Translations under genes and position numbers: made by a program
Notes under the pieces: model-generated
Database searches by the model: none
What the model was told of the DNA's origin: nothing
Seen by the model: the letters and a program-made list of their open reading frames with translations, nothing else
Shown here: in pieces, positions 1-64,000 of the stretch
Layout of the letters: each line of letters starts with the position of its first letter
How positions within the stretch are numbered: position 1 is the first letter of the stretch
Source of the DNA: Podarcis melisellensis
Lineage: Eukaryota
Reading direction: 5' to 3' (one strand)
Assembly (NCBI GenBank): GCA_964234715.1
Contig: OZ174282.1
DNA: 64,000 bases

Positions 1-269
1 GAAGCCTGCTGTCAATCATGATAGACAGCCTCAGCCGTCATCACTGAAGCTTTTCTTCAGGCAGGTTTATACTTACTGACTTACCAGCCTCCCATCAAGC
101 TCTAAGTGTATTGTGTGGGCATAGAAGGTTGATATTGAGGCACTTCTGGTCATTTCAGCGTTAGGGAAGTAGAGCATTGTGGCAGCGGTGGGGACCTTGT
201 CGTGTAGTATAGAGGCTAGAAAGAATAAGACTGAACCTGTCAACAGTGAGATATGTTTTTGTCCTGCAG

Positions 270-11552
<11,283 letters not shown>

Positions 11553-13411
11553 GGAAAGCAGGGCCAGCCTGAAAAGAAACGCATGGCACATTGTCCATTG
11601 GTCAAGCACCAAGACCTGTTTCTTTGGCTGGGGGCAGCATTGCCGAGAGACCAGCTGAGCCTCACTTTGCCATGGAATCATGGGACACTGTCAGGCTCCC
11701 CTTCCACCAAAGGACCAGCAACAATGTTCAAGGACCATTGTCTGCAGCAAGCAACCTTTCTTCAGTTCTCCCCCTCCAACGAAGGACATGAACTGGGATG
11801 GTTGCTTGGAGCAGAGAAAAGCAGGTGCCACAAACAGCCTCTGTGCCTCCAGTAAACTCATTGACCATCTGACGCACACAGACCCAGCAGTCTGGGAAGG
11901 TAAGGGCAGGCGAGGAGTATCCTTTCCAGGAGACTGCTCTGCTCAAGGGACCAAGGGCTGCCTTATTATGCTCAGTGCCTTCACTCCAGCTTCCCCCCTG
12001 CTTTCCCTTCCCTTCCCCTCCCCTGCCAGCCTGCCTTGCAAATGGGCAAGAGTGAACAGCAGAAGTCCATGCAGAAGAATTTCTGTGAACCTTGAGAACC
12101 CCGTGGACTTATCTAAGGGTTGAAGTGAATAGGTCTGAATAGGAACATGGTGCTAGTTTAAATGGTGCTACTTGAATCCTTAGCTTCTAGCTCTGTTGAC
12201 ATAAGGGGCCCCAGAGGATCCAGGGGGCAGGAGCCCCAAGCAAATCCAACAGGGCCACTCCAGACCATGGCTGTCCTGTGTGCAACATCAACTGCTTTCC
12301 CATTGCCTGCGGAGCAACCTCCTTTACACAATGCCTGTTATTTCTCACCACCAAATGCCTTCCCTGCAGAGGAGGCTTTGTCTTGAGGGCAGCAGTGCAG
12401 GAACTCCCTCCTGGTTGTTTAGGCAGTTTATACTTCAGTCTCACCTGAGTTCCTGCAAAGGAGCAGCTCAGGGCCCCTTTGGGCCCTTTACTTCCTGCTG
12501 CTTTTGCCTTGGAAATGTCACCTATGGTGGGCAACCAGTGGGCTTCCATGCAAGACATCTTAGTGGCTTCGGGGCTCTATCTCCTAGATCAATGTTGGAG
12601 CCGTCAGGGCAGGAGGATATGCAGCCCAACTCACCCCCCCCCCACTTCCAGCACTCCTTTCTTGGCACCTTGTGCTCAGTCGCAAAAAGGCTTATAATCT
12701 GTACCTGTGAGGGTTTTGATTTGGGTGTGTTGTGCCAACTCTCTTGTAGCTGCTGCCTTTGGAACCAAATCAACCTGGCATTTGCCCATGTATTGCCCAC
12801 TGGGCAGAGGTCGTCCTGAACCCCCTGCCCCACGTTGGCAAAGCCTCCCATGTAAAACCTGTGTGTCGCCTTGCCCCCCTCCCCCGCCTCCACTCCACCC
12901 CCACTGCTAGCTGCTTCTGCTGTTTACTCACTTGAATGCTGGCCGTTCCAAAGCATTTGACCGACCAGCTTCTGAAAAAGTGACTCAGCAGAAACAACGC
13001 TGACTAGCTCAGCAAAACTGCTGGCTTTACTGAAAGTCATATTTGCTACATTCAAAGACCAAAATAAGTTTGGGCACCACCTTCTTCCAGGAGTCCAGCA
13101 CAGGAGCTGTCTTCTGCATGATGAGTTGCTTTTTTCTTTCCCTGTCCTTGAGAACCTTTGCAGGGAGTCGCATTTTCACATGAAAGGTGCCCCATATCTA
13201 CCATATAAGTATAGGTCAGACTTATGTGTCCTTCTTGCCCAGTAATGCTGCATACCCCAGCCTTTCCCACCAGTGGTCCTCCAGATGTTTCAGAACAGGG
13301 GCTGATGGGGGCTGTAGTAATTGTAATGGTTTTGTCTGTTTTTATAGTCTTTTCTGTTGTTAAAACCTGACCTGGGACCTTAGGGTTGAACAGTGGGCCA
13401 CAAATCTTATA

Positions 13412-13417
13412 AATAAA
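13412..13417 (+). terminator. Candidate polyadenylation signal for AFG3L1
   Basis: First canonical AATAAA I found after the stop codon (~1.9 kb downstream); no transcript support. Confidence 0.35.
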
Positions 13418-16400
13418 ACAGCTCAGAGCATCTGAAGAGGACCAGGTTGGGGAAGGCCGGCCTGCCCTGACTGTTGCCCCTCTCCAGGGTCTTGAGCAGA
13501 GGTCATATGGATTGTGGACACCTCTGAGACACCTCTTGGCTTGCACTCAGTTCAGTAGGTTTCCCCTTCTCTCTTCTTCAGCTTTTTGCGCACATCCCAT
13601 AAATTTAGCCCTGTATAGAAGGAGAGACAGTGTGCTGCTGAAGTGTGTGCAAGCATAACCTAATTTAAAAATGAAACGCTAAAGCCAGCCCCCAAAAGAC
13701 AACCAGGTTTCTAAAAAGGAAAACGTATATCTTTTGTAAACAAAGGCAGATGTGCAAACCTTGGTAAGCAGATCTGCAGGGAGGGCAACAAGGAGCAATA
13801 GATAAAGTACCAAGAACATTACAGATAGCAGTGGTGTGATGTGTAAGTGTGGACACTACTGAATATATATCTCAGGTAAAATGGGAAGTATATGGAGGCT
13901 GAAGGAGGCGGGCAGGATTAGCAGATTGTGACAAAGCCACTGATGAGGGGGAACAAATCAGGTTGGGCACAAGTCACCCCCAGTTGAGCCTCAGTGTTAT
14001 CAGTAGGGAGCAAGAAAACACAGTTTGCAAAAAGCAGATTTTGTGGGTTTTCCAGCTGCTGGCTGGAAACCTACAGCATGCCCTACTACCTCACTTCCAA
14101 TGTGCTGTGGATTCTGACTTCAGCAGCCTTTCCTCCCATGCAAGGACTAGGGAAGGAATCTATTGGACTTGGGAATGCAAGTGTATTTATTTGATAAACA
14201 GCCTGTTTTCTTCTGCATGTGGGTTTGTTTGTTTCCTTGCTTCATAAGAACAAAGCAAAACAACAGAAAAAGCAATGATTTTGCTTTAATGGTTCAGACT
14301 ACATTGCCAGGACAGGACACACCCTGTGATCTATTGCTGGGTCTGTTCCACAGCTTTAGAGGCCACTGCTGTCTGACCCAGGGGTTGGAGGGGGGCAGCA
14401 ATAAACCATAACTGGGCACATTCAAACTTCAAACCCCAAGTGCAGAAACCTGGATTATACACATCTGTTGGGTGAATGACAAGACAGTGGTGTGCAGGGC
14501 ATCTTCAAGGTAAGACCTGGGTCTGCACGGTTGATTGGGCAGTTTTCCTGCTCATGGCACCAGCAAGTGGATTGTGTGACAGAGTCAACGCTGCGGCCCA
14601 GCCCCAAGAACAGCAAAGGACACGTTGGGTCATCGTTAGGTGATATCCAGCACACTTCTGATTGGCTCCTGTAAAAGCTGTAGTTCTGCCACACTGCCTC
14701 AGCCAGAGCAACTGAGACTTTGTTTTGCCAGCTCTTACACCTTGCCCAATGAGAGGCCAAGAGCTGGGCAAGAAGTATCTGGAAGTGCCACCTCCTGCCT
14801 TCCTGACCCCTGTTCATTGTGTGCCTGCAGAAAAGTTCTGCTTGGTCCTCTGTGCCCAGGTAAATACTGTTGCGTGTGCTGAGTACTTCAGAGGGAGCAA
14901 AGGAGCCCCCAGCTGAACAACTGGCTGGACCTGTTGGCATGAGGAAGGAGGGAGCGAGAGAACGGTATGGATCATTCTAGCTGCTGCTCCTAGAAAATTT
15001 GGTTCTGTGGCTTTAAGAAACCCTGATTGCTGTGAAGGACAGCCTCCAGCAGCTCTTGAGCGGAGACCCCAGGGGTGATCTGTCAGGGTTATTGAGGCCA
15101 ACTGTGCACAATGCAAGTCCACAGGAATTGTGCTTTGCCAAGAGTGAGCAACCCAGAGGTGAGTCTCCAAGCATGAGGGGGCTGGACTTGATGGAAACAT
15201 GAACTTGCCACCTGGAAGAGCTTCATGGCCTTTGCCTTCAAGTGGCCTTGATGCTGTCGCTGTGCCAAGTGAGAAAAATGCAGCGCACCAGGGAAGTGGC
15301 TTTGGCTCCCCGGCTCCCCTTGCCTCTGGGCCTCTGTAATTGTGCTGATCTGGTGGTATCCCTGCTGCAGCTTCCTGCCTCCACTTTGGCCAACAAAGCT
15401 GACTGTTCCTCAGATCATAGCAAGGATGAAACCAGCCTCACGTCCTCCAGAAGTGGCTGCTTTTCAGTGTTGTCCCTCTTCTGCCACAAGCCCCAGTTAG
15501 ATCCAGCTTAAATTGGCACAGGGACTCAGGGTTCCAGGGTTGGCTTCTGGTTCCTGTGTTATAAACAACAAACTGGGTTTCGTGAACTGGAAGGGTGTGG
15601 ATGCACTTGAGAGCATCCCTGCAAACAGCTGAATTTGGCTGTGGAAGCAAAGGATCAATTTGGGAAGCAGGCAGCTGTTGTTCTCCCTGAGCCCCCTCTC
15701 GGCACATGCACACACACACACACATTCCCTGGTGGCTCATGTGTCATCTGGGCATCATGATACACCAGCATTTCCACTTCAGCTGGCTGCGAGATCAGCT
15801 TGTGCTGCAATCAGCAGATGCTTATCTGTTAAGCCGTGAAACTCTGGACAGGCCTCAGAGTCCTCGTCATCTATGCTCTGCGCTCCACAATGGGGCTTGA
15901 AAGTTTATCTCCTCTGGCGTGGCAGGCAAAGTGGAGAGGGCTGAGGGCTGTGCATTTTTGAATTCCCAAAGAGGAGGAAGGAACGCATCTGCAGCTCCAT
16001 TTGTCTTGACACAAATCCCTCTTGCCTTAAGATGCCAGCATTTTGCTGCAGAGGATGGAGGCTGCTGCTTGCTACAGACTCATCCCAGGAATGCAGGAGA
16101 AGATTTTGTTGCCCTCTGATCTGTTTGGCAAGGAAACCGGCTTTAAACTAAGGCCCAGACCACCTCTCTTGGTGGCTGTAAAGAAATGCAGCATTCCCTT
16201 CGCCCATGGCTACTGCGGTGTCTCAGGCTGTGGAGCCGTTCCCCCCCCCCCCGCCCCCAGAAAGATGCAGTCACCCAGAACAGGGCTGTGCAGTTACTCT
16301 GTAGGCTTTGGGGCTTGTGCAGTGCCCCCATCTCCATTGGAGGTCCGGAGAGTCAGTGTGGTTGATGGATCAGAGGGCTGGGCTGAGCTCTGGCCTGTGG

Positions 16401-17841
16401 TCCCACCTAACTGAATGGCCTCAGCTGCAAGTCGCCACCTCTCAGCCTCCGGTTCAATGTCACTGACAGGCATGTTTCGATAGCAAACCCAGTAAGGACT
16501 GCGGCACATTTGCAAAGTGAATGGAGCAACATGATTTGAATGGTGTCAGGCTGGGAGAGAGAAGCTGCTGTTCCTGCCCCATCCTGGCTTTCCCATCCTG
16601 AGAAGGAGAGGAGAGGGGGAGAGAGGGGATGCAACCCTCTGGGTCTAGCTAACTGGGTGCCAACAGCAGGTGCCCAGTCTGCCAAGCGGCAACACCAAGT
16701 GGCTGACCAGCCATGGTGAGGAAGGTAAGGTAAACTGGACAGTGGGCCCCCAAAGTTTCTGAGGCCCCCAAACCTCAATAGGGTACAAGAGGGTGTGTAA
16801 GCCTTGGAAGGAGCCTGTGCTGAAGGGGACCCCAGAGACTGAACTAACTCCCTGTCCCTGCTACAAGGGCATTCAGGCACCAGAGGGCCACCACTAGGGA
16901 AAACACAAGCTGGGTCCAGCACTTGGCTGAGAGCTTCTGGTTTAATGCACAACGGGGCAAGAAGCAGTCTCAGCAGCGTGCCTCTTTCCACTGGCACAAA
17001 GAGGCCTCCCCAGTTCACAAGGGGACGTACTTAGCTGCTCAATTCGGCCCTGCTCCTTCCTGGCTTCAAAGCAGTTGTGAGAATGCACAGAGTTGCAGGA
17101 GGAGAAGCGTGCAGCTGCCCTGATGCTGAGCCAGGCCAAGCCTGTGGATGCTGTGTGCTAAGAAGACCAAAACCCCAAAGCAGCAGCTGGGAGTTAAGGC
17201 CACCGGGAAGAAAATGTGCTTTCGGAAGTGAGGGCTGGTTCCACCCTTTCCCAGCAGGTTCTCCTGGCAGCTGGACTTTTGGCTTCATCACATATCCTGG
17301 AAGTGTTGTAGAAATGGTTCTGAGTTCCCCCAGGTTCCTTTGGTATAACAAGGTTCCTTTCCCTGGCTGAGACGCTGCCTCCCATCACCCCAGCATTGCT
17401 CAAGGCACGTGGCTGAAGAAGGGGGACTTTTTCTCTATTGCTGTGTGCTTCAAGCCGCTCTCCCTTTCCCGTTTCTACTCGTCCCCAGCAAGGTAGCCTC
17501 TTGTTGGTGTGTCCATCGCCACTGGCTTTGTTGAGAAGGTAGCAGCAAAAGGTTCAAAAGTGCCTAAGGGAAACAGGGCTGCAGCCGTCTCCCCTAGACG
17601 TGGCATCTGCTGCTTGGTGTTGATGGCAATGCAGAGAAGGTCCTGATGGGCAAATGTAACTCATGGCCGGGGGCTAAGCGAGATGATTTTTACACAACCA
17701 GCAAGACTGGCAAATGTCTTGACCTGGGAGGGAGGGAGGGAGGCAGAGGAGGAGGCAGAATGAATGTCTCTTAAGGTCACAAATTGCTTGGAATTTGTGG
17801 TTAGTGCAAGAGTGAGTGTTGGCACCTTGGTCTGGCTCTGG

Positions 17842-20800
17842 TTATTCTTCTTTCGGCTTCTCCACAGTAAGGAAAGTGTCTGCTTTGCTGGCCTGGAGCT
17901 CTGAGTCGCTGAGGTGCTTCTTCTCCCGGCCCTGTTCACCTTTTGACCTCGTCCAGGATGGGGAGCGCAGGTAGCCGGCCCGGGGGTTAGGGTGGGGGTG
18001 GGGGTGCAGACCTATGCCGAGAGAAAGAAAGGCAGGTCGGGACCTGACCAGCACACCTGGTTGCTTCCTCACACCGACAGACCTTTCGTTAGGACTGCCG
18101 TTTGTCCGGAATTTCCCAGACATATCTGGGGATTTGTCCGCCAAAAATAGTGTCCAGGCAGAATTTTCAGAAATCGTTTAGAATGTTTGGGAAAATCCAG
18201 GTATATGACAGCCTACATTGGAAGTGTTGGGGGTTTTTTTTGGCAAATTTCCTGTTTTAAAAAGCTCAAAACTTTCCTTCTTTCTCTCTCTCTCTTTCTT
18301 TCTTTCTTGGAGATTTTGCAAAAATCAGGGCTCAGCCACACTTTCGTCTACCCGTATTTTGATTGCATCGTGTACCAACTAATTCCCCCAGGTCTAAGAG
18401 TTTCCCCATTGTTCTGTGGCTGTGCCTTGAGAAAAATCCATTGTACCCGTTGACTCAGAAGCTCGGTAAGCAACATCTCTCTTCGGATTTTCCATGCATC
18501 TGAGGAGATCCAGTTCAGTGGGTAAGAACTGGTTTTCGCAAGGCACAGCTGCAGAACAATGAGAAAACCTCTCGGACCCTGGGGAATTACCGTATTTTTC
18601 CATATATAACACGCCCCCTATTTTGGGGGACTTCAAATTAAGAAAATGGAAAATGGCAGCCAATCGCCAGCAGCCCTTCTCACAGCCACCAATCACCAGC
18701 ACTATTGCCACTGAGAATCTCCTGCTCGCAGCTGTGACCAATCGCCCAACCCCACTCTGCACTACCCAAGTATAAGACGAGGGATAATTTTAAAGCTAAT
18801 GTTTAAATTAAAGACCCTCATCTTATAGATGGAAAAGTACAGTAATCAGGGCAGAATGCAATCAAAATACAAGTCAAGTTTGGACGAGCCCTTAATTTAT
18901 TACCCATCTTTCCACATACTGGGTGTCAAAGGCAGCTATCTGAAGCAATGTACAATAAAAACAAAACAAATATCCAAAGCAGATAAAACAGCAGCAGAGC
19001 AGAAGAGAAGCAGATTAAAACAACTTAAAATTCTCAGTGAGAAACACAAAGTCCTCCCACTCCGGCGAGGGGCAGCTAGTCATGCGCCACGCCAGCTCCC
19101 AGCTGTGTCCACATCAAAGGACACATCCAGCTAGTTCCGTGGGGCCTTGATGCGCAGCTCACGTGGGTCTCCCTTGCTGTACTTGTGGCCTGTGCAGCCA
19201 ATACATTTTGCAAGGCCTGCTCAAAATCAAATAGGCTCCCTTTCCAGATGCAGCCTCCCAGTGAAAGAGGGAGGACTTTGAGCCCCGCATTTTCTGTGGA
19301 GAAGTAGAACAGAGGTGTGGGATCCACTGGGTGTTTTTGGCAGATCCCCTGAGAGTCTGCTCGCCTCATTCTGTGTGATCCATGCGCATGATGGCCAATA
19401 ATAACAAATCAAAAAGCCGACCTGCAGCCTGGATTTCCCTCCCTGCCTCTTCTTGTCTGCTGAGAGTGCAGGGAACTCTCCTCATTAATTCCACTCACAC
19501 TTTCCCACCAAGGAGGCTGATCTGCATTTCCACTCCATCTGTGTCACTGGGATGCAGCTGCTGCTTCCGCAGACACCATCGCAGACACCCTCTTCATACC
19601 CCTCTCAGCACAGCTGCTCATCGTGCCATTGCTCTGGGAGGGGCAGGAGAAGAGGGCCTGGAATCCTGGGATGGGGGAGCCCTCCCTCCTCCCTACACAC
19701 ACAGCACACAAGCCCTCCCTAGAGCAATAGCTTGCGCATCATCCTCAAGCAGATAATGAGGACATCATCACTCAGAGGAGAACCAGCTTGCCCCAGGGAG
19801 AAGCTTGATATTTTCCACAATCAAAGAGAACATCCTCTAAGCCAAAGTGTCTCCTTTTCTGAGACACCTGTCAAATGCTATCTGTTTTCTGAGACTCTTG
19901 GCACAGCTGGGCTGCTTAATGAGGCGCGCACACACCCCTACCGGCATGCTTGATTAAGCAGATTTCACACTGTCACTCCATGCTTGGGTTCCTTATCATC
20001 ACAGGTGGGGTCGATTGGCTCAGGTGACCTTTCTGCCGCAGCAGCTCTGCCTGGGGTGATGTGCAAGCCCCACAAGGCAGTTGCCAGGCACTCTTCCCCC
20101 TGCCACTGCCCTAGTCTTTGTGCCCTAGATCTTGCCTAGCTGATTAAAAGCATCTTACTCTGTTTGCAATCCTGTTCCCACTTAACTGGCAGTAAGCACC
20201 ATAGAACTCGGTGGGACTTACCTCTGGCTAGAGATGGATAGGATTACGCTGCAAGAATTGGGCCTCATAGACTCACTCTTGTGCACTGAACATCAACAGT
20301 TTTTTTTAAACTAATTTTGAGAATTAGATGCATGACGAAAAAGAAAAAGGAAATTAGGGCACCCGAGTACAGAAACATATTTTGCGGAGCCATAAGGCAC
20401 CATACAGAGTTGCCATTTTGCAATTGAGTATGCTTCAGGTTGGAAGGCAACAGATCTCAGGGCATACATCTGATGCTTAGGCCCTTTGTGGCATCATGTC
20501 TGAACTGCTTCTTGTTAAACTTAAAGCCTGGGGAGGGGAACAACAGACCAGAATTATACTGAAATCAATAAAATCCTACTGAATGGGGTAACAACATTAA
20601 TCCCAACCAGCAGGAACTATGGTATAAAAAGGAAAGCATTCTAAGAAGCTGCAGAAACGGCAACTTTGTTTGTGGTTAGAACATTTTCTAGGATCAGAAC
20701 TGGAGAGCAGAGTCGCCTCTCCAGATAAGCTTCTCCTAAGTAATCTCACACTTGCAAGTGAGATTCCTAGAGGGTGGGATGGGTGGAAAGGTGTCAGCTG

Positions 20801-22726
20801 GAACCCCCCCCCCCCCGATAAGGCACTTGCTTAGCTGCTTTGTAAAGCCAATTTATGTGACATTGCCTCTCCCCACATGCCGAGCAGGATGAGTGCCACA
20901 TTGATCATTAGATCTGCAGCCGTTGGCTCGACCCAGCAGTCTCATCTTGCGCTCTTTTGTCAAGGATGATAGGAGTTGTAGTCCAGCAACATTTCAAGCG
21001 CCACAGCTTGCTGATCCCTCTTTTGAATTTCTCCCCCAACCTATCTTAGGTCTATGCAGATGTATGCAGTTGGAATTGACTAATTAGTTCCTCCATTTTA
21101 AAGCTTGCATAATTAATTGGTTTAAGATTCAATCGAGAGACCACGCTTACCAGCAGGGGATTCATTGCCTGTGTTCTCATCGTCGGAGTCAGCAAAGACC
21201 TCTGCCAGCTCCTGGTCAGACATGTCTGTAAGCTCAGTTAGGTCCAGAAGGTCAAAGTGCACCTCCAGGGAGGAGACGCTGCTCAAAGGTTCTGTGGAGA
21301 CAAGATGTCAGTGAGAACCATGACCAGTTAGGCAGTGTGGGAACAGATGAGAAGGCCCTCTGATAGGGTCAGTTGTCCTGGACTCGGACATGCCCTCCCC
21401 ACATTGCAGATGGTCTGCAGACTGAGGCATGAGAGGGAACACTGGTGAGTTAATGGCCGAGGCAAGATTTGAGCCAGGGACTTTCCTGCAGTGGCGTAAC
21501 ATGGGGGGTGCAGGGGGGGCCGGCCGCACCGGGTGCAACATCTGGGGGTTAGGGTAAGGGGGCGCAAATCCACGGGGTGCAAATCCACGGGTTAGGGGGC
21601 GCAGATTACTTGCCTTGCCCCGGGTGCTGACAACCCACACTACGCCACTGCTTTCCTGATTCTGTAGCTCAGCCTTTTAGCCTCTGCACTTTAAATGAAT
21701 GCAAAGTATTTGTGGTAAGCTCCCAGGATGGGCCTTCCTGCAGCTCCCAGGAGATGCAGCTGTAAGGGAGTCCAGGGTCTCAGGGGGAGTTGCTGAGCTG
21801 GGCTAGGGGCCCAGAAAGCTCTTTGCCTTCTCCTACAGCCAGCAGAGAGCCAACTCCTTCCTTCCAGGTTTTACTTACGCCTGCGCTCCGCAACCTGCAG
21901 CAGCCCAGAAGTGGGGATTGGGATCCCTCCTTCTTCCTCAGCAGGGGGGCTGTGGGGCTCTTCCACCAGTCCATGTATGGGTACAATAATGGGGGCCAGC
22001 CGCTCTGGCGTTTGGGCCCCTTTAATCAGCTCTGAAACGACAAAGGGTTGCATCTGCTTTCAGGAGAGCAGAGGGAGAATCACTACGCAGGCCTGATCAG
22101 ACCCACCCAGCATCAGCATCCCTTTTCAGTTCAGGTGGATACAGTCAGGCTTGGTGGCCAACAGGTAGGAGAGGCCTGTTTCCCATAAAAGCCTCCCCCC
22201 AATTGGCATGAAGGAAGCTAAGTGGGACTGCCCTTTGTTTTTGCAGTGAATTCTGGGAACAGACCCCTAAACTGACCACCAGCCTGGATGGCTACTAGCC
22301 ACGATGGTTCTGCCTCCACAGTCTGAGGCAATAATGCTTCTGAAGACCACTTGCTGGGAACCACAGAAAGGGAGAGTGCTATTGTACTCAGGTTGTGCTT
22401 GCGGGTTTCCCATAGGCACCTCATTGGCCACTGTGAGAACAGGATGCTGGACAGGCTTTTCTAATGCTTCTCTGTCCTTAAACTCCAGCTCTTTATCCAG
22501 GCCACTCTTGCAACTTATTCATGGCAGATGAGAAACCAAGGAACAACTTCCACCCCCTGCTTCTACCAAAGCTCAGGTGTTGGGTCACCGTTCAGCTAAG
22601 CCACAGCATTCCTCTTTTCTTTGGCTCTCCATTTTTGCATTTCTTCACCCTCCTGTGCTGAATTCGGCTGCAAGGGTTAATCCAGCCTGCCACGTCAACC
22701 GTGTCTAGCTGCAACTTGGCTGTCTC

Positions 22727-22775
<49 letters not shown>

Positions 22776-25700
22776 ATCCCCTCCTTGCATCTAGCACAGA
22801 CTGGCACCATGTCAAAAGCGTCTCCCACGGTTCTTCCACTTAAACTTCAGCTTAAGATATTTGCTGTTGCTCTTCCTGCAGGTTCCTCCTGCAGCATCAC
22901 TCCTTAATAGCTTTCTGTTCGACTCCAAGCCCTTAACCAAGCCTCTGCCAACCAAAGGCCTTCCAGATTCATTGGTGGTAAGTCTGTCAGTGGCTACTAG
23001 CCACAATGCCTCCACAGTCAGAGGCAACCTGCTTCTGAACAGCAGTTGTTGGGAATCAAAGTGAGGAGGGGGCTCTTGGGCTCAGCTCCTGCTTGAGGGT
23101 TCCCCACTGGCATCTGGGTAGCTACTATGAGAAAAGGACGCCTGGCTGTACATCCATACATATAAAATTTCATATGGAAATCTGTGCCCTCTTTTTTACG
23201 TAATAGGAATGCCAACCTGCAATACCCCTGTGGTCTTTGTCCTCTCATCTTCCCTTCCCATTTCCCTCTTTACGTGGTTCCCGTTCAGGCCAAGCCAAGC
23301 CACACAGATGCACTTCTGCGGGCTCATGGTCTTAGAATCATATAATTGTAGAGTTGGAAGGGACCCGGAGGATCATCTAAGTCCCACCCCCTGCAATGCA
23401 AGAATAGGCAGCTGTCCTATACTAAGGTTACCAGATTTTAAAAATGAATCCGGGGACACTTATTGTTTGCTATGTACATGTGAATGCTGAGAAAGCTGTA
23501 AATCTGGGGAATGTCCCCAGGAAACGGGGACATCTCGTAACCTTATCCTATACAGGGATCGAACCTGCAGCCTTGGCATTATCAGCACCACGCTCTAACC
23601 AACTGAGATATCCAGGCTTCAAAGCATCATTGTGCAGCTTTCTTCTAGGATGGGCACCCCAAACTGAAAAAGGGGGTAAATGAGCAAAGCTGCACAATCT
23701 GCCGCAAGAGGCTCTTTGCAGCTGTGAGGCTATTAACAAAGGGGCTGTGTTTGCAAAGGCAGACACCTGATACACCCCTCCCTAGCCCTTGTTTCCTTCC
23801 TTCTCCTTGCCCTTTCTTCTGTTTGCTCAGCCTTGGATGAAGAGCTCATCCAGGAAAGGGGGATGAGTATTAAGCACCCCCTGCCTCATAACTCTAAAAG
23901 GACTCCTAGAGCTACCCAGAGAGGTGTGGGACAAAACAGGAAGCGCAGCAGCTGGCTTTGCCTGAAGAGTGGCAAAGGAAGAAAGGTTGGCACTTTCTCC
24001 CAGGGCAATTTACAGATGGGTACCAAGAACCTGGGGCTCCTGCTAAGGAACCAGCTGCTGCTGGGAGTTGCAATGACAAAAGACTGGTCTGTTTGAGAGC
24101 AGGCCGGCAGGCAGACCCAGAACAAAGGCTGGTCTGTCAGGAGGAAGGAAGATGCCACCAGAGCCACTGTCCTGACTGTGAGCCATGGGCTATGTGTGCT
24201 CAGATGTCTCCCCACTGACCCCCTACTCCATGGCCATCAGTTTTGTACCCAAGGGATGGAAGACATGCCAGCAGCCTTGGCTTCGGTATGTGCAGGTAAT
24301 CCCAGCAATGCAATTGCACAAGTCTAGAACAGTCACACAATGAGAGACTCTGAGTCAGCAGCTTTCCCCAACCTGATTCCCTCCAGCTGTTTTGGTGTAT
24401 GATTCCCATCAGCAGCACTGGCTGGGGATGATGAGAATTGTGGTCCAAAACAGCTGGAGGGCACCAGGTTGGGGAAGGCTCCTGTAGTAAATCCTCTTCT
24501 TTGGTGTTCCCTGTAGGTCATAGCTCAGGTCTCCCCAGATGTTCTGATGAGACGTTCACTTTGCCCAGTGTTGGCAGCTAAGTCAGGGGCCTGTTGTGGT
24601 ACTCATGACCCTCTCCAGGTGCTAGGACTTTGCATGTGTGCCCCCTCTCCCTCTTTACATCATGGCTGGTGCCAGAAAGGCTGTGTCTGCACAGTCCACT
24701 CATATAAAGGGCTCAGCTAGAGAGACACAGAAAAGCAGAACCTCTGAGCTTGGGAAATCACTCTCCGCCTCATCCATTGTGCCAAGGCCACACACAGGCA
24801 CTGCTCCAGCACCGTGCCAGCTATCAGGCAACTGGCACCCTACAACAGGGGCACATGAGGTTTGTGCCACAAATGATTGGCAGGCTGGGTCCCACCCGCT
24901 CATTAAAGGCAGGATGTTGGTGCTGTTACCCAGAACATAAATGCAAATCCCAGCTAGCTAAGCATGCATGTTGATGTGCTGGGAAGACCCATGGTCAACG
25001 CTGCTCTCGTTTTTCACATCACTCTCCCCCACAAAACTACCCTCGTCCAGCACTTGTGTCCTGAATTTGAGTCCTCCAGCGTACCCTCACATGATTGCAA
25101 GTGTGTGTGTATATGTGCACTTACAGAATTTTGCTGTAGCATCCCTGCACATCACGCTGGAAAAACAAAGTGCTCTTTAATTTCCATGCCTCCTCCTCTC
25201 ATCCACAGATGTGCAGCAGCAGCGCAATGTGCTCAGCAGGAGGAGGGTGGGGGAGTTGGGCATTGATTCCCAATAGAGATGTACTAGCAGCACTGAATGA
25301 AGCGAGGGGCAATATTCCCTAATGGACTGGAGCTAAGGGGAAGGGAGCCCACAGCCCTTGCTTGCTCCAGGGGCAATGAAACTATTAGCATTGAGCAGAG
25401 AGAACAAGAAGTCTCCATTTAGCCAGCTCAAAGCAAGGGCAGTGAAAGGGGGAATTTCAGTGAGAGCAACATCTTCTTTTCCTGAGCTGCTGACAACATT
25501 TGGGGTTTGAGAATGCCTCCCAAACTACGTTGTGAGCAATCAAGCCATGGATCCAAAGCTGCTGCTGCTGCTGCTGCTGCTCCTTCTTTGCCAGTTCTGC
25601 AGTCAGCATGCTCTGATCTATTTGATTGGGATGATGGGGCCCTGGAGAATACATGGACTAGTGTGGGTAACAATCTGGTTGTTTTTTAACCTAAGAGTCA

Positions 25701-28700
25701 TGAAGGGGCTTTGGCGGTGCAGCATTGCCAGCAGAGGTGATGCTCATTTCAAAGGAGGCCCCCAACGTCCAAGAGCATCCACTGTCCTTTTCCAATAGTA
25801 GAGACAGAACAAACACGCTTTTCTTCTAGCCCAAACAGAGCTGTTTATTTAACTGTGTCTGGATTCTGTCCAAACTCTTTGCATTTCATCCAACCCATTC
25901 TACAGGTTGCAGAACTCCTTGCTGAGTCAGAATTGCCTGTTTAACCTGCAGCAGCTCGTGGTGATCAGCAGATTCCACCTTACAAACAGCTCCAGTAGGG
26001 AATGCTTTTTTCCTCCAGAAAAGAGAAGTACCAGGGCTACGGTTTGTCTTGAAACTCACCCCCATTGGTTTGTTGATTTTTCTGGTTAATTTTCTGCGTA
26101 CATATGTAGTCTGCTTTCCTGGTAAAGTGGCCACCAATGCAACCATTTAAAATCAACTTAATAACCAATAAAAACCAATCTAAACAAAAATAAGACAGAT
26201 GTTTAACCAGCTAAGTATTTGGGGATTTGCTGCATCCCAGTGGTAAACAAAATATTCTCTGCACATGTTCAGAGGTGCTGAACATGTTCCTCATTCTGCA
26301 GCTGAAACCTGGCATGGGAACCATTTTCTGGGCACATCTGGAATTTTGAAGGCGTGCCAATGCCTCTTATCCCGTCTCTCCCTAGAACAGACCCCATCCC
26401 TAGAGACAGAAAGAGTGAAAATGCTCACATGCACACATATGCGTTCTGCTTTTCCAAAGGATCTAAATAAAATGCGTAATCTGAGCCTTGAAAAATACAT
26501 AGAAGTGAAAGAGGATGTGGGAAAGAGCAACATTCTTCCAACTTCCTCCTTTAGTGCTATAGCTATACACTTTTCAAGGGGGAGAAAGTAGGACCCCCCC
26601 CCCACACAACTTCACAGGCAATAAGACAGTGAATGTGGGTGGGTAGGCCAAGACCTCAAGGGTGCCATTGTGCTCATGGGTGCCAAGTTGCCAACTCTTG
26701 GCTTGTGTATGTGTATTATTATATAGATTCACATGTTATTCCAGTCTAGGGGAAAGGACAACAATTCCCCCCAACTCTTCTTGCTGAGCAGAAGTTGCCA
26801 GTCTGAGCCAGGATCCTCTTTTCTTCTTTACAGTATTGACTCATCCTTAAGCCTTGGTTCCTTTTTGAAATATCACTGACATGCTTTTGGTTGGCTCAAA
26901 ACAAACACAGTAGCCCAGACTCAGGAGGTCACTAGTAACAGCCACATCTAAATGTCAGATTTATTTCTCTAAAGGAGGGTGTGCAATGTTAATAAGGAAA
27001 TTTTTGGGTCATTCCTGCTGCGGGGGGGGGGGCAGGAAAGAAGGGAGATGCTGTGTTAAAGGATCTTATTTCTGCTTGCTCTCCAATGGAGCACCATAAT
27101 GCAAAAATCATTCCTTCATAGTGCATTTCTATCTCTAACAAAAGAGTTTTAGATAAGGTTTTGTATTCTCATGTGCCTGCTGCTTTTATGATCTCTTCTG
27201 CTTCCTCTGAAATGAATGCATATCCTTCCCCAACTACCCCCCCCCCCAGTCTCCATTTCCCTTCCCTCCCCCTGTTGCCTCTTCTGTGTCAGAAATGTAG
27301 GCTGCAAGGCAGGGGCAGGGACAACCTGCAGCTCTCAGGCACACTGCAAAAACGCTCTGCAAGCCATCAGTTCAGGCCTCTGACAAGAGGGATCTGTTCC
27401 TCCCCTGGCAGTCTGCTGGGTGGAGAGGGAGAGGAAGCAAGAAGAGGGGTGTCAGAAAGAGAGAGGAGGGGTGTCAGAAAAAGACGGGGGGGGGATGTCA
27501 AAAAGACAGAACAAAGGGTGCCAGAAAGAGACAGTGGTAGGCAGGGGAGGGGGAGAAGGGGCTGCTGGAGACAGGGAGAGGTGGAGAAGAAGGGGTGCCT
27601 AAAAGTGAGAGAGAAAATAGGCAGCAGTGGAAAAAATGGATAGCAAAAAGAGAAAGAAAAGGAGATGTCACTGCCCATTTTTGACCCTAGCCCCACCCAC
27701 TGCTGTTATCTGTTTTGCCAACCAACAGTATATAAACCCTACAGATCACCCTAGGGAAGGAGGCCCTTGCCTTGATAGAGAGAGAAAGGTTCCTTGCTGC
27801 TCCTGCCAATGAATGCCTGGACTCCTCCTGCTCAGTAGATTCCTCACCTATCTGTGCCAATAGGAGGCTGGTCTGCGCCAGCCCTTGTGTATGTAAAGTG
27901 GCCCCCCAGGGCTGGACTCCAGCAGGAGAGGTTCTGCTAACTCCAACTATACTAGAGCCACCCCTGGGTGTCTGATGAAATGCCTCTGGCCAGATCTTGG
28001 AATCAGGTTTGAAAATGTGTGCGTGTTTAAATGTTAAAATCGTGCCGATGCATTAGAAGGCATTAATGTTAAGCATCTGCTTGCCAGATTCAGAAATTGC
28101 ATCCTTCTTCTGAGGCTCCTAAATCTGACAACATCCCTAACGGAAAATGTTGAGAAGGAATCCAATTAGGAGAATTTGCTGGTGACTGTTGAGTTGGAAG
28201 GACTGGAGCTGTCTGGGGAAATCACCCCAGCTGCTCTGCGCTGGCTGCCCCTTCCCCCTGCAGCCCCCTCCCCAATCTACATCCTTCCCCCAAAAAGGAG
28301 GGAGCCTGCCTGCTTCTCTCAACTCCCATCATCTCAGCTCCTCTCCCAGCCTGCCCCCTGCAGCTGAAGGAAGGGGGCTTGGAGGAGGGTGTGTGTGTGT
28401 GTGTGTGTGTGTGTAGAGATTCTCACAACTGCTGCTGACTCATATTAAGTGAAAGGCGCTCCAGGTCACCGGGCCTGGACTGATGGAAGCTGCGCGTTTG
28501 GTACGGGGAATAAACGGCTGGCTGCGGATACTCAAAGCAAGAGCTGCCAGGAATCAGGCCAGTCAGAGATGGAAGCCTTTCCATAAATGTGTATGGGGTG
28601 GAGTGAGGGGAGGAGGAAGGTAGCAGGGGCCTGAATGAAATTCACGCTTTATCTCTCCAATATTATTCAGCACCCCTTCCCGCCCCCTGCTGGTGGCCAA

Positions 28701-29915
28701 GAGAGTTGGGGTAAAAGGGCAAGACACGCATCAATCAGCAGCTCAAGCCCTGGGGAGGGTGCTGATTGAGTTTATTCAGCGAAAAGAGGAAAGAACTCTG
28801 CAGATGCTCAAGGGCGCTCTTGCGCGAGGTCTATAATTAAAAACAAGCAAAGCCCGGCGGGGTCCTGGGACAACTCGCCTCATCCTGAGCGCTTGTGAAG
28901 CACAAGGGGGCCCTCGTTGCGGGTTCCGATGCTGGGCCTGTCTCAGCATCTTCCCAACGGCAGGGCAGCAGCGAGGAGGCGCTTCCCTCCGGCAGCGGAG
29001 AACCAGCCTGCCCGCGGGCTTGCCCTGGTCAAGGGAATCTGGCCAGGGCATCGGGCTGCTGGGCTGCCTTTCCTCGCCTGCTGGGCTCCAGATGTGGAAC
29101 AGGGACGATACCCTCGAGGGGTGCCACAGCTGGGGCAGCTGAAAGATCTTCTGCCTGCTTCTAGGAGGGATAGGGAAGAGATCTTTCTCCAGCTTGGAGC
29201 AAAGTGGAGAGGGCGCACACTACTTGCCCTAGGCAAGACCCCTGGAACTGCTGCCTCCCTCCCTCCCGCTCCACTCAAAGCAGCCGGCCAGGCAACTTGC
29301 AGCCCCAAGTGCCAAGCAGGCGCCCCGCAAGGCAGCCAGCTCCATCGGGCCCTCCAAGCCCGCATCACCCCGGAGCCTCTTGCAAAGCGGCAATGGACAA
29401 ACGTGCCCAAACGCGACCTCCGCACCGCGCCCAAGGCAGCCACACCCTCCCCGGCCCAGAAGTCCAGACTCCACTCCGGGAGCATTCCGGTCACACCCCA
29501 CTGCGCGCCCCATCCATCCTCCCCGGACACACTCCGCGGCGCCTCGCATAAGTTGGGGGCGCGCGGTGGGATCCCCAAGGCGCCCTCCGCCCGAGTCACC
29601 ACCCTATGATTCGCGGCCGGGGACAGGTCAGTCCACTTGGGGACCCTTCCTGGCCAGCGCGGGGAGGGAGAGGCTAGCGGCCCCGTCCAACTGCCCCCTC
29701 GGAGCGTCCGAGGCGCCCTCCTGCCCGTCCGGGCAGCTCCTGCGCAGCAGCGCCCGCTGCAGGCGAGACGGAGCCCCTCACCGCGGCATCGGGGCGGCGG
29801 CCCCACTTACTCCGGTGATCCACCAAGGGAGGGAGCGAGGGCGCCCGCTAGGGCTGCGTCCTCCGTCGCGAGCGGCGCACTTACCCGGGGTGGCGGCCCC
29901 TCCCGGCCCCTCCAT
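17842..29915 (-). CDS. DBNDD1: Dysbindin domain-containing protein 1 (164 aa), 4 coding exons
   Basis: Exons 29915-29885 ([10 protein letters not shown]), 22031-21879 (ELIKG...[17 protein letters not shown]), 21291-21151 ([40 protein letters not shown], dysbindin domain) and 18011-17842 (GLHP...[12 protein letters not shown]...[12 protein letters not shown]). All GT-AG, 495 nt in frame. Confidence 0.95.
18590..18842. mobile_element. Tc1/mariner (Tigger/pogo-like) MITE
   Basis: Imperfect TIRs CCGTATTTTTCCATATATAA / TTATAGATGGAAAAGTACAG, flanked by TA on both sides. Confidence 0.6.
21489..21650. mobile_element. hAT-type MITE in DBNDD1 intron
   Basis: Perfect TIRs CAGTGGCGTA / TACGCCACTG; perfect 8-bp TSD CTTTCCTG (21481-21488, 21651-21658). 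Confidence 0.88.
22729..22772. repeat. (GT)22 microsatellite
   Basis: Seen directly. Confidence 0.95.
23332..23616 (-). mobile_element. tRNA(Ile)-derived SINE with CR1-like tail, interrupted by a MITE
   Basis: Minus-strand head CTCAGTTGGTTAGAGCGTGGTGCTGATAATGCCAAGGCTGCAGGTTCGATCCCTG; the tail TTGCATTGCAGGGGG...CCCTTCCAACTCTACAATTATATGATTCT is shared with the SINE at 55922. Confidence 0.75.
23423..23545. mobile_element. 123-bp hAT-type MITE nested in a SINE
   Basis: 14-bp TIRs TAAGGTTACCAGAT / ATCTCGTAACCTTA (1 mismatch); perfect 8-bp TSD TCCTATAC (23415-23422, 23546-23553). Confidence 0.88.
25558..25581. repeat. (GCT)8 trinucleotide repeat, intronic
   Basis: Seen directly. Confidence 0.9.
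28389..28414. repeat. (GT)13 microsatellite
   Basis: Seen directly. Confidence 0.9.
28681..28698 (-). promoter_or_regulatory. Candidate CTCF site in DBNDD1 intron 1
   Basis: Minus strand reads GGCCACCAGCAGGGGGCG, matching the CTCF core CCAGCAGGGGGCG. Confidence 0.45.
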
Positions 29916-30400
29916 GCGTCCGGGCTGCTGCAGCCGCTGTGTTCGTGCGCTCCTCCGCCTGACGAGCCGTCGCCGCCTCCGTGCGCGCCGCTCTGGTCAC
30001 TGCACCAGCCGCGCCAGCAGCCCGAGCGCTCATCGCCGGGGAGGAGCAGGAGCGGGGCCGGCCGGCCGGCCGGTTCGGGCGGGGGGCGAGGCAGGAAGGC
30101 AGGCGCAGCAGCGGCCGCGGCAGCCCCCCACCTCGGCCGTCGAGGAGCGCCGCTAGGCACTGGCCGAGGGGAGGGGACGGGGGCGGGGTGCGCGGGAGGC
30201 GGCCGCGCCAGCGCGCGAATGGCTCGCCTGCCGGTCCGCACCACCGGCTCACCCAGCGGGCTGCTGGGCTGACTTGGGCGTTCGGCTCCCTCCGGAACCT
30301 TTTCCGACCGCCTCGCGAAATCGGAGCCCTGGAACGTCGAAAAGCTGAGCGCCTCTGAGCACGTGCAGAGTTCCCGGCGCAATCCGCATCCCGCTGAAGT
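29300..30400. promoter_or_regulatory. CpG island / DBNDD1 promoter and exon 1
   Basis: Very GC- and CpG-rich, with several GGGGCGG boxes; spans the DBNDD1 ATG at 29915. Confidence 0.85.
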
Positions 30401-33079
30401 CAGGGGAAGAGACCTTCTGAATGGCAGGCTTGCAGCGGAGCTGCTGGACCCATGGCCAGGGAGAAGCAGAGACGGAGGCCTCCTTCAGAGAGGGGGGAGA
30501 GGGCGCTGCGCGACCTTCACTCCTTTCTTGTGAGGACCCCGGAGACAGCACTGGGTGAAGACAGCCCTTGGTCTGACCCAGAACCTTAGCCTTGTTTTGA
30601 CATTCTTATGGGGAAGTCTGTTGCTAAGAACGAAAAACCTCCAGTTTCAGGGACAGTCTACCAGAGCATTTCAGTTGCTGGGTGGGGCAACAGCAGAGGA
30701 GGGCTGGGAGTTGTGGGTTTGAGGGTGGAACGAAGATGATGCCTGTGGGCATCAGACTGAGCACTGCAAGAAATTCATAAAGAATAAGGCTGTCCAGGAC
30801 TGCTGATTATGATGGCCTGTACAGGATCAGATGCAGCTGATAGGAGTCACAGGTGGGGAGACAGCTCCTGTTGTACTTATGTTCCACTTCTGGGCTTCCC
30901 ATTGGGGCACCTGGCTGGCCACTGTGAGAACAGGATGTGGGAGTAGATGGGGCCTCCAGCAAGGCTCCTATTATGAATTTACTGCACCCCCAATAAATCT
31001 TTGGACTCCCTAGGACAGCACCACTTCTCTGTGTAGACATTAAAAACCGCCTGTCTCCCACCAGGCTCAGTATCCCTGGGGAACCAGCAAGCCCAGATGG
31101 AGATTTGCTTTTCTGTTTTTTTTCTGGAAGAGCCACAGAGAAGCTTCTTTCTCATCAGTCGTGCTTTGCACCTCCCATGTCCCCAGCGGGGAATGGAGGG
31201 AAGCTGGCATCTCTGCCAGCTGAGCTGCACTAGGCTTTTATTCCAGTCTCTGGCTACAAAACCTCCATTTTCTTTATCCCACCCCACTCTACTCCACCCC
31301 ACCCCCAAGCAAGAGCTTCTAAGAACAGATCCAGGCAGAAATCCAAGCGGAAAGCCCCAATTAAGCAATGCCAACAGGAGAAACCCCCTGGCTGTTGTCT
31401 TCCTGGAACAAGGTATCCGTGCAGGACCGAAGCAGAAGGCAGAAGTCTAAACACTGCTCTAGCAGGCTTAGGGTGAAAGCGAATAGTGGGAATCAATGTG
31501 CCATAGGCAATGCATGGCATCCTAATCTAGGCAACTGGGTCCCAATGTTTCCTGGAATCCAGCCTCTGTCAGAAATCCTTTAGTTCCACCATAGAATAAA
31601 TACAAATCAAATAACTCAATGAAATAATGGTTGATTAGTTGACCCTGCAGGTGCACTCTGCACACTGTCAGAAGTGCTCTCCACATAGCTGTGTGAAGCA
31701 GCAGGCCACCCTTTTTCACTGGTGGGGTCACTTTGCTTGCTTACCCGTTTCCTTCCTTCTCACCACATGAATCTCAACAAATGTTACTCGCTTAGGGTCA
31801 AGACCAGCCTCCCCCAGCTTGGATCCTCTAGATATTTTGACCTGCAACTCCTGTCACCTCCAGCCAGCACAGCTGTGCTCCCATCAGCCCCCAGCATCCT
31901 GCAGCTCTGCTGGCTGGAGGTGATGGGAGCTTTAATCCAGGTTTGGAAAGGTTGGCTAATGCAGGAGCTGCATGTCCCTGGCCTCTCTGGGAGGTCAAAG
32001 TGGTCCATTCTGTGTACAGTACACAAATAGCTTCTACCATCAGAACCAGAGGGAACAATGCCATGACCGACGACCCCCCAGTGGGCTAGGGGTGCACAGG
32101 TGGACAGAGCTGATGAAGGGAAGCCTCTTAGCCTGGGCAACCAAGCAATTTAGCTAGAGGATGGGGCTTCTGGGTACAGTAATTAACACAAGGCCATTGG
32201 GGTCAAGGCTAAATGTGAGGCCATTGTTTCAGCCTTGGAGATTAAAACAAACTTCGAGAGCTCAGCAGGCAAAGCTGAGGAGGCCTGTAATTGGACTCCA
32301 CCTGCCTCTCTCTCATTGCCTCTGCCTAAATCACTCAAAATCCTGTTTCCTGGCTCAGACACTTTCTGCTCCTCTTCCTGATTCCCCCTACCACCACCTT
32401 GGTGGCTCCAAATTGGTGGTTACTCAAGAGGGTGTGGGGGCATAACGCAGGGATGAGGAATCTGTGGCCCTCCAAATGTTTCACGATTCCAGCTCCCATC
32501 AGCACCAGTACAACATAGTCAGTGGATAAAGGCAATGCAAGCAGGAGACAAAACCAGTTCTAAAGCACAGTTGCAGCAAAATCAGCAATGGGCAAATATT
32601 TTCAATAGGCATCTGCAAATGGTCCAGGTAATTCCTTGATCTAAACCTCTAATGTTTTGATACTTGTCCTATTCCTGTCACTGTATTTCGTTGCAATGGA
32701 CTGTGATTAAAAGCAATAAAGACGACTTGCTTGCTTGCTTGTTTATACATTTATGCATACTGTGCCATCTTCCATGGTGCCTTGTAGGGTTGCACAGGCG
32801 GCGAGGCAGCTTCCCTGCTCCCACAGAACTCACCACCTAAAACTGCAAGGAAACCCGCAGAGGTGGCGGCGGAGGTAGGCAGCTGCCCTTACTAGACATC
32901 AATGAATTCTTATTGCTATTGTCGTCGTCGTATCCAATTGAGTCATAAACCTTCCTTGTTTTGCTGCATCACAGGCAAGGTCTGCCTCCACCATTTCCCA
33001 GCCCTAAAAGTCCCATAGAGTCCCATAGGGCTTACTCCCAAGTCAGAAGAAGGAGCAGTTCATCTTCCAAGGGCTGCAA

Positions 33080-33420
33080 GCGAGGATGAGGCTGACAACG
33101 GGCAAGGGGTGGGGCTTCTGGGCCTCCGTTGCTAGGGCTGGGGCCCGTTGCCAGGGGCGGGCCCGGCGGAGCCGGAACTCTCGCGAGGCCGAGGCGGCGG
33201 TTGCTCGGAGACGCGGCGACTCCGAGCCTGGGCAGCAGCCGGAGAGGGGACTCAGTCGCCACCATGGTGAGGCCGGAAGTGGGGTGCGCTTGCGATGAGG
33301 GGGCCCCGGGGGGCTCCCCCAAAACCGGGGCGGTGCTGGGGCTCCTGCCCGCCAAGAGGCCCCGACCCTCCACCCCGGAAGCGCGGGGGCTGGACGTGCT
33401 CAGCGACAGACCGAACTCTG
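33080..33420 (+). promoter_or_regulatory. GAS8 CpG-rich promoter with RFX X-box motifs
   Basis: GTTGCTCGGAGAC (33200-33212) plus half-sites GTTGCTAGG (33128) and GTTGCCAGG (33147); Kozak GCCACCATG at 33258-33266. Confidence 0.65.
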
Positions 33421-36400
33421 CACATGCTCAGGGGCATTCCTTCGTCACTCTTCCTTACGCGTGCCAAGAGTAAGCCCTGATATAAGCCTTGAGCCCCGGT
33501 AAGCACTGCTCTCACCACCACCACCAGCCCCTATTTTACAAGTGTGCCTCTTCAACGCCATGGAGCAATTGCACAGGCAAGTAGGTGCAGGCAGCCAGAA
33601 CTCATTTGTCCTTTGGAGAGAGGGAGGGATGCCCTTTCATAGAGAAAACGGCACTTCATCATTGCTCAAAGGGGTTATGAACATGAATTCACAGCCTCCT
33701 TCCTTTCTTTGGCTTAATCCATCACACTGAAGATGCTCTCCTCTCCTCTCTTGTCCTCTCCCCCACTACCGCGTTTGTTCAGGCTCCCAAAAAGAAAGGA
33801 GAAAAGAAAGGTGGCAAGAAGAAAGGTGCAAAAAGCCCTGTGGTGGATGTCGTCTCCCCGGAGGGCATGACCAAAGAGCAGGTGAGAAGGGGGTCACTTT
33901 GCAGTGGTAACAGAGAGGGTGCATTCTTAAAAATGTGTGGATGGGAAATAGAAACTACAATGCAAAGTGGTTTCTTGCCAACAAGAGGGAAACCAATCTA
34001 CCTAGAGTTACTTAGGGGACTCCATTTTCTAGCAGCCCCAGGATGATGGGAGTTGTAATCCAGCAACACCCTGCAGGCTACTCATGTTTCCCACCCCTGG
34101 CCTGTATCACATTAGAAAATGGTCAAGGTGTTTCTCATTTTGGGGTGGAGTGGAGTATGGGGTGCTTGGCCTACCCTCATTATCTCCGACCTTCCTGGCT
34201 AGGAATAAGACCAAGTGTGAGTCATGCAGTCCCTCAGCTGGCTTGTTGCAGGTCCACTCTTTCCATCCCTCTGACATTTCACTACAGCACTGAGGACCAG
34301 CATTGGGAGAAGCCACTATTTTGCCAGGGGTCTATGTTGTTCCTTACTACACCCTTCTGCATTCCATAGGGTAGCAAAACTAGGCACCTCTTCAGTATAG
34401 CTAAGCTCACAGTTCCATTTTACAGTTTGGGTACAGGTATTGTGAGAATATTGCACAGGAACAGCTTTTGCCATCCTGATGCCTTCCAGGTGTTTTGGGC
34501 TGCATCTCCCATTAACCCCAGCCAGCAAACCCATCAGTGTAGCTGATGGTAGATGACAACCAGCACATCTGGAAGGTACCAGGTTGGCAAAGACTGCCCT
34601 AAACATTCTAAGCTGATTTATCCACTTCCAGAGAGCAACAGACTCATGGAGCCAAGCCTCTCTCTAACCAGATAATTCATTCACCTATTTATCGTGCATT
34701 CTGAAATGAAACATTTGCACCCTTTCTGGAATTAGCCATGCTTCCCATGCCAGTTCACAGGAAAGCCTTGGCTTGAAAAGAAAAAGCTTTGGAATTCACT
34801 GAGTCAGAAAAGGCACAATGCCAGTAGTGGCGATGGTGGGCTCCCAGTCCTTCCTCTCGGCTCCAGCCTGGCTGTTGGCTGACCCTCTTCTTGGCTTTGC
34901 AGCTGGAGGAACACATGGGCCGCATTCGGGAGGAGCTGGACCGTGAGCGGGAAGAACGCAACTACTTCCAGCTGGAGCGAGACAAGATCCACACCTTCTG
35001 GGAGATCACTCGGAGGCAGCTGGATGAGAAGAAGGCTGAACTGCGCAACAAGGACCGCGAGATGGAGGAAGCCGAAGAGCGTCACCAGGTGGAGATCAAG
35101 GTAAGAGCCTGTGGACTTCACAGATCACAGAACTGTAGAGCTGGAAGGAATCCCAAGGCTTATATAGTCCATCCCCCTGCAGTGCAGGAATCACAGCTAA
35201 AGCATCCCTGACAGGTGAGTAATAAAACCATGAGCTGCTTTGTATGGAGTATGTATTTAAGTAAAATAAAACATTTCCCATTGGTACGAACCCAACAACC
35301 TTTTACTAGGGACCTTTTGCCTGTGAAACATGCTCTCTGCAACCATTGACCCATGCTGCCTCCACTTGGGGTTGAGCAGCTAGATATTGGCTTCGCCATC
35401 CCCGCAATGTTGTGGATGGAAAGTGGGGAAATGGCTACGGCATTGGAAGGGTCTATTCTTTTGGCATAAAGACATAGAGGCTCACATGCTCCTGAATCTT
35501 CTTCAGTTCCTGGTACTTGATTAACTTGGAGCCACGGTGCTGCAGACAGAGTTGGTCACCAGCTTGGTTGGTCTGGCACCCCTGGCTGGGGCACCACAAC
35601 CGACTTCCATCCCCTTCCCCACAAGTGCCTCTCATTTACTCAGGCCTCTGCAAAAGAGAGTACCTTGGCCAATGAGGGCCAATGCCTGCCTCGTCTTCCT
35701 TTTGTCTCAGGTTTACAAGCAGAAGGTGAAGCACCTGCTGTACGAGCACCAGAACAACATCACAGAGCTGAAGGCAGAGAGTACAGTGTCTATGAAGCTG
35801 GCCCAGAAGGATCACCGGTCCCAGGAGATGGAGCTGCGTAAGGACATGCGAACCTTGAAGGTGGAGCTGAAGGAGCAGGAGCTGTCCAACGAGATGGTGG
35901 TGAAGAACCTTCGGCTGGTATGTCTGAAGTGATACCGGACTTGGCTCTTGGGCTGGGCTCAGGCCAACTTTCGTTGAGTGCATGGTGTGCAGGTGGGAAG
36001 GAGAGGGGTGGTGGTTCTTAAACCTCAGTTGTTCCTCCAGAGCAAACCAGCCTTGGCTTTGCTTCTGAGCTAGGAGGAGTAGGCCTTTGTATATGCAACA
36101 TCTGTCACTAACCAGTATCATCATCTTGGCAGAAACAACAAGAAGACATAACACGATTGCGCAATGACTTTGAGAGGCAGGTGAAAGGTCAGTTCTGGGG
36201 CTCGCCACCAAAAACTGTGGGGTTTGGGTTTGGAAGGGAAAGCTATCTTTGTGCCCAGGCAAGGATCAGTGGGCCACAGTGTCACTTCATCCCTTGGGCA
36301 CCCTTTCTCGCACACATGCAGTGACAAGGGAGCTGCTTCCTTATGGCACAGTCTCACTCTTCTGGAAAGTGTATGTGTATGACTTTGTAGCCATGGTGTG

Positions 36401-39400
36401 TAAGGCCCATCTCATGAGTCCGCCCTATGTTGTGTGTAATTGAGGCTAAGTAGCAGCTTGATAGAGAGCACTGATTTGCGTAGGGCCTGTCTTGCAGACC
36501 AGCTCCTGTCTGTTTTGCAGTCATTCCGAGGGAGGGGCCTGAGGCTTCCTTGAAATGCCACATGCATTATAAGGAGGAAGATGACAGCAGTTCTAAGCTC
36601 CTCATCAAATTAAATGTGTCAAAATAGCTAGGCACAGGAGTGCCATTTGCTAGGCCTTCTATGAATTCCATCTCTGCTGGGAGCTTTGTAGAATGCCAGG
36701 CTCCATGGGCCCATCCTTTGCTCAGAGTTGTTTATATATAGTCTGAGCACTTCCAGTACCTTTGGGTGACAACATTTTCCAGTCAGCTGAGAGTCTTGCT
36801 TCGCCCTCTTGTTGGAGCTGGAGAACACTTTGCCCCATCTCCTCTTCCACACAGCATAGAGAAACAGCCCACAGATAGAGGCATGCATAGCCTTGTCACT
36901 TTTTTGCCTAGTAGAGCACTCAGTCTGCCCTGGGTGCTGCTTCCCCAGAGATCGAGGCCAAGTATGAGAAGAAGATGCGGGTTCTACGCGATGAGCTAGA
37001 CTTGCGCAGGAAGACTGAAATCCATGAGATTGAGGAGAGAAAGAATGGACAGATCAACACACTGATGAAGAATCATGAGAAGGCTTTCAGCGACATCAAG
37101 AACTACTACAACGATGTCACTCTTAATAACCTGGCACTTATCAACACCCTCAAGGTAAAAGACATGCACCACACGACACCATCCCCAAATCAGCCTGTTG
37201 CCAGGTAGTGGAAGGTCAAAGTGGATGGTGTTCATTGGGCTTTCTGTGTTTTGTTTTTTCTTCTGCTTTGGCTGATTTCTGTACTGCCATTGCTTTGGAG
37301 CCACTACATGTTGCATTTGTTTGCTCTGCCATTGTGGATACCTTGAGTCCTGGAGCTCCTCTTTTGTGCATCTCACTATGGACCAACCCTTGTTGTAGTT
37401 GAAGGTCATGTGTTTCCCATTTGGGGAAATGAACCATTCTGGTTTGGGGAGAAAGTCTGTTTCTATATTTTATATGTCAACCGCGACCTTGTTTGTTTGG
37501 AAATTTGTTCCATTCACTTCAGTGGGCCAGTCAAATGAGTCAGGATGCAGCCTTGGTTATCCTCAGGTGATTGAGCTGTTGTTTCTCTTTGCCTTGGTGG
37601 TGGTGGGTCCCATGGGAGGTTTGAGGAAGCATGTTCCAGACAGGTGGTCAGGACTGGTGGGATGAGGCTTGCTGCTTGTTTTTGAGGATCTGAGGCACAC
37701 CCAGCCTCCTTTCTTTGTGTGTGTCTTGGAGTACAGGAGCAGATGGAGGAGATGAAGAAGAAGGAGGACCATCTGGAGAAGGAGATGGCTGAAGTGCTGC
37801 TGCAGAACAAAAAGCTGGTGGAGCCACTGCAACGAGCCCGTGAAGAGGTGGCGGAGCTGCAGAAGAAACTGGCGCACTATGAAAAGGACAAGGCCATGTT
37901 GCATGTGAGTCCCAGGGCTCTGCATTCACCTTTGCTTCCTGTGTGTCCTGGCCAATGAGCTCTGGGTTACTCAGTAGGACTGACTCTCTGCTAGTTTGGT
38001 GTGAACAGCACTGGGCTATTTCTGCACCAGCCCACTTTCATGACACAGATTTTTATTTCCACTTTTGGTAGCAGTTTGCATTGTCTCTATTCTCATGTGC
38101 CCTTTATTTCCAGAGTTTGGAAATTTGTACTGTGTGAAATAGGCCCCACCTTTCTGTGATGTCCTTCAGTGCTAACAGTGGTCATTTAGAGTCTAGACAA
38201 ATGTTACTGCGCCTTCCATTCTAGTTTTTGTCCAGAACTTTGCTTTTTATTTTTATCAGTGTTTCAAGATGAGAGTTTCGTGATTTTACATGCAGCCACG
38301 TACTCACGACCAGAGATGTCTTTTTAGGTTTGTTCCCTTCTGATGCTGCACACTCCACCAAAGTTGTTGGTGTGTCTGAATGCACAACAGCTTTGCCATA
38401 ATCAAAAATAGACTCAACTACATTCAAAATACAACTGCAGAGCAATTGAGTTACTATGAGAAGAGGAAGGCAGGGGGCCATAAGGATCATGAAACATGCT
38501 GGAAGTTGGGGGCAAGAGACCCCTGAGCTGATGTTTCCAGGATGAGGGACTTGAATGATGCCCAGTCCCTGTGGAGCAGATAGAGGAACATAGTACTTTC
38601 CCATTCTTACAGTTTCTCCTTTGCACTGTCTGGTTTGGAGGTCAAAACCCATCAGTCCCTTCTGTGCACTAGGAACTGTGTGCGGCTGCTTTAACCTCCT
38701 TCTCTTCCCTCTCCAGCACACACATGCCCGTTTGAAAGTCACCGAGAAGGAATTAAAAGATCTCCAGTGGGAACATGAAGTGCTGCAGCAAAGGTTCATC
38801 AGGGTAGGGATCAAGAATCACTGTTGTGCTGTCGCTGAACTTAGAGTTGGGAAAGGGTTGGATTTGATGGGTGGGCTGTGGGACAGGATGAAAAATACGG
38901 GCCCATTTTCTGCAGATATCCAGTAGAGAGGTCTATAGAGCCACCCACCCACCCACCCACCCACCACCCATTGGGCCTTGAGAATTCTGTGGTCCTGGTT
39001 GTTTCTTGATGAGACCTTTAGAGCAGATGGACAAGTCTGAGCCAAAACTGCCTGCAATAGTCATTCCCTGTCATCTCCAAATTAGCTGTGTAAATTTTTG
39101 CGGTTCTTTTGGATTGCTTGAGCAGCTGGACTTTGTGTTTGTCTGAACAGCAGCATGTCTACTGCTGGGCTGGGCTGGTCATCAGTATGATTTAAAGAAG
39201 TGGGGACTGTGATACTGGAGAGGGGCAGCTCCCATCGGGGGTGGGGGGTGGAAGGGAGGGGCTCTCTTCAGTATAACTCATTAAGACATGGGGGCAGGTT
39301 TGCGTGCCATTCAGCATTGATCTGAGACCTCATTAGTTGCCTTTGAAAACTGGCTGCAGTGGTCCTGTCTTAATGAGGGGGTCTCTGACTAACAAGAATT

Positions 39401-42400
39401 GGGTCAGGCTGCCTCCCATCCCTCGTCCCCCACAGATCCTTGCAAAGTGCATTGGGAGAGAAAGGAGGCCTTTCTGTCCCCAAAGGCATCATTCTCTTGC
39501 TCTCCTGAGGCTGCTTAAAGCCCATGGCCTAGTCTACCATGCCTTGCTGGGTGGTCTGTTTCTGTTCCTGAAATGGGGGAAAGAGGTTGCTGCAGATTCC
39601 TCAGTTCTCTGGCTCCTGAGGAGGAGGCAAGCAAGCGTACTGGGGGCTTCCTTGGAGCTGCCCTCTATGACTGCTGCAAGGCCGAGGTTGAAAACAGGGG
39701 CTTGACTCTTCCTGATAAAGGTCAGCATATGGGAGCACAGCAAGGCAGTGGGTGGGCATTTGCATGGCACGCGCGCACGTACACACACACATGCACGCAC
39801 ACACATGCACATATAGCACAATGCAAGATGATGGTTTTAACTGATAAAAACCTAATCACCACCAGCCCTGTTTTCCAGCTCCCACTGCCTTCCCTGATAG
39901 CCTGAAGGGCTGCCTCAGAGCTCTGCATTGCTCCTCCCTCTGTGACTCACTAAAGTCCCAACTTTTGGAATCATTGCAACATATTTTCATCTGTGTTGGT
40001 TTGTGACAGAGGGGGTGGGCAGCTGTTGTCATTGGGTAGCTGGTTTTTTATTTTTGGAAGAAGACTTTTATGCACGAATGTTAGGACTATAGACAGTTGC
40101 CTAAATACACAGTCAGACCCTTCGTCCATGCAGCTCCGTCTTGTCTATGCACTGACTGGCAGTGGCTCTCAAGGCTTCACCTTTCCCAGCCCTCCCTGGG
40201 ATGACTCTGGGGTTGATGGTTCTCTGACAGGTGCAGGACGAGCGAGATGACCTGTACCAGAAATTTACCAAAGCCATTAATGAGGTGCAGCAGAAAACTG
40301 GCTTTAAGAACTTGTTGCTGGAGCGGAAGCTTCTCGGCCTCTCCAACATCCTGGAGAAGAAGGAGGTGCAGCTCAACGAGGTCCTGGCTGCCACCAACCT
40401 TGATCCCGGTGCTCTCAGTGTGGTCACCCGCAAGCTGGAGGTACTGTGCTTCTAATCACCATGAGGATTATAGAGAAGGTTTATAGATATTTTTCTAATA
40501 CCCTTCAGTTAAACAAACAGCTCCCAAGCCAGATGAGAGCAATCGGTCAGATTCCTTCTTGCTACTGTTTCAGATGGGGTTTGTCCTTGGGTTTCATATT
40601 ACCAAGATGGATTAGGCAAGATCTAGGTAAAACCTTGCAATGCACAGGGAAAAGGTGCACTGGCTAAAAGGGAGCTGCCAGGGGCTCACGGTGTGGGCAA
40701 GTGCAGGGAGTCATGCTTTAATAAGAGACTCTCATTCAGGGGCAATTAATAAATGTAGCCTGCACAGTATTTCAGAGGAGCTGCCCTTAGTTGTGCACAA
40801 GAGGCCCACAAGCATGAAAAGCCTTTGCCTCAGCCCTCCAAGCAATCAGAGCATGTACAGTAGTACCTTGGGTTACAAATGCTTTGGGTTACAAACGCTT
40901 TGGGTTACAAACTCCGTTAACCTGGAAGTAGTACCTCGGGTTGAGAATTTTGCCCCAGGATGAGAACAGAAATCGCACGCCGGCAACACAGCGGCAGCGA
41001 GAGGCCCCATTAGTGAAAGCGTGCCTCAGGTTAAGAATGTTTTGAGTTAAGAACGGACCTCTGGAATGAATTAAGTTCGTAACCCAAGGTACCACTGTAC
41101 CAACATTTCCATTTGCCAAGCAGGCTCTGAATGCACACGCACACAACTGGCCTCCAGTTGCCTCGAAGCTCCTGGGAGGTGTTTGTTTCCAGCAGCAGCT
41201 ATAGAAGTGAGTCACATGGGCAGTACTGTGGGCAGAAGGGACCCTCGCAGCAGTGACTGAACCAGTGGTGGGGTGAATTGCTCCACTGGGGATTGCTTTT
41301 CCTTCCTATCTGACCTGAGCCTCTTTCGTGCTTTCTTGGGACATAGAATGCCCAAGCAGTCAGCAAGTGTCTGTTGTGCTTCTGGCTGTGAGAATACACT
41401 TGGCACGAGGGTGCTGTGCCTGGGGAAATCTGCAGGAGCCAGATTGAAAGGGGAAGCTCCAGTGGTCAGAGACTTCAGTTTCTTTTCCTTCTGGCTGGTG
41501 GAGTTGGAAGAGATTCTACATGCAAATCTGCTGAACCTATGTGCCATTTATTCTGGTCCCAGAATCCGTTCAATACCCAGAACACATGTGCCCCTTTGCA
41601 GCATGTGAACTGTGTGAACTGAAGCGGCAATGTGCCCTCGTTGCCAGGGCGGTGTTTCCTGCTCTGCTGCTCAGTCTCCAGTGGAGATGGAAAGGGAGAG
41701 AGAGAATGAGCTCCTGGCTGCCTTCTCGGTTCCTTGCCTCCCTCCTCCTCTCCCTGCGGCCACTTGGGAGTGTCAGAATCTTCTAGGCACACAAGCGTGG
41801 CTTGGGGACTGCTTGCCACACAGCTTTCTCTCAACTCGTTCCACTCCACGGGGTTTCCCTGGTTGTTGATTTCCTAGCTGCCCGCTTTCTTTGCTAAGGT
41901 TGGGTTCTCTCTGACAGCACCCTGGTACACAGCAAGGCTATCTGCACTTTCAAAGCATTCCCCTGGCACATCAAGTTGTTTCTGGGGAGCAGGGGCTGCC
42001 CATCACGCTGCCAGGGCCCCTCCTCTCTGTGTTTCCAGCCCCAAGAGCCAAGGGAGGTTCTCCATCATAGGGACCTCTGTGGCCTCCTCACTCTTCAGGC
42101 TTCCTGTCCTGTCCAGTCTCTGAAATGCCTGATGGTATGGAAACAGAGTTATCTCCCGTGACTTGGCCTGCCTGGGAAGGGGGCTTAGTTAGCGGCTTCC
42201 ACATTCCAAGCAAGGCTGGCGCCAGTAACTGGAGATTCTTCCCAGAGGCAGCTGCTCCTTCCAGCAGGCCTCCCACATTCCTACCTTCAGCTGCTGCTTG
42301 CGCAGGAGGCACATCCACAGGGGATTCCCTGGGTATTGTAGCACCAGATCCTGTGCCAAATAGGGCAAAAAATGGCTTGGTGGCAGAAATGCCAGCCCAC

Positions 42401-43705
42401 AGCTCTCATCTCCCATTACTGGCGGGCAGCGCAGATGAGCCTTAATTTGAGTCACAAAGAGGAAATTGTGCAGGGAGGCAAGAGGCGCATTAGCTCCTGT
42501 TTGTAGATGGAGTGCTCCACTGTGATTGGTATGCCAAGTGTGGGATGCAGTACTGTATACAAAATTCAGCACCCATGAGAATCTCGGGTTTTACCTGATT
42601 TTGTAAAAGCAGGTTTCTAAACCTCATGGCCGTAGAGAGGCTTGGAAATACGTTGGCACTGCCTAATGAAATCATGGAAGCCAACCACAGACATATTAGG
42701 ACTTTCAGCATGCAGAATTTGCAGAAAGGAAAGAGCCAAGCACAAGACTGTGCTGCAGAAGGGCACTTAACTTTGCATAGGCCTGCCGTGGCCCATTAAG
42801 AAATGGCCAGAAGCTCTGGCTGGGCCTTGACTAGTCCCCTTGTGGGCCAGTTCACTTGCCTGATGTGTTAACACCCAAACAACCTTCCTTCACAGGATGT
42901 GCTGGATTCGAAAAACAATGCCATCAAGGACCTGCAGTATGAGCTAGCCAGAGTGTGCAAGGTAAGAGCTCCAGCTGGGGAGAACCCTGTAAATGTACTT
43001 GAATGTTGGAGCAAAATGTAGAGAGCAGGTCTCTTTAGACACAACCCAGGAAGGAAATATATTTTCCCTAGCAGTTGGCTTTTACTTATGCCTTGTTTGA
43101 AAGCCATTTATGTTAGCAGGAATTCACTATCCTGTGGCAGTGAGTTCCATAGGTTAATGCCAAGAAGTGTGAATAAGTACTTCCTCTGTCTTTTGTAATG
43201 CCCACTGCCTACCTATCTCAGTGAACAGCTGATGGGTTTGACAAATGTTGTACTAGCCATCGCTCCATCTGACCTACCAAGTTGCATCGTATTCACCCTC
43301 AGCCCCATTTTTCTGAGTTAACAAGTATGTTCTAAACATTTGTTCCTTGAGACGGTCTAGCCTGCAACCATTTTAGTTGGCCTTTTCCTGCTCTCTTGCA
43401 TCCTTTTGGAGAAATATGGATGCAGCCACCACTGCCATGGGTGCCTTGGGCTGGCTATTACCAAAGCATAGACAAGAGAAGTTGCTGTGTTATGGTATGT
43501 TATGGTATGTGATGTTTGATCCCTCTCCTCAACCTGCAATTGCCTCCCATTGCAGGCCCACAATGACTTGTTGCGGACGTACGAGGCCAAGCTCACAGCC
43601 TTTGGGATCCCTTTGGACAATTTGGGCTTCAAGCCCCTGGAGACCTCCGTGATCGGCCACACGCTGGGCCAGGGCCCTGCTGGGTTTGTCTCAACCCCCA
43701 CGTAG
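33264..43705 (+). CDS. GAS8: Growth arrest-specific 8 / dynein regulatory complex subunit 4 (482 aa), 11 exons
   Basis: Exons 33264-33266 (ATG only), 33783-33881, 34903-35100, 35711-35917, 36133-36187, 36949-37154, 37737-37904, 38717-38803, 40231-40440, 42896-42961, 43556-43705 (TAG); 1449 nt in frame. Translation MAPKKKG...[32 protein letters not shown]...[26 protein letters not shown] closely matches vertebrate GAS8/DRC4. Confidence 0.97.
40858..41097. mobile_element. Tc1/mariner (Tigger-like) MITE
   Basis: TIRs CAGTAGTACCTTGGGTTAC / GTAACCCAAGGTACCACTG; TA TSD at 40856-40857 and 41098-41099; internal 15-bp tandem TTGGGTTACAAA(T/C)GC. Confidence 0.85.
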
Positions 43706-43854
43706 CACAGCCTGACTTCATACTTTGGAATGCCTTCAGCCTAAGCCTTGTGTGCAAGCAAGCCACTGTCCCGCTCCTGCTGTGGCCGTAGAGGGGAGGG
43801 AGGGAGAGAGCAGCCCCCTGGAATGAGATTGCGTCTGCTCCAGCCCTCATTTGT

Positions 43855-43860
43855 ATTAAA
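43855..43860 (+). terminator. Candidate GAS8 polyadenylation signal
   Basis: ATTAAA 150 nt after the stop, followed by GT/T-rich sequence. Confidence 0.55.
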
Positions 43861-44481
43861 GAGGCCCTGTGGTGGGCTATTCAGTCTTCAGTCTCTGCAA
43901 AGCCTCCCTTTTTCTTTCCCACCCACGTCAAGGCAGAGCTTGGGGACTTGAAAAGCATCCTCCTCTTGATTAATGAGCCCCTGGAATACTTAATCCCACC
44001 TTATCTAGAGCCTCCAAAGTCCTCCACACCAATGTTGTGTCCACTCAAGCACCTCTGAAGAGCCTGGCTCCTGGATCCAGGCTAAAGGACTACCTGGTCC
44101 AGCATCCTGTTCCCCACAGTGGCCAAGCAGATGCCTCTGGGAAGCCCACAATCAGGACGTGAGTGCAGCAGCCCTCTCCCCACTCATATTCCCCAGCAAC
44201 TGAGGGAGCCCTACCTAATCAGTAGAGCACACGTGTGTCAAGGACCCAGACCCAATTCATGGCATCTCCAATTTAAAACAAGAGGCTTACAAGTATCAGA
44301 CTTTAGATTAATCTCACATTTACTGCACGGCAGCTACTCATGGCCAAGCCCCCAGCCAGAGGATTGGGCCAGAGGTGGCCGTGGATGTAACCACAGCTCT
44401 TCATCTGCTGGACTGCATCATCTCTCTCAGAACAGGCACCCCGGTTTGCTGAAGCAGCCCCTCCTGCTGGCCGGTCTCCCA

Positions 44482-45400
44482 CTAGCTTCCCCTGTAGGTG
44501 GTATAGGAATAAGGGCTGAGCAGCAAGGGAATATGCACTTTTTCTTCCTCAGTGATGGTGAAGACAATCTAAAGAGAGAGACAAGCAAGAGGATGTGTAA
44601 AGACAAGGGAGGGGGGAATAGCAGGAGGCTGGTAGTGCTCTTTGGTTTGAGATCCTTTCTTCGCTGCACTGGGCCTAGCCCATGAGAAGACATTTGTCAG
44701 GGGCCCAAATGCCTGGTCCAGAGCACCCTTAGTGCCCAGTCCTGGCACACTTCTGGCTTTGTGCTCTTTCAGGGATGTCCCATGCACATCTAGCTCTCCT
44801 ACCAACCACCTGGGCCTCTTCCTGCAGGTTTCTGAGGGACTTCACAGCGTGCAGCCTTCATAATGTGAAGTTTATGCTGATTTCTCCCATTTTCCAACGT
44901 TGTGCTTCTCCTGCCAGGAATTACATCCCTCAAAGGGCAATGAGTGGTGGTCCCTGCCATCATCAGTCCTCCCTATGTTGGAAGGAGCCTCCCCCCCCTT
45001 TCAGGTGTGAGTTTCATCTGGGAACCAAACTTACTTCCACATAAGGGTAAAAGCTGCTGTATCCTTGTTGCTCCCATTACTCCCTCGTCTCAAAGCGCAG
45101 CTTATAGGTGCCAGGTTTCAGCTCCCTGGGCATCGGGCTGTTTCTGTCCAAGCGCCCATCAGGATTTGTCTTGCTGGAACGGAATAAATGAGGCTGAAAC
45201 TGCAACGGCCCCAGCCCTACCGAGGGAGGGAGATTGTCCCGCTTCATCCCCTCCTACCTTCTCATGAGCTCTGCCCACGGACGTTGGGGATCCTCCAGCT
45301 TAGAGAAGTGCATGGCCAGGCCTTGGGCAGGGAGGCCAGTGAGCACGTTCAGTGCATGGACAGTCAGGAAAGCGTGGTGGACCTCATCTGAACTAGCCAC
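44482..45400 (-). pseudogene. URAH: 5-hydroxyisourate hydrolase (HIUase, transthyretin-like) exons with one in-frame TAA; probable 3' half of a cadherin-URAH fusion
   Basis: Exons 45400-45258 (VASSDEVHHAFLTVHALNVLTGLPAQGLAMHFSKLEDPQRPWAELMR), 45173-45035 (SKTNPDGRLDRNSPMPRELKPGTYKLRFETRE*WEQQGYSSFYPYVE) and 44568-44482 (IVFTITEEEKVHIPLLLSPYSYTTYRGS*). The HIUase His, DGR Arg, second His and C-terminal YRGS are all present. TAA at 45079-45077 replaces a conserved Tyr. Tail-to-tail position next to GAS8 is as for human URAHP. Pseudogene status is uncertain (single lesion). Confidence 0.9.
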
Positions 45401-46829
45401 CTGGGATTCAGAATGGAGAGCCGGGTGGAGCAAAAGCCTCTGTACGAGTTCCTCCCCCTCCCATTTTCCTAGGTCCACCAATTCCCAAAGGAAGATGTCC
45501 TTGCCACCCTCAGCAGCAGGCCCTTATTTTCCAAGCTCTTTCTTGCTGCCTTCAGCAGTTTTTCCTGTTTTTAAATGTTTGCTTTTTCTCCCAGGTGCTG
45601 TGTGCACGGGGGCTTTCTGTGAGGTGTTGTGGTTGTGGGGAGAGAGGGAGGACCCCACCCACTTCTCACCCATTCACCAGCTGTGTTTGTTCAAACTCTG
45701 CTGGCTCCTGGGTGAGGGGTTTTGTTGGGGGTGGGTGGGTTAAAGACAAGATGCCCTCGGCAGACCCTGCTTGCCTTCTGATGTCCGCACTGCCCATTCA
45801 TTTGCCCAAATTGTAGCCCTGCAGCTTGACATAGTGCCTGCCACTGTTTGTACAGAGAGGGCAGGTGAGCAAGTAATGAAGGTGCAGAGGAGGTTCAGGG
45901 GCAATGAAGGTCAGCAGTGGTCCCCACTGGCTGTGTCAGGATGGGCCTGGGCAGGTGCCTTACAACACCAGCCCCTTGACAGAAGCCCTGCCTGACAGAA
46001 GTGCATTCATCCACTCTTAAGCATGGCGGAGCAGTACTCCTGGGTTTCAAACAGAGGTCCTTCCCAGCCCTATCTGGAGGTGTTGGGGGTGAACCTAAGA
46101 ACACTGAGTTATGACCCCTCTCCACCCAGAAGGTGGGCCTGAACAATGGCAGCTCTGCTCCCTGTCCCATGTATGATTTCATTGCCTTCTTAAACATTTG
46201 ATCCCTGGCCACAGAGTTCCTTTACTTTCTGGCACATGCCATGAAACTCCCCAAGACAATCAAGAGTGTGGCATTCAAGCTTCTTGTTTTTCGTGAGCTG
46301 CAAGAAATATACATTCCCATCCCCTTGCCAAGTTTCCCAATGAAACACCAAAGCAGGAAGGCTGAGCCCACCCACCATCCTAGGATCTCTCACCACCTGG
46401 CGTCTCCCTCCTCCCTCCCTCTGTGGTAGTTGGTTTCTCTCATCCATTCTGGGGCATTTCTGATGCAGCCCCTTCTAACTCCACTTCCTACTTGCTTTCC
46501 ACTGGCAGGCTGCTTGTCTGTCATGACTCAGCAGAAAGTCTTAACCCTTTTGTTGCCACGAGGGCAGGCTCAATCGGGTGCCCCCTGAAAACATGAGAAA
46601 GGGGCCCAATTCATTTCATGGCAAGGGGGGAGGGTTCCATCTCCATCTCTACCCAGCCTAATCTGTAAAATATACATTTGAAGTTCTTGGGACTTCTCAC
46701 TGGAGTAAAATGCAGCAAGCATTTTGTGGGAGAACCAGCAATACTGTCATGCCCCAGCAAGAGCAAAAAGGAAGATACAGGAGCAGTTGCATGGTTACCC
46801 GAGAGTATTTGTGAGTTCCCAGTCCTTAC

Positions 46830-49800
46830 TTGGATCACTGCTGTTGCTGTAGTGCTAAGACCTTCTCCTAAGCAGTCTGTAGCCTGCAGGATCAGAGTGT
46901 ATTGGGGGGTTACCTGTAAACAAATATATCCATTAGCATTTGGGCAGAGGGGATCAAAGCACCTGAAGGCAAAGCAGTGTTGCGTAAGATCCTGAGAGCC
47001 CCACTGGCCATGTAACTCGAGGAAACTTCAAACTCACTAGGGTACTTCCAGATACAGCAAACTGAAATGGGACAAAGCTGTTATGCTAGACCAGGCACAG
47101 GCAAACTCAGCCCTCCAGATTTTTTGGGACTACAGTTCCCATCATCCCTGACCACTGGTCCTGCTAGCTAGGGATCATGCGAGTTGTAGACCAAAAACAT
47201 CTTGAGGGCCAAGTTTGCCTATGCCTATGCTAGACCACCCTTGTTATTAGGAATATGTGAAAAGAAAATTCTTCATTATTGCAAACCATACAGTTAAAGC
47301 ACATGACTTCCCCCAGAGAATCTGGGCAAATGTAATTTGCCCCTCACAGAGCTACAATTCCCAGTACCCTTGACAAACTGCAGTTCCCAGGATTCTTTGG
47401 AGGAAGTCATGTGCTTTATATGTGTACAGCTTATGTCCACTTCATCTTCTGTTTAGGGCAGCCCTCCAGATATTGGAAGGTGGCAGTCATGCTGTTCATC
47501 TGCTCCAGACTCAAAGCCTTCCCTCTTCTCTTTCAGAAATCCCTTGCAAGCCCCTCCCCATCCTGCTTGGTCCCCCTCCAGCTAGCCTCTAATCCACCAG
47601 TGCCTTATGGCCCAGTGTTTCCACTAGGAGTGAAGCACAGCAGCAGAGCCAAGGGTTGCCTCAAAGTGGAAATTTGGCATCTTTAATCATGCCCTCTCCC
47701 TACACAGCCAGGACCCAGCCACTTACCGTTCTGTCAAGTCCTGGTTTGTTCAAGCTGATGACCCCTGTTCTATTATCGATGGCAAACATTTGGCTCTGTG
47801 GCTTTGTGGGGGTCTGGATATCGAGGGAGTAGGTGATTACTCCATTGTAGGAATTCACAGCGTCATCTATGTCAGTGGCTGATACTTGTGTCACAAAGGT
47901 ACCTGGGTGCGTGTGCCACAAAAGTCCAAAGTTCAGCTTCTGAAGTGCATCACACACATACCCGCAACATAGCCGATCATCCCAGCTTGGAGGTCAAATT
48001 GACTCTGCCCCAGACAGCTCCGAAATTACCACTTAGCCTCTGAGTGAATGCAAACTGTGCAGCAGCTGGGTGCGATCTGCACTACTTTTATGCCAGTCCG
48101 CAAGTTATGGTGGGCTCAGTAGTGACCGCCCAGGCCATACAGATAGAAAAAAGCACAGTTAGGGGCCTGGGTTTTGCACACATTATACCCCCTCCCTTTG
48201 TGGGTGCTCCTTCCATAAAAAATGGGCAAAGGATATAGGCATTCAGAGGCAAATAGGGGTTTCCATACATTCAGTTCATGCATGTGCAACCAGACAGACA
48301 GACACGTACCTGGCGGGGCTCCTTCTGCTATGGAGCCATGGAAGATGCTCTGGGTAAAACGGGGCTTGTTGTCATTCTGATCAAGCACCTCGATGACGAT
48401 CTCTGTGGGGTTCCTCACAGGCTGCCCAGTTGCACTTACAGCGTGAAGAAAGAGCTGCAGAGCAAGCAGGGTAGCAATTGAGACACTCCCCAAAGCTGCC
48501 TCTCACCCTCCCAGACACCTTCCCACAAGAGTGTAGAGTTGCCCTTCTCTTCACACCAAGAGCACCCAGGAATTTACATTAGGGGCTAAAAAGTATTTAG
48601 ATACTGTATGCTGAGAATTCAAAAATGAAACTAAGCTGAACTTTCTCCTCCTTCCCATAAATAATGGTTGCTAATACTATTGCTTCCTGGGGATTCCCCA
48701 ATAACTGACATAAAGCAGCAGCAAACATGTGATTTCCACTCTTTCCCTGCCCCATAACACATAGCAGCCTTCCCCAACCTGGTGCTCTCCAGCAGTTTTG
48801 AACTACGAGTCCCATCAGCTCCAGCCAGCACAGCTATATGATGCTTGGGCTGATGGCAGCAGTAGTCCAAAGGATCTGGAAGGCACCCGGTTGGCAAAGG
48901 CAGTTTTAAGAGGTGCTGGGAGGTCCCAGGGTGACAGAAGCTAGCACAAAGGGACTTACAATGTATTTGTCTTTGGTCTCTCTGTCCAATGGCATGGTCA
49001 CCATCAGCCAGCCTGTCTCTCTTTCAAGGATGAAGATGCCTTGAGGAGGTCTGTCTGCACCAGTCCCAGTGACACTGTAGAAAGTCATGCCATCTTTACC
49101 TACCTGGTTGCAAATGAACATGTCAAAACTGAGAAGGTCTGTTTTCTTGTTGCCTCCCTCAGAGGTAGAACACAGAGAGGGATTCTGAGCAGATTCATAG
49201 GAGGAAAAGAAGTCCCCCGAGCATAGTGGTTCTGAGCTGTTCAAGGCAGATGAAGAGAAAGAGGCAGTTGCCCTCTCTGTCTATACCTGCAGCAGACGCT
49301 TGGGGTAGGGACCGATTCCATTCTCCATGACCAATATTGGAGGCAGAAGTTGCAAATCCCTTTTCTGCCTCTTCAGATCAAGTCTGGATTCTGGAAAGGT
49401 CAGCACTTCTGCCCAAGCAAATAGGAAGGAGACCTGCAAGGGGGAAAGAGAGTTGCATATTTATTTATTTTTTAAAAACCCTCATTCAGAGCCCAATCCC
49501 ATGGCATCTTCTATGTGAAGACAAGTTTGGCACTCCTTAAGATTTGTAGGGATCTCGGGACAGGACAGTGCTGAACCTCAGGATTCAGTCCTGGAACATG
49601 TGAAGGAAGACACGTCCTGGAATCTGGACACACCTCTATGTCAAGAGTATCTTCCTTCTATCTTAAATGTCAGTATTGGGTTTGCATTACTGTTATTTAC
49701 CTGAAGTCCTTTCACTTCATCTACCTGCCACAGGTAGCAACCAGTCTGTTTTGCAGCCTCCAATGAGCAGTAGTCAAGGGTAGAGCTGATGAGAGTGGAG

Positions 49801-50604
49801 ATGGGCCAAGAGGCCTTGCCACGGCTCCCACACCCATGGCCACCATCTTGTTGACCCCTTGGGCTAGCCTTATTTGTGTTATCTGATCCCTCTGCAAGGC
49901 CAGATGCTTTGCAGTCCATGGAAGATTCATGGTCCCTGTTGACAGTTTAAAGGTTGGTGCTCCCTGGTGGTTGTTTTTAAAGGAAATGCATGTTTGCTGA
50001 TTCAACATTAGTTTGGAACATTGGCAACTGCTCTTATCTTCTCAAAACCTATTTGCTTTGAACAACTATGCTGCCGGTAGAGTACAGTGTAGAGAGACAC
50101 AAGACCAATATTATGAAACCTTCCTCAGCCCAGTAACATCTGCATGCTCATTCGATAGTCACATCTCCTCCACACTCTGTTCATGCTCGTCTTCATCTTT
50201 ATCCCCACACCCCAGCTCTTCCACAAGGCCATGTTCAACACAGCTGGGGGACAGCACCTGTACTTTGCACACAGGAATTCCCAGATTCAAACCCAGCCGC
50301 TGCCATCCTTAAGGATTTCTGGTTTCAGCAGCACAGCAAAATCACTGCCTGGAGTCTTGGGGAACTGCTACTAGTCAACACTAGTTGGACAAAGAGCCTG
50401 GTCTGGTGTGATAAGGTTGGTTCATGTGTTGGTACCTCTTCTGCACCTACAAAACCCTTAACCCAGCCCCTCCACCGTTAATGCCAAGAAGATCCTTCTA
50501 CAACACCAAAGATACTAGCCCCGCTTCACTTTCTCTTTGGAGGACAATCCTACCTGAGAGTGAAGAACCAGGAAGAGCAGGAGGCTGACCCTAAAGAAGC
50601 ACAT
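46830..50604 (-). CDS. Truncated type I cadherin-like gene (signal peptide, furin site, EC1, EC2); probable 5' half of a cadherin-URAH fusion
   Basis: Exons 50604-50554 ([17 protein letters not shown]), 49433-49287 ([49 protein letters not shown]), 49103-48960 (...[35 protein letters not shown]...), 48454-48310 (LFLHAV...DQNDNKPRF...; 145 nt), 47902-47727 (ATDIDD...; 176 nt) and 46913-46830 ([28 protein letters not shown]). All GT-AG with no stops or frameshifts; the 145- and 176-nt exons match CDH1 exon 6/7 sizes as recalled. Confidence 0.88.
47092..47227. mobile_element. Palindromic hAT-type MITE (high-copy family)
   Basis: TIRs CAGGCACAGGCAAACT / AGTTTGCCTATGCCTA; 8-bp TSD TGCTAGAC (47084-47091, 47228-47235). 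Related copies with the GGACTACAACTCCCATCA core at ~4990, 24357, 31802, 34462, 48765, 56607 and 59592. Confidence 0.8.
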
Positions 50605-51239
50605 TGTCCGGCTTCAGCTCTTGCTCCTTGCCTTCTGCAAAACTCTGGCAAAGGGATGGCAACCCAGGTGACTAAGCTAGAGCAAAGTCTGCCTGGCAAG
50701 TCCCTTTGGAGGAAGGGTTAAGGGCAAATGGGCAGGCCTGGGGTATTTTGACACACCACATGGAAGCAGGCCACGGTTGACTCAGCATGTGGGACCAAGT
50801 GAAGGGCATGTGCTTGTGCCCTAGGAACATCTCTTGCAGGTGGCACTGCCCTCCATTGTGCAAGTCTCATTTATTCTGGCAGTGTAAGCATTTATTCTTC
50901 TCTCATTTTGGAGCAGGTATTCTCAGGACTCGACCCTCTGAAGCTCTTTCGAATATCAGAGCTCAGTTTTATGGCCTTTCTCCCTTTGTTTTGATTCAGA
51001 GCAGAAATTTTCAATAAAACATGGAGTGGAGGAAGGTATTGTTATGAAAACAGAGGAAGCCGCTTTCCTTGTGGAGAAACGGTGGAGGGTCTGTCCACTC
51101 TCCCTTTCACAGTAGCAGGAGAGTGCCATGCCTAGTCCTGACCTTGTGGCAGACATAGCTTCCTCAGAAGGCAAACCAGGTGCCCCACAGGTTGAGGGCC
51201 TTAAGGAGGCTCTGGAACAAGTGATGAGGAGGGACATAC

Positions 51240-51367
51240 CTGCTTAAGAACCCTTGGAGCTGTCAGAGGAGGTGGAAGTGCCCCCTGCCCCGCCCCAGTC
51301 CTCAAGAGCACTGGTGCCAAAAGCTTTTGGTCCAGATTGAAGAGCAACGATACAGTTTGCATTTATA
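51240..51367 (-). promoter_or_regulatory. Candidate TATA box and non-coding first exon of the cadherin(-URAH) gene
   Basis: Minus-strand TATAAA at 51367-51362; strong donor CAG|GTATGT at 51240; acceptor TTTTGCAG| at 50634, 30 nt before the ATG (A at -3); no upstream ATG in the predicted 5' UTR. Confidence 0.5.
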
Positions 51368-52529
51368 GAACCAGAGCTCCCAGTCTACTTGTGAATGTGA
51401 AAGCCTTGATTCTCCTTCACTGCCAGCATTTGTGGTTAGAGAGTGGTTTAGGAGGCTAGAGTATATAAGACCCCTCTCCTGCCCTTTGAGCCTTTCAGTT
51501 GCCAGAAATAACACAGATCTCTGGCTCCTTGTTCCTGGCTTTGGCGCCCCCACCCCCCTGAACACCCTGTGTGATCGACTGTGGACCATTTCCTGACTTT
51601 GCTTCTGCATCGCATGTTGGACCTAGACAGATTCTGTCTGCTGGACCTATGGAACTCTGCCCTCTTGGCCAAGTGTCTTGGTAAAGGCTTTTTACCCTCC
51701 TGTGACCGAGGCCCCAGCCCTGGAGGAAAGTGCTGCAAGAGTAAGTAGAAGGAGGCAGACACTCACACATGGGCACCACTGTATTATATCAAAAGACTAA
51801 CCAAGATCTGGTCCTCATTTGTCTTGACATTCTCTTTAAATCCCCATAGCAGAGATTTCTCCATGAAGTTGTTAACAGCAAGCTGGTATGCAGATAGCAG
51901 CAGCAGAGGTTTCCACATCGGTGCACAAAGAACGGCTGCCCACCATTCAACTTCTAAACGAGGTTTGTTGCTTTATGTTATAAACTGGTTTCAAGCTAAC
52001 ATGGTTGGCAGAAGCGCTGCACTTGGCCACCACAAGAGGGCACTGTGAGTATACAGAAAGGTTTCAGCCTCCACTTATTCACCCCCCTCGACCACCAGAG
52101 TGGTATTTAAGTAAAAGACCCCAGGCTGAGTGATCTGGTGGAAGCACTTCTCCAGGCCAATGCAAAACAGGTAAGGTATTATTATTATTCCTGTCATCAT
52201 AATTTTAAATAGTAATGGAATAAAGAAGAAGAATTGAAAGAATTTTCTCTCTATTTTTATGAAGATTTTAGAAGGAGCAGTCCCTTCTCTCATGCTTATA
52301 AGTTAAGAGGCATGAAAGGAAAGAGGAAGTAGAAGAACAAGAAAAATTCCAAATCGTTTACTTCGGTTTTGCTGGCCAAGTGGCCATAGGATTTGTCAGA
52401 AGCCCCCCAAGGCCAGTGGAACCTGAGATACGCCACTGACGAAATATGCCAAGCAATGTCTGCCAATGAAGACATGCCATTAGCAAAAATAAGCTGTTAC
52501 TTACACTCAGACCCAACATCGCTCAGGAA

Positions 52530-52715
52530 TTCGAATGGGACATAAGGAGGCACCAGGACCAGACGGCTTTGGTAGCGCTTTTGATAAAGCTTTTCAGGAG
52601 ACTTTAATGCCGTCTTTAATTTTGCTGTTAAATGACGTGTTGAGGAGTGATATTCTCCCAAAGGGCTTGGTCCACATCAGAAATAATTGTTATACCCAAA
52701 CCAGGAAGAGATGCT
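52530..52715 (+). mobile_element. Degenerate LINE (L1-like) ORF2 RT fragment
   Basis: Translation KEAPGPDGF...FQETLMPSLILLLNDVL...LPK resembles the KSPGPDG region that precedes LINE RT domains. Confidence 0.6.
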
Positions 52716-53419
52716 GTGCCTGTCATCGCGCCTCTGTCCGCACAAACGACATGAATTAAAACCCTATTCACATTCATAGGGGAGCAAATCGAGGTTGCCT
52801 CTTGTTCCCCCCATTCCCCCCCTTTCTCTGTAACCATTAGCAATTGCACTACATCTAAGCCCAGGTATGAAGGATTACTGGGGATGGGGAGAATAACATT
52901 TATTAAGCGTCTGTGCTGGTTATATGGTATGCATGTAATCAAATTAATAGAAAGCTTTATCAATGCTTAAATTAGAATTAGATAAATTTGAAAAAAAAAT
53001 AGGGAGTCTTGGAGCTAATCCTAAGAAGTTACTAATAATGTGTTACGATATGTGGGAACAAATTAAGCTTAATCAACGGAAACTCATTCCACACTGTAGG
53101 ACAAATTTCAGATATATGAGGTAAAAAACTGTAAATTGAATAAATTATATTCCATAAATTATATCATACAAAAAATGTGGGTACATCCTTTTATTAGACT
53201 TCTTTGTTCCTGGAGGTTTCTTCACCCTGACCAGAGAGGAAGTCCAGGCCGGGCATCAAATTTGGAAGAAGATGGAGGGGGAGGAGGAGAGGCAGAGATG
53301 AAGGAAGGGAAGGAGAGGGAAGGACAACTCTGTTCAGTTGAACTTCTTCTCCTGTGACTCCTTTGTTGAGTCACAGATGAGGCAGGTTGAATAGGGGATG
53401 ATTCCACACTATTCCCAGG

Positions 53420-54430
53420 AACATTAAAAAAAATAAAAATGTAATTTTCAGTTATATACATTTCAATAGTTTTACAGGCATTTTAACATTTCAAAACTCG
53501 ACTTCCTCCTCTTTCTACAGTTCCTTAAATTTCTATTTATTATTTCCTGCATATTCTGAATTAACTTATTCTTTTATTCATCTACTTTAATTATTTACTC
53601 TTATGAAACTGCAGGTCATTACAATAATCCTGCCAATGTCCTTATTTGTTTGCAATTTATTTGTACATATTCAGTAAGCCATTTCCATTCTTTAATTTTT
53701 TATATATATAAATGTTTATTAGGGATATAAATATTTATTAGGGCATTTCCATTCTTTTATAAAAAGTTTGTTGTCTTGATTTCTTATTTTTCTGGGAAGT
53801 TTTGCCATTTCTGCATAGCCCATGAGTTTTTGTATCCGGTCGTCTTTCGTTGTGACTTCTTCTTTCCATTTTTGGGCTAATAACATTCTTGCGGCTGTAG
53901 TCGCATACTTAAATAAATTTCTATACTGTTTAGGTAGTTCTACCCCTATAATTCCCAGAAGGAAATCTTCTGTTTTTATTTTATTTTTACAAATGTTGTT
54001 TTAAACATATTTTTCAATTCATTATATATCATTTCCCAGTATGCTTTAACTAGGACCACCATATATGATAGAAAGTACCTTCTTTCTCTTTGCATTTCCA
54101 ACACTTATTTGATTTAGATTTATACATTTTTGCCAGTTTACTCGGTGTTAGATACCTTCTATATAACATTTTCATATAGTTTTCTCTGAAACCATAGCAT
54201 GCTGTAAATTTTATATGTGTGTTCCACAATTGTTCCCATGCTTCCGTATCTATATTATAACCAATATCTATTGCCCAATGTCTCACTGAAGATTTTACTT
54301 GCTCATCCTTTGTTTCCCAGTCCAATAATAACTTACACATTTTAGACAGCACTTTAACATTACATTCCAACAGATCTCTCTCCATTTTTGATACCTGTTC
54401 CCCAAACCCTCATTTCTTATCTTTCTACTC
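53420..54430 (-). mobile_element. 5'-truncated L1-clade LINE, ORF2 C-terminus and 3' UTR
   Basis: ORF 54050-54385 ends in the L1-type zinc knuckle YLTPSKL...CWKCKEKEGTFYHIWW; AT-rich and stop-interrupted. Boundaries approximate. Confidence 0.8.
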
Positions 54431-55519
54431 TTCCTAGGAACATTAAATAAGAAAAGACAGAGTATGTCAAAGAGTTTTTTTCTCAGTCTGCTCTTCCTCA
54501 GAAGGCCTGCTGGGCCTTGGAGTCTCCTGCAGCAATCTAGTTTATGTATGGGTGGGCGGTGTTGGTTTTTGTTTTATGGATCAAATTCCAATGGCAAAGC
54601 ATAGTAATTGTATTTGCCCTCTTTACAACAACAGTATTTAATTAATTAATTCGATTTCTTGACCGTCCTTTACCACAAGACTCCAGGTTGCCTCGCAACA
54701 ATAAAACATACAATTACAAAACAAACAGAACAGTTCCCTACATAAAACAATGCACATTTAAAAAACAACAACACAATTCCGTGTTTAAAAATAGTTCCAG
54801 TAGAGATGCAGACTGGGATAAAGATCCCCACTTAAAAGGTTTATGCTACCTTAAGATCCCTAGAGAAATAGGTGAGATATAAATAAAATAAGTTTTTGTT
54901 TTTTAAAAATTTTTTTAAACCCCACTTACTGTCCTTTGGAGCCCAATTGCTCTCCAGGATGGGAAGCAGATGGCTTGGCTGCGCAAAGACTTGCCATAGA
55001 CCTTACTCTGTCAGAACATATCACAGAGGCTGAAAATGCGCTTGTGATAAAAGAGGGAGATGGGGGCAGTGAGTGACCCCACTCTCTATTCACCATGCAT
55101 GATACCAGGAGGGGTGAGGAGGGTTTGGCTTTCCACAAATGAAATTGCAGTTCCAGGTCTGCCTGATCCATTTACCTGCTAATGCCATTATGTGGAAGCA
55201 GTTAGTTCCCTTATTTAGCCCTCAGCGACTTAGGCTCCAGAATCTGAAGCACAGCCACCTTATATTTGGACCCTCTTGGACATTAAGATTGGCGGGAGCT
55301 CTTGGTAGTTCCACCACCCGCCTGGTTCTCTATGGCAGCCCCAAAGCTGTGGAATTCCCTCCCCACCTGGCACCACTTTTTTGCAGCTTTCCTCCTGTAC
55401 TGAAGATGCAACTCACTGGCCAAGCCTTTGAGGTTGAGGATATAAGTTTTAGGACCCACCTTAGTCTCTTGAGCGCAGTTGCCTTAACTTATTTTAAGTT
55501 GTTGTAACCCTCCTGGAAA

Positions 55520-55863
55520 GGGACGCGGGTGGCACTGTGGGTTAAACCACAGAGCCTAGGACTTGCCGATCAGAAGGTTGGCGGTTTGAATCACTGCGAC
55601 GGTGTGAGCTCCCGTTGCTCGGTCCCTGCTCCTGCCAACCTAGCAGTTCGAAAGCACGTCAAAGTGCAAGTAGATAAATAGGCGGGAAGGTAAACGGCGT
55701 TTCCATGCGCTGCTCTGGTTCCCCAGAAGTGGCTTAGTCATGCTGGCCACATGACCCAGAAGCTGTACGCTGGCTCCCTCGGCCAGTAAAGCGAGATGAG
55801 CACCACAACCCCAGAGTCGCCCATGACTGGACCTAATGGTCAGGGGTCCCTTTACCTTTACCA
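55520..55863 (+). mobile_element. Full-length Sauria/Squam1-type SINE
   Basis: GGGACGCGGGTGGCACTGTGGGTTAAACC...CCAACCTAGCAGTTCGAAAGCAC...GGGGTCCCTTTACCTTTA tail; 9-bp TSD CTCCTGGAA (55510-55518, 55864-55872). Confidence 0.88.
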
Positions 55864-55921
55864 CTCCTGGAATATCATGGTGAAGACTGGGTAAGAAAAT
55901 CATCACCATCACCATCATCAA

Positions 55922-56064
55922 AGATAGCTCAGTCAGTAAAGCATGAGACTCTTAATCTCAGGGTTGTGGGTTCAAGCCCCACATTGGGCAAAAGGTTCCT
56001 GCATTGCAGGGGGTTGGACTAGATGATCCTCAGGAACCCTTCCAACTTAACAATTCTATGATTT
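55922..56064 (+). mobile_element. tRNA(Lys-CTT)-derived SINE with CR1-like tail
   Basis: Head TAGCTCAGTCAGTAAAGCATGAGACTCTTAATCTCAGGGTTGTGGGTTCAAGCCCCACATTGGGC followed by GGTTGGACTAGATGAT...CCCTTCCAAC...TTCTATGATT. Confidence 0.8.
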
Positions 56065-58123
56065 TTGTAATAATTAGCTTTAAGTGCAAGCTGCCTCAGT
56101 CACTATACAGAGCAAGGCTGGGGGAGAGAGGAGGGAGAATGGGAAGCTTCAGAGTGTCTTCTCCAAGTTATTGGACATAACTAAAACATCTCGCAGTGCT
56201 GATGAAGGGTGGGTAATAAGAAAATAAATAATTTTAATACTGCTACTGCAAATGATAATAACCAGGCACGTCCAAGGGTAAGGACCTCATTGCTATTTCC
56301 AGGGTGAATTGACAGTCAAAAACAATTGCATATTAAAGGAATTTTTAAAAGCAACAATAACTATACAGGTTAAAATAACAGCATCAATTCAGATCAAGGA
56401 CAGATAACCACTGGGATAAGGATGTTTGAAAGGTTGGTTGAAAGAAGGATGTCTGTAGCAAGGACTGGCCCAAGGTCACATGGTAAGCTCCATGGCCAAG
56501 TGGAGATTTGAACCCCGGTCTCCCAAGTCCTAATCCAATGCTCTAACCACTACACCACACTGGCTCCCACCATCATGTTGAGACTGCAGTTCAACCCTGT
56601 CATCAAAGCAGCCTTTCCCACCAGATGTTGTGGACTACAACTCCCACCAGCCCCTGCCAATGCAGCTGTTCCTATTAGCATCATGTGGCCATACTGGCTG
56701 GGGCTGATGGGAGTTGTAGTCCGAAGCACCTGAAGGACAACTAGTTGGGACGGCTGCATAGAGGCCTTGCAGTGGCCCAGTGGGGGTTGGGAGGAAAGGG
56801 ACCTGGAAACCTCCCAGCTTATCCTGCCAGCCATGCATGGATGAGCCGGAACGAACAGCCGACTCGTGGGCTGTGAGCAAAAGGAGATCAAGGCTGCGTT
56901 TGCAAATGCCAAAGAGATGGAATCACTCATGAACCAACGGACAGGCCCTGGTGGGGGAAGGGAGGGATTGCATACAAAACAACCGAAACCCGCTCCCTCT
57001 GGCCTGCTGAGGGAAGAGAGAAGCACCTTCTGTTTGCATTCCGGCCCATCTACCCTGCTTTCATGGACGAGGAAATGCAGATCAGAAGGTGTGGGAGAGG
57101 AAGTCGGATGCTTTCTCTGGAAATATAGTTGGCAGGTGGCAACTTGATGAAAGCTGAGTTCCATCAGGATATTGTGCCACAGAGAGGCCTCAGGTGTCAC
57201 CTCTGTGCCCAAATAAGGAAAGCTCAGCCTGCCATGAAAAGGCACCCTCCTGGTTCTCCTGCCAGGATCTCCTTAGAGACCTTTAAAGCAGGCAATGGAA
57301 ATCTCTCTTAGCCTGAGGGCCCCATTCCCTTGTGGGGAATTTCCCTAGGGCCACATGCTAGGGGTGGGTGGGGCCTGAGGCAAAAGTGGGAGGTGCAATG
57401 AGTTTCATGCAGAAAGCTAGTTTCTACACACTCTCTCTTCAGCCCATTCCTGCCCACTTGGAGGGTGTAATCTCCCAGGCTAAACATAAGGCAGCTGAAG
57501 CAATGTGAACATTATAGGAGCAACAGCCTTGCTCTTTGCACAGCCCTGAGAGTCACTTACGGTACCTTCCTATCCATCTTGATGAACCGTTCATAAATCC
57601 ATCTGCCATATTAACTGGCGTTCAGAAGCACTCAGGAACTAATGGGAAATAGAATCCTTTTAACTGTGCTAGCTGCCTCCCCCCCTTTATTGAAACAAGA
57701 ACAAATAATTCAATAATATATAAGAAAAAAGAAAGGTAACAGAACTGAATAAAAATTAAATACACAGAGAAAGAGACACCACCCAATTTGGGTTGTTTTG
57801 TTCACATCCTCTGGGAAAAATAATTATCTTTACTTGTGTTGTTGTGGTGGTGGTGGTAGTAACATTTTTTTTTAAAGGTCACAATATTCACCTCAAGGCC
57901 TTATGATATTCTCACTTAAAAGTGAAACATTACTACTAATTCCAAATAGTAGCATATTTCACAGGGGGCATTTGAACACTGTTATCATTATTAATATAAG
58001 CAGTATATTTTTGCCGCATGCTTTGAAAATGAATCTTTTTTGCTTGTCCTCTAGTATCACTTAATGCTTGAATTACGATAATTTTCCAGCAATAGATATG
58101 TAGCATATTTGATTTGATGACCT

Positions 58124-58500
58124 TTAAAGTCCAAAACGGCCTCGGTCTAGTATACCTGAAGGAGTGTCTCCACTCCCATCATTCTGCCCAGACACCGAGA
58201 TCCAGCGCCAAGGGCCTTCTGGCAGTTCCCTCACTGTGAGGAGCCAAGTACAGGGAACCAGGCAGAGGACCTTCTCGGTAGTGGCACCTGCCCTGTGGAA
58301 TGCCCTCCCACCATATGTCAAAGAGAAAAACAACTACCAGACTTTTAGAAGACATCTGAAGGCAGCCCTGTTTAGGGAAGCTTTTAATGTTTGACGGACT
58401 ATTGTATTTTAATATTTTGTTGGAAGCCGCCCAGTGTGGCTGGGGAAACCCAGCCAGATGGGTGGGGTATAAATAATAAATTATTTATTATTCTTATTCT
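58124..58500 (+). mobile_element. L2-like LINE 3' fragment
   Basis: ORF end RTFSVVAPALWNALP...TFRRHLKAALF followed by an AT-rich short-repeat tail. Confidence 0.75.
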
Positions 58501-60886
58501 TATTATTGACTATACCCCATGGTGCCATTGCCAGCTGTTGGTGCTGTGGCTTGGTGGTTAGAGAGATGCCCTGTTTAGCTTGCAGTGGCTCCCAGGAACA
58601 CCCTCTCTTTTGCCTCCTCTAATACAATCTGATGTTGGCCAGACATGGAAAATGTTAGAGTAGGAGGATAATCCATATTCCCAAAGGAGCTTGAACTTGC
58701 CAGACCCAAGTGCTAGACGCAGGTTGTTACTGGAAGCTGGTTCTGTCAAACAGGTGTCTCTGGCTTCCCTCATAGCCTGCCCTGAATGAACCTCTTTCCC
58801 TGCTGGATTCTCCTTCCCCCAGTGGGTCTTGAACCCTTCCTCCAGGAATGGCTGTATCTCCTTTTCTCCTAAGGGGCTGTGTGTCCTGGTAGCTTCATCT
58901 GCTTTCCCTCCATGTGTTGAGATTTTTTTTAAGTGTGTGAGAACAAGGGAAAGGCCATGGCTTAGTGGCACAGCAGCTGCTTTTCATGCAGATCATCCCC
59001 ACCACCTCTAGGAAGGGCTTGGGAGAGATTTCTCTCTGAAATCCTGGAGAGGAGTAGACGGTGCTAAACTAGCCGGGCTCACAGTTAAATATTTGTTTAT
59101 TTTTATTGATACCCAGCCTCTTCCACCCATGTTGGGTGTTCCGAGCAGCAGACAAATACAGTAAAACACTAAAATCTTAACCACGGCCTGGGTCATTGCT
59201 GACTGTGCCACAGGATGGTTTGGCTATCATTCATGCTTTGTTGTGTGTGTGGTTTGCCTCGCACCTGGCTGAGTATATTATATAGAGGCCATTCTCTTGG
59301 CATAGTGGTGGCATCACCCGCTCTCTCCCTGGTGTGATTTGTTTAAATGGCTTTGTCAATCTAGAACAGTTTCCTGTTTCCCAAGACAATCCCCTGGATG
59401 CTTCTAGGAAGCAGATAAGTGAGGCAGAAAGCAGTGGGCCATTCCCTGACCTCACCCCAGTTGCTTGCCCCCCTAGCCACCAATATTCAGAGGCAGGCTA
59501 CCTTTGCACATGGAGGTTTTCATGTACAGTAGTGATTGTGGCCAACAACAGTCACAGGCAGGCAGCTCTTCCTCCATGAATTTGTCTAATCCAGGGCTTG
59601 GGGAGACTGTGGGCTTCCTCCAGATGTAGATGGACTACAACTTCCAGCAGCCCAGGTCATTGGTTGCACTGGGAGGCTGATGGGAGCTGGAAGTCCAAGA
59701 GCACCCAAAGGGCCACAATGTTCCTCATCCCTCATAGGATTCTTGTAAAGGCCTTGAGCCTGCTAAGAGCCCATTTCCATGGCCCAAACTGGACACAAAG
59801 TCCTTCAGTCTTTTGCCAACTATTGATTCCATAGCACACTTACCTGCATATATTATAGCTGTGGTTTCATATTACCCAAGTACCTGTTTTTAGCCTATTC
59901 ATTGGAAAACTGATTAAAGAGCATTAATATTTTAAGAAGAAATACAAGTGACCTTTAAATAATGTTTTTGGCATTCTGGTTTTTTAAATTAAAAAAATGT
60001 CTGTGGATCTTCTGATTTGATTAGGGTTTTGTGTCTTTATTATTAGTATCATCATCACTGATTTATTAATCATGTTCTAAATCCCCACCACAAGATAATT
60101 TACACATAAGATAATTAAAAGTGAGTTAAAACCACAAATAAATTTAAAACTAGTCTAAAACCGTAGCAAGTGGGCACTCATCTCTAGCTGGGAAAGCCTG
60201 ACAGGTGAAGGGAAGCTATACCTCTGAGCATGGCAAAAGGGCCTTTTCTGACTGTTGTGAAGCTGTCCACAGGTACCTTCAAACAGGAATGAGAACGCGG
60301 GGTCCCAGCTTAAATCTTTATGGAAGCTCAAACCCCAGCGCCTCTCTGCTGGAGACGCTTTCCTGCATCTTCTGGAATATTTCGCTGTCTCCCAAATTGC
60401 AAAGTCCTTCCAGGATCTTCTACCACTCGGGCAATGATGGTCCCTGGACTGGGGGCTCCCCACTGCTGCTCTACTGGTGCCCTTGAAAATCGTAGCTCCC
60501 ACAACCTTGGACTGCTCGTGCCTTGGGGTCCGGGGTTCCTAGCGGGAGAAGCCACGTGGCCTTGAGGAAGGGATGGCCAGGATCGAGCCCCATGGAGAGT
60601 TGCAACAACGGGGGGGGGGGGACTCAAAGGCGTGGGACTCAACGAGAAACCAAAGAGAGATTTGGACAATCCCTTTTTGAAGATGTCACTGTAAAAGTTT
60701 TATTTCCTTCTTTGGGTACTTTTTATTTTGAAAAATGCAGCCTCCAGTTGAACCTTCGTTAAAAATGCAGAAAGCTAAAATCGCATTAAGCGATGTAGGG
60801 AGGTGAAAGCAATTTGGAAGCGGGTGCTGAATGAAGAGGGAGGCCCCCCCTGCCAGAAAAGCGCCCCCCGCGTAACCGAAACACAG

Positions 60887-61026
60887 NNNNNNNNNNNNNN
60901 NNNNNNNNNNNNNNNNNNNNNNNNNNNNNNNNNNNNNNNNNNNNNNNNNNNNNNNNNNNNNNNNNNNNNNNNNNNNNNNNNNNNNNNNNNNNNNNNNNNN
61001 NNNNNNNNNNNNNNNNNNNNNNNNNN
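60887..61026. other. Assembly gap (run of N) at the cadherin CpG-island edge
   Basis: About 140 N; true length unknown. Confidence 0.99.
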
Positions 61027-62270
61027 CGATGGAGCCGGTCTCGCCCCCTGGCCGCCTTTGCAAGACCCGGGCGAGCGGGGAGGGGCCGGGGCGGTGGCAG
61101 CGGGAGCCCCGCCCGCGGAGCCTCACCTGGCGCGGCGGCTTTAAAGGCGCCGGGCAGGCCGGGCGGAGCCCCGCAGTGGTAGTAGCAGCAGGCGAAGCAG
61201 GCGGGCGACGCGAGGGGGCCTCCTTCAGCCCAGGCAGCTCCAGGCGACGCAACGCGGGACGCGCCCGGAGCTCCGACGAGGTTTCTCTTTGCCGACGGCG
61301 GCGCTTTCGCTTCTCGTCGCGGCGATGGGGCTCCCGCGGAGCTGCCTGCGGGCCCTCTTGTTTCTCCTCCTCGAGGTGAGTACCAAACTAAGCGGGACCC
61401 CGAAGGACGGTGTCGGTAAACAGCAGATCCCGGGGAAGGAGAGCGGAGGGGCGCATCAGTGCCTTGGGCGAGATGTTGTTCCTCGAGGGGAGGAGGGTCA
61501 CGTTTCCCTTTCCCGCTTCCCGGAGGCTTCAGGTACCTGACTGTCCCTCCGTTTGCCCCTCTCAGGTGGGGACTCTGCTAGCGGACCCGACGCAACTTTG
61601 CTCCGCTGGCTTCACCTCCAAAGTCTTCACCATCGAGGTGCCGGACGGAGACCTGCCCCGGGGACACGTTTTGGGCCAAGGTGAGGAGGCGGCGGCGCGC
61701 GCGGGGAGAGGGGGATACCGTCTGATGACTTTTCCGGTCCTGGAAGAGGACTGGGGGCTTTGCGTGCTGGGCCGGGGGGGGCGCGATTGCACGATTTCGA
61801 GCATTTGTCTGAAATGAGCCCCTCTCCGTGGCGTCTGGGCGCGCTCGCGTCTTTTTTTGGCTGTCCCTTCTTCTGCTCTTCCTCGGGCTTTGTTGCCCCC
61901 CCGAGGTCTCCTGGCTGATCCTTTCCCTGTGTGGGTGTTTATTTCGATTTCCCGTAGTATAGTTTATGGGGTGGGGCGGGGGTGAGATCCATCTCGGCAG
62001 AGCGCCTCGTGGGCTCCGGTTTGAAGATTGCGACAGGGCAGGAGAGGCGCCTTCGACGGCTGCGACGGGCTCCTCCTGCAGCCCCGGGCGCCGCTTTTCT
62101 AATCCTCGGGATTAGTCTTTTTTCCGACCCTTGCAAATTGGACTGCGGGCTGACCACTGCCTCTCCGACCCCGCCGTTTCTGAAAGCTACGAGTGGGGTT
62201 GGCAAGCGTCACTCGCCCGTGGCCTCTGGCCCTTGAGGTGGCCGCGCTCCGCCTGGCGCGGCAGTACTGT
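61027..62270 (+). promoter_or_regulatory. CpG island / cadherin promoter with GC boxes, E-box and TATA-like element
   Basis: CpG-dense; GGGGCGG box near 61088, CACCTG at 61124-61129, TTTAAA at 61140-61145. Confidence 0.75.
61325..61680 (+). CDS. CDH3: Type I classical cadherin, exons 1-2 (CDH3/B-cadherin-like; CDH1 not excluded), continues beyond the window
   Basis: Exon 61325-61375 MGLPRSCLRALLFLLLE (signal peptide; MGLPR start as in CDH3) and exon 61566-61680 VGTLLADPTQLCSAGFTSKVFTIEVPDGDLPRGHVLGQ (115 nt, prodomain start). Intron 1 is short (190 nt). Cadherin identity is strong; paralogue identity is moderate. Confidence 0.7.
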
Positions 62271-64000
62271 TGGAGGTGTCCTGGAATGGGGGGGGGGTCT
62301 GCTTCCTTCCTGCTTACTCCTGGTGAGATGCTTTGTCCCCAGCCATTCTGCATGATAATCCTGGGCTGATGGCCCTTGATGGGCACCTGGTTGGGCCTGG
62401 GGGGGGGGCGGGGTAGGGCTTATTCCTGCGCAGCCATGTGCTCTCCCCTCCCCCGCCAGGTGTTTGTGAAGCTGTGCTGTCGGAGGGGGTCGGTGATGAG
62501 TTGGTTTTCCACAAGGTGTGGCTTGGAAATGACCAACTCAATGGAATGGAATTCCTGGCAAGGCAATAAAGGAACTTCAGTTGTTGTGGGTTGATTCCCA
62601 TAACTCTTGAGACCCTCATTACCTAGCCCATCTTCTGATAACCCCCCCTCCCTTGTCTTGCCTTTTTGCAATTCAAATCCCAGCATAACCACAAATTGGT
62701 TGTTTTGGCATTAGCATATTCTCTTTCATTTGCCCAACTTTCTCTAATCCATATTTTTTCTTCCTTCTATGCTTAAGACCCCCAAAGGTTGCTCATGAAA
62801 TTTGCCCCCCCCCCTGCTGCCAGTTAAGCTCAAAACAGTTGGAGGTGCTTTGGTGGAAGTTGGCAAAAGGGTTTGCATTCTGATATCTGGAGGAGAAATC
62901 CCCAATGTTTGTACACAGCAAAAACAATAATCACATTATTATTTTTTTAATCAATCGTTTATTTTCCCAGGGATTCCCCTCCCCAATACATTATGAAAAC
63001 TTGTATTCTCATAGACCACAACTTGTACATCTATATAACACATTATTACGTGATCCACAAATCAGTATAAATCTTTGGAACTGTTCTTTGGTTTTCTGAA
63101 GAATTTGTAAATGAACCGAAGCTCCACCATTCTAGTTAAATTGTTTTACTGTTTCTATAGGGACACCAAATCCAGTGCCTGAAGAAGCTTGAGCCAAGTT
63201 TTGCCTCTTGGTATAAGCTTACAGTGGGACAAGGTGGATTTTGCATCTATGGGAGCTGAGGCTTATCATTACTCTTCATACTTATTGCTATCGTTAATAA
63301 TAGTTACTGATATTGTAATTATCCTGTCTTCCTCCAAATAAGTTGTCCTAGCCACTTGCCCCCCATTTTATCCTCTCAACACCTCTGTGAAGTTGATTGG
63401 CTAGGTTGATTGAGAGAGTGAAAAGTCCAAGCTCACCTTATGAGCTTTGCAGCTGAATGGGGATTGGAACCCAGGATTCCCCAGTCATCCCTACACCACC
63501 CCTGCCTCTCTGGCAGCCCTCCCAGAGGAGGTTGTTGTGCCTTCAAGGCTAATCTCCCTGAGCCCCACTTGAATTCCTGTAACAAGGAGCAGATGGGCCT
63601 TTGCAGCCTTTGGGCCAACAGAACTGGGCTTGGCTGATGTCCCACATTACGGCTTCCTCTGTTCCACCCACTGATGGATGAGAATGTTGTTTTCTTTCCT
63701 GAAGGTGGGTGCTACCTAAATTTCGTGATAGACCCCCCCCCAGGCACCTGCTGCATGATGCCGTTGAAGTTCTCTCCATCCTCCTCCATCTTTCATGAGG
63801 TCTGCTGCTCCAGATGATGTTGATAGGGGGCGGGGGGGGGGCAGGCAGGCTGGCCTAGCTGTTCGGCATGGCATCCTAATTGCCAGCAAATGTGTGTCTA
63901 GTTGTTTTGTGAAACAGGGACATTGTGCATGGAACAGAGGCTGGTCTGTCTCCTTTTCTCGGTCACCCCTGCCAGGAGCAGGAATCCGTTTAACTCTCTC

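Follow-up and report, generated by a model that had tools for sequence, protein, structure and literature searches.

A cadherin–hydroxyisourate hydrolase fusion gene in a Podarcis-like lizard, a member by descent of an old vertebrate family and apparently broken in this genome

Exons and domains at the locus

The window, i.e., the whole 64-kb stretch of DNA that was analysed, carries on its minus strand nine collinear exons, six of which encode a cadherin part (c1–c6) and three the URAH part (u1–u3), that is a hydroxyisourate hydrolase (HIUase). The internal exon borders are AG/exon/GT throughout, the c6 donor is in phase 0, as is the acceptor of u1, and the summed exon length is 1116 nt. In all these respects the locus is as the first-pass annotation of this DNA had described it, but the open frame of 371 codons that was read through the nine exons does not hold, being closed by an in-frame TAA (45079-45077) at codon 329. 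The features, in the order of transcription, are:

50554..50604, minus strand: exon c1, ATG and a 17-residue hydrophobic signal peptide; phase-0 end
49695..49759, minus strand: optional cassette exon, located by tblastn and translation; used in P. muralis isoform X1 (392 aa)
49287..49433, minus strand: exon c2, end of the signal peptide, short propeptide, furin site KRQKR, start of EC1
48960..49103, minus strand: exon c3, EC1 core with the LDRE calcium motif; Pfam Cadherin, E 5e-7
48310..48454, minus strand: exon c4, end of EC1 (HAV), DQNDN calcium linker, start of EC2
47727..47902, minus strand: exon c5, EC2 core (DxDD motif); Pfam Cadherin, E 1e-7
46830..46913, minus strand: exon c6, final EC2 strand (..TATAVIQ), phase-0 donor; Pfam Cadherin
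46394..46447, minus strand: alternative first exon within the c6–u1 intron, MDERNQLPQ..RRQV, donor GTG/gtgaga
45258..45400, minus strand: exon u1, linker followed by the first HIUase strands, catalytic His included (..LTVHALN..); Pfam HIUase/Transthyretin
45035..45173, minus strand: exon u2, middle of the HIUase, DGR arginine, premature stop inside; Pfam HIUase/Transthyretin
45077..45079, minus strand: in-frame TAA at codon 329, within u2 and 42 nt before the last exon junction
44482..44568, minus strand: exon u3, last HIUase strands (HIPLLLSP .. YRGS), TAG stop; Pfam Transthyretin, E 5e-10
44312..44481, minus strand: 3'UTR, AGTAAA signal at 44324-44319, putative poly(A) site

The exons of the window were searched singly and the intact P. 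lilfordi protein stood in for the modelling of both fold and tetramer. The peptide encoded by c1 equals, without differences, residues 1–17 of the “cadherin-1-like” proteins of P. lilfordi and P. muralis, and in the AF2 model of the stand-in (mean pLDDT 77) a helix at residues 2–16 is followed by a disordered stretch. On the intact congener protein Pfam calls Cadherin twice, the modelled EC1-2 part matches EC1-2 of E-cadherin with a TM of ~0.8 and ~56% identity, and the best PDB matches of c5 are EC2 of CDH3 and of CDH1. The start of EC1 reads DLQLLPP in the window and in three Podarcis species as opposed to DWVIPPI in most other orthologues, so that Trp2 of the mature N-terminus, the residue needed for cadherin strand-swap binding, has been lost. 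As to the other half, the C-terminal 110 residues cover Pfam PF00576 end to end, exons u1–u3 encode the HIUase signature (N-terminal catalytic His, DGR Arg, H-x-P-L-L His and YRGS) and the modelled HIUase part is closer to solved HIUases than to transthyretins.

Exons for EC3-5, a membrane span or a catenin-binding/cytoplasmic tail were found nowhere in the 64 kb by tblastn with 48 long cadherins, which bears out the earlier statement that none was found between the two parts; likewise, searches of the window with its own exon peptides, with fusion proteins and with the 48 long cadherins yielded neither a second cadherin copy nor cadherin exons beyond c2–c6. An ORF at 61410-61817 (+), beside a CpG-rich stretch, was considered as a candidate start of a cadherin prodomain and dropped, as Pfam finds nothing in it. 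An N run near 60.9–61.0 kb was not included in the analysis. The cassette exon is short of 4 nt in the window, which makes the P. muralis frame run into a TAG; over the same exon a contig of a relative (run X1) has CTGG inserted behind 49722. The exon at 46394..46447 carries an ATG, matches the N-terminus of the Lacerta agilis HIUase isoforms XP_033012952/3 and, judging from these letters, could yield a non-secreted HIUase isoform. The premise that URAH, having no Met, needs the upstream exons is therefore incomplete.

The proposed succession of signal peptide, KRQKR, EC1, EC2 and HIUase is identical to that of the 371-aa “cadherin-1-like” models of three Podarcis species present in RefSeq or GenBank (XP_028595730.2, P. 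muralis; XP_053255873.1, P. raffonei; CAI5782301.1, P. lilfordi). These models share with the window the nine exons, the junction ..AVIQ/VASSDEVHH.., the length and the GAS8 neighbour, and differ from it in having Tyr or Phe instead of TAA at codon 329 and in 7–10 of 368 compared residues (97–98% identity), nearly all of these differences falling in the cadherin part. They are, however, automatic models under a misleading name, with no study behind them. GAS8 lies tail-to-tail with the gene in the window and at the Zootoca and P. lilfordi loci, to both of which the window DNA is collinear, the GAS gene being on the other strand there. The cadherin part of Zootoca could not be read as the orthologue of c1–c5, the DNA not being collinear in that part.

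Transcripts and conservation of the two halves

The evidence for splicing consists of assembled, RNA-like contigs of a relative, which give neither expression levels nor transcript starts nor strand. In run X1 a contig of 567 nt (rec1, depth 296) comprises the last 30 nt of c6 followed by u1, u2, u3 and the 3'UTR, into which it extends ~128 nt beyond 44440. Its joint falls at 46830/45400 with GT..AG intron ends and is precisely the junction that had been predicted from the window; the same intron is found unspliced at a depth of only 14, as opposed to 296 for the spliced form. The cadherin exons are represented in this run at depths of 180–255, one contig (rec4) joining c5 to c6 and another (rec6) joining c2-c3-c4(-c5). 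The chimera is a real spliced transcript, as shown by these RNA-like contigs of a congener, and a 1567-nt Logan contig of a frog contains an uninterrupted ORF of 464 aa with prodomain, cadherin and HIUase. On the other hand, in run X5, the second of the same relative species, the URAH exons are present at a depth of 13–21 and the cadherin exons are nearly absent, which indicates that the locus makes other products beside the fusion and that the fusion may not predominate everywhere. As a separate observation, one contig of this run (rec24) has 116 letters upstream of u1 that are unplaced on the window.

Little or no variation is seen across 45 aligned fusions in the calcium motifs and in the HIUase His/Arg/His/YRGS residues. 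From coelacanth to birds the junction remains in phase 0, and the furin site, Trp2 and every calcium motif persist; in the alignment the same c6–u1 junction is also visible in the proteins of snake, turtle and bird. Several turtles have lost catalytic residues (DGH or DGN, YKGS) while keeping the whole fusion. A comparison of dN/dS in the two halves, which the first-pass annotation had proposed, gave unequal results: relative to P. lilfordi the HIUase exons contain 9 synonymous changes and no missense ones, as compared with 4 and 9, respectively, in the cadherin exons, the dN/dS of which is ~0.7 in Podarcis. The HIUase exons are thus under strong purifying selection, whereas the loss of Trp2 together with this ratio suggests that the cadherin half may be decaying in the Podarcis lineage.

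Could it be that a stand-alone HIUase, started from the internal first exon or by joining c1 to u1, is the working product and that the fusion is a tolerated by-product of a decaying cadherin remnant? This explanation is considered unlikely. It would accommodate the URAH exons without cadherin exons in run X5, the short isoforms of 127–167 aa in Lacerta agilis and quail and, in Podarcis, the missing Trp2 and the dN/dS of the cadherin exons next to HIUase exons devoid of missense changes. It must contend, however, with the c6–u1 junction, which lies in run X1 on the very contig that carries URAH at depth 296, and with the cadherin exons, which reach 180–255 in that run, and it leaves unexplained the retention from coelacanth to birds of the junction, the furin site, Trp2 and the calcium motifs; furthermore, the turtles with lost catalytic residues still keep the fusion entire.

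The premature stop and the modelled tetramer

The TAA cuts the reading frame at 328 aa and u3 becomes unreachable behind it, so that the His of H-x-P-L-L and the C-terminal YRGS of the HIUase are encoded beyond the stop. Codon 329 specifies Tyr or Phe in 45/45 aligned relatives (TAC or TTC as opposed to TAA in the window), and the base at 45077 is G in runs X1, X5 and X18, which yields TAC. By contrast, run X15, which by likeness belongs to the window's own species and may derive from the same animal, reads T at this position with a depth of 53. The X15 contigs also depart from the window elsewhere, with 6 further differing letters in 2,056 bases and a gap of 25 bases at 47630, so that the stop does not belong to this assembly string alone.

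The possibility that the TAA is an error of assembly or base calling and that the species really encodes an intact protein is regarded as quite unlikely. A single-base change (TAC to TAA) is all that would be required, the codon is open in the three congeners and in runs X1, X5 and X18, and the HIUase exons have not accumulated missense changes; the T read in the X15 contigs nevertheless speaks against an error, with a weight that depends on X15 not being the same individual.

If the stop is taken as genuine, all isoforms made from this copy are predicted to end early with loss of the tetramer-interface strands, of one catalytic His and of the YRGS tail. Such a truncation at codon 329 should inactivate the gene in this genome, pointing to a recent loss-of-function (null) allele. 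The copy in the window therefore seems to be a family member by descent, but a broken one, and, should it segregate in the species, could provide a natural knock-out.

The consequences for quaternary structure were considered with the congener domain. A four-copy model gave a score of 0.91 compared with 0.00 for the best of 3 controls, a result which may reflect memorised HIUase/transthyretin tetramers; the score mark is reached by 21/30 same-chain pairs and 0/23 single chains (17/29 and 0/30, respectively, in eukaryotes). The model runs display at least 98% contact agreement with a partner pLDDT of at least 84, and most of the modelled interface (residues 335-347, 357-371) is encoded downstream of the stop. 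A tetrameric scaffold bearing cadherin arms, as put forward in the first-pass annotation, remains plausible.

Age of the fusion and its relation to known systems

Proteins combining PF00028 with PF00576, for which an architecture search had been suggested, are found from coelacanth to birds and mammals, the list comprising turtles, birds, snakes, lizards, frogs, newt, echidna, canids and coelacanth; Zootoca, ducks and canids have longer forms. The occurrence of the fusion in coelacanth, frogs, newt, echidna and canids indicates that it is old and not a consequence of uricotely. From its distribution, the gene is an ancient vertebrate cadherin–HIUase fusion, annotated yet unstudied, whose arrangement predates tetrapods. 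The architecture, which the first-pass annotation did not recall as having been described, is in fact on record under other names, “cadherin-1-like” in RefSeq and “hydroxyisourate hydrolase” in UniProt; a literature search pairing cadherin or Latimeria with HIUase or URAH returned no paper on the fusion, within a coverage that excludes most subscription journals.

These data bear directly on the original interpretation, namely that exon shuffling tied to reptilian uricotely re-purposed a dispensable URAH into an intact 371-aa secreted fusion of a kind unseen before. The exon structure, the junction and the length were correct, the fusion transcript is real, and sauropsids, which are devoid of URAD and of liver uricase, do retain URAH (Mori et al. 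2023, PMC10517255). Yet the same fusion exists in animals that are not uricotelic, from coelacanth to canids, RefSeq/UniProt already hold the 371-aa form for three congeners and the frame in the window is closed at codon 329; the reptile origin, the novelty and the intactness of the protein in this genome must be given up, and this explanation as a whole is very improbable.

Hardly credible at all is the view that two genes, a truncated cadherin pseudogene and URAH, were merged by predictors and by chance contig assembly, for although automatic annotation has given discordant names (cadherin-1-like, B-cadherin-like, EP-cadherin-like, hydroxyisourate hydrolase) and the Ensembl models of Podarcis muralis hold the URAH part alone, the spliced contig has canonical intron ends at exactly the predicted borders, the 1567-nt frog contig is one continuous ORF, the coelacanth entry is named “HIUase B” and both halves are conserved. 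A plain URAH pseudogene beside a cadherin fragment was rejected on account of the spliced contigs and the orthologues.

The reading that we favor, with a probability of roughly 80%, is that the window contains the Podarcis-like lacertid orthologue of an old secreted cadherin–HIUase gene, here in the form of a null allele. According to this scheme, an upstream promoter would give rise to one mRNA encoding signal peptide, short propeptide and furin site, EC1-EC2 with their calcium linker, a spacer and a full HIUase; the protein would be secreted and processed by furin, and its HIUase domain would form the usual homotetramer, so that four EC1-EC2 arms would radiate from one core. The internal first exon would provide a plain, non-secreted HIUase as an alternative, and in this genome the TAC-to-TAA change at codon 329 would then put a premature end to each of these products.

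What could be the reason for the conservation of URAH in animals that excrete urate? In birds and reptiles intact URAH is highly expressed in the liver, whereas URAD is absent and the skin has become the site of uricase (Mori et al. 2023, PMC10517255); the question of URAH retention is traced by these authors to Keebaugh and Thomas 2010, and URAH is treated by them as a plain enzyme (Mori et al. 2023, PMC10517255). In these animals, however, the gene opens with exons for a signal peptide and a pair of cadherin domains, and URAH makes up its three final exons. We tentatively suggest, at somewhat less than even odds, that the fusion constitutes a functional family of secreted, four-armed, calcium-dependent proteins, conserved between coelacanth and birds and in some mammals, that the literature has so far not recognised. 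If so, a role beyond urate breakdown would explain the retention of URAH in uricotelic birds and reptiles, candidate roles being the tethering of the enzyme to cadherin-bearing cells, the modulation of E-cadherin adhesion and a transthyretin-like carriage of ligands. The puzzle thereby becomes an experimental one: is the liver product a secreted cadherin–HIUase tetramer, and what does it bind? It is this conserved, uncharacterised family, rather than the copy in the window, that is the point of interest.

As regards known systems, Latimeria menadoensis “5-hydroxyisourate hydrolase B” (CCT61362.2, 497 aa), the oldest family member found, likewise unites a prodomain, EC1, EC2 and HIUase in a single chain but differs in that the full cadherin prodomain is kept. 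Forconi et al. 2014, the naming paper, reportedly took this protein for a coelacanth-specific second form, and the entry presumably derives from a transcriptome.

With the EC1-EC2 of classical type I cadherins (CDH1, CDH3) the fusion shares the furin site, HAV, LDRE, DQNDN and DxDD; unlike these cadherins, in the window it has a short prodomain instead of a long one and is devoid of EC3-5, membrane span and catenin-binding tail. With vertebrate URAH (zebrafish 2H1X, 3IWV) it shares the catalytic His, Arg and His and the YRGS tail; unlike the classic HIUase, an intracellular enzyme of ~120 residues, the domain is preceded by a signal peptide and a pair of cadherin domains and, in the window, is cut short.

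Transthyretin, the HIUase paralogue with the same fold, is likewise tetrameric and became secreted, but it no longer has the YRGS tail or catalysis, binds thyroid hormone and is devoid of cadherin domains. YRGS and the catalytic residues are both retained in the fusion, which thus does not show the losses of the transthyretin branch and would represent, beside transthyretin, a second and independent entry of the HIUase/transthyretin fold into the secretory pathway. Finally, in the allantoin synthase (URAD-URAH) of plants, diatoms and bacteria, where an extra domain is also placed N-terminal to the HIUase, the HIUase domains are reported to form a tetrameric core (PMC13751858); there, however, HIUase is fused to the next enzyme of the pathway in a non-secreted protein, whereas here the partner is an adhesion module.

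Exons and transcripts of the fusion gene

Reading of the minus strand over 44300-50800, with each candidate exon translated in running phase, reproduced the nine exons that the first-pass annotation had assigned to a secreted chimera: six cadherin exons (c1-c6) and three exons of 5-hydroxyisourate hydrolase (HIUase, gene URAH; u1-u3), with AG and GT at all internal borders, a phase-0 junction between c6 and u1 and a summed length of 1116 nt.

Exons of the fusion gene and neighbouring features (coordinates, strand, feature)
50604-50554, minus, exon c1; translation in running phase
49695-49759, minus, cassette exon; adds 21 residues behind the signal peptide in P. muralis isoform X1
49433-49287, minus, exon c2; translation in running phase
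49103-48960, minus, exon c3; Pfam Cadherin
48454-48310, minus, exon c4; translation in running phase
47902-47727, minus, exon c5; Pfam Cadherin
46913-46830, minus, exon c6; Pfam Cadherin, ends in phase 0
46447-46394, minus, alternative first exon with ATG; donor GTG/gtgaga, agrees with exon 1 of two HIUase isoforms from Lacerta agilis
45400-45258, minus, exon u1; Pfam HIUase/Transthyretin, begins in phase 0
45173-45035, minus, exon u2; Pfam HIUase/Transthyretin, carries an in-frame TAA
44568-44482, minus, exon u3; Pfam HIUase/Transthyretin
about 34500-41000, plus, GAS8 exons; region aligned at 91% to the Zootoca GAS-domain gene

The window exons were searched singly, and among solved structures c5 is nearest to EC2 (the second extracellular cadherin domain) of P- and E-cadherin. 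The reported absence of EC3-5, membrane and catenin-binding exons was upheld, none being found in the whole 64 kb window; the 1.43-kb c6-u1 interval is not empty, as it contains the alternative first exon.

Contigs of several sequencing runs were compared with the window over 44440-50439. Run X1, which derives from a related species and is only guessed to be RNA, behaves like RNA, its assembled contigs (as opposed to reads) having a depth of 180-296 in exons vs 0-14 in introns. The 46830/45400 junction, which the first-pass annotation had proposed to look for, is present in a 567-nt contig of this run (depth 296) that contains the last 30 nt of c6 followed by u1, u2, u3 and the 3'UTR, the joint having GT..AG ends. 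Two other X1 contigs join c5 to c6 (depth 255) and c2-c3-c4-c5 (depth 180), and the unspliced c6-u1 intron has a depth of 14. In run X5, from the same species as X1, the URAH exons have a depth of 13-21 and the cadherin exons almost none, which indicates that isoforms besides the fusion exist; the u1 contig of this run carries 116 unplaced letters upstream of u1. The internal first exon gives a predicted non-secreted HIUase isoform in lacertids, and in a Lacerta agilis isoform c1 is spliced directly to u1 to yield a signal peptide followed by HIUase.

Additional observations concern the introns and the cassette exon. The latter is 4 nt shorter in the window than in run X1 (behind 49722), so that the P. 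muralis frame runs into a TAG. The stretch 46112-46177 (minus strand) of the c6-u1 intron maps the N-terminal 22 residues of the Ensembl P. muralis HIUase model A0A670IQE6, which lacks a Met, and an unspliced X5 contig spans 46002-46312; the stretch may be a further 5' exon or transcription noise. High-copy interspersed repeats occupy 47040-47440 (c5-c6 intron) and 48640-48900 (c3-c4 intron), with a summed DNA-run contig depth of ~1e4 to 3e6 and many strand-switch joints.

Descent and age of the fusion

The architecture had been thought not to be on record, but 371-aa orthologue models exist in databases for P. muralis (XP_028595730.2), P. raffonei (XP_053255873.1) and P. lilfordi (CAI5782301.1), all three recorded as "cadherin-1-like", the P. 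lilfordi protein being named "hydroxyisourate hydrolase" in UniProt. Relative to each of them the window exons show 7-10 differences among 368 residues, almost all within the cadherin half, which places the window in a further Podarcis-like lacertid. By descent the window gene belongs to a family on record only as automatic models with inconsistent names.

A search with c5 alone against 1.84 billion representatives retrieved cadherin fragments ending in a HIUase domain; cluster look-ups and two word-index searches, made with the HIUase portions of one turtle and one frog protein, then traced the family. Proteins combining PF00028 and PF00576 are found in numerous turtles, birds, snakes and lizards, in frogs (Bufo, Rana, dendrobatids) and a newt, in echidna, canids, meerkat and wolverine, and in the coelacanth, whose entry, named "HIUase B", derives from a transcriptome of liver and testis. 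Among the matches in ray-finned fish, none had a cadherin domain. A 1567-nt Logan contig with an uninterrupted 464-aa ORF (prodomain-cadherin-HIUase) represents a fused mRNA outside Podarcis. Since the fusion is found in coelacanth, frogs, newt and mammals, it predates tetrapods and is not a response to uricotely; the proposal of an exon shuffling tied to reptilian uricotely is therefore not supported.

In Zootoca and P. lilfordi, as well as in the window, the fusion gene and GAS8 are arranged tail to tail, a neighbourhood shared with human GAS8/URAHP; in a chicken gene table URAH is near DBNDD1 on chromosome 11. The Zootoca vivipara locus (L001, 9218-24144 vs window 51458-47400) has a different cadherin module in place of c1-c5, with a full prodomain, EC1-EC3 and a piece of EC4 (605/633-aa models); the flanks align at 87-91%, c3 and c4 at only 73-78% nt, and a c6 look-alike (L001 24476-24558, 94% nt, one 1-nt gap) lies downstream of the EC3 exons. 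Paralogous replacement, reciprocal loss of tandem copies and conversion are all possible origins of this difference.

Elsewhere in the window, ORF pieces at ~1900-10800 (plus strand) resemble by eye an AAA+ FtsH-type protease (SPG7 or AFG3L2-like), and an ORF at 54050-54385 (minus strand), within an AT-rich stretch (GC 0.38-0.43 at 52-56 kb), resembles, again by eye, the C-terminal part of LINE ORF2. Two GC-rich, CpG-island-like stretches lie at ~28000-31000 (GC 0.62 at 28-30 kb) and ~60700-61400, the second containing a run of N; the ORF beside it (61410-61817, plus strand) has no Pfam match.

The premature stop and selection in Podarcis

The nine exons and their 1116 nt stand, whereas the frame that they form, claimed to be open, does not reach the terminal YRGS, being closed at codon 329 by a TAA in u2 (45079-45077, minus strand); the observation is in this sense partly confirmed. 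At 45077 the plus strand reads G (giving TAC, Tyr) in X1 and X5 (organism A) and in the DNA run X18 (organism H), and T in run X15, as in the window. X15 is probably from the window's own species and may be from the same animal; since it differs from the window by six other letters in 2,056 bases and, at 47630, by a 25-base gap, the stop is not confined to the assembly string at hand. The stop sits 42 nt ahead of the last exon junction, so that by the usual 50-55-nt rule the transcript should escape nonsense-mediated decay.

Compared with the P. lilfordi locus (93.6% DNA identity over the gene region), the HIUase exons have nine synonymous and no missense changes in addition to the nonsense change, which argues that the domain was under selection until recently and that the stop is young. 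C-to-T substitutions on the branch leading to the window account for most of the synonymous changes: at six of nine sites the window has T vs C in P. lilfordi, and at least four (44503, 44533, 45338, 45356) are also C in X1, X5 and X18. Synonymous divergence is ~0.12 in the URAH exons (44482-45400) vs ~0.02 in the cadherin exons, and intron mismatches (~4%) are below the former value, all from small counts. In the cadherin exons of Podarcis dN/dS is ~0.69 (4 synonymous, 9 missense). In the window an annotated gene is thus present as a broken copy, otherwise ordinary within its family.

Conservation, predicted assembly and role

In an alignment of 45 fusion proteins the furin site, the LDRE, DQNDN and DxDD calcium motifs, and the HIUase His, Arg of DGR, His of HxPLL and final Tyr are invariant or nearly so. 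Trp2 (DWVIPPI) is retained in most species and gone in Podarcis (DLQLLPP). Adhesion is probably weakened in this genus, in which the hydrolase is the conserved part. In emydid, geoemydid and leatherback turtles the catalytic DGR is replaced by DGH or DGN and the YRGS tail by YKGS; in Carettochelys, whose protein ends in YRES, Arg substitutes for the second catalytic His. These turtle proteins may no longer be enzymes, and the retention of the complete fusion in all of them hints at a role that would not need catalysis.

The intact P. lilfordi protein was modelled with AlphaFold2 (45-sequence alignment, mean pLDDT 77); the model shows residues 2-16 as a helix, disorder over 17-45 corresponding to the signal peptide end and propeptide, two beta domains that Foldseek likens to E-cadherin EC1-2 (TM about 0.8, 56% identity), and a third beta domain. 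In sequence comparison, the C-terminal 110 residues match HIUases of solved structure at E 1e-25 to 1e-27 vs about 1e-13 for transthyretins, both of which are tetramers in solved structures. Four copies of residues 252-371 scored 0.91 vs 0.00 for the best of three controls, with contact agreement of at least 98% and partner pLDDT of at least 84, although this pass may reflect memory of the solved tetramers. Among proteins solved as one-chain pairs, 21 of 30 attain the score mark, against none of 23 solved as single chains (17/29 and 0/30 among eukaryotes); a pass on such a model shows likeness, not binding. The predicted interface consists mainly of residues 335-347 and 357-371, which lie behind codon 329, so that the window product would be missing the interface together with His355 and the YRGS tail.

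Beyond the exons, splice, orthology and conservation shown here, the most likely mechanism can be outlined from general knowledge of signal peptides and furin sites, known HIUase tetramers and cadherin calcium linkers: the upstream promoter would give a secreted fusion protein, the short propeptide would be cut off at KRQKR, and the HIUase domains would tetramerise with four EC1-EC2 arms projecting, which in Trp2-retaining species could bind cell cadherins or one another. The chimera is real and probably secreted, and the first interpretation is partly supported, the chimera being ancient, already annotated and truncated in the window.

In sauropsids, liver expression of Urah stays high, Urad is absent and Uox has moved to skin (Mori et al. 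2023, PMC10517255), a study in which cadherin is unmentioned; should the fusion be the form made in liver, it would belong to the plasma or the cell surface. A literature search that covered few subscription journals found no paper linking cadherin with URAH, HIUase or hydroxyisourate in the sense of a fusion. The family is conserved and unstudied, and is of direct relevance to the retention of URAH in uricotelic animals.

Unlike classical cadherins, which have EC3-5, a membrane span and a tail, the window gene is without these and without Trp2, and unlike transthyretin it bears a true HIUase signature. Allantoin synthase provides a precedent for the fusion, in that a partner N-terminal to HIUase is compatible with the tetramer core (review PMC13751858).

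Follow-up and report, generated by a model that had tools for sequence, protein, structure and literature searches.

The stretch of Podarcis melisellensis DNA analyzed here, referred to as the window, is 64,000 nt long (contig OZ174282.1, assembly GCA_964234715.1). Its minus strand carries a gene in which cadherin exons are joined to exons for an HIUase domain. The nine exons (Table 1) total 1116 nt and hold 371 codons in addition to the normal stop, a TAG at positions 44484–44482. The start codon ATG is kept, each of the eight introns shows GT..AG ends, and over its nine exons the gene is colinear with the 371 aa models found in Podarcis. Sequencing runs were read, over exons 2–9, as Logan contigs with coded organism names; a contig of this type may combine two haplotypes as a mosaic. 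The species of the window is represented by two samples, S1 (run X1) and S2 (run X4, from another study).

Table 1. Features of the cadherin-HIUase gene in the window.
Feature	Position	Strand	Description	Basis
Exon 1	50554..50604	-	ATG and hydrophobic leader, 17 codons, same as in P. muralis	relatives' proteins, frame check
Exon 2	49287..49433	-	RQKRD furin-type site and start of EC1; usual Trp2 replaced (DLQLLPP)	relatives' proteins, frame check, run contigs
Exon 3	48960..49103	-	cadherin EC1	PF00028, E-value = 2.1e-7
Exon 4	48310..48454	-	cadherin EC1/EC2 linker, DQNDN calcium motif	relatives' proteins, frame check, run contigs
Exon 5	47727..47902	-	cadherin EC2	PF00028, E-value = 1.1e-8
Exon 6	46830..46913	-	last part of cadherin EC2; spliced to HIUase exon 7	relatives' proteins, profile search, X15 contigs
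Candidate alternative first exon	46373..46447	-	ATG kept, MDERNQLPQ...	Lacerta agilis gene models
Exon 7	45258..45400	-	143 nt, first HIUase exon; His12-equivalent in TVHALN	X15 joint 45398>46828 (cut +2)
Exon 8	45035..45173	-	139 nt, middle HIUase exon	splice sites; PF00576 37–66; X15 joints 44568>45035, ~45174>45258
Premature stop	45077..45079	-	TAA, ancestral TAC (Tyr)	window sequence and letters in runs X1, X4, X5, X15
Exon 9 (last)	44482..44568	-	His103, Pro105, Leu107, YRGS; intact in frame	PF00576 83–109, E-value = 4.7e-10

The pieces encoded by exons 7–9 match the HIUase/transthyretin family (PF00576) at profile positions 1–31, 37–66 and 83–109 of 109. Exon 7, which is joined to cadherin exon 6 by splicing, does not contain its own ATG. 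The intact P. muralis orthologue matches PF00576 over positions 1–109 with an E-value = 4.9e-34, and its best PDB matches are the HIUases 7KCN and 2H1X. Database searches used single exons or the proteins of relatives. In the PDB, individual exon pieces were short and found weak or no matches, and the intact orthologue was used for mapping.

On the plus strand a GAS8-like gene extends over positions 33700–40500, convergent with the HIUase gene, and shows the GAS domain (PF13851) in three exon-bearing frames. These GAS-domain exons, at 36.9–40.5 kb, and the HIUase exons are in a tail-to-tail arrangement. In the human genome URAHP adjoins GAS8, which would place the HIUase gene of the window in the same chromosomal neighborhood, and we take this to mark the ancestral URAH locus and not a stray copy. 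A second lacertid HIUase cluster was not found among the best 120 word-search matches, which is weak evidence against a paralogue.

Several other features were seen in the window. No AATAAA or ATTAAA is present within approximately 1.08 kb past the normal stop (43401–44481, minus strand), so that the sequence does not make plain where the transcript ends. Two introns contain very high-copy interspersed repeats, at 47020–47420 and 48620–49020. Summed contig word depth reaches 3.4 million in the first and 14 thousand in the second, compared with approximately 50–80 for single-copy sequence, and in the run contigs both show many loose ends and strand-switch joints. The minus strand at 53722–54409 displays open frames of 119 aa and 93 aa, which resemble the C-terminal region of an ORF2 of the L1/Tx1 type; the 119 aa frame gave no Pfam match. 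A run of 140 N is situated inside a G+C-rich stretch at 60887–61026.

The initial annotation, made from the DNA letters, described a single premature TAA in the HIUase part of the gene, produced by a one-base change of TAC or TAT at a conserved tyrosine. The description holds, and the original codon can be specified as TAC. The minus strand at 45079–45077 reads TAA in the context GAG ACG AGG GAG TAA TGG GAG CAA, and in the protein the stop falls in exon 8 between FETRE and WEQQG...FYPYVE. Exon 8 starts at 45173 behind an AG acceptor and ends at 45035 before a GTAAGT donor. The coding strand has undergone a C>A transversion (G>T at 45077 when read on the plus strand), which gives Tyr329stop. 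The TAA is codon 329 of 371 and the sole in-frame stop before the normal end. No frameshift was found, so that with the ATG and splice sites described above the TAA is, as proposed, the only lesion in the nine exons. The predicted 328 aa product, the loss of 43 residues and the distance of 42 nt from the stop to the exon 8–9 junction, which is the last junction (45076–45035), are all arithmetically correct on the 1116-nt, nine-exon model. Because of the TAA at codon 329, the window does not contain an uninterrupted frame for the full eight-strand PF00576 domain.

Two ways around the stop were considered and set aside. Selenocysteine or other recoding was dropped, the codon being TAA and no supporting feature having been seen. 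Rescue by skipping of exon 8 was rejected because removal of a 139-nt exon would shift the frame.

The stop aligns with Tyr76 of the zebrafish HIUase (2H1X). Tyrosine is found at this site in 40 of 42 sauropsid proteins, and both exceptions, which carry phenylalanine, are isoforms of the newer P. muralis annotation. In a wider set that includes birds, amphibians, fishes and bacteria, tyrosine is present in 118 of 120 sequences and phenylalanine in the rest. Comparison of the orthologous codon in relatives, which had been proposed as a check, shows that tyrosine is kept in Podarcis lilfordi, P. raffonei and one P. muralis version (.1), as well as in Lacerta agilis and Zootoca vivipara. Within P. 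muralis the codon varies, XP_028595730.1 carrying Tyr and XP_028595730.2, from the newer assembly, carrying Phe. Thus a near-invariant codon has changed twice independently in the genus, once from TAC to a Phe codon and once from TAC to TAA.

Ten residues line the HIUase channel: His12, Asp50, Arg52, His103, Pro105, Leu107 and Tyr116–Ser119 (2026 review, PMC13751858). When aligned with 2H1X, all ten are encoded in the window frame, but seven of the ten lie after the stop. The equivalents of Asp50 and Arg52 precede the stop in exon 8, which has 14 further codons after it. The residues past the stop are His103, Pro105, Leu107 and the Tyr-Arg-Gly-Ser sequence. The second catalytic His and the YRGS motif, which the initial annotation had listed as lost, are indeed encoded in exon 9. 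The P. muralis orthologue, as modelled by AlphaFold (pLDDT >90 around the tyrosine), has this residue, Y106, in its single helix, positions 104–109; strands at 118–125, 130–138 and 141–144 follow. From the fold, together with the review's mutational data on Tyr116 (PMC13751858), we infer that loss of strands F–H and of seven channel residues must abolish both HIUase activity and transthyretin-type assembly.

Evidence for the transcript comes from a relative, organism G, whose spliced RNA is represented by run X15. The X15 contigs join exons 9-8-7-6, 6-5, 5-4, 4-3 and 3-2 with GT..AG ends. Depth in the spliced contigs is 180–296, compared with 14 in an unspliced contig across 45375–46857. The chimeric cadherin-HIUase mRNA is therefore real in this relative. 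The exon 8–9 junction is confirmed by an X15 joint with GT..AG ends. An X15 contig extends past the normal stop, with approximately 60 nt aligned to the window and a further 110 nt that run off the end of the alignment. Of the 30 letters shown for this overhang, 24 match the window downstream of the normal stop, which argues against a closely following 3′UTR intron.

Stops situated less than about 50–55 nt upstream of the last exon junction usually escape EJC-dependent nonsense-mediated decay (NMD), a rule of Nagy and Maquat that was established in mammals. The geometry for escape that had been pointed out for the TAA is right, the last junction being supported by the relative's spliced RNA, and with 42 nt to that junction the TAA mRNA is predicted to escape NMD.

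The reality of the base itself was assessed from the sequencing runs. In X1 (organism A, sample S1) a 2376-nt contig over 44420–46495 has T at 45077 and thus reads TAA. The contig differs from the window at six sites (44729, 44747, 44835, 44846, 45001 and 45189), two of which stand 76 and 112 nt from the stop. Given these six nearby differences, the contig was not copied from the assembly, and the TAA is present on at least two haplotypes of the window lineage. An error of assembly or consensus had been among the original suggestions, the animal then really having TAC and an intact gene. A one-base difference in an otherwise perfect and strongly conserved frame is what such an error would look like, and X1 is not fully independent if S1 is the assembled animal. 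However, the Logan contigs came from another assembler that worked on the reads of the run itself, they carry the T on a slightly different haplotype, and substitution errors of this type are rare in modern assemblies. An error is accordingly disfavored and appears very improbable.

S1 may be the assembled animal, as it shows two alleles at 48054–48173, one of which is identical to the window. If so, the animal is probably homozygous for the TAA, as read from contigs that are possible mosaics. If S1 is another animal, a second carrier of the stop exists. Compared with the window, X1 also lacks 25 nt at 47630.

Sample S2 gives a different result. X4, which bears the organism A label, has G at 45077 and thus the codon TAC, and the same letter is found in X5 (DNA of organism B) and in the spliced RNA of X15. 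TAC in these three runs indicates that it is the ancestral codon. Both alleles are therefore found under one species label, TAA in the window and S1 and TAC in S2, with the limits that only two samples are involved and that the S2 haplotype is divergent. X4 sides with organisms B and G, against the window, at 44503, 44533, 44551, 44574, 44596, 45338, 45356, 46401 and 46415 and at many sites in the 49.7–50.2 kb region, giving more than 10 nearby sites overall. An insertion of 17 nt after 46359, which neither the window nor X1 has, is common to X4 and X5.

X4 may thus belong to another deep lineage within the species and not to the population of the window. This bears on the possibility of a species-wide fixed loss, in which the TAA is fixed and X4 is not conspecific but a cryptic lineage, a hybrid, an introgressed tract or a wrongly labelled sample. 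The letters that X4 has in common with organisms B and G, its share of the words of the window (0.72, compared with 0.90 for X1), and the TAA on two different window-lineage haplotypes are all consistent with such a loss. But X4 carries the same organism code as X1 and is clearly nearer to the window than organisms B–F, for which the share is 0.47–0.53. Any fixation must also have been very recent, there being no second lesion and, as described below, five synonymous changes to no missense change. Species-wide fixation is therefore considered unlikely, although it deserves some weight. The divergence of X4 is the reason that a segregating allele and an allele fixed in one lineage are kept together in the reading that we prefer, a stop that is not species-wide.

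The age of the stop can be judged from the other changes in the HIUase exons. Five more positions are specific to the window and X1 (44503, 44533, 44551, 45338 and 45356), and all are synonymous third-position changes. Since 22–28% of random changes to these exons would be synonymous, the probability of five of five under neutrality is P = 0.0006–0.002. Constraint downstream of the stop, a proposed check on pseudogene status, is borne out in that three of three changes there are synonymous (P = 0.011–0.023), a result obtained by comparing letters in run contigs. With five synonymous changes and no missense change, a missense build-up of the kind that accompanies relaxed constraint is not seen. 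Because all five lineage-specific changes are synonymous, the HIUase domain was under purifying selection for most of the history of the lineage, until recently, with the stop as the latest event.

The proteins give a similar picture. Apart from the stop, a comparison of 120 residues of the HIUase part with other Podarcis shows 0–1 differences, and none with P. muralis.1 and P. lilfordi. The cadherin part differs from the P. lilfordi, P. raffonei and P. muralis proteins, the nearest that were found, at 7–9 of 248 residues, and none is an exact match to the window. Between the Podarcis proteins themselves, 4–12 of 249 residues differ in the cadherin part (4 between the two P. muralis versions) and 0–2 in the HIUase part. 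A fast-changing cadherin part with its Trp2 adhesion motif replaced is thus found beside a near-frozen HIUase part in Podarcis.

Sauropsids have no liver uricase and no URAD, while Urah is reported to be highly expressed in the sauropsid liver and URAH to be tightly constrained (PMC10517255). As reptiles are uricotelic without these two enzymes, relaxed constraint might be expected, and an old unitary pseudogene, like URAH of hominoids, would be one explanation of the stop. The liver expression speaks against it, as do the single lesion, the intact genes of relatives and the almost invariant HIUase part across lacertids. The lesion is neither fixed under the species label nor shared with relatives: X4, X5 and X15 read TAC and five lacertid annotations are intact. 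An old pseudogene with further lesions common to relatives, which the initial annotation gave as the finding that would overturn a recent loss, is rejected as extremely improbable. The suggestion of a very recent loss or a polymorphic null allele gains support from the TAC in S2, in another species and in a relative's RNA, and from the five synonymous changes.

A further explanation is that the truncation is functional, with selection for the 328 aa EC1–EC2 plus HIUase stub, or that the TAA is read through to full length. With 42 nt to the last junction the mRNA would be stable, the cadherin part is intact and the downstream codons show synonymous change only. A recent origin of the stop explains the synonymous pattern equally well, however. 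UAA terminates translation more efficiently than the other stop codons, and there is no evident signal for readthrough. Of the eight strands that make up the fold, three are missing from the 79 residues that remain of the HIUase part, and in relatives the whole domain is nearly unchanged. Functional truncation or readthrough is thus quite improbable.

Taken together, the evidence indicates that Tyr329stop is probably a real and young loss-of-function allele that is not species-wide, being either segregating or fixed in one lineage or population only. The TAC to TAA change would end the HIUase domain inside its only helix and remove strands F–H. With seven of the ten active-site residues gone, the product would be neither an HIUase nor a transthyretin-type oligomer. 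As the mRNA would escape NMD by the 50–55-nt rule, the predicted product is a secreted EC1–EC2 cadherin piece carrying an unfoldable stub of 79 residues.

Shorter products of the gene are also suggested by gene models. Lacerta agilis models join a first exon of the type listed in Table 1 as a candidate alternative first exon to exon 7, giving a leaderless, stand-alone HIUase of 140–146 aa, and one Lacerta isoform splices the signal-peptide exon straight to the HIUase exons. In the window the candidate exon (46447–46373) is conserved and shows two GT donors, seen by eye from the translated sequence. Splicing of this exon was not seen in the X15 RNA contigs, where only an unspliced contig covers it. 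Any short isoforms that start from this exon or arise from a leader-to-exon 7 splice would carry the stop as well, and would be stubs of less than 105 aa.

The fusion of cadherin and HIUase domains is not limited to Podarcis. Models that combine PF00028 and PF00576 are found in snakes, Elgaria, Rhineura, Hemicordylus, geckos, lacertids, turtles, and ducks and geese. The proteins annotated as cadherin-1-like in P. muralis (XP_028595730), P. raffonei (XP_053255873) and Notechis (XP_026540608) carry the same two domains as the window gene. A snake HIUase found with the exon 7 open frame belongs to a 90% cluster that includes a 486 aa cadherin-1-like protein. The fusion models with this annotation carry a secretory leader and EC1–EC2 or EC1–EC3 plus HIUase. 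The 371 aa cadherin-1-like models of Podarcis are intact, whereas the window allele ends at residue 328, its HIUase part differing by the stop alone. Elgaria and Gekko kuhli each display two distinct HIUase-bearing models on one contig, which suggests local duplication of the HIUase locus in these lineages. No description of a cadherin-HIUase fusion was found among the papers listed by a literature search for cadherin with HIUase or hydroxyisourate hydrolase.

The nearest known parallel is URAHP, the HIU hydrolase gene inactivated in hominoids and reportedly in elephants and the manatee, where the losses are fixed, show several lesions and came after the inactivation of uricase (PMC10517255). 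Common to both cases is a coding lesion that disables this enzyme gene. The window gene differs from URAHP in having a single lesion, not fixed under the species label, in having been constrained until recently, and in its fusion with a cadherin. With respect to NMD-escaping stops, the TAA fits the Nagy and Maquat rule by distance, the escape here being a prediction from a mammalian rule. Human ACTN3 R577X and CASP12 are segregating natural nonsense alleles of conserved genes. The window allele resembles these as a single nonsense change in an intact and constrained gene that is present in some individuals or lineages only.

As an allele, Tyr329stop is ordinary in kind. Its value is as a natural knockout within the sauropsid cadherin-HIUase fusion. 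Homozygotes for the TAA would reveal what loss of the HIUase domain costs the animal, and heterozygotes would offer a direct test of the 50–55-nt NMD rule in a reptile. A more speculative view, to which we give little weight, is that a whole Podarcis lineage is a natural knockout of the HIUase domain and still makes the secreted EC1–EC2 part from an NMD-immune mRNA. If this were true, either the conserved HIUase moiety would be dispensable or the two moieties would be functionally separable, and the lineage would serve as a wild model for the role of the fusion in uricotelic animals.
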